Of a DNA stretch of 64,000 nucleotides, positions 1-64,000 are shown in pieces. Source of the stretch: Trichoplax sp. H2 (lineage: Eukaryota). Location of the stretch: assembly GCA_003344405.1 (NCBI GenBank), contig NOWV01000115.1, positions 1 to 64,000 of the forward strand, given 5' to 3'. The position numbers and the translations under genes were made by a program. The number at the start of each line of letters is the position of its first letter. Position 1 is the first letter of the stretch. A model generated the notes under the pieces. It was not told the origin of the DNA. It saw only the letters and a list, made by a program, of their open reading frames with translations, and ran no database searches.

Positions 1-654
1 ATAACTAGAGATTTCTATATTGTTACAGATATGGCAACCTATAATAATATTTTAATATTTATATCAAAATATTATTTATTTCCCCTCGAGCTCCGTCACA
101 AATGTACGGTAGATATTTATCCTAAGAGATAATTGGTAGCTATAACTATAGTCTGTAGTGGTACAGACTCTATGCTAGAGTACAGATGACTATATACAGT
201 AAGGTGTTGAGTAACTAATAAGGCTATAGGTAAAAATAGAACTGTAAATCATATATTAGGATATGGTTAATTCATTTTACTTTTGGTTGGTGTGAATAAT
301 GTCTGCGTAAGTACTGTAGTCGTATCCATATTGGATTAATGATGGTCCGCAGTAGAATAGTCTTACTAAGAATAATTTAACTATGTGTAAAATAAAGTAA
401 AAGGTTGCCATGCGGATTGTAGCTGCGAATGCTACGGAAAGTATAAAAGCATGCAACCTTAGATTATTCTGTTAGCTCGTTGTAGAAGTCTTTAGTAGTA
501 GTATTCGGCTAGAGTAGATCTGTGGGTAGTTAATCTTTGTATAAGATTCAATAAAGCCCTTATTTTTCTAAAATTTGGAATTTCGTGGTTGATATATACC
601 ACACACTTTTGCGTAAAATAAGTATAACACATCACCTATACTATTAATAATTAG

Positions 655-1900
655 GAATGCTATTAAAGCAAGTATTTCAAGTGATACTGGAGCCGTTATT
701 ACTACACATTCTATGGAGGAAGCCGATGCTTTATGCTCGCGCGTGGCTATCATGGTGCGGGGCCAATTACGGTGTGGAAAATATCATAATAACGATATCT
801 AAATCTATATCTATGTTTATAAATGTTTATAATAATAGCTATAAGGAAAATAGTTTTAATTATGTCTGTATCTATATCTATCCAAATATTTAAAGCAACT
901 ATATGGAAAATATCTAATTTAATAACTAGAGATTTCTATACCTTGTACTACAGCATATGAGACACTCACCTATTTCAATATCAGTATTTCTAATATTTAT
1001 ATCTTAAATCCATAAATTATCTTAGTATTCCCCTCTGAATACTTATACTTACGCTAATTTCATCTAAATGTGTCTAAATTGAACAGTTAAAATTTTCTAT
1101 ACCTTTAGCTGCAGTATTTAAGATATTCATATATCTTTATATTGGCATTTTTAAATCCAAGAATTAAATTTGTATTATGCTCTGAATATGTTTAATTGTA
1201 GTTGCCTTGGTTCTACGCAACATTTGAAAAACAAGCATGGTGGTGGATATCACTTGGAAATTAAATACGCATCGAATGAAACAACTGCACATCAAGAAAG
1301 AGATTCATTCTATAGAGTCAATAATTTCGTTAAAACAGTCTTTCCAAATGCAGCCATCACGGAACATTTTTCTCACCGAATTGTCTATAAGATTCCATCA
1401 TCTAACGTGACTTCGTTGGCAAATTCCTTTTCTTCATTAGAAGCAGGTCTTTAATGTTATTATATAAAATTTTATCAACCATTTGTAGTATAACGCTTAC
1501 TCAATCATCCGTAATGGCTAATTAATCATGTATCCTGATCATTTATAGATTTATAGCCTAGTATCACCTTAGATTAATTTCTCTGATAAAGACTTTGATT
1601 ATTTACAGCTTTTATTGATCTTATATCTATTACTTGGTATTTTATGTAGATAAAACCAAAGTTGGGATAGTTGAATATTCCTTCAGCCAGTCTAGTCTAG
1701 AACAGGTTAGCATGACAACTGATTAATTTTAAAAAACTAAAACTAAACTATGTATAATATTCTTGACCGTAATATAATGCAATGATTTTGATTACAATTT
1801 TGAATGAATGCAGGTCTTTTTGGAATTTGCTAAGAAGCAAGAAGATAAAGATGAAGTATCAAGATCTCGTACAGGAACCAGTAATGATATTATAGTTTAA
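655..1900 (+). CDS. 3' end (last 4 coding exons) of an ABC transporter subfamily A (ABCA5-like) gene; the 5' part lies upstream of the window
   Basis: Exons 655-771, 1202-1446, 1650-1705 and 1814-1900 have GT-AG boundaries in consistent phase. They give [60 protein letters not shown]...[68 protein letters not shown] and [14 protein letters not shown] are ABCA NBD2/C-terminal hallmarks. Confidence 0.93.
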
Positions 1901-4672
1901 AAAATTGCTCAATTTCATATGAAAGGATAACAAAAGCCCTTGCCTTTTGACAGCATATTATCATATGTAAAAAGCATTTATTTTAGTTAACACAGAGAAA
2001 AAAGCCTTATAGATTAGTTATTATTTTATTTACGTTTCTGTGTAATTGTACATTCACTGTCCTGATTGCATAGATTTCATAATTTGAGTATTTCGATACT
2101 CATATCTGAAATAAAATGGCTATCGAGCATTTTATTTTTATGCGATGTAATTTAGCAGCATGAAATGGTAATATAGTAGACTAATGGTGAATTTTACAAA
2201 ATATAAGGTAAACATGTTGCTAAACTACCGGTGTATCTTGAATTATAGCTGAGGTTTATTCCTTTAACATTAATATGAAATCATCGATTTTTTAAGATAA
2301 TGTGAAAGATGAGCATTATCTAGATTTTACTGAATCTATTATTGCTTTCATTATGTATTATTTCTCATCGTGTAGCGAATTACTCATTAATTTTACTTAT
2401 GCACTTCAATATAAATACCAAATTTATGAATTTTTTAGGATGATACGGAAGATAAATATCGATTATCATCTATGAAATTTGAGTCATATATTCATTTTAT
2501 GTTGTCTTTTCTGATGTGATATCTTTTATACTTTATCTAGTTTACTAGTTATTAATGTTTCGTATTTACTTCTCAATAAACGTATCGACATAAAACAGTA
2601 AACTTTTTAAATTAAGCCATAGGAAATATGTTAACAGTATTAAATATGAACCAATACTTGGTGCTGTATGTACATCATATCAGATTCTAATTCATAGATG
2701 GCATAATTTCTTAACTTGGACCACCAGTTATTTCAACGTAACTTAGATTATATATACTTAAATAAGGTAGTAAATAGACTGCATATGACCTTAATTAAAT
2801 AAGTGAAACAAATACATATCTGATCTAATTTTCTACTGTTTGTTAAAATGAAATAACAATAGCACCATTTGTAATTACTAAAATATATTTGATGAATTTT
2901 CTCTTTTACCCAGTCCTATATATCCTGACCACGTTGGATTCCTGTAGAAATATATTACAGATAACTAGAATATAAGAAAATAATACATGCTTCACATTGC
3001 AGCTACACTTTTTTGCTATAATTTTTCCGATAGCAGATACAGCCACTAATAATCAGAATTTATTAATATACCACCTAAAGTATGTAAAAAGAGCACATCT
3101 ATCCACAAGCCCAATTAAATAATCTTTGGTCATCGATATTTATGCAATATCAGATAACTTGAAATATGCTTGATTTCACACATGTTAAAAAATTACAGAA
3201 ATCTATGTCATTTAGCGTAATCTAAGTACAGGCGTAAAGAACTGAAAACTATAATGTATGTTCTATTCAGATACTAGTAATTAATCAGATAGAGATTATG
3301 AGCTCATTTACTTGCTCTTGTTTCTGATCAGTAATCATGATATTGATTTACTTAGATACGATTCCTACTTAGGTATCCAGAATTTATAATAATTTATCTA
3401 GTTTTATAACATGTTCTATATTATTTGTTCGCGTATTGAGAGAGACTCCATAATGCATATGATGCTCATTTAAATCTCCTGTCCACTAGATCAATATTTG
3501 TTTTCAATTTTGCATAAGATTAAAGATATGTTGGCAATGGGCACGGTAAGCTACTTATTGAAGGCTATTACAATTGTTAACTGTGTAAATTAAATTAATT
3601 TCCGGTTACTATTTGAATCACCAAAAAATAAAAATACTTTTACCATGAAGTAAGTGAATAAAATTTGTCGAATCATTAGTAGTTTAATCTCTGATTGATT
3701 TTATCATATTTTTGAAAATTTAGCTAGAATATATATCGGTGCTGCACTACGATTGATTTTAATGTCGTCAATAAGGAAACTAATGAGCTGTCTGTCTTAA
3801 TAATCCTGAATCAGCAATATATAGTTAGGAAACAAATTAAACTGTTCGACTTAGTACTTATAAATTCTGCAAATTAATTTTTAAAGCCCATCTGTAAATA
3901 CTTTACTGGTACGTTTTTTATAATAAATATGCTATCTATTTACAAAGAATTTAAATAAAAAAATATCTCAAACCGTAAAACTTGCTACTTTATAGGAAGT
4001 TGTTTATTCGAATTCCTAACTATTAATTAGTTTTAGGACAACATTTAGTAGATTGTATCTGATATCGATAGTTTATTGCACGAGATTTCCTATAATTTCA
4101 GTATTCTAAGGTAACGTTAATTGATATTTTATTACTTACCGCTTAAGATCACGTCAATTTTAGTTCTAATAAAAGATCCATTACCATCCTCATTCCTAAA
4201 AAAGTCAGTAGTTACTTTAATAAAATCTCTCAAACTATGAAATGACGTAATATTATACGTGTATCCGGTATTTGTTTGTAAATTACATCAAGAAAATCAA
4301 AATAAATAATAACAACAATGAAAAAAAAGAATAAATAGCTTAAATAGCTTATATACCAAGTAATCCTTAATACGATATAAAAATTTATCATTTATTTATA
4401 GCTCTCTGAGATAGTTCAGAATATAACTAGGCCTAATTAGGAGCGCAATCTGATACAGCGAAAAATTGGAGGTTTATCCAGACATCAATAGAAACAATTG
4501 CTAAGTTTTTGATATTAAGTTTTACGTACGTTTTCATTTAATTTTCCTTCATTACTTTTGGGAGATAATAGTTTGTTACTAAGTGGTATAACTTTACTTT
4601 CATTGAGTTATTAATTGAAAAGATGGAAAGTAATATGTTCAGCTAATGGAAAGTAGCATATAATATTTTAAT

Positions 4673-5385
4673 TTTCAAGCAAGAACTATTCCAGTAATTT
4701 TACGTCAGGATTGATATTAGTTTCAAATAAATATCTTTTACCTGCAACGAAGTTTGTTATTCTATTGCATGGAAAAAATGATCCAATTTCAATTACTACT
4801 TCTTTTAGACTTACAGTGCATATTTTTACGGCAGTAATACATGTGATAAGTATAAAAGTTTCATAATTGAACTGATCATATCAACTTTTTTGGAATAAAG
4901 CAGAGAATAATTTCCTTATTTGCAACCCAAAGCATCGAAAATATAGCAAGACGAATGTCACGGTACGAACTACCGTGAAGAAATAGCTATCTAAATTTGG
5001 TTAATATAGTATAGTGATATTATATTACAACTAGTTACTTACAATAGGAATTACTCTAATTATAAATGTGTTACAGTAAATNNNNNNNNNNNNNNNNNNN
5101 NTTTCAAGCAAGAACTATTCCAGTAATTTTACGTCAGGATTGATATTAGTTTCAAATAAATATCTTTTACCTGCAACGTAGTTTGTTATTCTATTGCATG
5201 GAAAAAATGATCCAATTTCAATTACTACTTCTTTTAGACTTACAGTACATACTTTTACGGTAGTAATACATGTGATAAGTATAAAAGTAACATAATTGAA
5301 CTGATCATATCAACTTTTTTGGAATAAAGCAGAGAATAATTTCCTTATTTGTAACCCAAAGCATCGAAAATATAGCAAGACGAAT
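4673..5385 (+). repeat. ~284-bp near-identical direct duplication (4673-4956 and 5102-5385) flanking the gap; probably an uncollapsed haplotype overlap
   Basis: Both copies run tttcaagcaagaactattcc...gcaagacgaat with about 7 substitutions. The second copy starts exactly at the gap edge. Confidence 0.9.
5082..5101. other. Assembly gap (20 N)
   Basis: Run of N in the sequence. Confidence 1.
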
Positions 5386-8300
5386 AAGACCGATCATCAT
5401 AAATAAGGGCTATAAAATGGTCTTCCATCTTGACAGGTAATATTAAATATACTATACTTTAAAAATCAATATTCCAGAAAACGTAATTCCTGATTGGAAA
5501 GCTAACAATAATTAATATCAATTTCTTAACATCAATGACGTGTAGAAGTCAATGCTAGAAAATTTCACGCAATAATATTAATCATAAATGAATGTAGAGT
5601 GAATGTAATTGAAATCAAAATAATAACGTTTAGGGTTGGATGGTCATTCCATTACGAAGGTTTCATATAATTGACAGTTTCTAGTAATTATCGTTTGCAC
5701 CAAAAGCTATAAAAAAAGATTACTAATATATGAAAAATCTGATATGAAATTTCCTGTAAAATGGCATAGATTTTAAAAAGAGCAGTACGATGCAAAATTT
5801 ATTTTGATAACCGCGAAAGTTATGGCCGTATTTATAACCATACTTCATCAATTTTTAATTTTCGTATAATATTAGTATGAAAGACTTCCATCTAGTGATA
5901 AAATTGATTAATTAAAATAGTGAATTTAGATATTCAGAGTTTCGTTTTGAAAATTACTTACATAATATTTGGACTGATAAAATCACTTTATGATTTATTA
6001 ATAATATCAATCTACTCTATCCATCACATATGGCATTCATTAATAAGAGTCCCTAATATTCATTGCAAATTGATTTCCATTTTCAAGAGTTGTAGCTTTC
6101 CCATTGCGGTCTATTAAGAGAAGCGCTATGCTACCTCCAAGATTGTAAATGGCATAAACTTACTATAAAACCGCGAAAAGACATTAATGTTGTAGATTAT
6201 AATCCTAAAATATTTGAAGGCTTCCATAGCAAATCATCCATTATGATAGAATAGATGCAGTTTAAATATTAAATCTAGATTGATACGTTGACGTGACTAT
6301 ACAGTTTGCGGTTATGGTACTGTAAACCAATATCTAAATTATTGAATGCGCTAATGTTTCTTATATGATACTGAAAATTTATAATATGCGTACATTTCTG
6401 TGATTATTCATCGATGAGTCAATTCTCAGGTTAAATAGATGACTTTTAAAGATAATTATACCTGCAATAAGACATATATTTAGAGATTGTCATAATATCA
6501 CGGTAATCTCTAATGGCAATTTATAGTGACTTGTACAGGAAAGAATAAGCTCGAAAGTTTATAACTTCCGCTCAAATTTATAAGTGTTAAATACAGTAAA
6601 TGATAGGCAAGATTTACAGCCGTTTCCACTCCTTCAAAGAAAGCGAGCAGAAGAGTTAAAGATTTTAGGCTCTATAACTGAAACTATGATCAGACTACAA
6701 ATTAGCGTAATATGGCAATTAACTAATACTATTGCTTTTACTATTTAGCTCTTAAATTTTTTACCATAATCTCTACTAACCATCTAAAATTTTATTTTCT
6801 ATAACCATCTACTATTGTTATCAAGTGCATCTCCATTCAAATTTAAAGGCAATCTACCAGTAGAAACAAGCGCAATCAATTAAAATAATTCTAATATAAC
6901 GCGTTTTAGTCACTTTCATATGCAATAACAATAAAAAAAATTGTTTGGCAATTTAGTACTAAAAATTAGAGAAATTACTGTCATAATATTCTTAGCAAAA
7001 GGTATTATTCAAGCCCTTGCACAAAAGGAAAGATGTTGAATAGACGTAATGGATGACTGTTTGGATTGATATTGTAGAATAGTCAAAAGGGATAATTAGG
7101 ATCGAATTTCTAAGACATTAAAAACAATATTGAAATAAGATAAGATAAGATTGTTATGTAATCGTAGCAGTTATAAGTTGCACAAAGCAGTACTTGATAT
7201 GGATAATGCTAGATACATAGATTAGTATTGAATTTACGTACCTAATCCATTTTGCTAAAATGCTTAATAGCAACTCAAATAATTTATAGTTCTAACTACA
7301 GCAATCGCGTTGAATGAGGTTTAGGTTCAGTGACTAATTATCTATATTTACCAGATTACTTCCAAAATATATAGTGAAAGTTTTAATCTATGTAGAGTTA
7401 AAATGATAACAAATAAATTTTTTTTACACTCATCTTTTATTTTTAGCCTACTACTGACACGAGTGTATAGCAAATAATGAAAATACACTAGCTAAAAAAA
7501 AGCAATACCTTAGATATCATAATGATGATCAAAAGTCTACGTCGGACAAACTAAGCTTCAGTAAATTGTAGATTTGATGCTGTATTGTTATAATTACATC
7601 TTTCATGGCAAGGATTCCGCAGCACCTTCGCGTACAGATAGGAATCAAATATTAAAATTTTACGTTTATCTATTTATCCTATTTAGTATCTACCAATACC
7701 AATATTGAAGTTAGAATACAAATTTGTTAAGCTCTATATATGGAAATAATTTAAGCTCATAGACGCTTCGCTAAGTATCAAATAAATAGAATTAATTATT
7801 AAAAAATGTCTAAGTCTTGGTTTAGCCATAGGCATGATGATATTATGACTTTAAGATTGATGCACATTTCGATATTATCAATATGTTAGACAAGTATAAT
7901 AAATCCAAAACAGAAAGGCAATAATAAATGCGTTTATGTTAAATGCGTTTAAGTTATTTCAATGTAATACGCTTTTAATATATCAAAATAAATTAAGGAC
8001 TTATCCGCAGAAGCTGGTGCATAATTACTGCTAAGAGAAATTACAGTGAGGTATAGAAAGAAAACCTGCTTCTCTTCTCTTACTAGCAGAGACTATTAGC
8101 CTAATATAACAAAATCGGATAAACAGGAAATAATATGCAAAGCTTTTTAAGACAAACTACGTTACCAAAATTGCAATCAACTAAAGTGATGTACTACCTA
8201 TCAATATGAAAAGGTATTAGTATTTACTGTAATCAGAGTGCAGCTGCTTTTGGCTTTATTTTAAGTTGCTATTCTTCAAGGCAAATATTAATAACTTTCA

Positions 8301-11300
8301 ATTTAGCTTCATTAAAGTCTATTCAAATTTTTAATGTGGGTTAGAATATGTGTACGTCATTGCATAGGTACAAGTAAAAGTGACTATTAAAGTTCCGAAC
8401 TTATTGATATTTTCTAACGTATGCTTTTTCAAGTAAATATAAAAACAGCAATGCAGACGACACCGTAGTCACAAACATAATGGATAGTATAAAGAAGCAG
8501 TCGCTAAGATAAACATAAATATATCTAAAAACTTATAGCTAACTCAATGAAAGTTTAATCCGTGCAATCATATGTAAGATGTTCGAATAAGATATTAAGT
8601 TTATATCGATGAATATAATTAAGCTAAGAGTTTTACATTAACTTCCAAAGCTCTTTTAAGCTATTTTATGTTTAAACAGGAATATATTGCAAACAGCTTT
8701 CAGTTTAATCCATAAAACTCTTTAATAATTATTCGTATCAAAGAATGGTATATATTATTACAATGATAAGCCTTGCTATGAATATAACAATTACGCTCAT
8801 ATTCTCTAAATAGTATCTGATTAAGTAAGGATAAGATTTTAGTCTAGATCTAATCGAATCTATGAGGTAATATTATGGTTGAAAATAAAAATTTTATGAT
8901 TTTGAATGATAGCATCTATTTAGCAAATTAAGATTTTTACTGCAATTTTATTCACATTGAAATATGAATACGCATTTATAGCAATATACTATGTAATAGA
9001 TATAGTAATGCTTGTTAAGCAGATACCTACCAAATTTTACATTTATAAAATATTATAAGATTCTAATCTATTTATGATCGTAAACATGACGTGACGTTCT
9101 GGCTTAAAATATGAGCATAGCGGTTGTCGCAATATCTAATTAAGCTAAAGTATGACTAGTTTATTCATAGCTGAGTTCTTAGAAATATTTAAAGTTGTTT
9201 TCAGAACAAAATATGAATGGTATTATTATACTGTAGCATTAACTTGAATTTTAAATCTGATATACATCTAGCAGGAGGAAAGCTTCGCTGAATTATAAAA
9301 AACTATGCTTATCGGGAAGCTGAATTAATGTATTTAAATGATTTTCCCCCAAAATAGTGCAAATTTTAATCAAGGTCATTTGCAGCACCGATCTAATGTT
9401 TTCCTTGCACACCTGTACTTCTAACTAAACATTTTACCTCAATATCTATACCTTATCTATAGATTTATAAAATACGTCGGCTTGTATTGCATGAATAATA
9501 TATGCAATCAAAGGGGATATTATATGATATAAATACAATTACATCCATAATGAAGCCGCAGCTTTAATATATATATTTGTAGAGTACTTGTGAATAGCTT
9601 TATTTCATTTAGTTTAGCAGATGAGTTAACGATATTAAATGAAATTGAATGCTCAGTCACAATCTTCACTTAGCCATAGTGTTTTTGCAATATTGCTAAC
9701 AGTAACTATGAATACATTACTTACTCTTTCTGTTTTTCTAACTAGCAATTATCCCAAAGATGTACATAATTAAAATATTTTTCATTCGCTTAGTATCCTT
9801 TGCAGATTTATCAAATATAAAATTTATAATAAAAAGATTTTATAAACCTCTAGACGAAGATTAAACTCTATGAATTATCATATATGTTTTAAAATCTAAC
9901 CATTCGCGACGTAAAGGCTTACGGAATCTGTGACATTATATGTGCATATATTGTCTATGTGAATATGCGTGTACAAAGCAGGTATAAACATATTTATGTT
10001 AAAGAAGGTCAGGGATGAATTGATTGTTAATAATAGAATATTAACAATATCATCGTTGAGAATAATAAAATGATATGCGGGTAAAACAATGCAAGCAACA
10101 AGACACCAATAAGACATGACTTTAATAATAACTGATTAAATAAGGGCAATCGCCATTTCAATTTTATGGCTGGTGATTTTTAATCCTGATTTTCTTTGAT
10201 ATCTAATGCTTAATTTCTAAATCTATGCATTAGGTACTAAACACTAAATGTTGACGTTTATTAATTTATTGTGACGGATAAACATTGAAAAATAGGAATG
10301 AAATTGATATTTGATTATTGTTTTTATTACAAGCCCGATCGATAGTTGTTATGCATTAATTATAACATCGTTTAATTATAACGAGATGATAGGTCAAGGT
10401 GGTATAAAGTAAATCTTATAGGGCTATAGGGCTAGTAAGTGATATGATCAATTTTAAGGTTGGTCAATCGAGTCGAAATTATTACTTACTATAGAGTGCT
10501 TTAATTATTTTATGATAGTTATCATTTCAGTCATTTTCATCAAATAGGTGGGCAGTTAGAAAAGAATATAATTTGTGCGGCTTTTATAGATGATGAATTC
10601 AAGGTCAATCCTGAATGTTTTTGCATCAAACCATTAGTATTACTTTGTCAATCAGGGAATTTAACGAAATATTTGGTAATATTGCCTAACTCTTTACAAT
10701 TTATTGTAGGTATATAATAATCCATAAATTCAAGCTTAATCACAATAACTACAATGCGGTAACCTTAAATAACACCAGATGTTGTTTTTTATTGTGTTTT
10801 CTATAATTATTTATTTCGATTTCTATTTTCCAAGAAAATAGTTTTATAAATTTGTGATGATTTACTGCTATTCCAATACATTGTCTTTATTATCGCATGA
10901 TTCATATTGTTGACATTGCGATTTTCTACTCCCTATAGTTCGCAAATAATACATGTTATGGCTAACCTGTGTTTTATTACAGCTTTGCAATTATCTTACC
11001 ATTTGTAAAATATTTTAAACAATAGTATTAAAATTATTGACTTACATTAAGTCTTAGATTAAGTTTCCTATCAGACAGGGACTCGGACACTTTAGATCAA
11101 TTGCCAACATATTGGTAATATCAAGATACAGTTTTGTAGATAGAAGTCTTTTACCTTTCAATTGCTATCTCCATATGATGAAACCAAAATCAATTTCAAT
11201 ATATCTTTATGGCTGTAGTCCTCAATAGAATTGGGTTAGCATTATATAGTAACTTGTACTAATAAGATTGATGAATGTTTTGATCTAAAAGGTTAGTAAT

Positions 11301-13106
11301 CAAAAGCTTAATGGATAACAGCGATTTAATCTAAAATAGTTAGTTGAAGTTTTTAGTGATATGAGCATCCACTTAAGCTGTTACAGATTGATAGTTTTGT
11401 AAATTGATCGTATAGATTTACGATATTGCCCTAAGATTGTGTTATTCTTTCAAATTTGCATGATGTTAAATTAGGGTTAAATCAGCTTTTATCTCTTTAA
11501 AGTTTAGTGATTTTAAGAAATAAATTACAGCAACAGTTGCTGACAATCTCGTTGTTGTACCTTGATTAACCATCACAACAATTGAATCGAATTTCGTCAG
11601 TGATATCATCAACTTTATAGTGGAGAGAATTTTTGTAGTTGCACTTCTATTACTTCTTAGTGAGAAATTAATTTTCTTGTTCAATTAAACAGATTTAATT
11701 TTTTTTAATGCTAGGAAATAAATATTTATTGCTATCCAGAAAACTTCAGTCTTGACAAGTTTTGTAGAGTGTCGAATCAATCCCTGGCAGAATCCTTAAA
11801 AACCTTAAGAACATTCAAATTTCACTTGGACAGCATGAGATGCAAATATCGTAACTGATTTTAAGAAGAATCATCTATTAACTTTATATCAATTATTAAT
11901 ACAATTATTGAAAAAATTATTGATTTGGCTCGGAATAAACCACTTTTATACCTATCATTGGAATTTCGTGCTATAGGTTAATAACTTGCCACTCCAGTTG
12001 ACAGATGATAAATAGCGTAAGAGAAGATTGGAGATAATCTAACGCTAAAGATTACATGTAAATTGAATACTTTATTGATGAAATTGCGAAATATTGTTTG
12101 GATGAGAAAAATTTACTGATTATTATCGTAAGAACTGATGAAAGCAAGCATTCAAGTAATAGAGCAATCGTTGGATCATTTTCACTACAAGAAATTAATC
12201 GCTTCTGCATTAGTCTTCTATAATATAATGACTTATTTATTATAGCTGACTATTAGTCATTTGTGTTGCGTCTATTTCATTCGGTAAAGAAAAAATAGAA
12301 GAAACTTTAACTCCATATTTAAAGATCGATATCAGTATTTTCACTGTATTTGATATTATCAGCAGAAGCCCATCTTCTCCATACACAATAACCTGCTTGG
12401 CACTTTCCAAGATACAAAGTTTATTTAGCAACCTAAGGATAAGGAAGATAATTTTTTTTTACATTTTAGAGCTATAAGGAGATAACTTGAAAAAAATTGA
12501 TTTTGTCTATTTATTTTGGCTGTTATTTTTTATCCGCCATTAGTAGATTTCTATTTTTCAAGATATTCAGCCGAGGCCATTGTACTAACAAGAATTAATT
12601 GGATTTGATACCCTTCAGAAAAGGTGTTAACTTTCTAGTAAGCAACTAAAATATACAATAAAATTAATTAGAGTCTTCAATTGTCGAATGTTAAAAGAAA
12701 CGTCCTCGGTGGTCCTGTATAGATAAAAGTTTAATGCGTATAATGAATTAAGAACCATAAGATTGTACTGGGCTCTATTGCACCTTTAACCTATTTAGAA
12801 TCTTACAGCCTTTTACATATCCATTTTATCAAAATACAGTATATCAAGCTAACTTAGGCTCATTACCGTATTTCGTCAATAAACTGTATTGAAAATTCTT
12901 TACTTGAAACAAGCAGTGCAATCAGTCTTGATCATTACGAATTTGACGTATTAAAATATTTCATGATATACGACTAATCACTACTTTAAAAAGGAATTTA
13001 TCCAATTAAGTGCTACTATATCAATATATTTATGAACTTTATCTCTAAGTGTAAAGGTCAGTGTCAATTATACTGGTAACCTGCTACTGCTGCTTCGAAA
13101 ACCGTT

Positions 13107-14600
13107 ATGTCGCATAATTTTACGGAGTGGAGCTTGTTTGGCCAAATTCATCAATTACTGTCATACACGGATTTATTTCTTCCCGATAGTAAGCAACTTG
13201 ATATAATCATAGCGGTATTAACACCGATGATCATTATGGATATGATTGTGTGCCTTCTTGGTATACTAATTAATATATTTATCATCAAGATTGCGCTTCG
13301 TGATCAATCTAATTTAAATGCAATTCAATGCTTGCTCGTCAATCTATCTTTAAGTTATACAGTATGTATTATTTTAGTTCTGCTGCAAAAATTAACAGTG
13401 GAAATTATCATCAATGTTCAAGTGGATAATATCGATCCCAATCTAGTTCTTTACTTATGTAAAGCAGTTATGATTATACAATTAGCGATATATAATACGG
13501 CTATGATCACTTTATCCGTCATATGCATCGAGCAATTACGCCAAATATCATTAACCTTTGGTCGTAAGTTGAAGCGCAGTTTTACGTTGTCCTATGTTAT
13601 ACCTTCAACTTGGTTTATCGGGATTGCCATTGCGCTACCATTGATGAAATATGTTAATCCAACTGTACCTGAGGAATTATTTCTATGTGAAATTCAATAC
13701 AACGGTGATCTTATAGGAAGTTTAATCTATATCATTTTCCTCGTGATCATGATATATTTATTACCTGGAACACTGGTCGTAGTTTGTTATGGTAAAATTG
13801 CTTATAAAATGAAGCAGAGTGATTGGGGACGATCAAGTGGTAAGCGATTAGCCAGGCCACGAGTTCGCTTTTCATCATCGCAGCTCCCGCAACAACAACA
13901 ACATGGACCACAACAGGCACAGCCATCGCAACAATCACAGCAAATGCATCAATTACCTTTGCCTCGACGGCTGCCCAAGCTGCCTAGTCGTCGACGAAAT
14001 GAATCTCTACCACAGCTACAGCAGCCTCTAACGTCACAACCATCACAACAGCTAAATCAATGTTTACAGCAGCCTTTGGAATCACTCCAACAACTATCAT
14101 TGCAAAAATCGCAGCAGGATCAGCAGTCTCAGCAACCATCGCAATCTCAAACCCAACAAGAGGAACTTCAGCTACAGCCTGTTAAACTACAACGAAAGCG
14201 TATTTGTATTCGAAATAGGAATTCTCCACTTTATCAATTAACGCCACGTCAGAAGCAACGACTTGAAATTTTACGACGTCGGAAAACGAAGATTATTCGC
14301 ATGTTATATATCTTAATTGCATTGTATTTGCTTTTTACTACGATATGGATCATAGTAACTTTATTATCTATTTTTATCATTCCTCGTCATGATGATAGCT
14401 ATCATCACCTTTCTTATCTTGTGCCTATTTTGTTAGAATCTGGCGATTTATTCTTTCTTTCTTCCTGTATCAGTATACCATTCCTCAATATCATTTATAA
14501 TGATAAATTAAGGCAAGCATTGCCGACATGTTGGCGTTCGCATCGTCACTGGTCTATTAGTAATAACGTTATAACAGTTCGACCTGATCATTTAAAATAA
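13107..14600 (+). CDS. Intronless rhodopsin-like (class A) GPCR, 497 aa, with a long Gln/Pro/Ser-rich third intracellular loop
   Basis: Seven hydrophobic segments. TM1 GILIN, TM2 LVNLSLS, TM3 LCK, TM4 W..P (TWFIGIAIALP), ECL2 Cys (FLCE), TM5 YLLPGTLVVVCYGKI, TM7/H8 IPFLNIIYNDKLR. N-terminal NFT glycosylation site. Confidence 0.88.
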   Translation: MSHNFTEWSLFGQIHQLLSYTDLFLPDSKQLDIIIAVLTPMIIMDMIVCLLGILINIFIIKIALRDQSNLNAIQCLLVNLSLSYTVCIILVLLQKLTVEIIINVQVDNIDPNLVLYLCKAVMIIQLAIYNTAMITLSVICIEQLRQISLTFGRKLKRSFTLSYVIPSTWFIGIAIALPLMKYVNPTVPEELFLCEIQYNGDLIGSLIYIIFLVIMIYLLPGTLVVVCYGKIAYKMKQSDWGRSSGKRLARPRVRFSSSQLPQQQQHGPQQAQPSQQSQQMHQLPLPRRLPKLPSRRRNESLPQLQQPLTSQPSQQLNQCLQQPLESLQQLSLQKSQQDQQSQQPSQSQTQQEELQLQPVKLQRKRICIRNRNSPLYQLTPRQKQRLEILRRRKTKIIRMLYILIALYLLFTTIWIIVTLLSIFIIPRHDDSYHHLSYLVPILLESGDLFFLSSCISIPFLNIIYNDKLRQALPTCWRSHRHWSISNNVITVRPDHLK

Positions 14601-16972
14601 TAAAAGTAAATTGTTTATAGTAGGCACGATCCAATTATGAGCTAATTTGATATTAGGATCATATAAATTTAATATTTTTACTGTCAATCTAGTATGATCC
14701 AGTAACTGTGGACGAATTTATTATAACAAGTGTAAAATGAAAATTAATATTTAAAATAACAATTTTTTCAACCTAGAGTAGGTGACAAAATTGAAGAAAT
14801 ATAAAATTCGAAAAGAGGGATATTACTTATTAATATCTTGTATAATCCTGATAAAGCTATAAATTATATAAATAATCTTCCAAGTCTTAAAAATTATGTT
14901 GCGACTAATATTGTAATCGTGCTTGCAACAGTTAATTTCAATCAATGTATAACAAATGCTGAGTAGAATTGTGGTTGGTCTATAATAAACTTTATTTTTT
15001 GAAATTGCTGTTTTTGTATTGCTCTCAAATATAAGTAAAGCAGTAGAGGTTTGCGCTATTTGAACTAGGCTTCCATCACTAGACCAATAGCTTATCTTTT
15101 GAAGATGTAATTTAAAACTCTTATCCTAATATGGAATACTCTGTATCAACTACAAATACACCACGAAAGCATGTGTAGTAGTAATGGATACTACTGATGA
15201 GGATAAATACAGTACGTATAGATGTATTAACGTTGTTGCTATAGCAATATTTCCATTTCTATTAAAAATAGCAGCTTCTGGTTGTTATCCTTTTGCTGGT
15301 ATAAGTGGGGAACAGACTAGAGAGATGGAGAGACTGAGAAGGTAAATAAACCTGTAATCTAAATAATCATTTTGTTCGTTGGTTTTTAGTGATACCCTAT
15401 CAGTCTTTATATACCGCAATTTTTCATGACGTAACTTAGGCTTTATTAATATTGCGGCACTTATTGAAGTGAGATATGGTCTAGCACAATAATTTTGAGG
15501 ATACACTATATGAAATAGTTTTCTCGATATGTGTCAGCCATAAACGATATTTTAACACTTATTCAGGAAATGAAATAGCAATGTATTCTATAAGATTTTA
15601 GTGACGTCTAGATCATATTTTAATAATTTATGTGCTTCTAATGCAAGACTAAAATTGAATTTGCACGCATGCCTGTGTTATTCAATAATTTTGATGTGTT
15701 TTTAAATGATCTGATAGAATAGATAAAGTAGGATTTAGTATTTACGATAATTTGTTTTCCCGCTTCGGTAACCAGTGACAAAAAGCCTATTATACGTGCT
15801 TTTCTATACAGTAGAAAATACTAAATTATTGATAGTGTGTCAACCTGAAAACTGTAAGTTAGAGTATTCTGAGAAAGCAGAGGGCAAGAAAAATGTCATC
15901 ACTTCTTAATGTAATCAATTCTCATTGCTTCTTTTGCTATGAATAATGATTTGAAAACAAATATTGCCATTATGAACATTATTTTTTACCTCCTAAATTC
16001 TAGTCATACACGGTAACTCGGCAATATTTAGATCTACATTATACCCTAGAATCAGTATTTTATTTACGAAGGTAAAGGCGAAGAGCATCTGCTTATTTTA
16101 CCAAGACATAGCTTCTAAACACCGCTCTGACTCGATTCCATTTGAATTTGATATTCGAGGTTGGATCTAAAATAATTCTATCATATAGGCTAGAGATAAG
16201 CAATTTAAAATCTTTAATTGCCACAATCATAGTAAAGAGAATAACAATTAAAACTTTGGTAGTTTCTAGTATTAAAATTATCATTAGTATGAAACTCAAG
16301 CCGATCGTATATTTCACAAAATCAAGGATCATTTCACTGACTTTATAAATTCAAGGTTTTATTAAACTAGCGAAATAATAAATACAAAATTGTATTATAC
16401 GGTATTTTTATTCTTGTTACATCTATTGGACTCAGGCGTCAATTCTATAAGCAACTTATTTTGCGAAACGTGGAGAATAGAGATAAAATTTAATAATATA
16501 ATTGCCATTCAGTTTCGATATAAACGAAGCTGTTAAGTTGTAATTAACAAGACCAAGAGTATCGGTACGATATTAGCGTTTTGCATTGCTGTAATAATAA
16601 CTTGTCGAGAATTGCACTACCTTAGTTTATGTTACTAATTTAATTTATTCAATATTCAAATTCACATGGAATGGTCCATAGATAAATAGAAGATTTTAGA
16701 TTGGATTACTATAAGTTTGATTACGATAGTTCTATGAATTTTTTTACAGCATAAAATTGAACTGTAGCAATAGCCCTTATAGCGTATCAGAATTATTCAT
16801 TCTAAGAAATATTTTCATAACTTTAAACAAAAGTACCTGTCGGGAAAAAAAATAGCCTATTGACAGGTCATCATAGCGTAATTTAAAGTATTTTTGTTCG
16901 GAAAAGGAATTATATTTACCGTATTTAGTGAGATTCTTGATTAAGTTTTCTCGACGATGAAGAAATAAACGA

Positions 16973-19138
16973 TTAATAAATTTCTACGGTCTTATCATTT
17001 TCTTTTTTATTGGATAGTAATTGTAAATTAGAGTGGAGAGTTGAGGCATTCTTACGCATTTGATTAGCATCAGTAACATAATTTAGATTATCATACACTT
17101 TTGCTATATTATCGTATGCATCAGCTACAGTCGGATGATTTTCATCGTACAGTTGGATAAAGGCATTAAGAGACTCTTGAAACATAGATAGGGCATCAGG
17201 ATAGTTTAATTGCTGATAATAAGATTGCCCAAGGTTATGATAAGACTTGGCAACATCTAGATGAATGTTTTCGTAAATTTCTAATCTCATGTTTAAAGAT
17301 TTCTTATATGCTGATACCGCGTTACTATATTTATGTTGCGAATAATATACGTTGCCAATCTCATGATAGGAATCGGCAACATCCAAGTTACAATTACTCA
17401 AGATTTCTAATCTAATTGATAGAGACTTATGATGTAAAGATAAAGCCTTATTGTACTTTAGTTGGCTTCTGTAGACAGAACCAAGTTTATAATAAGATTT
17501 TGCCACAGCGCTACTAGCATTGCCCATGATGGCTAATCTTATGCTAAGTGATTTTTCTAACATTCCTATCGCGTCATTGTTTTTACCCTGGATGTGATAA
17601 ATTGTTCCGATTTCGTAATATAAGCTTGCCGCATCTAAATTATCACTACCTCGTAAGTCCAACAGTATATCTAGGGATTTTTGAAATCTTAATTTTGCAA
17701 GATCATATTGTTCGAGCACACAGTAGATATTACCAAGAGAACGATAAATAGCTGCTACATGTATATTTTTCATACCAAGAACGTCTAATTTAATTTCTAA
17801 CGCTTTTTGATATAATGATAGGGCATCATTATGTTTACCTTGCTTGGTGAGTATATTTCCAATTTCATTGTATGAAGCAGCAACATCCAAGGTATTGCTT
17901 CCTAAATCCGCTAACTTAATACTTAGACATTGCTGATGCATTTTTAAGGCATCGTTGTATCTTTGTTGCTTCATATAGATACTTCCAATTGCGTGATAAG
18001 AATCGGCAGCATGTAAATTATTATCATCCAACAATTTCAAAATAATATTAAGACATTTTTGATGCAGGGTTAGAGCATCATGTTGCTGATTATTAAGGTG
18101 AAAGATATTACCAAGGCAATAGTATGATGCTGCAATGTCTAAGTGATCATCTCCTAATATATCTAGTCGAATTTTCAATGATTTTTCGTGCATTGATAAA
18201 GAATTTTTATATTGACCTTGTATACCGTAGATAATTCCAATTTCGTGGTAAGAGGATGCTACATCTAAATGACTATTACCGACTATTTCCAATCTAGTTT
18301 CGAGGGATGTATTGTGTAATGCAAGAGCATCATTAATTTTACCCTGCCTCCAGTAGACGGCTCCCATTTCATGATACGAGTTAGCAACGGGTAAGCTTGC
18401 ATTGTCTAACAAACACAATTTCATGTTGAGAGATTTTTGATGCATTACTAAAGCATCGATGTATTGACGCTGTAAGCAGTAAATACTACCAAGTCGATGA
18501 TACGATGACGCAAGACGTAAATTAGCAGTATCTTCGAATAAATTCAATCTAATAGTTAAAGATTTGTTATAGAAGGCTAGAGCATTTTGATGCTTACATT
18601 TTTTCTTATATACATCTCCAATATTATCATAAGTATCACTAATATCAATATGGTTATGCGGTAAAATAAGTAACTTAATATCTAATGATAGATTAAAATA
18701 ATCAAATGCTTCTTGAAGGCTATTTTTCATAAAACTGATTTTTCCTTTTGCATCAAAGCAATTCGCAGTCCTGACACGATCATCCAGCTTGCTAGCTAAA
18801 ACTTCAGAACATAGAATATTCTCATTAGCTTGATCATATAAACCTTGTTCATGATATGTACTAGCAATTTGAAGGCCGATATCACATTGAAGTTCGTCTC
18901 GTTCATCAACAGCATCCATAAATGTATTTAACATATCATAGCTTCGTTGAAAATGGATTCTAGCTTTCTGGTAACAACCCTTTTCGAATAAATTATGAGC
19001 CGAAGTTAGAACTGATAGAATATCGTCCATTGCATTTTTACCGTTGAAGAAACTTCGCGTTGAACTGGATTGAATATGTTGAATTTTACGATTACCAACA
19101 TGTGGATACTTTGATGACAGGCTCACAATATCACCCAT
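16973..19138 (-). CDS. Intronless TPR protein, 721 aa, with ~14 repeats of 42-aa period (kinesin-light-chain/NPHP3-like)
   Basis: Repeated consensus HLDVAxSYHEIGxxYxxQxxYxDALxxHQKSLxIRLEILG throughout the ORF. Confidence 0.93.
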   Translation of the reverse strand: MGDIVSLSSKYPHVGNRKIQHIQSSSTRSFFNGKNAMDDILSVLTSAHNLFEKGCYQKARIHFQRSYDMLNTFMDAVDERDELQCDIGLQIASTYHEQGLYDQANENILCSEVLASKLDDRVRTANCFDAKGKISFMKNSLQEAFDYFNLSLDIKLLILPHNHIDISDTYDNIGDVYKKKCKHQNALAFYNKSLTIRLNLFEDTANLRLASSYHRLGSIYCLQRQYIDALVMHQKSLNMKLCLLDNASLPVANSYHEMGAVYWRQGKINDALALHNTSLETRLEIVGNSHLDVASSYHEIGIIYGIQGQYKNSLSMHEKSLKIRLDILGDDHLDIAASYYCLGNIFHLNNQQHDALTLHQKCLNIILKLLDDNNLHAADSYHAIGSIYMKQQRYNDALKMHQQCLSIKLADLGSNTLDVAASYNEIGNILTKQGKHNDALSLYQKALEIKLDVLGMKNIHVAAIYRSLGNIYCVLEQYDLAKLRFQKSLDILLDLRGSDNLDAASLYYEIGTIYHIQGKNNDAIGMLEKSLSIRLAIMGNASSAVAKSYYKLGSVYRSQLKYNKALSLHHKSLSIRLEILSNCNLDVADSYHEIGNVYYSQHKYSNAVSAYKKSLNMRLEIYENIHLDVAKSYHNLGQSYYQQLNYPDALSMFQESLNAFIQLYDENHPTVADAYDNIAKVYDNLNYVTDANQMRKNASTLHSNLQLLSNKKENDKTVEIY

Positions 19139-22100
19139 TTTTAGCAGTAGAAACAGCGTCGTAAAGGCACAGTTAAAGAAAAAAGCGAGAAGAAAAAATC
19201 AGAAAAGACTGAGCACTGCAAAAGTTTACAAATTCATTCTAGCATCGTATGACATCCAACTACCAAGCTTTGGAAAGGTAATAAATTATTTATTTTAATA
19301 TTGTGGCTAGTAGTTACAAAAATATAAGTTAGAAATTTTAGTATTGTAAATTATTCGTTCACTCATTTAAAATAAAGCATCCAGGGCGGAAAGCTGATGG
19401 TATTAATGCTACAGTAATGTCCTTAGATATTCAGCATCTGAAATCTCTGTATTTGTTATCATATCATCATTACTCTGGACAATGACAGTATTGGTAGTAT
19501 GAACATGGAGAAGAATATAAAATGAAGACAATAATTGTTTATTATAATTTCTTTTTTTTCTGAGCATGGGAATGATTACTTTTGTAATATAGCTATTGAC
19601 ACATATTAAAAATGCGAATTATTCTTTAATTTTTAATTATCGGAAATGCATTATGAAAGATTGTCTTTGAAAAGAATCAAAACAATATCCGAATATTTAT
19701 ATTTTTATCTCTGTGATTTATTTAAGACGATCGACATTTGTATAAAAAAGAAAAGGAGAAATATACAGCTATAATAAACAACTTGAAGAACAAAAACGAT
19801 CTACTTCATAAGATTGATAATTTATTTACCTAAGCGCTTGATTGCTCATTGCTCGACTATGGATTTAAAATCACTAATAGAATCTATGTTCGTTATACTT
19901 GGCATTCTGTATGGACGTACACTTTTTACTTTATAATTACAGGAATCCTTATTGTCAGGAATTGATTTTATTTCCTACATACTTCATGTGACCTTCTATT
20001 CATTAAATATTATATAATTTAACGAATAATAAATTAAACTAATTTTCAGGATAGATTTGCTCCGGCTATACTAAACAACACCGCCAGTATAGACAATTTT
20101 ATACTTTATAGTATAATGGACTGGAATCTATTTGTAATTTATACTTAATTAATTGATTGACGGATTGATAAATTGAAATTGGTTTAAGTTTATTGAAGTA
20201 AATCAATGCCTTTGTTAAATCTTGCCTTTGATTTCATTTATCATACAATTCTAGTAGTTTACCAGATAATAAAAGTATTTTAAGATATTTCATATTAAAA
20301 AATTCATATATTTACTTTCTTTGTTAACTATATTGGATGTCGAAATTGCAACATCTGACTAGCACACTCTTCAACGATAAATCTGGCAATTCATGTAATA
20401 GTGTCTTGTACGAGTAAACTGCTTCAGACTCTTGAGGAACAAATTTTTATTTGCTGAACAAAAGGAAAAAGAAACCAAAAATATTAGAATAGAAGAGAAT
20501 AAAGGTTCAGCTCGTAAAATTTGGAAGGAGAAATCTGAGGACGCAAAATGTACTTAGAATTAGTGCATTGCTAATAACTCAACTATGAAAAGGATTGTGC
20601 CGAACGCGAGCACTTTACTTTCATTTCTAACGAAATACCCTCTCCCTATAAAATCTGAAAATTAACCGTACTAGTACCGTATAGTATGGATTTTACTGAA
20701 GTAAATTAGAGTCCTATATAATTATAAAATGTCCTATATTCAATTTCATGATATAGCGAATTTAATTTCTATACATATATACTAGAAAGTTAGGGTATAA
20801 TTACAAGCGCCAAAGCAGAAAGACCAACAGGCAGGTTTACTTTCAGCTATAGCCACTCTGTTAACAGGCTAATAATATGTAGCCTTCGAATGCCTCATTA
20901 CGTATTAAATATCACTTTTCTGATTCATTATTCTACAGAATATAAAGCAATTAAAATAATAATTGGCTTATGTCATCATGCAATGATTAGAATTGAATAA
21001 AACGCTGTATGCAGTTTCCATTATTACATGAGCAATTTGACTTCCTGATAAAGAAGCCCTTGTTCTACGTACTGATTTATGAATACTGCGAGGAGCAATA
21101 GTCTGTAGTGTTTAATTCGTGGGCAACAAATAAAATGATTCCACGCTAATGCTATGCAATATGTAGTTATAACCATAGGCTATATTATATTCGTCCACTG
21201 TGGTACATTCGCAGTTATCATAGAAAGGACATATCTACCGTACGCAGAATAAGATTGTGTTATTATGCTATAATTTAATTAGCTGTTACTTTAGCTAAAG
21301 AAATCGTGATATTTACATAACTGATATAGACTGTCAATACCGAGTCAATTGCTAGCAAATCGATCGATGATAAAGCCTAAATATATTCAATCGATTATAT
21401 TTTAAATTTTTAATTATTATAGGTTTCAATTCTTTTTGAATAGCCGTTTTCGTTTGCTAACTTATAACCTATTCATTTAATACTTTCATATATCATATGT
21501 ATGGACAATCCTTTTTTCAAATACTGCATTGATGATTGATGGTGTAAAAATATGAAGTCTACTATCTGTGATTCCACCTAATTAGTGCGGTATAAGTATA
21601 TATCTAATTGCGCAATGTAATTCACGATTACATTATCCGACACTGTAATTATGCATATTACTATATATCCAAATTGATCGATTAATAATTATATAATTGT
21701 AATGTGAGTCTTTTAATTAGATAAAGAGAGTAGGAGTAGAAATAGTTTTCAATCGGAAGAGTGAATAGAAGAAGAAGTAGAGAAGTTTCCAATCAAAATG
21801 GAAGTAGGAATTAAAATATACAGCGTCTCTCTCTATTGTTCTTCATTTTGGCATGAATTTCGCTTAAATTTGTCTCCTATGCTAGTCTAAAATAGTATGA
21901 ACCTTTAATACAGTTGCTAGTATTAGTTTAAATGGCGATGCATAACAGATCATATGTTAATTAGGCCTTGCTTAGCTATACAATAATTGTACTATACGCC
22001 GTTTGTATAAAATAGACGTTTGTAGCTCAACCTCTAAATCAGCTTAGGATTAATGTTATAGAATTCTATAAAAATAATTCAAGTAATACCATAAACATAG

Positions 22101-24705
22101 GTTACTAGTACATAAGGATAATTCAATTCCTTAATCTATTACTTTACTATTGGAGAGGTTAGAAATGATGAAGTTTATCGTAACTGTGGCATCGATTATA
22201 ACTCACTTTCGGTATATTTGAAAAATTATCCGATGAAATCTAGGTACTTTAATATATTATTTTTTTTCAAGTAATGCAATATTAATATAGCATAGGTATT
22301 TATTTTACGTAATGGTACCGATTTCCTTATCTTTATACTACTACTTCTGCTTATTTCTTAGAAATCTCAATAGTGCAGTATATATTGGCATCAAAATAAT
22401 CTTCATCATCATATACTACTACCATACTAGGTATGGTCTGCTTGTCACGTAGTGCAAAATACCCGTAGTATTTATGCCTAGGGTAAATAATACTTTCTAC
22501 AAAGAGACATTTGGCCAAGAGATTCTAATGTACGCAATCTAGCTAGAACTCTATGTTGAGGAATTTTACGGGTTTCCATGGGTTCTACCAAAATCTATTA
22601 CTATCATTACATCTAATGCTACATTAAAATGTAACGCATGATACTATTCTGTACACTATAACATCGCGATTCCTTATTATATAGCTCAGAGACCTATTCA
22701 TGAAAGACTTCAATGCAACTTTTTAAAGACTATAAAATTCCCCTATTTGCATTCCAAAAGCTGTGTTTTAAATGGAGATATTTAGTGATACTGATCATTA
22801 AAAAGTAAATAAAATGAAGGTATTACTTATGCTGTATATACAAAGAGTCACTTGCTTGCTACTGATAAATCAATAAGCAAATTAAAAGCGAAATAGTTTC
22901 TCTGCGTCCATAATTATTTAATAGTGATATGCTAGTATACCTATGTAACGAATAGCCTTACTTAATGCTAGTTATGATTACTATAAGTTATCAGATTAAT
23001 TCTATACTGAACTTCGTTGATAAACTGCGAAACGTTGTAATGATTTCGTTTTGTTATTGATTAATTTCTAATGTTATATAAGTACTGTAGATTCGCTATC
23101 CCTCTCGAATGAATCGTAAATTCTAATATCTGTGACTTATTGTACTACTATTATTACTCAGTTTAAAATAACAATAAAGGCTGTTATTTGAAACATTATT
23201 AAGAATGAAAACTTCGTTACACCCTATTATACATACAGATTTAGTACTAGCATCTGACGGCAACTCTGATTCCACTGTGATCACATAATATCTAAAAGTG
23301 ATCGTAAAAGATCCGTAATAGTATTACGGTCCATCATTACCGTAAATAAAATATATTTATTCATATTTTTATCTAAAGTAGAGTTGTGATATGTTAAATC
23401 TTAATGGATTTCCATTAGCGACTCTGACGATTTAAATCATTTAATTAGAGCAGAATGTTTAATAGAGATTGTCACACTTGTTACTGTGAGTTGTTAAGTA
23501 ACAAGTCCAGTTGATTTGTTAATTGGAGTAAGAGTAGTAAGCTTTCAATATTAATTAGCAAATATCTATTCTATACTAATTTTCATAAATGCATTGTATA
23601 CAAAATCAAATATATCGTAAATAGGAAGATGTTATGGCTATGACTGCATTTTAGTGAAATGATATCTTTAAGTAGCATTAATCTAAATTTTAAACGTTTC
23701 AATGTCATCGCAGAGCGAAGCATAGTAGCTTAGCCGATATAGATCATTTTATTTATCGGTATACAAAATAAAAATACTATTAAAACAACTATTAAAATTA
23801 ACAGTATTAGCAATACAAGCGACAGATATCAAATATAATGATAATCTCGATATGTAGTGATTGAAACTTTACATGGAAATATGTTTTTTAATAAACCCCA
23901 GAATAGATGCAGGTGTATGCGGTTATGATGTCATTAAATACAATCCAAATAGATCAATATGCGATAATTTCGAAACCAAAAATATGAATTAGTATGATCA
24001 TCATATGAATCAAAGTCAGTATAAATTTATGTGTATAAAGTTTATTAACTAGTGAGATATATATGAAATTACTAGATGATAAGATACAATTTCAAATTTC
24101 TTTCAGTTTCGTTCTCAGCAAAGGATTTGCCTTCGTCACTATTTAACTTTAATCTTGATTTTGGGATATGACAGAGTGTAAAATTCTTTACTCTTTTCAT
24201 ATTGAGGGGTGTCGACATCTTTGAGTAGTACGACAGATTTTGATAGCTTTACACGCTTGTGTAATCTTTTAAACCTTGGGCGTTGCACAAGAAATCGGCT
24301 ATGATATTGACTGAGTACGTTTGTCTAAGATTGTAAAGACAAAATTTCATCAATGTAATGTCTTTTATTCGATAATTCAATCCATAATATGGGCTAATTT
24401 ATAATGTAATTACTATTTTCACTGAAATATGAATCTATTGAAGAGATGATCGCTATCCTTGCTTAATAATCCTAAATTTAGTTAGATACAAACTACATTG
24501 TTTAGCTTAATTTGTACATCAACCTACATCGCTTCTTCTTTATATCACTATTTTTCTCTTGCGTTTTTGGCGAATTGCTCGATAAGGATGGGATATTATC
24601 TTCATAGGTTAAAAATATGATATACTTCATGAGTAATATCGAGCAATCTAATCATGATTTTACTCTATAAATCACATTGAAAATAGTAATTGTTTCAATC
24701 AAGCT

Positions 24706-26250
24706 TTACTTACTTAATGATACTGACGGAAACAATTTTGGTTTGCGGCTTGATTTGCTATCGCTTCGAGGTGGCAATATATTAGCTTTATTGAAAATGC
24801 TAGAATGTCGACGATTACTTGTTTCGCCAGAGACGATTCCTAATTGATGACGGATTTTGGAAATGTTTTCACGGGTAACCAAAAGTGACGAATGACAGTC
24901 TCCTAAAATATCACGCTTAATTTCCGCGGCTTTCTCGCACATTTCCAATGCATCTTTCAACCTGCCTTGCATATAGTAAATAGATCCAATGCAATGATAT
25001 GAAACCGCTACTTCGAGAGCATGTTGGCCCAATAATTTTATTCTAATATCTAAAGCCGATTGATGAGATGATAAAGCAATGTCACAGTTATTTTGTTTCA
25101 AGTAAACATTTCCAATTTCGTGATAGCTGTCAGCAACTTGTAAATTCTTTTCACCTAATAGGTTTATACGCGTATTTAATGATTTATCAAACATCTCTAT
25201 TGCACTTTCATAATTTCGTAAAGAGTAATAAATTTTGCCAATTTCATGGCATGAATGAGCAACATCTAAGCTGTTCTTGCCCAATAAATCGATTCTGATC
25301 TTTAATGACTTCCTATGCATTAACAGTGCATCCTTATATTTACGCTGGCAATGAAGCACATTGCCAGTTTCAAAATAGGCTTGTGCTACTTCTAAATTAT
25401 CCTTGCCTTGGATTTGCTGGGCGAGATTAAGTGATTTCTGATGCATGGTTAAAGCGTTGTCAAAATTTTCTTGTTTTAAATAAACGTTTCCTATACAATG
25501 ATAGGAATCAGCAACAGGTAAATTGCTTGTGCCTAAAATTTCAACTTTAATATTCAATGATTTATGATACATGGCAAGTGCATTGTCATAGCGTTGCTGA
25601 GAGTAGAAAATATTGCCTATGTTATGATAGGATGCAGCAACGTATAAGTTGCTGTTACCTAGTACTTCTAACCGTATACTTAAAGCTTCTTGAAAAAGCG
25701 ATAAAGAAGTCTGAAAATCATCTTGTAAGTGATAAATTTCACCAATGTTTTCATAGCAATCAGCTACTTCTAAATTATTTTCTCCTAACATTTCCAGCTT
25801 CAGTTCTAATGATCTTTTGTAATCTTTCAATGCTTTAGTATACATGGCCGTCATTTTCTTCATTTTGCCTCGACAATCGTAACATTTTGCTAATCGCACT
25901 TTATCACTTAGTTTACGAGCTAATTTTTCAGCTTGATTACAAAATTCCGCCGCTTGTGCATGACTATGTTGTTCACAATATGAGATTGAAATATCGAGAT
26001 AGATATCACATTGTGCTTCGTCTGCTTCAATGGTAATCTGATAGGAACCAACTATGACATCAAGTGCTTCTGTATAAGTTGATCTTGCTTGCTCGTAATA
26101 GCCTTGTTGAAATTGGCGTCGACCAGCTAGGCGTAACGATTCCACTTTAGTAATAACTTTGCTACTATTAGCAACAGGATCGACGGTGGCTATCTTAGTT
26201 TGACTGTTAGAAAGAGATGGTTTAAGATATTGACTATACTCGCCTCCCAT
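24706..26250 (-). CDS. Intronless TPR protein, 514 aa, with ~8 42-aa repeats; tandem paralog of 16973-19138
   Basis: Same repeat consensus. Shared N-terminal block: QCDIYLDISISYCEQ...KLSDKVRLAKCYDCRG vs QCDIGLQIASTYHEQ...KLDDRVRTANCFDAKG. Confidence 0.93.
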   Translation of the reverse strand: MGGEYSQYLKPSLSNSQTKIATVDPVANSSKVITKVESLRLAGRRQFQQGYYEQARSTYTEALDVIVGSYQITIEADEAQCDIYLDISISYCEQHSHAQAAEFCNQAEKLARKLSDKVRLAKCYDCRGKMKKMTAMYTKALKDYKRSLELKLEMLGENNLEVADCYENIGEIYHLQDDFQTSLSLFQEALSIRLEVLGNSNLYVAASYHNIGNIFYSQQRYDNALAMYHKSLNIKVEILGTSNLPVADSYHCIGNVYLKQENFDNALTMHQKSLNLAQQIQGKDNLEVAQAYFETGNVLHCQRKYKDALLMHRKSLKIRIDLLGKNSLDVAHSCHEIGKIYYSLRNYESAIEMFDKSLNTRINLLGEKNLQVADSYHEIGNVYLKQNNCDIALSSHQSALDIRIKLLGQHALEVAVSYHCIGSIYYMQGRLKDALEMCEKAAEIKRDILGDCHSSLLVTRENISKIRHQLGIVSGETSNRRHSSIFNKANILPPRSDSKSSRKPKLFPSVSLSK

Positions 26251-29200
26251 AGTAATAGATTAAAGAGTAATAGTGATTTAATCAAGGATAAATTTAGTAA
26301 TGACTCAGCGATATACTCTCTCGTCAATTTCCTTGGAAAAGTGTCGTTCAATGTAAGTTACCGCTATAGCTATATAATATTGCAAGCGGCTTTATTACTA
26401 CTACTCATATTGATTAGATAAATAACGTTACTAAGAAAATTTGTTAGTTATCCTTCTGGAAAAGAGGTCACGGGTTATTTAGCCTATTTACTCTGTTGAT
26501 TGAGAAGCAAACTCTTTTTGTCATTACTCTTACTGAGACAGCAACAATAATTGGATGCCGCAGGTGTTACCGACGACCATTGTTCCACCGGGAATAGGAC
26601 ATAATATTAATGAAAAGGAACTATAGTTAGTTTATCGTCATTCAATAGGGTCTCTAACGTATCGAGAATGATTTATATGGCAAAATCGCTTATTTTGATA
26701 TTCAACAAGGTTATAGTGATAGACTAAGTTCGCAGTGATGGATAGGTTGAATTTTCGGCAACATATCGTTCTTTAATCATCACTTGGACCATGTTTGTTG
26801 TTGGTCTATTTCACGACAAAGTGATGATAGTAAAATACATGACCTATGGGTCTATGAGAATTCTTATTTACTTTAAGAACACGATTTAAACAACGGTATG
26901 CTTAATATAAGTTACAATGTCATGTTGTGTACTTTTTATTTCAAGTAATGACTTTTAAAAAATTCTTATTTACTCAAAGTGCATAAAAAATAATCCAATA
27001 ATAACTGCATCGTTACGGTTAGCTGGTAATAAGGCGCCAAAAAGCATCTAGATTGAATGCTATTTCTTGATTTATAACATTATCTTCAGGTGTTCATTTA
27101 ATAGTATACATTAAAATTAGACTAATTACATTGTTTGATCTAATTTTCGTACCAGAAATAAGAAATAGATTAATTCATTGATCAAATGATATAGATTTTA
27201 TTATCTATTAAGTTAGGTTACAATGAGTCAGTTAGTTAGAAGATACATCTCAAAGCCTACTTCTACTCTTTATCATAGTCGAAAAGTGCAAAGTATCTTT
27301 AGTTTTAGATTAATGGATAATGATTTTCACTGCAGTAAAAAATAAGAAGTACCATAGGACACGAAAGTGGTCTCATGACTGCGTTAAAATTTTAAAAGTT
27401 TGCATACCAAGTACTCATTATCGATCATTAAGCATCGCTATAGTTAGAACTCTATATTTTTGAGCTTAGAAGGAAGAGCTTGCTGTAGGTAAGACTGCAT
27501 AGTTAGGATAGTTTTTTCGGCAATGACAGCGAAATCAAGTGATGTCAAAGCAGACATAACGCACCTTATCGTCCATTTTCATATAATTAATATATAAATA
27601 AGAACAACTTGCGATAAATCAACTTAAAGTTAATCGGAGAAACATTTGCCTTTTAAGAGCTACAGTATCGAATCCTTCCCAACTAATATTAGTCATCAAT
27701 CATTGACAGCCATTGGTCTACTCTTGGCTTGGAATATAATATAAATAGTTCATACTAAAGCGGTCAATACGGACAACTGCTATGATCATATGAAAGCAAT
27801 GCTCTTACCTAGCGGTTGATAAATCTTCAGTTTTATTGTTCTTCAATGGTATGTCTTAATTATAATTTGTAGGTATGCCATTTCTGCTGTATCTCTGTAT
27901 TGTTTGGCATATTATGGAGGATAAATAATAGCTTTAGTAATGGATTCTCCTTTAAATTGTATTTATGAATAATTCATTATTTTATACCCTCAATTGTGTT
28001 TTAGGAATAACTTTTAGAATCTTAATTGCTCAATGGTGGACAACCATTAATGCAATCTTGTTATGACTTTTAATTCGGTCCTAACATCCTGCTACCTATT
28101 GAACTGTTCTATAAGATTTGATACATCTGCTAATAGAAAAGTTGATGACGATTCCATGGAGCCAATTTGAAGCGATGACGTAATTTCTCTATCCTTAATT
28201 GATAATTATAATATACTGCATAATACACACGGAAGTGGGATTTTATGTTTTGGTCAGGATGTCTGAATTGGGTGCATTTCCCCAAAAAGGGTGTATTGAT
28301 AGTTTACGACAATATGAATGAGAGAATACGACCTTACCACGCTTAATGACATGTTTACCATTAATATTGCTAGTCTGATGGAAATTAGGACTATTGAAGT
28401 ATGAAGAGTCACTGGTAATAGTAGAATTTAAAATGCTCTAGTTTACTTCTGTATTGTTAAAATCTGTCTCACTAAATAATTATATACATAAATAAATACG
28501 AATTTAGATCGATGACTGAAGATAATACCTAGTTCAAACTACCACGAAACGGAATATCGTGCTTTGCATAAATGGTCATGTATCATGCTAATAACTGTGC
28601 TACATAAACCCTATAAGCAGACTAGGCACACTTAAAATCTACTGTACTGTAGGCGGTTTAGGAAATCCTTCAATTTAGTACACGGTAACGTAGTACTGTA
28701 TATACATCATTAATTGCTCATGGGCCCTATGCCTACACCATCATCATCATGGTCCGTCCCTGTTAATAAAGATAATCTATTAGAGACAACTTGCCAACAT
28801 GAGTTACTGGTACTTATCAAAATTCTGATGCATACAGAATTAATAATGATAACTATTTGCTCTATTCATCACAACAGCTAAAATTGATTAAAAAAACCCG
28901 TCGACTTAGATTGCTCTCTCTATATTTTAATGCTAACTCGCATAATCGATATGTTTTGGTAAATTCTACAACATTGATCATAGTCCTTAACGAAAATGAT
29001 TTAAATCAATATTCTATACTGTTATCCACTCAAATTTTCAGCGGCAAACTAGTTCTATGAAGTTGAGGGTCAGGAATTGTGATCGAGAGTATCGCGACAG
29101 GTGAGTATTGCGGCATTTTGTTTTAAGATTGGCCTCTGTGTATTGTATACAGATACGTTCAGTTAAAATAACATTACTGGTATATCATGAGAAGGGGCAA

Positions 29201-30719
29201 AAAATACTCTGTCTACTAGTTGGTGCCGTACTTTCTCAAATTTACTTTATTTCCTTGAATTGCATGAGTAGTTGGCTAAAACTGAAGTCAAAAGATTAGA
29301 GTATGATATTTTATCTGTGGCATACTATGCATTGATCCATAATACGCGTATACGGTATACATGCTACGTTGAACACAACATTGTACAATAGCAATGCCAA
29401 TAAGGGTAATCAATGAGAATTCATTTAAAACACTTTTGGAGCAACTTAGTATCTGCGTTAATACTTGGATTCTATAACAAAGACTGCGCCAAAATAAAAA
29501 AATAAAAAATAAAGATGCATCTTTGTGCTTTAATCTTATTCGCTGTCTAAAATAACATAGAAACGAAACAACTAATGCTGATAAAACAACCACTCTAATT
29601 ATTGGTTGATTGTGTCTTTGTTATGCAACTCTGTCCTGAGCAAATATCCTTGTAGTGATATGAATCTACTTCATCATTTTTGTTTTATTTACCGTCATTT
29701 TTAAATGTTCTATGCGATATTTATAGAATTAATCGACAGTATGCTTTATTAAGCGAATTGATTATCATCTTAACATCAGTGAGTCATCACTGATGTATCA
29801 AGAGAATCATTCAAGGTCTATGTACTGTTGTACATACGAATACTTCACTGATTGTTCTTCTCGTGTATCTTCTATCTACTGTATGTCAAGAATGGCTACA
29901 AAAATAAGTACTACGACGTCGCTACCAAAAGTACAGTCAGGGACTTTTAAGACGACTTGTCAAAGACTGTATTCGTCTTCAAAGTCCCTGGTATAGTCAA
30001 GTTGGAGAACAGATCAATTCTAGTGCTTTAGTAGCTGAATCTATTCAGTTGGATAGATGGAAAAGCGAATGCAGTCAGCTATGATAGTGCATTACTGCAT
30101 TGTCAGGTGATGTTACTTTCTATAGCATGGAATCACTTCCGTCAGATTGCCAATTCTACGTCCCGGATGTTATTGCACGGATCACTATGACGTTCAATTG
30201 AAAATAGTCCAATTATTGTAATAGAACTGAATGTTCTATCTTTCAAAGGCCATAAACTCAACTATTCTGAGAATCTTTACGGATAAAAGCCAATACTAAT
30301 GAATCCAAAATCAATCATGGGTATTTAAAATTGCAGAAAATTTCAAGTCCTCGCTGTATTGCGCCGCAAGAGTTGTGTTGATCAACAGCAATCATAGAGT
30401 ATCGATTATAATTATAATTTATTCTCGATCGCTGAATATTGAATATGGGCAAACGATCTCGCTAGGCAGTAGGCATGCAAGATCGGCTAGCAGCAATCTA
30501 GCAAACTATTGAAGAGAAGCTAATCGATTGTAGGCATTTCTCTATCCTGTAACAATCGTTTACACTCCTTGATAACTATTACTAGACGGTATGCAATCCA
30601 TTGGTCTATGTCAATGAGAAGAGTAAACGATGTTGTCGCCATCTTTGTTGTCGATGATTGCCCACTCATCAGTATCAGTATACGAAGGCGGAGGCATTGC
30701 GTGCGTCGCGTTGTACTCT

Positions 30720-31330
30720 ATGAAGTACAGTAAAGTACCGTACAGTAAAACAACTGTCTACAGTATGTGTACTCTAGTCTAGTACAGTACTGTACTGTAG
30801 GAACGAGTTCGTCGTGACTAGGGACGATGACGAGTCGCTATTGGGTCCATTCACGGTCATGATACTGTACCGTACCGTGTCACACCGTACCGTTCCGTAC
30901 CGTACCGTGCATCTCTCCGTGGCGAATAAACAAACACTCAATTCTTCGACAAGGGGCTTGGATTGTCTTGCACAAACTGGTACGGAGAAGTCAACCTTGA
31001 TACAATCGTTCTACGTCCTGCTACGTTGTTTATAAAGAGTGACGACCACATGAACGTCACCCATTCCCTACAGTACAGTACGCCGTCCCGTACAGTGTCT
31101 CGTCTACAGTACAATAGACTGTACACATGGCTTGATTTCTGTACTGTACACTACAGTCATTTTCCAAGTACATACGGATATTGCAGCGAGCGTACCATGG
31201 ATTTGTAAGAGAAATGCGCATTCTAGTCTATGGTCGTATAGTACAATCGCGTCAAAACAATTTACAGTACAATATAGTACTGTACAGTACATTCTAAGGT
31301 ACAGACGTACAGTACTGTACACTTCACTCT
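30720..31330. repeat. Island of TAC(A/T/C)GTA pentamer chains immediately upstream of the CUB-like gene (putative promoter region)
   Basis: About 19 TACNGTA occurrences by manual count in ~600 bp, e.g. agtacagtactgtactgtag and gatactgtaccgtaccgtg. The region is locally GC-richer and ends ~220 bp before the ATG at 31548. Confidence 0.85.
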
Positions 31331-31547
31331 ACCCCAAGTCACTCCGGTCACTAGGACTCACCTCCATATAGGGGTGTACTACACTCCACGGCCACAGTCA
31401 ACATAACATCAGCACGTCAAGCGGCTAACGTGTATTCCTAGGCAAAGATTAGCGAAAAAATCCAAAGCAATCCCAACCAGCAAACTCATTGAATTTAGGC
31501 TAAATTGATTGAATTTTCACAAACGGCTAAGGCATTTCCTAGTCAAT

Positions 31548-34500
31548 ATGGAGTTATTTCTAAGGATTTGCCTATTGCTTGTACTGGGCGTTGCTGGAAT
31601 ATCTTGTAAGTAATATTCATTTCGTAATTTGACATAGTCAAGTTAAAAAATTCATACAATCTTTTAAAATTCACTGCCAAGTTGGTAGCAGTGCAAGCGA
31701 ACCAAAACTCAAACCAATGCCATGTTCAATGGAATAGTTATTATTAAAATGCTATTGATTAATTGAATGTTTTTAATGTTCTATGCCCAAGAACCATTCT
31801 TATTTTACTACGTTTTGACTTGGATTGAGTAGAGAATAGTTGAAACGATAGGGTTCAGTGATGCTTGTAATCTTGTCAAGTTCAAGTGAAAGGGGTCGGG
31901 TCATCTCTCGCTAAACTCTAGTCAGTTTCAGCCTTGCCTCATCTTGACAGTTGTTGGCATGAAATTAAGTTAGATGGCGTAAAATTGCATCAACTAAATT
32001 TATATCATAACATAGCGATAAACAGCCATAGTTGTCGTTTAATGAAGAAATGTTCATTGATGGTAATTAGGCCGATAACCTTCTCAACTTGATCCAATTT
32101 CTTCCATGGTGGTTCGTATGAAAATGAATCGAAGCTTTAAATTGTGTTGACCAAATTCATATCATAACGTACCGATAAAACAGCCGATCGTTGTAAAAGA
32201 AATATTCATTGATGATAAGGGTCTCAACTGGGCCTCTAGCTTTCTCCACTGGATGTAATTTCTTTTCACCAACATTTTCTACAACTCATTACTGTACGTA
32301 CTCGATTCCTAATCTAACGCCAACATGATTTGGGAAATGACTACAACGACTACTGAATACTCTTAACATTGCAACTGTTAGGTCACGTTTAATTTCCAAA
32401 CTAATGTTAATGTTACTATTCAATCTGTGGTAAGTATGATAAGTCTGAATTTTTCATCCAACAGCGATTGGAAACGTAACGGTTGTTACTCCACTTTACA
32501 CTGTACAGCACACTGGTATACAGTACAGTACATGAACGCATAACGGTAGCGCATAGTATACTATGGAGTATGGCATAGAACCGGTGTTTAAGAGGCTAGC
32601 TAATGAACCAGCATAAAAAAATCAAAATTTATAATTAGATGTTATTTTTCACTCAAGCTCATTAGTGATTCGAAAATGCTTTAACGCTGTCAACGAAATT
32701 GACCATTAGCCTTATTCAGTTCACGATATACTGCACTTTACTGTTTTGGTAGTAGATTTTTAATACGGAAACGGATAGCGATAACAGATAGAATTGCTAA
32801 GGGTGACTAGGTACCCGTGCACCGTACACTTTATTAATAATGAAGCCATCCAAGGTTTACCGATCGACTGTAGCAAGGGTAGCTAATCAAGCTCCGTATG
32901 AGCGTCACTAGCGCTATTAAGTAGTCAAGCTAATATCGAGCAGACTATAAAGAAAAGCACAAATCTTGATTTCTCCTGTCTCTCGATTATATCTTGGATA
33001 AGTACTGTAGTAACTTGCCAAGTAATCCAGAATAGAATATGACTAATGATAATTGATTATAATTAATTATTCACTCTATTTTGAGATTAATCTCAAAAGT
33101 TTGTCTACAGTAATCAGGATCATATCTGTGTGCATAAGTTAGATAGTTTCTTTACTCTTTCATCATTGATATCGTATTAATTTTGATGAAATCTTACTAA
33201 CCAGAAATTATTAAGTATTTACATAGGCATTGATATTACTGCTATATGGAAATACGGTAGGCTAATTAAATTTGAGATTAATATTGTACCAGCATGCTGT
33301 GCCACTGGTGCCAAAAACCAAATATTTTTAAGAAAGGTACTATTTTAGAATGCTTGCAAATCTCCGATTCAAGTTTATACGGTACAGTATATCTCGTCGA
33401 TAATGATGTGTAACTATGAGTCGATAAGAGTATAGCACAGTATACGGTCAAGAAATTTCATTTATCATTATTCTGCCACTAGCGCTTTGCAATTAAAACA
33501 GTCTACATTAAAAAATTTTGCAACATGACTCTGTTCTTATCGACGATGAAAACCTCGTATATTCTACAGTGATGGCTTTATTCCGCGAGCGAATATTAAT
33601 TCGACAACTCAATAAGACTTGTTTGTGATTTGCATTAGCCTAATTGTCATAACTACATATTTCTAAAAATTTTACTTTGAATTTGAAGTAACTCAACTAA
33701 AAATTGCGTAAATCTATCGGATGGGTATGTTTAATATTTTATTTGGAAGGAACATGCTACACTTGAGTTCATGGTGGTTTATACATATCCATAAACATCG
33801 TTTACGCAAAGAATAGTAACTGAGTAACTCTCGTGATTATCTGCTAGTAGATATAATGGATTTAAGAGGTGATTTTTCAAAGGGATTGGTTGTAGTGTAA
33901 GTAGTATAGTACAGACGACTAAAGACATAAAGAGAGCTTTGCAATATTTTGACATTTCAGTACTATGATAATAGGGACTTATACGAGTATAAACGTACTA
34001 CTGAGAATCCTAAAATGTAAATTAGCTCACGCACAGTAATGGTAAAGAAACCTCTATAGATTCTCTAAATTTATGCTGAGAATGTAACGGTAGCCATGTT
34101 AATGTCTCAGCGGATGTGACAATATGCCCTATCTCTATGTACGATATTTTTCAATATTTTAACCATAAACTATGGATAGATTCCATCAAAAGCTTTGATA
34201 GTGACGGTAGTAATCGACCTTGTTAAATCTATATTGCTCAAATCATTCCTTAATGCTGACCTAGAGTCCTTTCTGTACTGTACTCTACAAGGGTATAGTA
34301 CATTCGGCAAGGCTACTAGAAAAAGACCAGTAGTAGTCTATGGAAAGCCGTTGCATACACTATGGCACAACCTCCATCGATAGCCATTACGCATCACTCA
34401 ATGATGAAGACAATTTAGGGAAAGAAATGTAATATAAGCTTACTACAAAAAACGCCATTAGTCCAATGTCATTTTAGTAATAATTGTTGGGGAATGTGGT

Positions 34501-37500
34501 TATATTTTTTTGTTATTTGGTACTGCTATTGATACAGCTTTCATGAAGAAAGTAATGACAAAAATAAAACTTTTATATTTGGATATTTTTTCAGCTTTAT
34601 ATTTCACCTTACTTACCATCGTGTTCTTTTCTATTTATAATTGTAGGTCAAATTGTGAACATTTCTCAAAGTAAGTCGACATATTCAGTAGTGGTATATT
34701 TATTTGCAATTGAAAGTTATTTCGACAATCAGCTAGAATAATTCACGTTTTACTGACATTGTCTAATGATGCTTTCGTAGCGTCAGAAATTGATCGGTCT
34801 TTTTATCCATTGTTAGCATATATGCTTTTCTTATAATCGATAACGTCTGTCGTCAGAATAAGTAACATTAATTATTCTATTTTAAATTTCAATTGTTCAA
34901 GTTTAATTGAAATTAGTACCGTATCAACTACAATAGCATAACTGTTAGTTTAGACTTGAGTAATGACTCTGTAGGCTTAACCTATACTATAATTAAATTG
35001 GTTGCCTTGTAGATCTAATCTAATAGTTTCTCGATACGTTTGTAATACTTATTTTTAATAATGTGTATTAGCATTTTATATGCCGATAATAATTTTAATA
35101 GTAGAAACATTAGAATATTTGTTAGTATTTAACGGCTTCATGATTTACTCTTATTGGGTTGATTGAGTAAAGGCAAGCTTGGAGAGACTGTAAACTGGTT
35201 ATTATTTAGTTAAAGTAATAACGTTATAGTTTATATAAATCACTGTCACAACCCATATACTGTGAAAGTATGGAAAGAATTTTCTGTAGTTGCCATCGGT
35301 GCCTTTCTAAATGACAATCCAGTATAATTCGAAAATTTTCCTATGATAAATAGCTCTTCTTGTAGCAGTATGACGTAGTTTAGTTAACTATTGGGCTGTT
35401 ATATATAAACTTTTACTCTTCTGCGATTTATTTTGTCGATTGCAATGGTTAGCGATAATAACTTCATCCAGATTTTCTGTTCGTTTACTTCTAAATTACT
35501 GTACTGTACTTCCGTTAAAGTCTAGTGGATTGAGATGCGAGAGATTAAGCGTAGTTATGTTAATTTAAGGTAACTTACGAGGAACGTGAGTACGCTTATG
35601 CGGACTTATCTAACCTTATGGATTATATCTGTGAAATATTAGTACTGTTTTCAACGTGGATACGCTAAATATGAAATAGTAAATGTAAATTTTTTAGTGA
35701 AGCATTTCACAACTCCTCATAAATTAGGTATTTTATTTAATTAAATTCTATCTCAATTCTGGTTGTACTTTACACTTTACACGATACATGCTGCCATAAC
35801 TTCAGGAAGAGATTGTCGATAATTTTAAATGATTGTTAAATGATGATGCAGATGTGGAGTGGAAAGGTCATGTTACTGTAGGAGTAATAATCGGATACAT
35901 TTACTAATTTGATCAATAGAATGCAATATGATTGGTCCGTTAACTAATTATTACCACAAAGATTCTGATTTGAGTGGAATGATCGAATTGGATGGCAGTC
36001 GTTTCGTTAAACCGTGGTGTTTCTGGTATTTTCAGACAGGGTAAGTAGTATTATCGATTTCTGGTAGCAAAAATTCAAGTAGCCAATTTGTCATGTAATT
36101 GAACGACGGTCTAATATCTGCATATATTGTTTTCAAAAAATAATGAGTATTTTCTGATTGTTCTTGCGCATTTATTAAACCAGGGAAAATATTATGCTGA
36201 CTTTTTACTTGCGTGATCTGAAGTTACCGTCCAATTCATCGTTGGTAATTGCATCGCAAACATCATCTAAATACGTTGTCTATAATAGCTTAAGTAACGG
36301 AATTTCAGAGCCCGTGGAGTCGTTATTTACCAACAAATTTTACGTTAAATTTTACAACAATAACACACATAAATATTACAGCCCTAAATTCAAGCTTCAT
36401 TTTGGTCCTTATTTCGGCAAGTTTCTTAATATTTCTAAATTTACTTACGCTATTAAATTAGGGTGATACTTTTTCAGATCTTATATTATACTATATTGAT
36501 AGAGTGCAAATCTATAGTAGATGTACTTTCGAACTGATGCCTATTACTATAACATTTTTAGATATATAAACTTTATTATTTTTCATTTTGGTGGTTGCTA
36601 TTATTTAATTGTAGGTGATACTTGCTCGCATGCAACAATATTCCAATATTCATCTGGGCGGATTAATAAGGGATATGGTTCTAATTTCCCTTACTGCGGC
36701 TGGACGATCAAGGTGCAGCCAAGTTACGGAATTACAGTCAAGTTTAATAAATCTTCAATGGTCGGCTTTCCTTCGAATACATTTGTTAAATTTGGTGTAA
36801 CCATCCCTATCGGTAAATTTGATCGCAATGGATTGAATTAATACCAAATATATAATTCATTTTATAGTTACATAAATTCTGTAAATGCGTATTTGTAAGG
36901 CTAATCTCATTCGATGCAAATTATGCAATTACGAGTTTAACATGATGGTGCAATCAATATTGCAAGTCTTTGTAGATACCGTAGCTTATAAAGGTTTAAG
37001 CTTAATTCTGAAAATTATTTCATGTTAAAGATGTTTAATTAGTGTGGCTATTATTCCTTACAGATCTAAAGAAGTACGTCAATTATTTTGGCTCTGGTGA
37101 TAGCATGCCTTATAACTTGAGTACGATATCTAACGTCGTTTGGATAGCTATTACGAAATCGAACGGCATGCCGCCGCTAAGGAATACTACTCTTGCCTTC
37201 AGCTGGTTTTCAAAGCCTAAAACAAGTAAGTCAATCATTATTGATGCAGTTGAATTCTATTGACGTATGTCTGCGTTATAAAGAAAATCTTATAGGAAGA
37301 TATATAATACCAGTTATGTTTGCTTAGGTTGGAGATTATAATGCATTTTACCTAGAGTATTATTTTTTCATTTCTGACAGATATGACAAGTTATCCATCG
37401 TATATGGATCATCATGCAAATTTTGGTAAGTTGCAAAGAAAATGCATAAAACTGATATAATTACATACTGATGTTGTTAATAAAATGTATCGGCGCAATG

Positions 37501-38075
37501 ATTTTAGATCACCCCACTACTGTGGCAAATTGGGGTACTGTTATGAGTACCACAACTCCCAAGAACAACAATCATTCTACAACATACTTTAGTTGGACTG
37601 TTTCTTTCGGATTATGTTTCGCTTCTTTCTTTCTTGTTATAACCGTCGTTTCATGGTATATTCGACAGCGGCGACTACAAGCTTTACAACAAAGTTCTAT
37701 ATCTTCGCGTCGTTTTTCTCGTGATCCGGTGTCTATGTCACGTCCTCCATCGACTGTAAATGAAGTAACAGGTAATTACGATCTATACAATATTTATCAC
37801 TAAAACCTAAAGTATACCATTAATTTATTCAGCTATACTATTGATAATGGTAACAGGTTAAAATAAATGGATGTAATAACTTATTTTATAATCTTTGTTG
37901 TATAGTTCCGCCGTCATATGAGGATTGCGTTCAAGCTAGAGGTGGCGCTTCAAAAGATCAGATAACTGGTGATGAGGCCTTGCCTGATTATACAAACGTT
38001 TCAAATAATAATGAATCTACGGAACCTCCTTCGCCTACTACGACGAATGAAGGCAATAGTAATGAACTTGTATGA
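31548..38075 (+). CDS. Type I single-pass membrane protein: signal peptide, two divergent CUB-like domains, Thr-rich stalk, TM helix, and a cytoplasmic tail with PPSY and LPDY motifs (9 coding exons)
   Basis: Phase-consistent exons: 31548-31605 (MELFLRICLLLVLGVAGIS), 34647-34670 (CQIVNISQ), 35962-36040 (SGMIELDG..PWCFWYFQT), 36184-36416, 36615-36812 (TCSHATIFQYSSGRI..YCGWTIKVQPSYGITVKF), 37064-37225 (STISNVVWIAI), 37381-37425, 37508-37771 (TM WTVSFGLCFASFFLVITVVSWYI-RQRR), 37906-38075 (VPPSYEDC..LPDYT..ELV*). CxWxI...I.v.F and S.SN.vwi are CUB-like patterns. The first two exons are less certain than the rest. Confidence 0.78.
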
Positions 38076-39409
38076 TAATTTGCTACAAAAAATGAGGATA
38101 ATGAAATACTTCTGCTAGGAATCTACTTTTTTAAATTATGTATTAATATTATTAGAATAATTGGATTGTGAACTATACAAACTTCATTCGAGTAGCTATG
38201 AACTTGATGAGACATACTAATAAGGGTATACTGTTCAACTTATACTGCTTGCATTATGTCTATTGTATTATGACGAAAACTGCCGACATTCTTGTCCGAG
38301 ATAATTTATACAATTTAAAACATTCGAGTTTAAAATGATTATTATTGTAGTGCGTGATGCCGTTGCTCGGTTTACTGTAATGTATAAAATCACTATCACT
38401 CATCGTTATTTAATATTTTAAGAATCTACTATTAACCGTATTTTAATATAGCCAAATCTGAAATATTAACTGGTACAGCGAATTTCTTTACTAGCTGCAT
38501 ATGGTTATTGTAATGTATAATGGTCGATCAAACTCTTTTATTTCTTAATTCATCTAGATGACAAAATACTTAGAATGCGTCCCTTATGATATTTATTCTA
38601 GTCCAGCTTATTATCATAGTTTTACTTCTTACGGCGACTAGTCTTCTGTCATTATGAATGAAATTCGAAATTTCATTTACTTTTATCTTTATGAAGCGAT
38701 TCAACTTCTAATTTATACAATTATAGATATTATGATTATCAATTAAAGATAGTAAATACGAATAAATTGACTACTATGAGACTTATTGTAAATGAATGTA
38801 CATGTTATTGAGATTACTCGTATAGAGCATAACGAAATTAGAGATAGTTAATGATTACTCATGAAACTGACTAGCCTAGTCACGATGGATTAGATGCTGA
38901 TTAAGTAATTATTAGCAGAATATGAAATGTTGTAACTATATTATCAGATACTACCATTACGTAATTTACACGTGACTTTCAATCACGTTGGTTACTTTTA
39001 TGGTTAATTCTATATTGGTCTTTGGCTTCATTAGAAATTACGGTAGTTTGCGTCCCTATGAGTGGAGATTTACGGGATTTATTTACAATAGCATAAGGCA
39101 GGTTAGCGCTTAGACCAACTGTATGATAACTATTTGACAAGTTGTTCTGTATAAGAACGTATAAAATAAGTGTAAATTAAATTAATTTATGTCACATTTA
39201 GCTTTTTTATGTTGTAGTATTAGTCATCTACAATTGCTATGTTAACAGGCATATTTACATTGCTAAACTCAAACCGACGCCCTAAAGTATTAAGCGTAAT
39301 CACTGTTGATTGATTTATAAGGAATACTCCGCTAGTTTATTACTGCAATCAGTATGATAGCGAATCTCCTATCTATAATTTTTGTACCGCTATTCATAGT
39401 GCATATAGG

Positions 39410-42400
39410 ATGAGGTGAAAATCATTCTGATACTACTAGCATAAACGGCAATTTAGGAAATGTACAGTACAGTATATAGCAAGTTAGGCAAGTATGAAAA
39501 GGTTATTTTTATGCTTGAGAAATCACTATATATTCCGTTATCGGTCTCTGATTATAATTATGCCTATAACGTAGTACTATACCCATCAGACAGTGGCAAT
39601 GATCTAGTCTACATATCAGAGCAAGCATAAAGAAGCCTTTTATATGTTTGTTTGGCAAACTTTTCAAGATTGGATCCTTAGTCTTTAGCCACAGGAGCTG
39701 TATACGCGTATCTGTAACAAAGCTGACAGCATGAAGCAATTCATGTATTCGAGAAATTACTCAAAATTCGATTATCAGCCCATGATAACAATCATCGTGA
39801 TATTACTGTTTCGTACGGAAATCGAGGTTGTACATGTATCTAAAGCTCAGGGTAATTATAGAAACTATTTGTCTAATTACGAAATCACTCAAAATTCTAT
39901 TATTAGTCCTTGGTCATAATCATTGTCATGTTGCTGATTCATAGTTTATAGTATCTTTGGCATTCCCTGTCATGATACAAGCTTGTATAATAATAAAGCT
40001 ATTTGTATACCTGAGAAATTACTTGACATTTGATTGTCAGTCCATCATCATAACCATTTCGTTCTTGCCCGTTCTTGTAACAATCTAGGAGATACATGTA
40101 CTGTTCAAGGCAGGCATGAAGAGGTTATTTCTACCTACAAAATCCTTAAAATTTGACTATCAGTCCTTGATCGCAATCATCCTGATATTGCTTCTTCTAA
40201 TAGCTATGTAGGATTTGTTTATAAGGGCGAAGGGGGATGCAAAATGAGGCTGTTTCAGGGTATGAGAAGTTACTTAAATTCGATTATCAATCTTTAGTCA
40301 CAATCATTCTCATACCGTTATATTCTATGTCAATATGAAATTGTATATTCTGATCAAGGTAAGCATGCAGAAGCCTTTTGTATTCACAAGAAATGACATA
40401 AAGTTCTACTGTCTATGCTTGCATCCCATGACTGTATTAAATCGGTATACCATCATAAGAGCAGTTATGAAGAGGTTATTTCTATGTGTAATTCACTCAA
40501 ATGCAATCGTCGGTCCTAGAGCACAATCATCCTAATGTTGCCAAGTCATATAACAATATTGCTGTGGACTATCTTAAGTAAGAAAAATGTGAAGAAGCTA
40601 TTTGTAGTACTAAGGAGTCACTCAAATTCTACTCGGACTCGGATCGTAAACATCCCCTTGTTGCTTGATCTCAACGTAGAGACGGGGTATGGACATTTAA
40701 GCAAGGAAGAACAGTCTACTTCTATGTATGGAAAGCTACTTCAAATTGAAATGTCGGTCCTTGGTCACAACTATCCTTATGTTGCTGGGTCATCATATAA
40801 CAGTATTGATGCAGCTTATTAAGCGATCTAGGTAGATATGAATAGGCTATTTCTATGCATAAGAATCACTCACATTTTCAATCATACGCATACATGAGGA
40901 AGCTATCTGTATGTACATGAAGTCACTCAAAATCCGTTTTCCATCCATGGTCATAATCATCCTGATATTGTTGCATTGTATAATACCATGGAAATTATTT
41001 ACTGCGATCATGGCAGGTATATCCATTTATCCTATTTCTATGCTAAAGAAATCACTCATAATTTGGCTGTCAGTCCATGATTTCAATCATCCTTTTAGGG
41101 AATACCTATAGAAATTAGGGTATGCATAAACGGGATATTTTTACGTATGTATAGAAAGCAACCAAAATTTCAATTGTCAGCCCGGGATCAAAATCATTCA
41201 GTTTACTACAACATATAGCAAGATTAATCTTGCCTATACTATTCAGAATATGCATGAACATTATTGAGCAAGCAATTCGTAAGTATGAGAAGTCATTTCA
41301 ATTCGATTGTCAGTTTTTGTTCACATTTATTCTCACATTGCTGCATAATATTACGACATTGGTACGGTGTACATTTGATTAGGAAAAGCCTAAAAAGACC
41401 ATTCCCATATACGAGAAGTCGATTAAGATTCGATCAGTCCTTAGCCACAATTAAACGATGTTTCTGCATCTTAGAGCCGAATCGGAGTTATATATCAGTA
41501 TCGGGGCAAGCATGAAGAGGTAATATCTCTGCATGAGAAATCATTCAAAATTCAGTTGTCAGTCCTTGATCATAGTCATACTGATACCACCGCATCATAT
41601 AGCAACATTGATATAGTATATGACAATTAGACAAAATATGAAAAAACTACTTTGATTGATGAAATATCTTTCAAAATTTTATTATCAGTCCTTAATTATG
41701 ATTTCTAATATTGCTGCATCACCTAACAATATTGGTGTAGCCTGTAATAATTGTAATTAATCAGAGTAAATGTGAAAGGCCATTTTGATGCGTAAGATAT
41801 TGCTTAAAATTTGCTTATTAGGTTGTGATGGCAAATTTTCCCAAGTTGCCACCTCATATAATAATAATATAGGAAAAGTGTACCATAATTTTGGCAAATA
41901 TGAAAAGCCAGCATCTATACTCAAGAAACCTTTCAAAATTCGATTATTAGCTCCTTATCACAATTAATCCCATGTTACGGCATGACATAGCAACATTGCT
42001 TCTGCTTATAATGATCAGTGTAAGTATAAAGAAGCAATTTCTATGGTTAAGAAGCCACTCAAATTCAATTGTTAGTCCTTGATTTCCTCCATCCCGATGT
42101 TGCTACATCATACAAAAATCTAGAAAAATATAGACTGAAACTAGGATAGGATATAAAGAGACTATTTACATATATCGGAGATCACTTAAAATTCAATTAA
42201 TGTTCTTTGGTCACAGTCATCATTTCGATGTCATACTATCATATAGCAATATTGGATTTGCCTACAATGGCTTAGGCAAACATGAAGAAGCAAAGTGTAT
42301 GCTCAAGAAGTCACTAAAATTTCGGTGGTTAATCTGTTGTCATTATCATACCAACTTTAGTGCATCTATAGTGAAATGTGAAGATAATATAATTTTTATA
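39410..42400 (+). pseudogene. Heavily decayed TPR-array pseudogene (~20+ repeats of ~126 bp)
   Basis: Recurrent remnants such as KYEKVIFMLEKSL, EAIHVFEKLLKIRLSAHDNNHRDI, SMYGKLLQIEMSVLGHNYPYVAGSSYN, SYNNNIGKVYHNFGKYEK and SYSNIGFAYNGLGKHEEAKCMLKKSL. These are broken by many stops and frameshifts. Confidence 0.9.
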
Positions 42401-45400
42401 GTTGTGTAATTATAGTTGAAATATTAAGTTTTCATATAATTAATTACTTCTATTCGTTTAATTAAGTGTGAGTAAGATGTTCAAATTAAGTTTATGTTTC
42501 ATCAATTCTACAGTTATCTTGCAGTTAAAGTAACATAGACAGCATTAAAATAAAGGTACGGTTCGATACAGTTTAATTCTACCCATATGTTAAAGTTTCA
42601 ATCAAAGCCAGTGGCTTCAAGATCAGAACTCATATAAGAATCTATTTATATTTTAAAGCATCAATTCTCTAAATTATTCTACTAAATTAATATCGTTTGA
42701 AGAATATCATTGATATTTAAAGTTAGTAGCATAGATTAAAATCGAATAAATAACATAAAAATACTACAGTCGCCATATAATGGGAGTTTAAGAGGATATT
42801 ATTCCGTTATAGAATTGAACGAGTTGGTAGTTTACATATTTAAAGCATATTATTCTATCAAACTGCTATAGCAGTACTGGTAATTCATCAAAACCGTTAA
42901 TAGAATATGCTCATTCCTATTAAATAGCATCAAATATTTATAGGTAAAAAATTGCCGCTTCCACATCTGCCTTGCAGTTGAAATTAAACATACACAAGCT
43001 TAAATTTGAAAGTCCATATTGACACTATTTACTAATGTTGAAAGCAAAATTAAAAGAATTTCATGAACAAAAGTGTTTGGTATTGAAGAGGATTTAACCT
43101 ATGAAATAAAGCTTCGATTCCTAAGCACTATATTACTACTATCCATCGATGATTAAGCGTTTTAAGGATAGTAATATCGATTAAGATCTGCGGAATTGAA
43201 TACCAGGATGAGAAAATAATAGTAAGGTAGAGAAATCCTGACTACTGATTCAGCTAGATGCTATCATTGATAAAAAGAATGTTTTTATCTTCTTCGGCTC
43301 AATTACCTTCCAGTCTACATAAGCAAAATGAATTATTTCAATAAATTTTCAACTAGTAAAAATTTCTTGATGGTCGATTTTGATGAATTATATGCTTCAA
43401 GTGTTGATAAAATATTATACAATCATTAATATTTTAATACTGCTCAAGATAAACAATAATCTGCTTGATTTTGCAATCTCTCTTTCCGATCGATCGGATA
43501 TCATTGGATAATTGGTTTAAATCCATATTACTGTCAATCTTTATAGTTAGAATAATATTTCTATACATATAAATTAATATTATTGTAAGTAAAGACACAT
43601 TATCTGTATATCCGGACTAGGTTATTTGTATAGAGAGAAAGATTATAGGCATCGTTTTTCCAATCTATCTTTAGATAATAGATGATTGCATTCAGGCTTA
43701 GACCAGGTGATTGCTATGGACAATAATAGCCATATATTCAATTGAAAAGAACTTCCGTTTATCGTTGTCCATTCTCGTTATTGACATATTTTAGTTATCT
43801 ATTTTAATAAATATTCAACTAGCAATAGACAATAAACCTTTGACCTATCCATTAGAACTACTTGCGACTATTTAAGTTTTAGTCAACTTACGTCATGATC
43901 CGAAGAGCAATCGTTATTATCATTACTATTTTTCTAGTCGAAAGGTCAGAATGGCTTAGGAACAATAGTTAAGAATGTTATTAATTAAAATTGCCACTGT
44001 GAGTTAAAGTATTTAAATTAAAATTAAAATTAAACACGCAAGCGGTTGAGTTACTAATCATCCTTTCTTCCGTGCTGGTTTGAAGATGATCTGCTCCAAT
44101 CGTTGGTAACTGCCAAGTTGTTAACAATTATCACCACTAGCTCTGATTCTGATGAATACTTTTGCCCTAGAGGAGTTCAATACGTGAAAAATCCTTTACA
44201 TTGGAATTGAAAATCACCTTTTTCAACATTAATATACTGTCGTAACTCAATGAATTATTGATCGGTTAGATTTCGTAGTTGCAGTTGTTGATATGAATCA
44301 TGAGTATTAATCTATACTCGATATTCATGTTAATCCATTTCTTCTTTTAATTTTCTTCCACGATTTTGTTAGGTTAACTTTTACGAACTCAAATTTAGCC
44401 CTTAGCAATAGTCTATATGGATAGAATTTCATAATTATGGTAAGTAAATTGATCGGATAGAATTTGATATAAAAATTACTTTGATACTATGATTGGATAC
44501 AGTAACATTATCAAGATAATCGACGATGGTGCTAGGCAATTTTAAGTTAAAATTGTGCTGGTATGCGGCCTCTTAGTCTCCCATCTAGGATATTATTATA
44601 ACTATACTAGAGATCGCGATAACTTGATGATATTGGTATCATAGTAATTGATATATCTCTTCAAAAGAAATGATTGAAAATAAAAGATTGATTTCAAACC
44701 ATTTGTCCTTAAAGATACAAGAAAGGGATTTATTCTTTTCTTGGTAGCGCATTTTTTTGATTAAAAATGACTTTAATTTAACCATAGTAATAAATCGAAA
44801 GTGAGATCTGTAAACCTTAATTAGGTGCCAATATCATTTACTGTCGATAAGTATTTTGTTTTCGAACATGATGATATTATCGGTGATTCGGATTAGAATC
44901 ATTAATTAATTTCCTGACAAGAACGCTATCAAATTTTGAAAGAAATCAAATCAGCAAATAGTTTCTGAGTTCAATATGTGATATTGGATTATGCCAATGA
45001 TAGAGTGTATATTTATGCATTAAAATGGCCTGAAATCGTATAGTTCATTCTTAACCTAACTACAGTTTTTCGGTTATCGTTTTATGAAATTTCTTTAAAA
45101 TCTAGCCTTAATATTAATGCCTGTTACTATGAACGAATTCTAGTATAGAAGAAAACAGAATTAATGGTTATTGCTTGCATCCTATTTAGGAAATATAAGT
45201 TTCTTGCAGTCAGTAAACCGTACTGGATGATAGTAATTCAAGAAAGAAAGAGTAAAGTTATAACTATCTTAGCCCATGCATTAAAGAACCAGTTATCGCT
45301 GATTTTAAGATTAAAGTAAATTTAATAATAAGAAAAATTTCTACTCGATATTATTATCCAAGTTATATAAAACACACCTAGTAAGAAGAAAGCTATTGCA

Positions 45401-46787
45401 GGAGCGAAAATGAAAAGCTGATTTTTCAACGTCAAAAGGAATAAAATTCTCTTCAAACTGTCTCCGATATTGGAGATTTGGAATAATTCAATGCAATTTT
45501 TTGTTATGAGTATTCCATAAGATATTATTAAATCTATAAAGTATCTTCAAAAGACTGGAGGTTCTAACCTATTGGACCGACTGATTATAATTTAAATCGA
45601 TAAATCAGCTTTCGTAAATCAAACTGATTACTTGGATGCCTCGTGGAATTGACACTATCAATAACGATTTGGCAAACAAATTTTGTGGATATTTCTTGCA
45701 ACATACCAGTGCGTATAAATACCAAACTGTTAAAAGGATCAAACAAGGTTATAGGTCTTTATTTATTTATTAAGGATAGGTTGATTTCCATCCACTAACT
45801 TGTTAATCTCATCAATAGCAATCTCTAATCGTTGATTGGCTAAAAGTTATATCCTATAAAATCGATTTTAACAGCCAAATTAATTCAATAAAGAAGAAAT
45901 AGATTAATACTTATTCTTGGTCTATCCGTAAGAAGTGAATGGAAGCTGTGCTTACGTAGTGATTTCTAAATATTGAAGAGTTTATTTACAATTAATGCAA
46001 ACAGCCCCCAAATTTATTATTACTGGTTGTGTAATTGTAGAGGATTTAATGTTGTGAATAGAATTGAGAAAGTTGATTTCTGTTGAAGAATAAGTGATGT
46101 AAGATATTTTTTATTTTAACTTCACGTCCCTGTATTCTGTTTCTTGCTTAGTCTACATTACAATTTTGTTAGATAAAGTACAGTAATCGTTATTTATTAT
46201 TCTTCCATATCAACAGCGTTAGCAAATCCTCACTTTGGATCCTCAATTTTGCACCTTGCGAAATTGACTAAACTTTATCGGTCGTAATTATTATTAAACT
46301 ATAGGAAATTGCTCCTCAAGAATTTAGTTAATTTATTTATAATAAAATAGGAGTAGATAATAGAAGAGTTTTATCGTATTCATTTTTCGAATGCAAACCA
46401 TTTCTCTTTAATTAAGCAACTCTTCTATCTTGTTGAAATTATTTGATCATTGTCATCATTGATAAATTTATAATCTATTAACGACTAGATTTCGTTAGAA
46501 TTATTTCATTCTATCTATTGAATTTGTGTATCTGTTTAGCAATTACCAGGATTGATTTGCCAGCATCACATCAGATTACCGTTATGATATTGGTGTATGG
46601 TCCATGTTGTCAATTTTAAGCCATTTAGAGGATCATCGTTGCCAGCTCGATTATTGTAAAAGTTTATAATTGTATCATTTATCTTCTTTTGTGATTGTGA
46701 ATTCACTTAAACTACAACAGCAATATTGAGATTAATTTAGGGGGTATAGTATTATTGTCGTTATCAATATCAAAAACAAGATTGAAT

Positions 46788-47867
46788 ATGACTCTAAACT
46801 GGAGCAACACTGAACTCAAGCTGCAAATTCATTCTAATAATGAAACTACCTTAACAACAGATTTACCTACGATATTTTCTATCCCGCCATCAACCATATT
46901 GACTGTTAATTGTGTAATGGTAGTGTTGATGTTATTAAGCTTAATATGTAACCTACGTATCATCGACGTTTTAATACGTGATCGCCTTCGTCAACGACAT
47001 TATGATTACTTTATCATTAATATTACTTTATCGAATATTGTCTTGACCTTTGGTAATTTAATCTATTTTATCGTTTTATTAGTAACATTTCATCAACATT
47101 TTGGCATTACTACTTTGTTTTCATTTTGTAAATTTATCTTAGTAATACAGTTATTGCCTTATTCAGTTCATATGATTACATTGAGTTTAATTAGTTTTGC
47201 GCAACATCGCCGTTTACGCCATCCATATCGTAATCGAGTTTCGACTCAATTTATTACTTCTTATACGATACCGTTAATATGGATTATTAGCTTAACACTG
47301 GCAATGCCTATTTTGCCTCTATCTGATCCTAAAACATCATCGTGGTTAAAATATCATCAATATTATGGCTTTTATTGCTATATTACTACTTTTATACCGT
47401 CGTATCGGCGTATTTACTTCTCAATTTACGTTACTGTAGCCTTTATCCTACCAATTATTATGATTATCTATAGTGGTTTAGATGCGTTGTATATCTTCAA
47501 CAAAACAAGCATTACTATGCCTGTTCACTATCATAATTCTAATCATGAGCTAAATATGTCCTTAGATCGTTGTGATGGCCGTAAGCGTGAATATCTAAAA
47601 ATATGTAAAAAAATTATTGGACTGCCATTAATCTCTTGTTTAGCAGCTTGCCCACAGGCGTTTTCATTCTTTTATATGGCCTATACGACCCTACAAGATA
47701 CTAAATCTCCGACTGACCACCACCAAGTAACCAATCAAGGATTATACTTCTACATCAGCCAATTTATTATATTATTTAATTGTTACTATCATCCAGTCTA
47801 TTTCCTTTTGCACGATCAAAAACTACGTCGGCGTCTTTGTTGCCTTTGCTATTATCTTCGTCAATGA
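46788..47867 (+). CDS. Intronless class-A-like GPCR, ~359 aa from the first in-frame ATG (the ORF track starts at an upstream TTG, 46755)
   Basis: N-terminal NWS and NET glycosylation sites. TM1 SLICN, TM2 FIINITLSN, TM3 FCK..MITLSLIS, TM4 IWIISLTLAMP, ECL2 FYC, TM5 AFILP, TM6 ACPQ, TM7 YHPVYFLLHDQKLRRRLCCLC. Confidence 0.88.
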   Translation: MTLNWSNTELKLQIHSNNETTLTTDLPTIFSIPPSTILTVNCVMVVLMLLSLICNLRIIDVLIRDRLRQRHYDYFIINITLSNIVLTFGNLIYFIVLLVTFHQHFGITTLFSFCKFILVIQLLPYSVHMITLSLISFAQHRRLRHPYRNRVSTQFITSYTIPLIWIISLTLAMPILPLSDPKTSSWLKYHQYYGFYCYITTFIPSYRRIYFSIYVTVAFILPIIMIIYSGLDALYIFNKTSITMPVHYHNSNHELNMSLDRCDGRKREYLKICKKIIGLPLISCLAACPQAFSFFYMAYTTLQDTKSPTDHHQVTNQGLYFYISQFIILFNCYYHPVYFLLHDQKLRRRLCCLCYYLRQ

Positions 47868-50586
47868 TCACGTACAGCTTGATCTAACAAAACAGCTATA
47901 GCCATTGATAGAGAGATGATTTAATTGCAACTATAAAAGCTAGTAAGCCTTTTCTAGTTAATTAAACTAATTTTTCCTCCATCTATTTTTCCGACATCAT
48001 ACTCCTATCAGATTAATATCTATAATTTAAAAGGAAGAAAATAATGATAATTTATACTTTGGCTCAATAGTGATGCAAAGACGTTGCTGCTCAGACTTTC
48101 TTTCTTACAAACAGAACTGTAAAATTACGTGATTTAGCTATAATACAATGTTTTATATTTTGGTTATTAAGGCAAGTTTCATTTCTAATAATTAGTTTGC
48201 TTTGTCTTTGTTAGTTGGAGGAAAAATACGTCAACATTAATTTCTAAAGTATTTTTCTTGACATCTGACAGTATTAGTAAGGTTGATGTATAGCATACTA
48301 GCCGTACTCAGTAGTTAATTTATCTTTTAATCGGACTATTAGGCCACAAGTAAGCTAATTAAGAGCTTTTCATCGCGAAAATTCTGTGATATTCTTGTTT
48401 ATAATTATGAATCATCCTCTATATGATCACAACTAGCGGTGAATTAACCTTTGTAAATACTCATATCCTTATGGTAGAATAGAATGTTTTACTTTCAAGA
48501 TACAGTATATCTGATAATATTATTCCGCAACAGTGATAATGTACGTCTCTGGTTGTCCAGAAGTCGATTAATTTCAAATTATTGATTTCTTGTTTCAGTT
48601 AATTGCTGCATATGTCATGATACACGGTAGCAGTGGAAGGCTATCTAGTAACAATATTGATCTTGTTCAATTGAAATACTGTATATAAAGATGTATAGAT
48701 ATATCAAGGATAAAAACAATAACGAACTCCTTGCTACTGTTATTGATACCAATAGTAATAAATTTAATACGAGATTTTTATAGAATTATAGATCATTGCT
48801 TAATAAGGCTATTTATAGATTTGACGAGGACAAGATTTAGGCAGCTTTGATAATCTGTCTAAAGAAGACTAATTAAGCTGGTGGTAGTAGCATAGTCGAA
48901 ATCTACCGTACTGTTCTAGTCGTTGCCGTATTCTTTCGTTTATATGAGTATTTTTAGGGAATTAATAGCATAGGAATATTTCAATTAGGGCCTGAGAAAT
49001 ATTCCTCTACCGCTCTTCTGTTAATATACGAGTATAATAGGCGTATTTAAATTTCAATGCAGTAGAAATTTTCATTGATGCTAAGTGTGAACGTTAACAG
49101 ATGTTAGAGAAGACAAGTATGCAATATCAGAAAAACATTTTCAGGCCATATAACTTAATAGTACATAACCTTATAACTTCAATCGATAATGACAGGTTAC
49201 TGTATGTAATAATAAGTTAATTAAGCGTGTGGTCTGTAACCAAGCTACCAAGTACATTTTCTAGCTTACAGTAGAGCTCTTAGCGTTAACATTGTTATTA
49301 ATATTATATTACGAGTAAGTATTACCTACTAGCAAACTCGTATATTGCAATAAATTCAATTTCTATTGAAAGCCGTTATAATCTCGTATTTTGACAGTTA
49401 GTAACGATAGTACTGGATGTATTAAGTGTTTGATATATCAGCCATTAGCATGGAGTTATATTTAATTAATCAGTCATAAATCACGCGATTGTCTTGCATT
49501 ACTCAGTGCTCCTTTTACATGAAAGCTTTTACTGCCTTTATAATTTTGCATGTCAAGCACATTGAACGGAGTGGATCACAGCAAAGGTTGTCCAAGAATT
49601 GATAAGCAGTTAGATATGACTATTGAGTATAGTGTCCAAGCGTTATTCCTTTAAATGTATATTGTATAACTTACAGCTCTGACTTACACTGTCTTTATAG
49701 CAGCGCTACAAATCTCAACAAATTAACAGCAATTTAAGTAGACTTAAATTAAGGTACAAGCACAGTATTTAAACAACGGCATTCTCATAATTTACCTTGG
49801 ATCACTTGTAAAGTGTTCGGACATTGAATAGATAATGACAGTTATTGGAAGTGCGCAGGCAATAGATCATGTATTACAGCAGAAATTTATTTAAAGTAAT
49901 ATCGCTGTTAATCAAATTAAAAATCAGCTGAATCCATATTTCGAATTGAAGATGCTGAATACCAAAAAAAGGAATAAAAAAGGGTGCAAATATATCGAAA
50001 TTATACTTGTAATGTTATAACAGATTTTTTACGAATAGAATGCTAGTAGTACTGTTACTGACTACTGGTATATTCTACTTGATGAGGTAAGTTAACACAT
50101 TAGACACACATTAATATGACCAATGGTCCAATGTTGTATGCATATAAAATAGAATTCTGGCAGTTACTGCTTTTACAAATAGGTGAGAACATGTTTCAAC
50201 TCTGAATCGTATAATAATTAATGTACTACTAATGATTGGGATGCTGTAAACATTCAAGTTATCATTACTAAGAACTAAAGCTGAGAGATCATCACTTCGA
50301 TGTTTAAAAGCAGGTAAATGATATTTACAATTCATTCATCTACTTTGAAACTCCGTTACTGACGCGAGCATCAGTTTGAAATAAACGTTATGTTTACTAT
50401 TAAACAGAAAAAAATGACACAAAAACGTAGAAATTGCTAAACCATATTAAAGTAAAAGTCGCACTAATTATAATAAATACAGTAACTGAGATGACTCCAA
50501 CAGTCAAATTGGATATATATCTACAAAGGGTGAATACAGTATGAAGAAGGTAATACTTGATCAGGATATGCTATGCTATCAGTCTA

Positions 50587-52533
50587 TTACACAGGTCTCA
50601 TTCTAGCTGCTTGCTCTCTCACACGCTGTTCGTATAATACTCGGTTCTCCCTATGAAAAGATACAAATGTCATGATAATCGTAGGGTATCGTACATAGTA
50701 TGCAGTAATATCAACCAAAATTAGCTGTATTCTACTTCAAAATTGAGCAAGACTAAATTGTATATAAGTCCGGTATCAAGTAAGTGTCTTTCTATCACTA
50801 AACTATTTTCGATTTACTAACTTATAGGCTGTATAAGCTTCTACTTGTGCTGGATCATTTATGTTCGGTTCGTTGAGTAAGTCTTGAATTCCAAGTAAGA
50901 TCTTAAAGCAGTAAAATAGAACAAAACATGATATGCAATAGGGATATAAGAATGTAATTGTAAGAATGATTGCATTAAATTAAAGCATATTTGGGTTGTG
51001 TTGCATGACTCATTCTGGAAAATTGAATAACAAGTTACAGTAAAGGTATAAAAAGGGTAAATGACACAAATCAAAGACTATTTGGTTAGGATTGGCTCTT
51101 GTAATGGCTATTAGATACATCTTACTTGTTTGATTGTAACCGACGGACGCCAGTCCTTGTCTTCATCTAATAAAGATAGGCAGACTGTACCAGAAGGATA
51201 CACATTTGGATGAAATAAAGCCGGATCAAATTTACCTATACGTTTTAATTGCAAGAATCAGTAGCGATCTTTATGGCTCGAATCTAACTGCTATACTGTA
51301 GATGGATTGTAATGGTGACATTTTTTTTGAATAGACTTACATTTAGGTGGAGAAGATGGATAATCTTCTTTGAATATCATTTTTAATTTGTAGTAACCTC
51401 CGTCCCAAGCAGTCTATCAATAGATTTAATGGTAACGTTTTAGATATTGCGTGATAGGTTAAAGCACTAGAGTATACAAATTAGTCATCAAAGAAGATTT
51501 ATTTGGATGAATCTACTATAGGTGAGGCAACATACCCCTTTCTTGCCAGGAATAACTGTGGGATTGATTCAAAGAGGCATTCATTATATATGGAAGAAAA
51601 TTAGTAAGAAATATACATTACAAGTTGATGTCATGACGATTATGCTAACAGGGTGTATGACATAGACATTCAGTTGATATCGCTTGGATTGCTACGGCCA
51701 CCTCATTATGCCAATTGGTGGCATTCTACCGAGGTGTTTGATAATTGAGTGCAATATTCAATTACTTGCGACAGACTCGCAAGAACATAAGCAGCCTTGC
51801 AGGCTTGAGCTATTTCTTACCGCATTCCCAATTCATTAAATCCAAGGCACCATCAGGACCCTTCATGGGTCGAGCAACAAATCCCTAAGATGTGATAAAA
51901 GAAGTGTAGGCATTACTTTCTATCCCTGGTATCCTATCGTTGTTTATTCATACGATCATTTGCATGTAACAAAGCAGATTTGATCTACCATTTAACTAGC
52001 TGGTTATTGCCATCATGATTATCTAGACCTAGTGTGTATCGTCCTATGATGGCGTTGATGATTGTAATTCATCAGCAGCAATTAGGTATACAGTACTGTA
52101 TTGATGTCGGTGGTCCATGCTATCGTATCCCCACATAAAGAGAAGCTGCTATTACTACATTGAGTCAATTTCTAAAGCATATCAAGACAAGAGTCTATTG
52201 GAGGATGATAGACTATCGGTCTATGCGGGTCGATTTATATCTGCTTGTCTACTACGAGTAGTCTAGGAATTCGTCGATCATAGATCTACTCGTCCGAAAG
52301 TACCAAATTAAGAGCTGCTAGCCGATGTCAAGACTACACCATTCAATATGAATTGTAGCCAATTCACTACAAGTACGATGGTAGTTCTGCACTCAAATGT
52401 AGAATACTGTCATTTCATCATGATAACAACAAAACGAGAAGGAATATTTATCCTTTCCATCACTTACAAATGGATGATCTTTACGCCATAATTTACGCTC
52501 TGTACTTAGTCTTCCAGTCGCAATACCAGACAT
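50587..52533 (-). CDS. UBE2I: SUMO-conjugating enzyme UBC9, 158 aa, 7 coding exons
   Basis: Minus-strand exons: 52533-52468 ([22 protein letters not shown]), 51884-51821 ([21 protein letters not shown]), 51555-51536 (VIPGKKG), 51413-51341 ([24 protein letters not shown]), 51235-51126 ([37 protein letters not shown], catalytic Cys), 50901-50822 ([26 protein letters not shown]), 50650-50587 ([21 protein letters not shown]). Total 477 nt. Confidence 0.97.
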
Positions 52534-54615
52534 GTTGGAGCGCTAAAGCAAGAGGATAATGACGTCAATCAGTGCTAAAATAATGGACAATTGCAAGAGA
52601 ACAACCAAGACAACTGGACAATACTGTTGATATCTTCTAATAGCTCTAATAAAGCATCCTTGGCGATAGTCTACTACAATCGAGCACCTAGAAGTGCAGA
52701 ATTTACCTCTTTTGCCTAAGTTGAAAAAGTGGCATCGAAAAAAAAGCTGGCAGATTGATGTGGTCCCAAACGGGTCCCAATAAGTTGCCCGCTGAGTACA
52801 GTGTACAGTACAGAACGCCTTACAGTATGTACTGTACTGTATCACAGGTCCCGTGACCAGAACGATGATCACATGACTCAGTGTGCAGTACTGAACACTT
52901 CTTGGTACGGTACTATGCACTGTACACTGTACTGTACACTGTACTGAGTAACAGTAGTCTACTGTATTTTTGCTCATATTGAAAGCTATAGAAAGCGCTA
53001 ACGCTATTACCGAGATGAGCCTTTACTATTGCACACTATTCACACGTTGATCTTATACTTGATGTTGAGGCATCGTCCATAGGCAGATCAATCCATGGAC
53101 CACTCAATCCCTATTTTTCATGATACTGCCCACACCAGGCAGAGCAGAGACGGCCAATAGGCCACCCTTCCACTGTAAACTACTTTATTTCATATTTCGC
53201 CCTACGAAACGCGATATAATATCACTTTTCAATCTACAAATTGCCCATCGCTGGCCAACACTCTACCGTTTTAATATGCCGTTGGAGGAAGTTGACGGTG
53301 TACAGTACACAGTCGAGCACAGTACTGTACAGTACTTACTTTGTACTGTACAACTGGACAATCACTCTTGGATGGACAGACATTTCCGACCTCATTGCGC
53401 CAAAATAGCATGTCAAACACTGGATTATGAAAGTACTTTAGTATGCAGATGGTCGATTTTGAATGGACTGATTTTTTCCAAATTAAGTAATATTACGCTC
53501 AATCTGATGATCTGTTTGTTTTACGGATTTACTAGCGTCTCTGTAGTTAGCTAATTATAGGATTGCTTGGACTGTTGAATTGCAAGCTTAGCAGAGCTTA
53601 ACAGCACTAGTTCTGTTCCGTCCTAGATCAGTATAGGTACTGTTTTGTACTGTACATAAGGGTGGTGAGAAAACAGAAGAAAGGTAGATCTTCACGTGTA
53701 AGCTAAGCTGCCGGGATCTCGCTTCGGTAGACTGAGAGCATACATAAAAACAGTCGCTATCATTACCGCTAACACTGTGACTAAGTTCTACTTGGAGACA
53801 ATTATATGAGATTGTCGACGCCATTAGAATTAGTGCCAGTGATTTAGTAAAGAGACGCGGAAGATCCATGCTAGGTAGCCATTTTAGCGATATTGATGGC
53901 CTCCTTGGTTAAGAAAAGTCCGTCTACCTGTCCAAGTCGCTACAGTATCTACTGTACAGTCCACTAAAATGTACAATACTGTACACTGTAGAGTCATGGA
54001 CTATTCAATAAGTCGTCTAATTTAGCAGCATTATTTTCGTCTCAGATATTTTATTTAAGGTATAAATGAAATTTATTGCTAGATATTGGTATAAGCTAGA
54101 GTATTCGCACATTCATTTTAGTGACATTTTTTTTCCAGTTCAAGTCAGTCTGTAGTCGAAATTAGAAGACGCTGTACACTCAGAGTACAGTACATACTGT
54201 ACGGACAGTACGGTAGAGTACTGTCGCCAAGTGGAACATGAATTGGTGTTTCGTATGAGTAACCGTGAGTGGAATGGAACCGTATAAAACCCATCGATCA
54301 TATGTCATCCATGGGTCACACGGTCAAGGCTCCCTCTCATCCCAGGGCATCGACTGGATCTTCTTTTGGTACTGTAGTCCTTGGTACAGTGTACAGTACA
54401 GAGTACTGTAATATGGCACTGTAGAGAGTTGGCTAAGTACTGTAATAGTTGGCCATGGATTGGAAATAGAGGTAGCCCCTTTTTGGGGTTTTACTACATG
54501 ACCAGTACAGCTTCAATGAAGCGTTTGAAGCACTAGAGTGCAATACTTGGCTGGGTGTTCTCCTCGGCCATAGCTCCTGGTTGACAGCTGCACCGTTGCC
54601 ATGAAAGCCTAGGAC
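52534..54615. promoter_or_regulatory. Divergent (head-to-head) promoter/5'UTR region shared by UBC9 and RINT1, containing several TAC(A/T/G)GTA clusters
   Basis: The start codons are ~2.1 kb apart on opposite strands. Motif clusters lie at ~52795-52970, 53299-53352, 53638-53656, 53941-53992, 54172-54225 and 54369-54443. Acceptor-like sites just before both ATGs suggest 5'UTR introns. Confidence 0.7.
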
Positions 54616-57600
54616 ATGGAGGAGAATATTGCCAATCAATTCTTGGATCAACTCTTTTCCGATCATTTGCAGCAGTTTTTGAATGGTATCGATGCAACAC
54701 TAAAGGAAAAGAAACTTGAATTAGATGCTCTAAATACAAAGGTATCTTGATGTATTGGCTAGACATGAGCTATTGACAAATCATACTAGATTAGATGAAT
54801 GAGTAAGCCGAGAGTCAAAGCTTTGCCAGTTGCACATAGGAAGGCAAGCTAGCGACGTGTAGATCCGTCAAAATGTGCCAACTTACCAAGCGATCGAGGC
54901 AAAGAAAAGTGCCTCCAGAGATAGAGTATTTCTTTTGATTAGCTAAGCTTAATGGACCAATGGAAGCAGAAAGGAGTAGTAGATCATGGGTGCAAGCTTT
55001 GATCCTCTTCTCCATCTTTGATTGAAGTTACAGTAATCGATGATAGAACAAGGCCCATCGTCGATGGAATAGCGTAGATACCAATAAATTGGCGTAAGGT
55101 TTTATAATCTTTTCCATTTTGTCTTTTATCAATGATAGAACAATGCCATGATCGATGGCAGCGATGAAAATTTAGTCCATGCTATGCAAGCCTGTGATAA
55201 CGCAATCATGCAAGGTCATGATGCTCGAGATGATTATCAACAATTATTACGTAATTGGCACCAATTACAACAACATCATCAACATCATCTACAACAAATT
55301 GAAAACTTAATGAAACAAGAAGAAACTGCCAAGCTTAAAGCATGCTATCTTACCTGGATACAACGTGTAGAAGGTATAAGGTGAGTGGATGGACGATAGC
55401 AATCGCGTTACGGTGTAATAGCTTGACAGTAAAATCTCCTTGTCATACTCGAATACATACTTATTGATGCCATCTAGTAAGGAAATGATCAATGGCCTTC
55501 AAGTAGCGTCGTTACCTGATGTTCTAGATGCCTTTACGTCGTTGTTGACCATCAATCAACAATTACAATCAACTTCATGCCAACATTTACTAAAATATGT
55601 TCATCAAACAATTTCCTACTGGCATAAAATATTAAGAAAGATTCTGCAAAGGTAACCAATTGCTGTTGATCGGTAACAGTATCTGTTATAATACTTAATC
55701 CATACCTTATTATAGACTCTTGCAATCAAATAATTGCCAATAAAGACATCAGTCAGGATTTTATCAAATACGAGAGCGTATTGATGCTGACATTGATCAT
55801 GCTCTTTCAATGGATTCATTTTCAATTATAGAGAGTTTGATGATGTATTAACAAAGATTCAGTGGCCCTTTCTTTCCGTTCAAATGACTTCACCTTCGCT
55901 TGATAATCAGATCGATTGCAAGCAACAATTGGAAAAGTTATTCTCCTATTTGCTAAGACTTCAGTTACCGTATCTATTCCTATTATTAATTATCCTCTAT
56001 CTTAGTTGTAATCATATTGTTGATATAGATGTCCACTTGTACCAATAATTAATTATTTCGTAATGGAATAGAATCCTAGCGATAAGCGTATTAAAGTATT
56101 CTTCACTCTTTCATGTTATACTAAAAAGAGTAGCGGCTATAATCCAATTTTTTGACAGATAGTGTTCCCTTCGCTTGACATATTACAATCCTTAACAATA
56201 TTTCCATGCAGTGAGGCGATGAGTGAAAATCAGTCCTCCTCATCTTTACAACCTTACAAACCGTTACTTGCCCCAATAGATTTACTTGTTAGGCCACTAA
56301 GGAAAAGATTTCGATTCCATTTCTATGGTAAAAAGCAAACGAACAGTATTGAAAAGGTAATAAATAGCCTTGTTTCTGCTGAATGGATTATACTGCTACA
56401 ACATTATACTGATTGATTCATGCATTGCGATATTTTTTACAGCCTGAATGGTATTTTACTCAAGTTTCGAATTGGATTCGCGATCATTCGCAATATTTAC
56501 AATACACTATTCAGCCCATTTTGAATCAAAATAATTTCGAAAATGTGGATGCTCGGGTATGTATTATATGGATATCGAAAAGTTGATCTATCCAATTTTA
56601 ATAACTATTATCTCCTTTTTTAGATCGAATTTATTCGAGGTCTAGTAGTCGTACTAGTCGAAAAAGTAACATCGGATATCCCTTTATTGTTATCGGATGA
56701 CTACTGCTTCTCTCATATTATCGACGAACTATTGCTTTTTGAAAATGAACTACACAATAAATATTATTATCCTATTGAATTGCCTTCTTGCATCGCCGCT
56801 TTAGAAGATGATTCTGTCATCGATAAATGGATTTCATTAGAATGGAAAAGTAATAACATAAAGTATTAAGTCTTATTTATCACCATCATCATTAATAAAT
56901 AAATACCGTAAGATTCTAACTTTTTGGCACGATTATTTTCATTCAAGATGGGAAGGAGAAAATCAATGAAATTATCTCTTCAGCAACGGCTTGGAGACCA
57001 AAATATAAAGATGTCGCTCAGGATTGTGATACCTCTCTAAAATTTCCTGAAGCAACAGAAAATATCTTAACTATGCTAATTTTAATGAAAGGTAAGCGTG
57101 ATATTCTTATCGCAAGATTTGGCTGTAAATATTGTATTAAAGTTTTAGTAGAAACTGCCGGTTAGGTTAGCAGTACTAAGTGTCACGTATTCTTACCCTC
57201 GATTCATAGAACGATATAGCAAATTGTCTAGCACGTCTTATATGATGCAATTCGTTCGGATGCAACTAAGCCTTCTTGACGAATTATATGCCAGATTTGT
57301 TGAATTAACCAAAAATGGCCCAAAACAATTACTAGATCAGGACTACAGTTACATTTTAAATGGAGTCAATCATTTAATTGGAGTGTTAAAAAAATGGAGT
57401 GATCAATGGGTATAACGTATTCCATGTAAAATAATTTCTTTTAATTTATAAAAGCATCCTCTGCTACTCTTTTACTTCTATTGATGATAGACTATTTATC
57501 TTCAGTTTTTCCTGGATTTATACGCGAAAGAGGTGAAGCTCAGGAAAGGTGATGTGAAGTCGTTAGAAGATGACAGTAATGAATCAGAAGTGCTGAAAGA

Positions 57601-58705
57601 AAATAATGATGCGGTTGAGGGTACAATATTCGATGGAATTATTGGACTTTATAATATTTTACTTGACGAAATGTTGAATAAGTTGGGCTTAGTTGTCATG
57701 CAAATCATAAAAAAGAACGCTAAACCTTACTGTAAACAAAAGTAATGCTGTCTATACTTTGCTTAATAATTTAAAAAATTGAGCAATGTAAAGACCATGT
57801 ATGCTGTACGTAATATTATTCTGCTCATTTCTGTTCACAGATGGTTATCTATGCAGTCCATTCGTGGGGCAACTTTACAGTTGTCACCTTCCGCTTGTGA
57901 TATGTTGGTTAGCGTGAGGGAATCACTGCAATATTATCAAACCTTCCTCGATAGTTCTATCTTTTTAAAGTTTTGGCAACGATTAGCGCAGGAAATAAAT
58001 GAACATCTCTATCAGGAGGTAAGAATTTTAAAATTGAAACAATTACATATGCATAGCTGTTGGTTATTGAGATATCTATTGAAGTGCTAGCAATCGATTA
58101 CTAAAGCTATAGTCGGCTTATGGAGGGTTGAATATTTGCTAAAAGTAACGATTGCTTCGTCTTATTAATTTTGATGCAAAAGTTGGTTGTAAGTAATCTT
58201 TTTAATGAAAATGGTGCCAAACAACTTGAGTACGATGTCAATAAAAATCTATTCATTCTCTTTCGGGAATACACTCATCGGCCAGATAATTTTTTTAAAG
58301 AGTAAGTTCAATTATTTAAATACATTTGATACAAAACATAATTGTAATAGTCTACCCCTTTTACTAACAGTAAACAATCTTCATTATCACTTATAACTAA
58401 TTTATGGCACTAGTACAAGATAGCCTTCGTTTATAATTTGAAGAGGAATCTAATATTATGTCATTATACTCTGTTATTTTAGGCTTAAGGAAGCTTGTGT
58501 GTTGTTAAATTTAAATAGTGGATCGGTAATGCTGTTACAAGAAATTCTACAATCAGCCACGATGGATTTGGATGATAACGATATTTCTGCGAGCAAAGCT
58601 AGAGCTTCCGCTGTTGCTGCTCTAAATGAAATTGGTATTCATCGCATGGAACTGCTAACTGCATTACAAATTATTCAACTTCGTATTGATTGGCCAAAGT
58701 TATAG
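54616..58705 (+). CDS. RINT1: RAD50-interacting protein 1 (RINT1/Tip20; NRZ/Dsl1 ER-Golgi tethering complex), ~754 aa, 13 coding exons
   Basis: Exons 54616-54741, 55139-55380, 55478-55651, 55832-55969, 56212-56356, 56443-56556, 56624-56849, 56948-57091, 57210-57409, 57506-57741, 57841-58018, 58183-58301 and 58483-58705 splice in frame (2265 nt). Hallmarks: IQWPF, [67 protein letters not shown]. Confidence 0.93.
55970..56211 (+). other. Probable U12-type (minor spliceosome) GT-AG intron, RINT1 intron 4
   Basis: Donor CC|GTATCTAT. Perfect branch box TCCTTAAC at 56189-56196, ending 15 nt before the CAG acceptor. Phase 2. Confidence 0.65.
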
Positions 58706-61700
58706 ATACTATATTTAAATTCATTGCCCAATAACGTTTTCATTACCTCTAGGAATTGAAATATTTTTAACAATTCATACAAACTATCTGAGTAATAACC
58801 CTGAAATTCAGGGTAAAGAATTTTCATTGCAAATGATTTATAAATTTTAAAAATAATGAAATCCTTCACAAAAGTTTTCTGGTCTGTAAATAAAATAATA
58901 TTCATTTATGATACGACAACTATACGTATTTCGATTTCGTTACACGTTTCATACAGTACTGTAATGTCAAATAATCATATTAATTTACAATTAATATATT
59001 TTTGAAAGTTATCGAAATTTTAAATAATCTGGATCGCATTAGGTTAATAAATGGACGTATTGCAGTATATATGATGTGGTGATTGCTTCGTTTGTTGAAA
59101 TCGTTAATATGTGCACCTACTACAATTAAAAGCTTACATTTTTTAGTCGAATAATGGGTATGAACTAGCACATTGCAGGTATCTAGCATCAAAACTTGCA
59201 GGCTGACAATAATTATCTTTCTATTATAATGGTATTAATGCAGATATGGTAGCATTCCATACTGTTACCTCTACATATCAATTTAATTAAAATTTACATA
59301 AATATCAATCCAAATAGACTTTTCAGACTATAATTACAGTGAATACTCTCATGTAGAGTTAACCGAAGCAGCTTTGTTTTAAGCAAAATGGCTTATCAAC
59401 TATAACATTCTATTTTATATATTTTACAATGCTACATTATATTACCTCATTACTACATCACCAGATTCCATAACTTCAGATATCCACGACTATAAATAAT
59501 ATGAATTGTGACCACTGGAAGTATAATTGTATTACTAAAAAGAGAGTAATAGAGAGTAAAGTGTAGTGATAAATTGAAGATGTTTGTACTAAGTGGAAGC
59601 TAGAATAGGCCTAAGATAGTCTAATTCAATATAAAGGTAGGAGAGTAAAATTATCGTTAGCTTACGATCAATACTGATAGTATGCACATAGAAGGAGGAG
59701 CAAGATACCTGAGCAGCTGGTATAATCAAGTCTTAGTAGCGGAGGAATGATTAGCTTAGAAGGATTCGTTCCCAAATAGTTATGCTTAGGTTACAAAAAA
59801 TTGTAAAAAGAACTACTACATATCGATTCGAAATTCTTAAGCAATAAACTCATCAACTACTAATAGATGAAAGTACAGTAGTTTATTTGGGCTGAGAATG
59901 GTCAATTCTTAGTATTGACGGTAATATTTACATTTGAAGGATTAAATTGCGTAGTACCGTTGCTAAAGTTGCATTATTACTCTCGGATTCAGCATTTGTT
60001 CACGTTTGTAGATCTGCGAAGGTAACTTTGACTTTAGTTATATTGCTTGTTCCAATTTTATATTCTTATTATATCAGCTAAAATTAAAAATCTTTTCGTG
60101 ATTGCTAAAACTTAGCTCGAGAAAGAAGCTACTTTCAGTCCAAACTTAACGTCAACGTAAATTCTTTCTAGCCCCTTAAATGGTTTATGTGAAATGTAAA
60201 AAATTGATCAACAGGCGTTTATCTGAATTCCTGGTAAATTTAGAAAGCCGGTTATACTAATTTTGAAAGTAGATAGCTGTCTAATTCTCATTTTTCTATA
60301 TAAATCCAAAATACTTATATACGTTATTAAAGAAAGCTTAGCCGATATTCTACGTTATTTCTATATAGAAATTAGGGGATAAATTATAAATAGCTAATGA
60401 GAAGTTAATTATTTGGAAATAGTAAATCATGGCTAGGCAAATTTCTTTAAACAAAAAACAAAAAAACAAAAACCTACCGAAAACTTTTTGATAAAGAAGA
60501 AATTCGATTATACCTGGCAGATACATTCTAATATAAGAAAAAGGAGAGATTAGCTATTTAGTAAAAGCTCAATCACATATTTTCGTATGCCAATTTGATG
60601 TGTAAACTTATACTATGTTTTTTGTGTCCATATTAACCGATTTCGATTAATAAACATTCATTGTAATTAGAAAGATTAATTTTTTATCCCAGTTTTTGAG
60701 TACTTGAACGCGAGAAAATTTTTAAAAGTTTGGAAACTCTTAAAATTACAATGAATAGTAATTAAATTTCTAAATGCAGGTTTATTTCATCCGTATTCTG
60801 ACTCTTTTAAAATTATCATCAATCACATAAAATTACTACTTTTAGATAAGTAGATGAGTTACCCAACTTTCGCCAGCTTTGCGGAAAATTTGTAATTGAG
60901 ATTTGCAACCAGGCGATTATTATTGAATATTTGTAGGTATTCATTTCTAGTTCAGAGACTGGCGGCATTTTTATCCAGATTTGACGATTTAGTACTATTG
61001 GAGTGCCATGATTGGCATTTATTTTACGATAAAATTATTATCAACTTTTTTATCGTACGATGATTTGGTAAATAAGAAGTATAGTTTAGAGGGGATTGTA
61101 ACCATATTGAGTTTCAAATTATGTATGGTATACAGGTACAGCATACCTAAAATGTAAATTTTAATTTAAAAGTTTTGCCTCAGCTCAAATGGTCTTATTA
61201 TGTTCAAGCACTTTGTGTTCATTTCTTCGTTATACAGATATTAAGCTACCATTAATCTATCTTGAATTAAGTGTCTAAGATCCACATCAATAAATTTCGC
61301 GGTAGGGTGTTAATTTTATTCCTTACATGAAATCAAGGACGCGTAATATATTGAAATAGATGGTAATCTCCAATGAAAGGAATTCAGTCACGTATGTTAA
61401 TAAAAATTGTAACAGGGCTTTAGTGTCAGTTTGTGGAGCTTTCTGTCTGATCATTGATGGCGTACAGTTTTCACAAGATACCAAAATTCTCGCCATACTA
61501 ATTTTGGAAGTAATATATCTTTTTAACGAAATTTATATTACATGTCAGATGCAGTAAATATTTTATTGAATGTAAAGCTTACCAAATACTAATTTCTAGT
61601 TTTAGTTGATTGATTTGATTGAGCTATTCTACATAATCGTGTATATTATATGTAAGGTTTCCTGGCATTGTTATTTAAGTCTTACTAAGCATTCATCGAA

Positions 61701-64000
61701 TCGGTTTATCGTCGTATTGATTAAATCTACCCTTTGATTATAATATAGAGTTATCAATCAAAGCTTGGCATATCGTTAGATTTTATCCTCAATCAATCAC
61801 GTAGTAAAGTTATATAGAACTGTTACGACCTAGTTTGTCCCTTAGAGAATTGGTATAAAAAATATTAATCGAATGTATTACTTTGAACGTTTTCATATTT
61901 GTTAATAATACTAGTTTTAAAGGCATAATTTCAGACAGGTATTTGCTGCTAATTATCTTACAATAAATATCTTGCAGCTGATATTCAGTTTTCGGCACTT
62001 TCCATTATACGATTGGCTTGCGTGGCCTTTGTATGCTAATGAGAATGACTGCATGAAATTGATCATAACAAGACGATCTTGTGGTAATATAATCGGTAAC
62101 TACGTCTGAGGGTATGGTATAAAAGTGAGCTTAAATAACCGCTAGAAAATTCCAATAACCAAAGTTAAAGCATATAATATAAATTGTTTAGAATGAATTT
62201 ATGGGGCTATTTATTTACCTGATTCTTTCCAAAGACTAAAGTGACTGTTAAGAATTTTCGTGCATCTAAACAGTTACTCAACTAGGCTATTTCTTTTTTC
62301 TTTTTTTTATTTGAATTCTTGATAATATAATAATTTACACTCTTCTATTAAGATGTGATCATAAATTGAATTTGATCTCAAACAATCATACAATAAGCTC
62401 GCGAATAGATAAAAATTAAGATCGGAAAGTTGCTTAAATAAGGTTAGCTTATTTATTCCTTTCCGATGATCAGATCGATAGAAAAAAATGTTCGATGTTT
62501 ATTAGAAATTCAATCTATAAAGTCTATATAATGTTCTAGATATTTCAGAGTAATATTATAATTGAAATGGACTTGTCTTACTAGATTAACATATATTAAG
62601 TTATACTTAAGATATGCTGTTACAAAATGTATACCTAGTTTAAAAATGGATAATCCCATTATGTGATTTGGTTATGTACAATTTTACATCAAAGGAACTA
62701 AGCCCTGCCGATTAATTTTCATCACTAGATGAGTTATATGTACCCTATAATTAGATGTCAGTAGTATCAAACTTATTGCATAGAATTTATTACGCTGAAC
62801 TCTGCAGTAAGATGGTAAACTAGTTTTCTATTATGTAAAAATTAGACTACGCTTAGGAATAACTTTGTTTTGGATAGATAGCGAAGGAGATCTAATAATT
62901 ATACTAGCGCATACGTTAAAAATAAAAATTAACTTCAATTAAACGGCAAGATTTATTTTTTAATTCTTTTGATGTGATTTAGATAGCATATGATTCTAAG
63001 ATCATTATTTGGAGAGTAATTTCAGCGATGATTTATATTTGCATAGATTCTGTACTATGATATATCATGACTTACTACAGTAAACTAATTATTTTATTAC
63101 TGTATTTTATTTATTAAAGAAGAAGAATAATTAGCGCTGCTGATGATCTTATTTATTTCTTGACGACATAAAAAAAAGCTTACAGTCAATCGGTAGTATT
63201 TCATCACAACGAAATGATTATATGATGTTGAGCTATGATAAATAAATGATCTGACAGTCATAAATTTATTGGAATATGTTTAGTAAAGATTATCTAAGGC
63301 TACCTTTATCGTAATATGGATTTTTGTCAGTCTTTGACGTAAATTATTCTCAGAAAATGAAAGATTCTATCTTAAAATTTACTGAATATAGTCATTAAAT
63401 AGAAATTAACAATAGTTCTCAGAAACTTATACGCTTTCGAAATCGCATATAATTCTGTCAATTGACATTAACGCATCACTGATATATATGCTCTACATTC
63501 AGCATTCATGAAATGACAAGCTTATAATTCTTGCATTCAACGTCTAAATCTCATTATATTACGACATATTGCTAACTATTGTAATCGCTGTTGCTTACTT
63601 TATTTAATACGAGTAGCATCACTTTACTATCATTTTTAAATTTACCGGATATGATACGAATTTATTAAAATGATATACTGATTCGAAGGATTTCTATGTT
63701 AAATTTTTACTTTTCTTCCTTTACGTAATCATGAGAATTACTGATATTGTTCTCATTAATCATCACCTTTACATTTATGTTCTATTATTCGATAGTGTAT
63801 TATCTCACATTACTTCAAATTTAATTGTGAAAATGTTTTCATTATTGGCATAAAGTAATCTTTAGTAACTACGAATCTCTTAACATTTTGAGCATAGACA
63901 ATATGTCATTAATTTGATCTTATCTGTTCATCCTAAAAAAGAACATTCAGTGTTAACATGATTTCAGTAAAAATGATCAGATCTACGTTAAAAATTCTGT

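Follow-up and report, generated by a model that had tools for sequence, protein, structure and literature searches.

The window, by which the whole 64-kb stretch of Trichoplax sp. H2 DNA is meant, was searched with Pfam in 255 of its 306 stop-to-stop open reading frames of at least 45 aa, the content recognized being a C-terminal piece of an ABCA protein, a 7tm_1 receptor (13080-14597), two TPR_12 genes on the minus strand, and genes with the UQ_con and RINT1_TIP1 domains. Over its full length (100%), the receptor frame (13107-14597) is 99% identical to the Trichoplax adhaerens protein TRIADDRAFT_60881. Two stretches of the window, named here islands 1 and 2, are crowded with the heptamer TACNGTA, and both are also its GC-richest parts (a GC fraction of 0.40-0.45 versus ~0.30). 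They consist of short arrays of ~20-80 bp, four in island 1 and seven in island 2, with unique, GC-richer sequence between them (Table 1) and, with 0 Rfam hits and 0 tRNAs, no ncRNA genes within them.

Island 1 precedes a gene whose first coding exon is real, since in two RNA runs the contigs join 31605 directly to 34647, removing a GT..AG intron (31606-34646), as they do six further introns. The preliminary description of this DNA had placed the island directly upstream of the first exon of a CUB-like gene, a position which holds, the island ending ~230 bp before the ATG at 31548 of this RNA-supported exon. The CUB-like label itself is backed weakly, the Pfam CUB match on the exon at 36614-36811 (E = 0.1, 13.4 bits) falling below the 21.4-bit cut-off. 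Judging from the TATA-like box, transcription would be expected to start near 31061-31066. No convincing inverted pair of arrays was found in island 1, and its fold gave z = -0.7.

Island 2 is located between head-to-head genes for a UBC9-like protein and a RINT1 protein. The 19-mer GTACAGTGTACAGTACAGA is found in identical form at 52796 and at 54384-54402, that is, in the proximal array of each of the two divergent genes. Furthermore, arrays 1 and 2 of this island are able to pair through a 22-nt stem, 95% complementary (arms 52792-52813 and 52927-52948), the 157-bp inverted repeat so delimited (52792-52948) having a DNA fold z of -2.9, while over longer distances the window has one strong inverted repeat only, in which 52906-52944 pairs with 54384-54410 (26-27 nt, complementary at 89-92%). 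Every strong inverted repeat found in the window is thus a pair of motif arrays. A hairpin or cruciform was considered as a general feature of the islands and discarded, the 157-bp repeat being the one that folds, whereas island 1 does not.

Table 1. Coordinates of the arrays of the two islands and of the gene features next to them.
Feature	Position	Strand	Details
Island 1, array 1	30725..30799		7 TACNGTA; 30783-30799 is the 3-unit chain TACAGTACTGTACTGTA
Island 1, array 2	30863..30908		TACTGTA, then (CCGTA)n, read as (ACGGT)n on the opposite strand
TATA-like box TATAAAG	31031..31037	+	sole TATAWAD match in 30500-31600
Island 1, array 3	31069..31149		4 TACNGTA and half-motifs; starts ~30 bp 3' of TATAAAG
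Island 1, array 4, promoter-proximal	31263..31320		5 TACNGTA; the ATG follows 232-282 bp downstream
First coding exon, CUB-like gene, signal-peptide-like	31548..31605	+	RNA joints in X16 and X18
First coding exon, UBC9-like gene	52467..52533	-	ATG 52533; exon end approximate; UQ_con on downstream exons
Island 2, array 1	52796..52841		4 TACNGTA; holds the 19-mer GTACAGTGTACAGTACAGA
Island 2, array 2	52905..52966		3 TACNGTA, 7- and 12-bp steps; inverted partner of array 1
Island 2, array 3	53300..53351		4 TACNGTA
Island 2, small array	53637..53655		1 TACNGTA and half-motifs
Island 2, array 4	53941..53984		3 TACNGTA
Island 2, array 5	54185..54224		3 TACNGTA; A/T and G spacers mixed (GTACAGTAC...GTACGG...GTACGGTA)
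Island 2, array 6	54369..54410		3 TACNGTA and one more at 54438; RINT1 ATG 175-243 bp downstream
First coding exon, RINT1/TIP20-family gene	54616..54741	+	ATG 54616; RINT1_TIP1 on 7 downstream exons

The number of heptamers in island 1, previously given as about 19 in ~600 bp, is exactly 19 (the first starting at 30726, the last occupying 31313-31319), and the chaining with a 5-bp period and mixed A and T centres was likewise confirmed, for example in TACAGTACTGTACTGTA. The accompanying estimate of well under one copy by chance was too low, since 1000 dinucleotide shuffles of 30720-31330 gave a mean of 0.93 (sd 0.97, maximum 5), which leaves a ~20-fold excess. Island 2, at ~52.8-54.4 kb (52780-54460), contains 22 copies versus 1.09 expected from local dinucleotide shuffles, and the full window 111 versus 18.0 +/- 4.1, a count reached in 0 of 100 shuffles; the top over-represented 7-mer of the window is in fact TACAGTA/TACTGTA (88 versus 14.6). 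As regards distribution, 41 of the 111 motifs are packed in the 2.3 kb of the two islands, a weaker cluster of 8 lies in a stretch of intron 1 (32290-33389), and the 70 found outside the islands still amount to about 3-4 times chance, an excess for which a promoter role does not account.

The true unit is the self-complementary word GTAC-N-GTAC on a 5-bp register, with N mostly A or T. The palindromic 9-mer GTACWGTAC (GTACAGTAC/GTACTGTAC) occurs 22 times versus 0.37 expected, a 60-fold enrichment which rises to ~100-fold for the 10-mers GTACWGTACA, and at the flanks of chains G stands at -1 in 33 of 95 cases and C at +1 in 28 of 95, the background being ~17% each. The spacing between GTAC words peaks at 5 (26 pairs), 10 and 15 bp, and also at 7, 12 and 17 bp, comparable peaks being absent for six control 4-bp palindromes; in line with these steps, TRF reports imperfect arrays of period 5, 7 and 12, those of period 5 with 68-75% matches. 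In addition, isolated GTAC words, outside TACNGTA, are enriched in the islands (20 versus 8.6) and slightly depleted elsewhere (136 versus 181). The array 2 of island 1, where TRF finds period 5, 9.2 copies and 73% matches, is the C/G-spacer form of this same register: CCGTACCGT starts at 30870, 30885, 30895 and 30900 (within 30870-30908) and is read as ACGGTACGG on the opposite strand.

The spacer behaves differently from the core. The centre letter of the 111 heptamers is A in 45, T in 43, C in 14 and G in 9; A or T accounts for 36 of the 41 centres within the islands, compared with an expected 58%, and outside them the centre is nearly free. Among 16 adjacent unit pairs, seven have the same spacer, six mix A and T, and three involve C or G, so that neighbouring spacers are uncorrelated, which means that the GTAC core stays constant and the spacer varies freely. 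A GTAC core reads the same on both strands, which leaves only the one spacer base to give a unit its "orientation", and this weakens the earlier argument that units of mixed orientation are not what slippage makes. Nor do the arrays consist of head-to-tail copies with like neighbours, as a pentanucleotide microsatellite does, given their 68-75% matches and a shared spacer in only 7 of the 16 pairs.

The same architecture is found at many other loci of this genome. In the bin 30670-31336, the depth of DNA contigs from two other runs was 357 and 353, versus ~33 elsewhere, with loose ends piling up at the chain borders, flanks devoid of a consensus (agreement 0.44-0.63), and foreign contigs which link two chains over 5-38 unique, often GC-rich letters. 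High depth, non-consensus flanks and foreign joins together point to numerous loci built alike rather than to one repeat family.

Not every gene start carries arrays. Within 500 bp upstream of the ATG, nine motifs were counted for the CUB-like gene and seven each for the UBC9-like and RINT1 genes, while the two receptors (GPCR-like) have two and none and the two TPR genes one and none; that is, three of the seven starts examined have 7-9 upstream motifs. One of the TPR genes is expressed (RNA contig 24300-26633), yet has zero motifs within 1 kb, which indicates that the arrays mark a subset of promoters and are not a general core-promoter element. Only stretches covered by RNA contigs were taken as evidence in this respect. 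A preferred distance of ~175-305 bp from the ATG, seen in five of seven genes, was dropped, since for the four non-island genes it reached p ~0.1 as a rough estimate.

A repeat feature of promoters has already been described for Trichoplax, and the novelty of the islands as such is low. Kim et al. (Nature 2025; PMC12221973) reported an enriched motif at loop anchors and at the promoters of housekeeping "GP1" genes, 2,978 genes of T. adhaerens with ATAC and H3K4me3 peaks and with promoter-promoter loops (hubs), enriched for trafficking, translation and mRNA processing. Orthologous promoters in three further placozoans, Trichoplax sp. H2, Hoilungia and Cladtertia, carry the motif as well, which with T. 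adhaerens makes four species, and the median loop size, given for all four together, was 21-28 kb (PMC12221973). Moreover, the sequence-to-Micro-C model Chimaera (NAR 2026; PMC12817080) linked insulation at gene starts of T. adhaerens with "repeating motifs ACGG and ACAGT", in-silico mutagenesis of which changed the predicted maps, and the strong effect of the M1BP motif in this species was explained there by a 4-nucleotide pattern common to this motif and to insulation-associated sequence. Chains of the (ACAGT)n type are found throughout the islands, and both forms are present in the same arrays of the window (array 2 of island 1 and array 5 of island 2), which is why they are taken here as spacer variants of one GTAC-N register; a plain ACGGACGG repeat was not found in the window. 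The logo of Kim et al. would then correspond to GTAC-N-GTAC, its identity with GTACNGTAC being taken from the wording of PMC12817080. Literature searches with the motif letters and Trichoplax returned primer lists only, and general searches with the letters gave nothing on promoters. A role as a 4mC/6mA methylation motif was also looked into and rejected, GTAC being absent from the text of PMC8885841, which deals with another species.

Taken together, the islands probably consist of arrays of a DNA motif, specific to placozoans, with a role in promoters and in chromatin architecture, which a putative, probably dimeric protein would read. This is the homotypic binding-site cluster which the preliminary description had named as its alternative, and it is the reading that fits the evidence and the literature best. 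UBC9 and RINT1 are the kind of gene assigned to GP1; island 2 occupies the promoters of this housekeeping pair, island 1 lies upstream of an RNA-supported exon, and the two islands are ~22 kb apart, a distance that matches the published loop size, and both are candidate loop anchors. The arrays take up the DNA upstream of some genes, here the UBC9-like/RINT1 pair and the secreted CUB-like gene, and according to the published Trichoplax data repeats of this kind are a mark of open GP1 promoters with H3K4me3, which act as insulators and contact one another in promoter hubs. In the mechanism proposed, a sequence-specific protein, putative at present, would bind the arrays and read their overlapping sites, a dimeric reader being likely for a palindromic unit. 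By presenting many sites at once the arrays could hold the promoter open and tether promoters together, and they would evolve by gain and loss of 5-bp units. Of the earlier proposal that the islands mark promoters and may function in them, the marking is supported and an action there is probable, while the origin proposed along with it is not supported. Two observations count against the architectural-motif reading: the number of units per array varies between strains, as expected of neutral simple sequence, and the 70 motifs outside the islands exceed chance in places where a promoter role does not explain them.

As regards origin, the arrays could, as Kim et al. propose, be or descend from the terminal inverted repeats (TIRs) of Mutator-type elements inserted into active promoters, the motif having been co-opted later, a rather unlikely route which concerns origin only and is compatible with function. 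Mutator elements with a motif-bearing TIR are often annotated at GP1 promoters, one Mutator family is common to the four placozoans (PMC12221973), and the ACGG repeat has been ascribed to a transposable element (PMC12817080). In addition, a structure-based transposon finder would call TIRs in the window, its strong inverted repeats being pairs of arrays. Nevertheless, no transposase family, be it MULE, Transposase_mut or another, was recognized in the 255 of 306 reading frames compared with Pfam, and the frames between the arms belong to no family; the 9 bases flanking both inverted pairs show, for this window, no target-site duplication; the lack of a consensus at chain flanks elsewhere argues against one mobile family; and island 1 has arrays without a convincing inverted pair. 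Self-complementary arrays form "TIRs" by construction, so that the Mutator calls could be an artefact of annotation.

A further possibility, quite improbable in our view, is that the islands are a neutral (GTACN)n microsatellite which expanded by slippage in open promoter DNA and has no function of its own. The period-5 arrays detected by TRF are in keeping with it, as are the strain differences, since among the 12 listed of 42 indels both 5-bp ones fall at motif chains of the intron-1 cluster (32519 and 33002). At 32519, TACAGTACAGTA stands against a form with one unit less, that is, two units versus one. At 33002, the window has GTACTGTAGTA where all four runs have GTAGTA, TACTGTA thus being opposed to TA, with no tandem copy. 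Both indels fit slippage, transposon footprints and microhomology deletion equally well, the deletion at 33002 running between GTA...GTA. Moreover, many unrelated metagenome contigs contain pure arrays of (TACAG)n, the longest of 41 units. Slippage, however, copies the unit together with its spacer, yet the spacers are uncorrelated, and decay, which has four letters to hit in each core and a single one in the spacer, should erode the cores more, yet these persist. Neutral growth also sits poorly with the crowding of 11 arrays within 2.3 kb, the other 61.7 kb having short arrays only, and with the published in-silico mutagenesis (PMC12817080) and the conservation in promoters of four species (PMC12221973). 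As a control, metagenome contigs were scanned with GTACWGTACWGTACWGTA, which gave 115 loci that share with the window nothing but the motif itself. In 48 of the 53 loci with a chain of at least three units, microsatellites of other organisms, there were no extra motifs in the flanks at p < 0.01, which implies that the island architecture is not a general property of this microsatellite. A pattern scan of the metagenome contigs for the RINT1 exon gave 246 pattern matches and no relative.

The origin favoured by the preliminary description, namely that CAG-ended Tc1/mariner elements jumped into TA sites and out again many times, each cycle adding CAGTA or CTGTA until the islands had formed, is very improbable. 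TACAGTA and TACTGTA are certainly the canonical footprints of Sleeping Beauty (PMC6943129), a form shown by 88 of the 111 heptamers; the islands have the excess of A/T centres already given, randomly mixed as mismatch repair would leave them; the polymorphism at 33002 is TA against TA-CTG-TA; and by rough arithmetic 19 events on ~45 TAs would give ~6 chained neighbours, seven being observed. The word, however, exceeds TA...TA, with G at -1 and C at +1 at twice the background and GTACWGTAC enriched as described. The islands likewise have an excess of isolated GTAC words and half-motifs, the remaining 23 of the 111 centres are C or G, including those of a 9-unit CCGTA array, and 7- and 12-bp steps are present. 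The islands sit in GC-richer DNA where TA is scarcer than in the AT-rich spacers, and those spacers are motif-poor. Furthermore, the 33002 indel could equally be the deletion mentioned, and thousands of complete cycles of insertion and excision would be needed with no copy remaining. Within the 64 kb, a search for a Tc1- or MITE-like CAG-ended element, in the form of TA-CAG...CTG-TA pairs that match in 17 or more of 24 bases, retrieved motif arrays only, the 255 reading frames compared had no transposase, and the literature matches listed included no precedent for footprint islands. A composite of this origin with function, according to which TA-anchored 5-bp gains through Tc1/mariner cycles wrote the arrays, these being co-opted later as a loop-anchor code with the Mutator-TIR link as a by-product, is just as doubtful, and is kept alive by the TA versus TACTGTA difference at 33002 and by the random A/T centres; the longer GTAC context, the C/G centres, the 7-bp steps and the lack of an element in the window weigh against it.

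We know of no CTCF-type factor assigned to the thousands of promoter-promoter loops of placozoans. In this context, the present results refine, rather than overturn, the existing picture of placozoan promoter hubs, the published ACAGT and ACGG words being united as one self-complementary GTAC-N-GTAC register, which points to a dimeric reader and provides a concrete DNA probe. Since the "TIRs" of this window are inverted arrays without transposon features, the transposon origin merits a re-check, and the change between strains by a 5-bp step offers a handle for polarising array growth.

Among known systems, the Drosophila DRE with its factor DREF, the Drosophila BEAF-32 and M1BP motifs, the vertebrate NRF1 motif and the (GA)n arrays of the GAGA factor are motifs of housekeeping promoters and insulators. 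M1BP and BEAF-32 are also named in PMC12817080. With motifs of this DRE/BEAF-32/M1BP/NRF1/GAGA type the islands share the use of short palindromic or repeated words at boundaries and at broadly expressed, often head-to-head promoters, the difference being that the word is another one and is chained in overlapping 5-bp steps. The (TACAG)n microsatellites of metagenome contigs (L005, L012, L038) have the same 5-bp period and polymorphism in unit number, although they are long, pure and solitary, whereas the arrays of the window are short, spacer-mixed and clustered at promoters. The Sleeping Beauty footprint TA-C(A/T)G-TA (PMC6943129) coincides in the 7-mer, the random A/T centre and the 5-bp increments, and differs in that the arrays have a GTAC context, C/G centres and 7-bp steps, lie in TA-poorer DNA and come with no element. 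As for the Chimaera motifs, (ACAGT)n is letter-identical to chained TACAGTA and (ACGGT)n is found in array 2 of island 1, but the paper gives two motifs, one of them transposon-derived, where the window has two spacer variants in one register. Lastly, the motif of Kim et al. is attributed to Mutator TIRs, while the arrays of the window have no transposase, target duplication or common flanks; genus, housekeeping promoters, inverted TIR-like structures and a loop size comparable with the 22-kb spacing of the islands are the same in both.

Since each of the two islands of the TACNGTA motif, one upstream of the CUB-like gene (island 1) and the other between the UBC9-like and RINT1 genes (island 2), contains a TATA box, and since the CAGT within CTACAGTACAGTAC is similar to an initiator core, the motif arrays may overlap start sites and be themselves transcribed. 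The array to which this CAGT belongs starts about 30 bp downstream of the TATAAAG box, and motif chains are also present in RNA contigs derived from other loci.

In the region 31580-34670, unspliced RNA contigs in both RNA runs cross the whole 3-kb first intron of the CUB-like gene, which contains 8 motifs and both 5-bp strain polymorphisms, at a depth of 16-25, alongside the spliced form at a depth of 33-41. The unspliced contigs stem from retention of the intron or else from a distinct transcript. Immediately upstream of island 1 (29780-30475), RNA contigs of low depth (3.8-6.5), with no recognisable open reading frame (ORF) or family, could correspond to a divergent transcript from that island.

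Positions of promoter-like elements, genes and assembly features
Feature	Position	Size	Remark
Assembly gap	5082-5101	20 N	
TATAAAG box	31031-31066 region		inside island 1
TPR_12-like ORF fragments	39500-42400		several frames
Intronless ORF	46701-47864	388 aa	
Inverted repeat	52792-52948	157 bp	built from motif arrays
TATAAAA box	54283-54315 region		inside island 2

The inverted repeat of island 2 has 22-nt stems, 95% complementary, around a 113-nt spacer, and as single-stranded DNA it folds with z = -2.9, an equally good fold being obtained in 1 of 200 shuffles. Extrusion as a cruciform could occur, and structure-based tools could call the repeat a MITE; no target duplication was seen at it.

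Regarding the other genes, the TPR_12-like fragments look like a pseudogene, and their raised DNA-contig depth (45-55 vs. about 33), together with numerous contig joints, marks them as a repeated TPR-family member, probably in decay. The intronless ORF is receptor-like, with seven hydrophobic stretches; a Pfam search with the cut-off relaxed to E = 5 assigned it to no family.

Beyond the chain for which they were selected, four unrelated eukaryote-like metagenome contigs of GC 0.47-0.51 (L025, L074, L014 and L033) carry 15, 10, 8 and 5 dispersed TACNGTA motifs, respectively, compared with 0.9-1.6 expected, with all four centre letters represented. Therefore, island-like scattering of the motif is not unique to placozoans.

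Follow-up and report, generated by a model that had tools for sequence, protein, structure and literature searches.

A CAGTA-CAGTA insertion at a TA in a dead Trichoplax TPR gene exemplifies a recurrent TA-anchored mutation, probably left by transposase excision

The locus and its genes

The window analyzed here is a 64,000-nucleotide stretch of the Trichoplax sp. H2 genome (contig NOWV01000115.1, positions 1 to 64,000; C148:1-64000 in our numbering of the 94.9-Mb assembly of 1,128 contigs). It contains a dead TPR gene, whose stop-free frames reach 100 aa at most as against about 969 aa for the gene overall, and two concentrations of short TA-flanked units, hereinafter islands. The main features are:

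39448..42355, plus strand: decayed TPR gene with 24 profile matches to a 126-bp (42-aa) unit and numerous stops and frameshifts
39463..39464, plus strand: predicted target TA, bases 2 and 3 of a Val codon GTA, in the context G-TA-T
39465..39474, plus strand: CAGTA-CAGTA insertion of two 5-bp units (a left shift to 39462-39471 is equally placeable)
30726..31319, no strand: island of mixed-orientation TACAG/TACTG/TACCG units, with 19 heptamers
52804..54444 (52804-52966, 53301-53350 and 54186-54444), no strand: second island group, including TA-CAGTG-TA and TA-CACTG-TA units

Two intact single-exon TPR genes on the minus strand (16973-19198 and 24706-26259; Pfam TPR_12/TPR_10) belong to a subfamily more diverged than the dead gene. 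The window further codes for a rhodopsin-type GPCR (7tm_1) with a long glutamine-rich stretch (13080-14600, plus strand). The next long plus-strand ORF after the dead gene starts about 7 kb downstream (46701); the ORF at 46701-47867 is also GPCR-like, with no Pfam match. The first island lies upstream of a putative signal-peptide exon at 31547, which is unannotated and was read by eye. Inside this island, 30863-30910 is a degenerate TACCG array that runs in one direction only, unlike the mixed CAG/CTG units.

A ten-base insertion in a decayed TPR repeat

Read directly, positions 39453-39492 are TTA GGA AAT GTA CAGTA CAGTA TAT AGC AAG TTA GGC AAG, and the insertion falls in the first of the 24 profile matches of the dead gene. 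A profile built from 188 intact 126-bp TPR units of the same genome gives SYNNIGNVYYNQGKHEEAISMYEKSLKIKLSVFGHNHPDVAK at the site; in these units codon 7 (Val) is GTA in 34 and codon 8 (Tyr) is TAT in 156, and CAGTA is found at codons 7-8 in only three. Deleting 39465-39474 yields LGNVYSKLGKYEKVIFMLEKSL, which is in register with the TPR repeat, and the best-matching intact unit is identical to the site without the 10 bp at 64 of 90 bases. The identical 10-bp insertion was called independently by a circular-profile Viterbi alignment. With the forward algorithm and three parameter sets, the posterior was 0.54-0.74 for the exact insertion and its equivalent shifts, and 0.76-0.92 for any single 10-bp insertion at the site. 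An earlier note, made from the letters of the window, had read these bases as CAGTA-CAGTA inserted after a TA of a decayed TPR repeat, with removal of the 10 bp restoring the register; both readings are confirmed by the 188-unit profile and the Viterbi call, and the objection that intact paralogs might already carry CAGTA here applies to only three of the 188 units.

Because the genome contains no close paralog of the dead gene (best DNA matches 63-79%), the empty ancestral state is reconstructed from the TPR family and not directly seen. Among four public runs, contigs of two cross the filled site without gaps (X1, 36170-40379, possibly the source sample of the assembly; X5, 39097-40648), and in these two, the runs readable at the site, no empty allele was seen. 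Contigs of the other two (X3 and X8) cross the site with gaps that are not placeable, and repeat contigs (80% likeness, 15 kb) swamp the indel table. A further 5-bp insertion in the dead gene, at 39942-39946, can be read as TA-GTT-TA, with the TA duplicated and neither CAG nor CTG.

The inserted motif is one that has been described before. According to the accessible text of Wang et al., 2010 (PMC2871265), ACAGT makes up 78% of the pentanucleotide repeats of Trichoplax adhaerens, lies in 54% of cases within 1 kb upstream of genes and was proposed as a transcription factor site; a microsatellite is there a perfect repeat of more than 12 bp. The perfect ACAGT run at our site (39462-39474, 13 bp) has the same motif and exceeds that length. 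The same text treats the motif as a microsatellite or possible transcription factor site and in its accessible part offers no proposal as to origin, whereas here it is found to be TA-anchored, mostly single and of mixed orientation.

TA-anchored heptamers across a genome sample

The ten bases at 39465-39474 are one example of many and not unique. We counted TA-NNN-TA heptamers in a 598-kb sample consisting of the window, two 100-kb blocks and 40 stretches near TPR genes, which is not a random one. TACAGTA/TACTGTA occurs 682 times against 182 expected (3.75x), an excess of about 500 or roughly 0.8 per kb, followed by TACCGTA/TACGGTA as a second enriched class (153 vs 60, 2.56x); the remaining 30 classes lie at 0.80-1.44x expectation. 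Enrichment needs TA on both sides, the next best left pair reaching 1.52 and the next best right pair 2.08. The longer TA-CAGTG-TA is likewise in excess (34 vs 8 expected). We also observed enrichment of TA-CGCG-TA (3.97x), TA-CCGG-TA, TA-CCCG-TA and TA-CGAG-TA (2.29x), which could be due to scars left by other elements or to a CpG effect.

Most arrays are single units (681 of 746). Adjacent pairs, 74 in all, comprise 47 in the same and 27 in opposite orientation (p=0.027 against 50:50), the latter being ordered CAG-CTG in 15 cases and CTG-CAG in 12. Islands account for 21.7 kb and 227 heptamers (about 10 per kb); the sequence beyond them carries 0.79 per kb where 0.30 would be expected, and long ORFs carry only 0.175 per kb.

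For the target site we pooled the 30 half-sites of 15 events (12 polarized and 3 unpolarized, partly chosen by eye). Position -1 is G in 15, A in 9, C in 6 and T in none, and position -2 is T in 20 of 30. The preference thus looks symmetric around TA, with G-TA-C favored and T-TA-A absent. The phase of maximal perfect runs gave no information, owing to chance extension and the G-TA-C context.

Five-base insertions as a recurrent mutational class

To polarize indels we compared 82 copies from six families of dispersed repeats, in total 33,647 aligned bases with 2,540 substitutions, and took as minority insertions those carried by at most one quarter of the copies. These number 25, 9, 4, 7, 7, 1 and 1 for lengths of 1 to 7 bp, with 5 longer. 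Five of the seven 5-bp insertions are exactly TA -> TA+CAGTA/CTGTA and the remaining two are one base off; the lone 7-bp insertion resembles TA-CAGTG-TA with one change. By chance the pattern is expected in 0.08% of random 5-mers and in 2.2% of tandem duplications, and the earlier note's worry that TA-anchored CAGTA/CTGTA might be no commoner than other insertions is answered by this comparison. One of the five exact events also fits a tandem duplication, and the other four have no adjacent template.

An unpolarized census of paralogs has 17 five-base rows among 179 indels, against 7, 9 and 9 for three, four and six bases, and includes four distinct exact events; a stricter version has four exact events in 13 rows. 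These censuses overlap and hence are not independent of each other. The 12,738 matched columns of 11 broken TPR regions contain 42 insertions, and four of these measure 5 or 10 bp: the 39465 site, one at L041 and two of another type. The L041 case is best read as TA -> TA+CAGTA against a codon string present in two of the 188 intact units, the profile placing it differently. Twenty more stretches near TPR genes added almost no broken units to this pseudogene set of about 101 units. No 5-bp deletion was seen among 36 copies of repeat A, which carry resident heptamers. A foldback-like set of modular inverted repeats (L181:1480-3290, up to 96% alike) has an extra CAGTA at a TA in one module.

The rate amounts to about one event per 510 substitutions. 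Given a decay target of 7 bases, the steady-state expectation is 0.28 intact heptamers per kb, and by simple arithmetic the observed excess outside islands, 0.49 per kb, is within twofold of it. We regard it as almost certain that a recurrent, genome-wide mutation TA -> TA-CAG-TA or TA-CTG-TA exists, and this supports the proposal, made from the 39465 site, that the motif originates in unconstrained DNA when bases are inserted after a TA.

Probable excision scars of a Tc1/mariner-type transposase

A symmetric target preference around TA is a feature of Tc1/mariner elements. We consider excision scars of this type the probable source of the TA-anchored 5-bp gains, the transposase itself being inferred. 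An element with CAG...CTG ends would enter a TA and duplicate it; its later excision would leave 3-nt overhangs, and end-joining would leave the two TAs separated by CAG or CTG. Each such scar would create new favored G-TA or TA-C half-sites and therefore might allow re-use of the site and stacking in either direction. Slippage may contribute some of the same-direction copies, and selection would purge units from coding DNA. Pile-up at promoters could come from a bias of insertion toward open chromatin, from retention as a putative protein-binding site, or from both.

The comparison with a known system is close. TACAGTA/TACTGTA is given as the canonical Sleeping Beauty footprint in the accessible part of PMC6943129, and such a footprint is described, there and in the accessible part of PMC8151067, as the TA target duplication plus the last three bases of the element, joined end to end. 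The Trichoplax product is the same 7 bp; it too has a TA at either end, is found in both orientations and comes about as a 5-bp gain at a single TA. The Trichoplax units differ in being fixed at very many natural sites, in stacking into arrays and in that an active or multi-copy donor was not found. The longer CAGTG class and the symmetric target also fit Tc1/mariner-type scars. Gain at a single ancestral TA with no adjacent template is found at the 39465 site and in four of the five exact polarized events, and the mixed orientation expected if either element end can remain is seen in 27 of 74 pairs. Against this reading, pairs of like orientation outnumber opposite ones (47 vs 27), and the order CAG-CTG versus CTG-CAG is not predicted by the preference at position -2. 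The main evidence against it, and the source of the oddity of the case, is the donor gap.

The search for a donor element

Family and pattern searches covered the whole genome, and a search for shared element ends covered about 1% of it. The family searches recovered three pogo-type loci, two DDE_3 loci and four Tc1-type DNA-binding domains; no young or multi-copy element, and no intact transposase with inverted ends, was found by the genome-wide searches, and no site still occupied by the element was observed. CAG/CCG-anchored inverted ends were absent at the transposase loci, save one (L143). A comparison of 4,216 starts in 1.02 Mb revealed no shared end of the TA|CAG or TA|CCG type; genome-wide, matches to a pogo-type end pattern numbered 67, against 64 in the control. 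Two exact pogo-type end matches were rejected, there being no matching inverted end within 3.4 kb. When TIRs were sought with TA-CAG/CCG as anchor, 17 pairs came back, and almost all were pentamer arrays.

The exception, L143, is a decayed Tc1 element; its flanks can be aligned with TA|CAG at the left and CTG|TA at the right, and 1,557 bp separate the two. Its arms score above 99.5% of the 1,500 null pairs, yet are the top pair out of 44 tried over eight loci, and its TA|CAG...CTG|TA ends are weakly supported as donor ends. It is a single locus, with a 97%-identical second copy of the right end, and is too decayed to have written scars in duplicates that are 95% identical. The second right-end copy (L185, compared with L143:2415) adjoins a repeat-A copy missing in L143, an apparent presence/absence insertion.

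The other candidates were set aside. A Tc1-type transposase gene (L063:1375-2521, minus strand; one GT-AG intron, identified by eye, and one TGA; best database relatives 53% identical) is single-copy and has no inverted ends. The pogo-type ORFs L060-L062 and L064 have no TIRs; L060, L061, L062 and L064 are intact single-copy pogo/CENP-B-like and DDE_3 ORFs and candidates for domesticated DNA-binding proteins. L144/L176 is a Tc1-type DNA-binding fragment in local duplications. An inverted repeat around a Tc1 fragment (L177), first read as TA-flanked TIRs, proved to be a deiodinase gene that was duplicated head-to-head long ago. This iodothyronine deiodinase duplication (L177:2300-7000; Pfam T4_deiodinase, E 2.6e-34) has an in-frame TGA that is likely selenocysteine, with a palindromic pentamer island at its center; one of its arms contains the Tc1 fragment. 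Also ruled out as the donor was repeat family A, roughly 550 bp long with TG...CA ends and, as judged by eye, target duplications of 5 bp.

A copy of repeat A stands in the window at 101-604 (minus strand) and is solo-LTR-like; a first look at the genome gave 676 candidates, the top copies being 95-97% alike. This high count contrasts with the transposon content of only 0.13% reported for Trichoplax in the accessible text of PMC2871265. The latter also lists 11 mariner/Tc1 matches, with TIRs absent around complete ORFs, and four transposase-like rows of the accessible supplement match L060, L061, L062 and L143 by eye.

Competing origins

The main rival, which we hold to be rather unlikely, is a host enzyme that writes the five bases at a TA with no resident element. 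A domesticated transposase that works on a minimal substrate is one form it could take; another is an addition primed by TA, whether templated, telomerase-like or repair-linked, possibly of two units per event. Such an enzyme would account for the missing young donor despite some 500 excess heptamers per 598 kb, and the intact single-copy pogo-type ORFs with no inverted ends (L060-L062) are present in the genome; the excess of same-orientation pairs and of isolated doublets (15 vs 3.3) likewise speaks for it. What weighs against it is the variety of products: CAG/CTG, CCG/CGG, CAGTG/CACTG and CGAG/CTCG between TAs resemble the ends of several elements and not one template. Moreover, the two-sided symmetric target is more readily understood as a staggered attack from two ends than as priming from one side.

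We find it quite improbable that the units are transcription factor or insulator sites built by substitution and then selected, with chance alignment in a decayed gene producing the doublet as an artefact. The 54% of ACAGT repeats lying within 1 kb upstream of genes (PMC2871265, accessible text) and the link of ACAGT and ACGG motifs to insulation drawn in the accessible part of a preprint (bioRxiv 10.1101/2024.11.14.623548) are what such a scheme would lead one to expect, and the exact-placement posterior of just 0.54-0.74 leaves room for an artefact; it is countered by clean 5-bp gains in dispersed repeats and dead genes and by the excess outside islands (0.79 vs 0.30 per kb). Selection may still account for the promoter position of the islands, which is compatible with excision scars.

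That chance substitutions started an ACAGT microsatellite which then grew by plain replication slippage is very improbable and, as the origin of first units, largely refuted: despite the one exact polarized event in five that is also a tandem duplication, the same-orientation excess, the one-directional TACCG array at 30863-30910 and a possible slipped second unit at 39465, it is opposed by the four events, and the reconstructed ancestral 39465 site, that have no adjacent template, by the preponderance of single units with TA needed on both sides, by the opposite pairs, and by the mere 2.2% of tandem duplications that produce the pattern, so that the possible role of slippage is as an amplifier.

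Transposase excision thus stays the preferred reading. The earlier note had suggested a transposon footprint as a fit; the 5-bp product agrees with that suggestion, whereas a young donor element was not found.

One scar or two

The doublet had been ascribed to two successive footprints or to one footprint plus slippage, and both routes stand with neither favored. Outside islands there are 15 isolated adjacent pairs, ten in the same and five in opposite orientation, against 3.3 expected from independent insertions. Slippage cannot produce opposite pairs, which points to re-use of sites. If independent scars split evenly between orientations, about half of the isolated same-direction doublets would be two scars and about half slippage or a two-unit event, on small numbers. 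For the doublet at 39465-39474, two scars and a scar plus slippage are about evenly matched.

Promoter islands and the meaning of the motif

The insertion had also been put forward as support for a mutational origin of the promoter islands. Origin by insertion stands, but the clustering at promoters is left unexplained: with about 10 heptamers per kb in islands against 0.79 outside, targeted insertion, selection or both are required beyond mutation alone. Two published motifs bear on the islands. The insulation preprint (bioRxiv 10.1101/2024.11.14.623548) pairs, in its accessible part, ACGG with ACAGT; TACCGTA/TACGGTA is the second enriched class here, and the TACCG array of the first island resembles its ACGG motif. 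A promoter-hub motif of placozoans was assigned to Mutator TIRs, called with EDTA, according to the accessible text of Kim et al., 2025 (PMC12221973); it is likewise short, promoter-associated and tied to a DNA transposon. In our sample the top inverted 'TIR' pairs are opposed pentamer arrays, and the published Mutator TIR assignment may be a by-product of such arrays. The motif was not found in the accessible part of PMC6067683, and a search of the open-access literature, subscription papers lying outside it, returned no proposal of a footprint origin for ACAGT.

Trichoplax mostly propagates by fission. A wider scenario, which we put forward tentatively as a possibility, is that the commonest specific 5-bp insertion of this genome is a transposase scar, produced at a steady pace until recently and at sites numbering tens of thousands, its writer being a very mobile low-copy element or a domesticated transposase missed by assemblies. 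Within that scenario, end-joining scars of body cells would be inherited as a consequence of fission; scars would draw further insertions and accumulate in the open chromatin of promoters, and in this way would have given rise to the ACAGT/ACGG promoter and insulator motif, the 'Mutator TIR' signal being in part opposed scar arrays.

The ACAGT promoter repeat was described in 2010, has gone unexplained from then on and was later linked to chromatin insulation. If transposase excision is its source, a genome reported as nearly transposon-free would keep a large record of cut-and-paste transposition, and a regulatory motif would have arisen from mutational scars.
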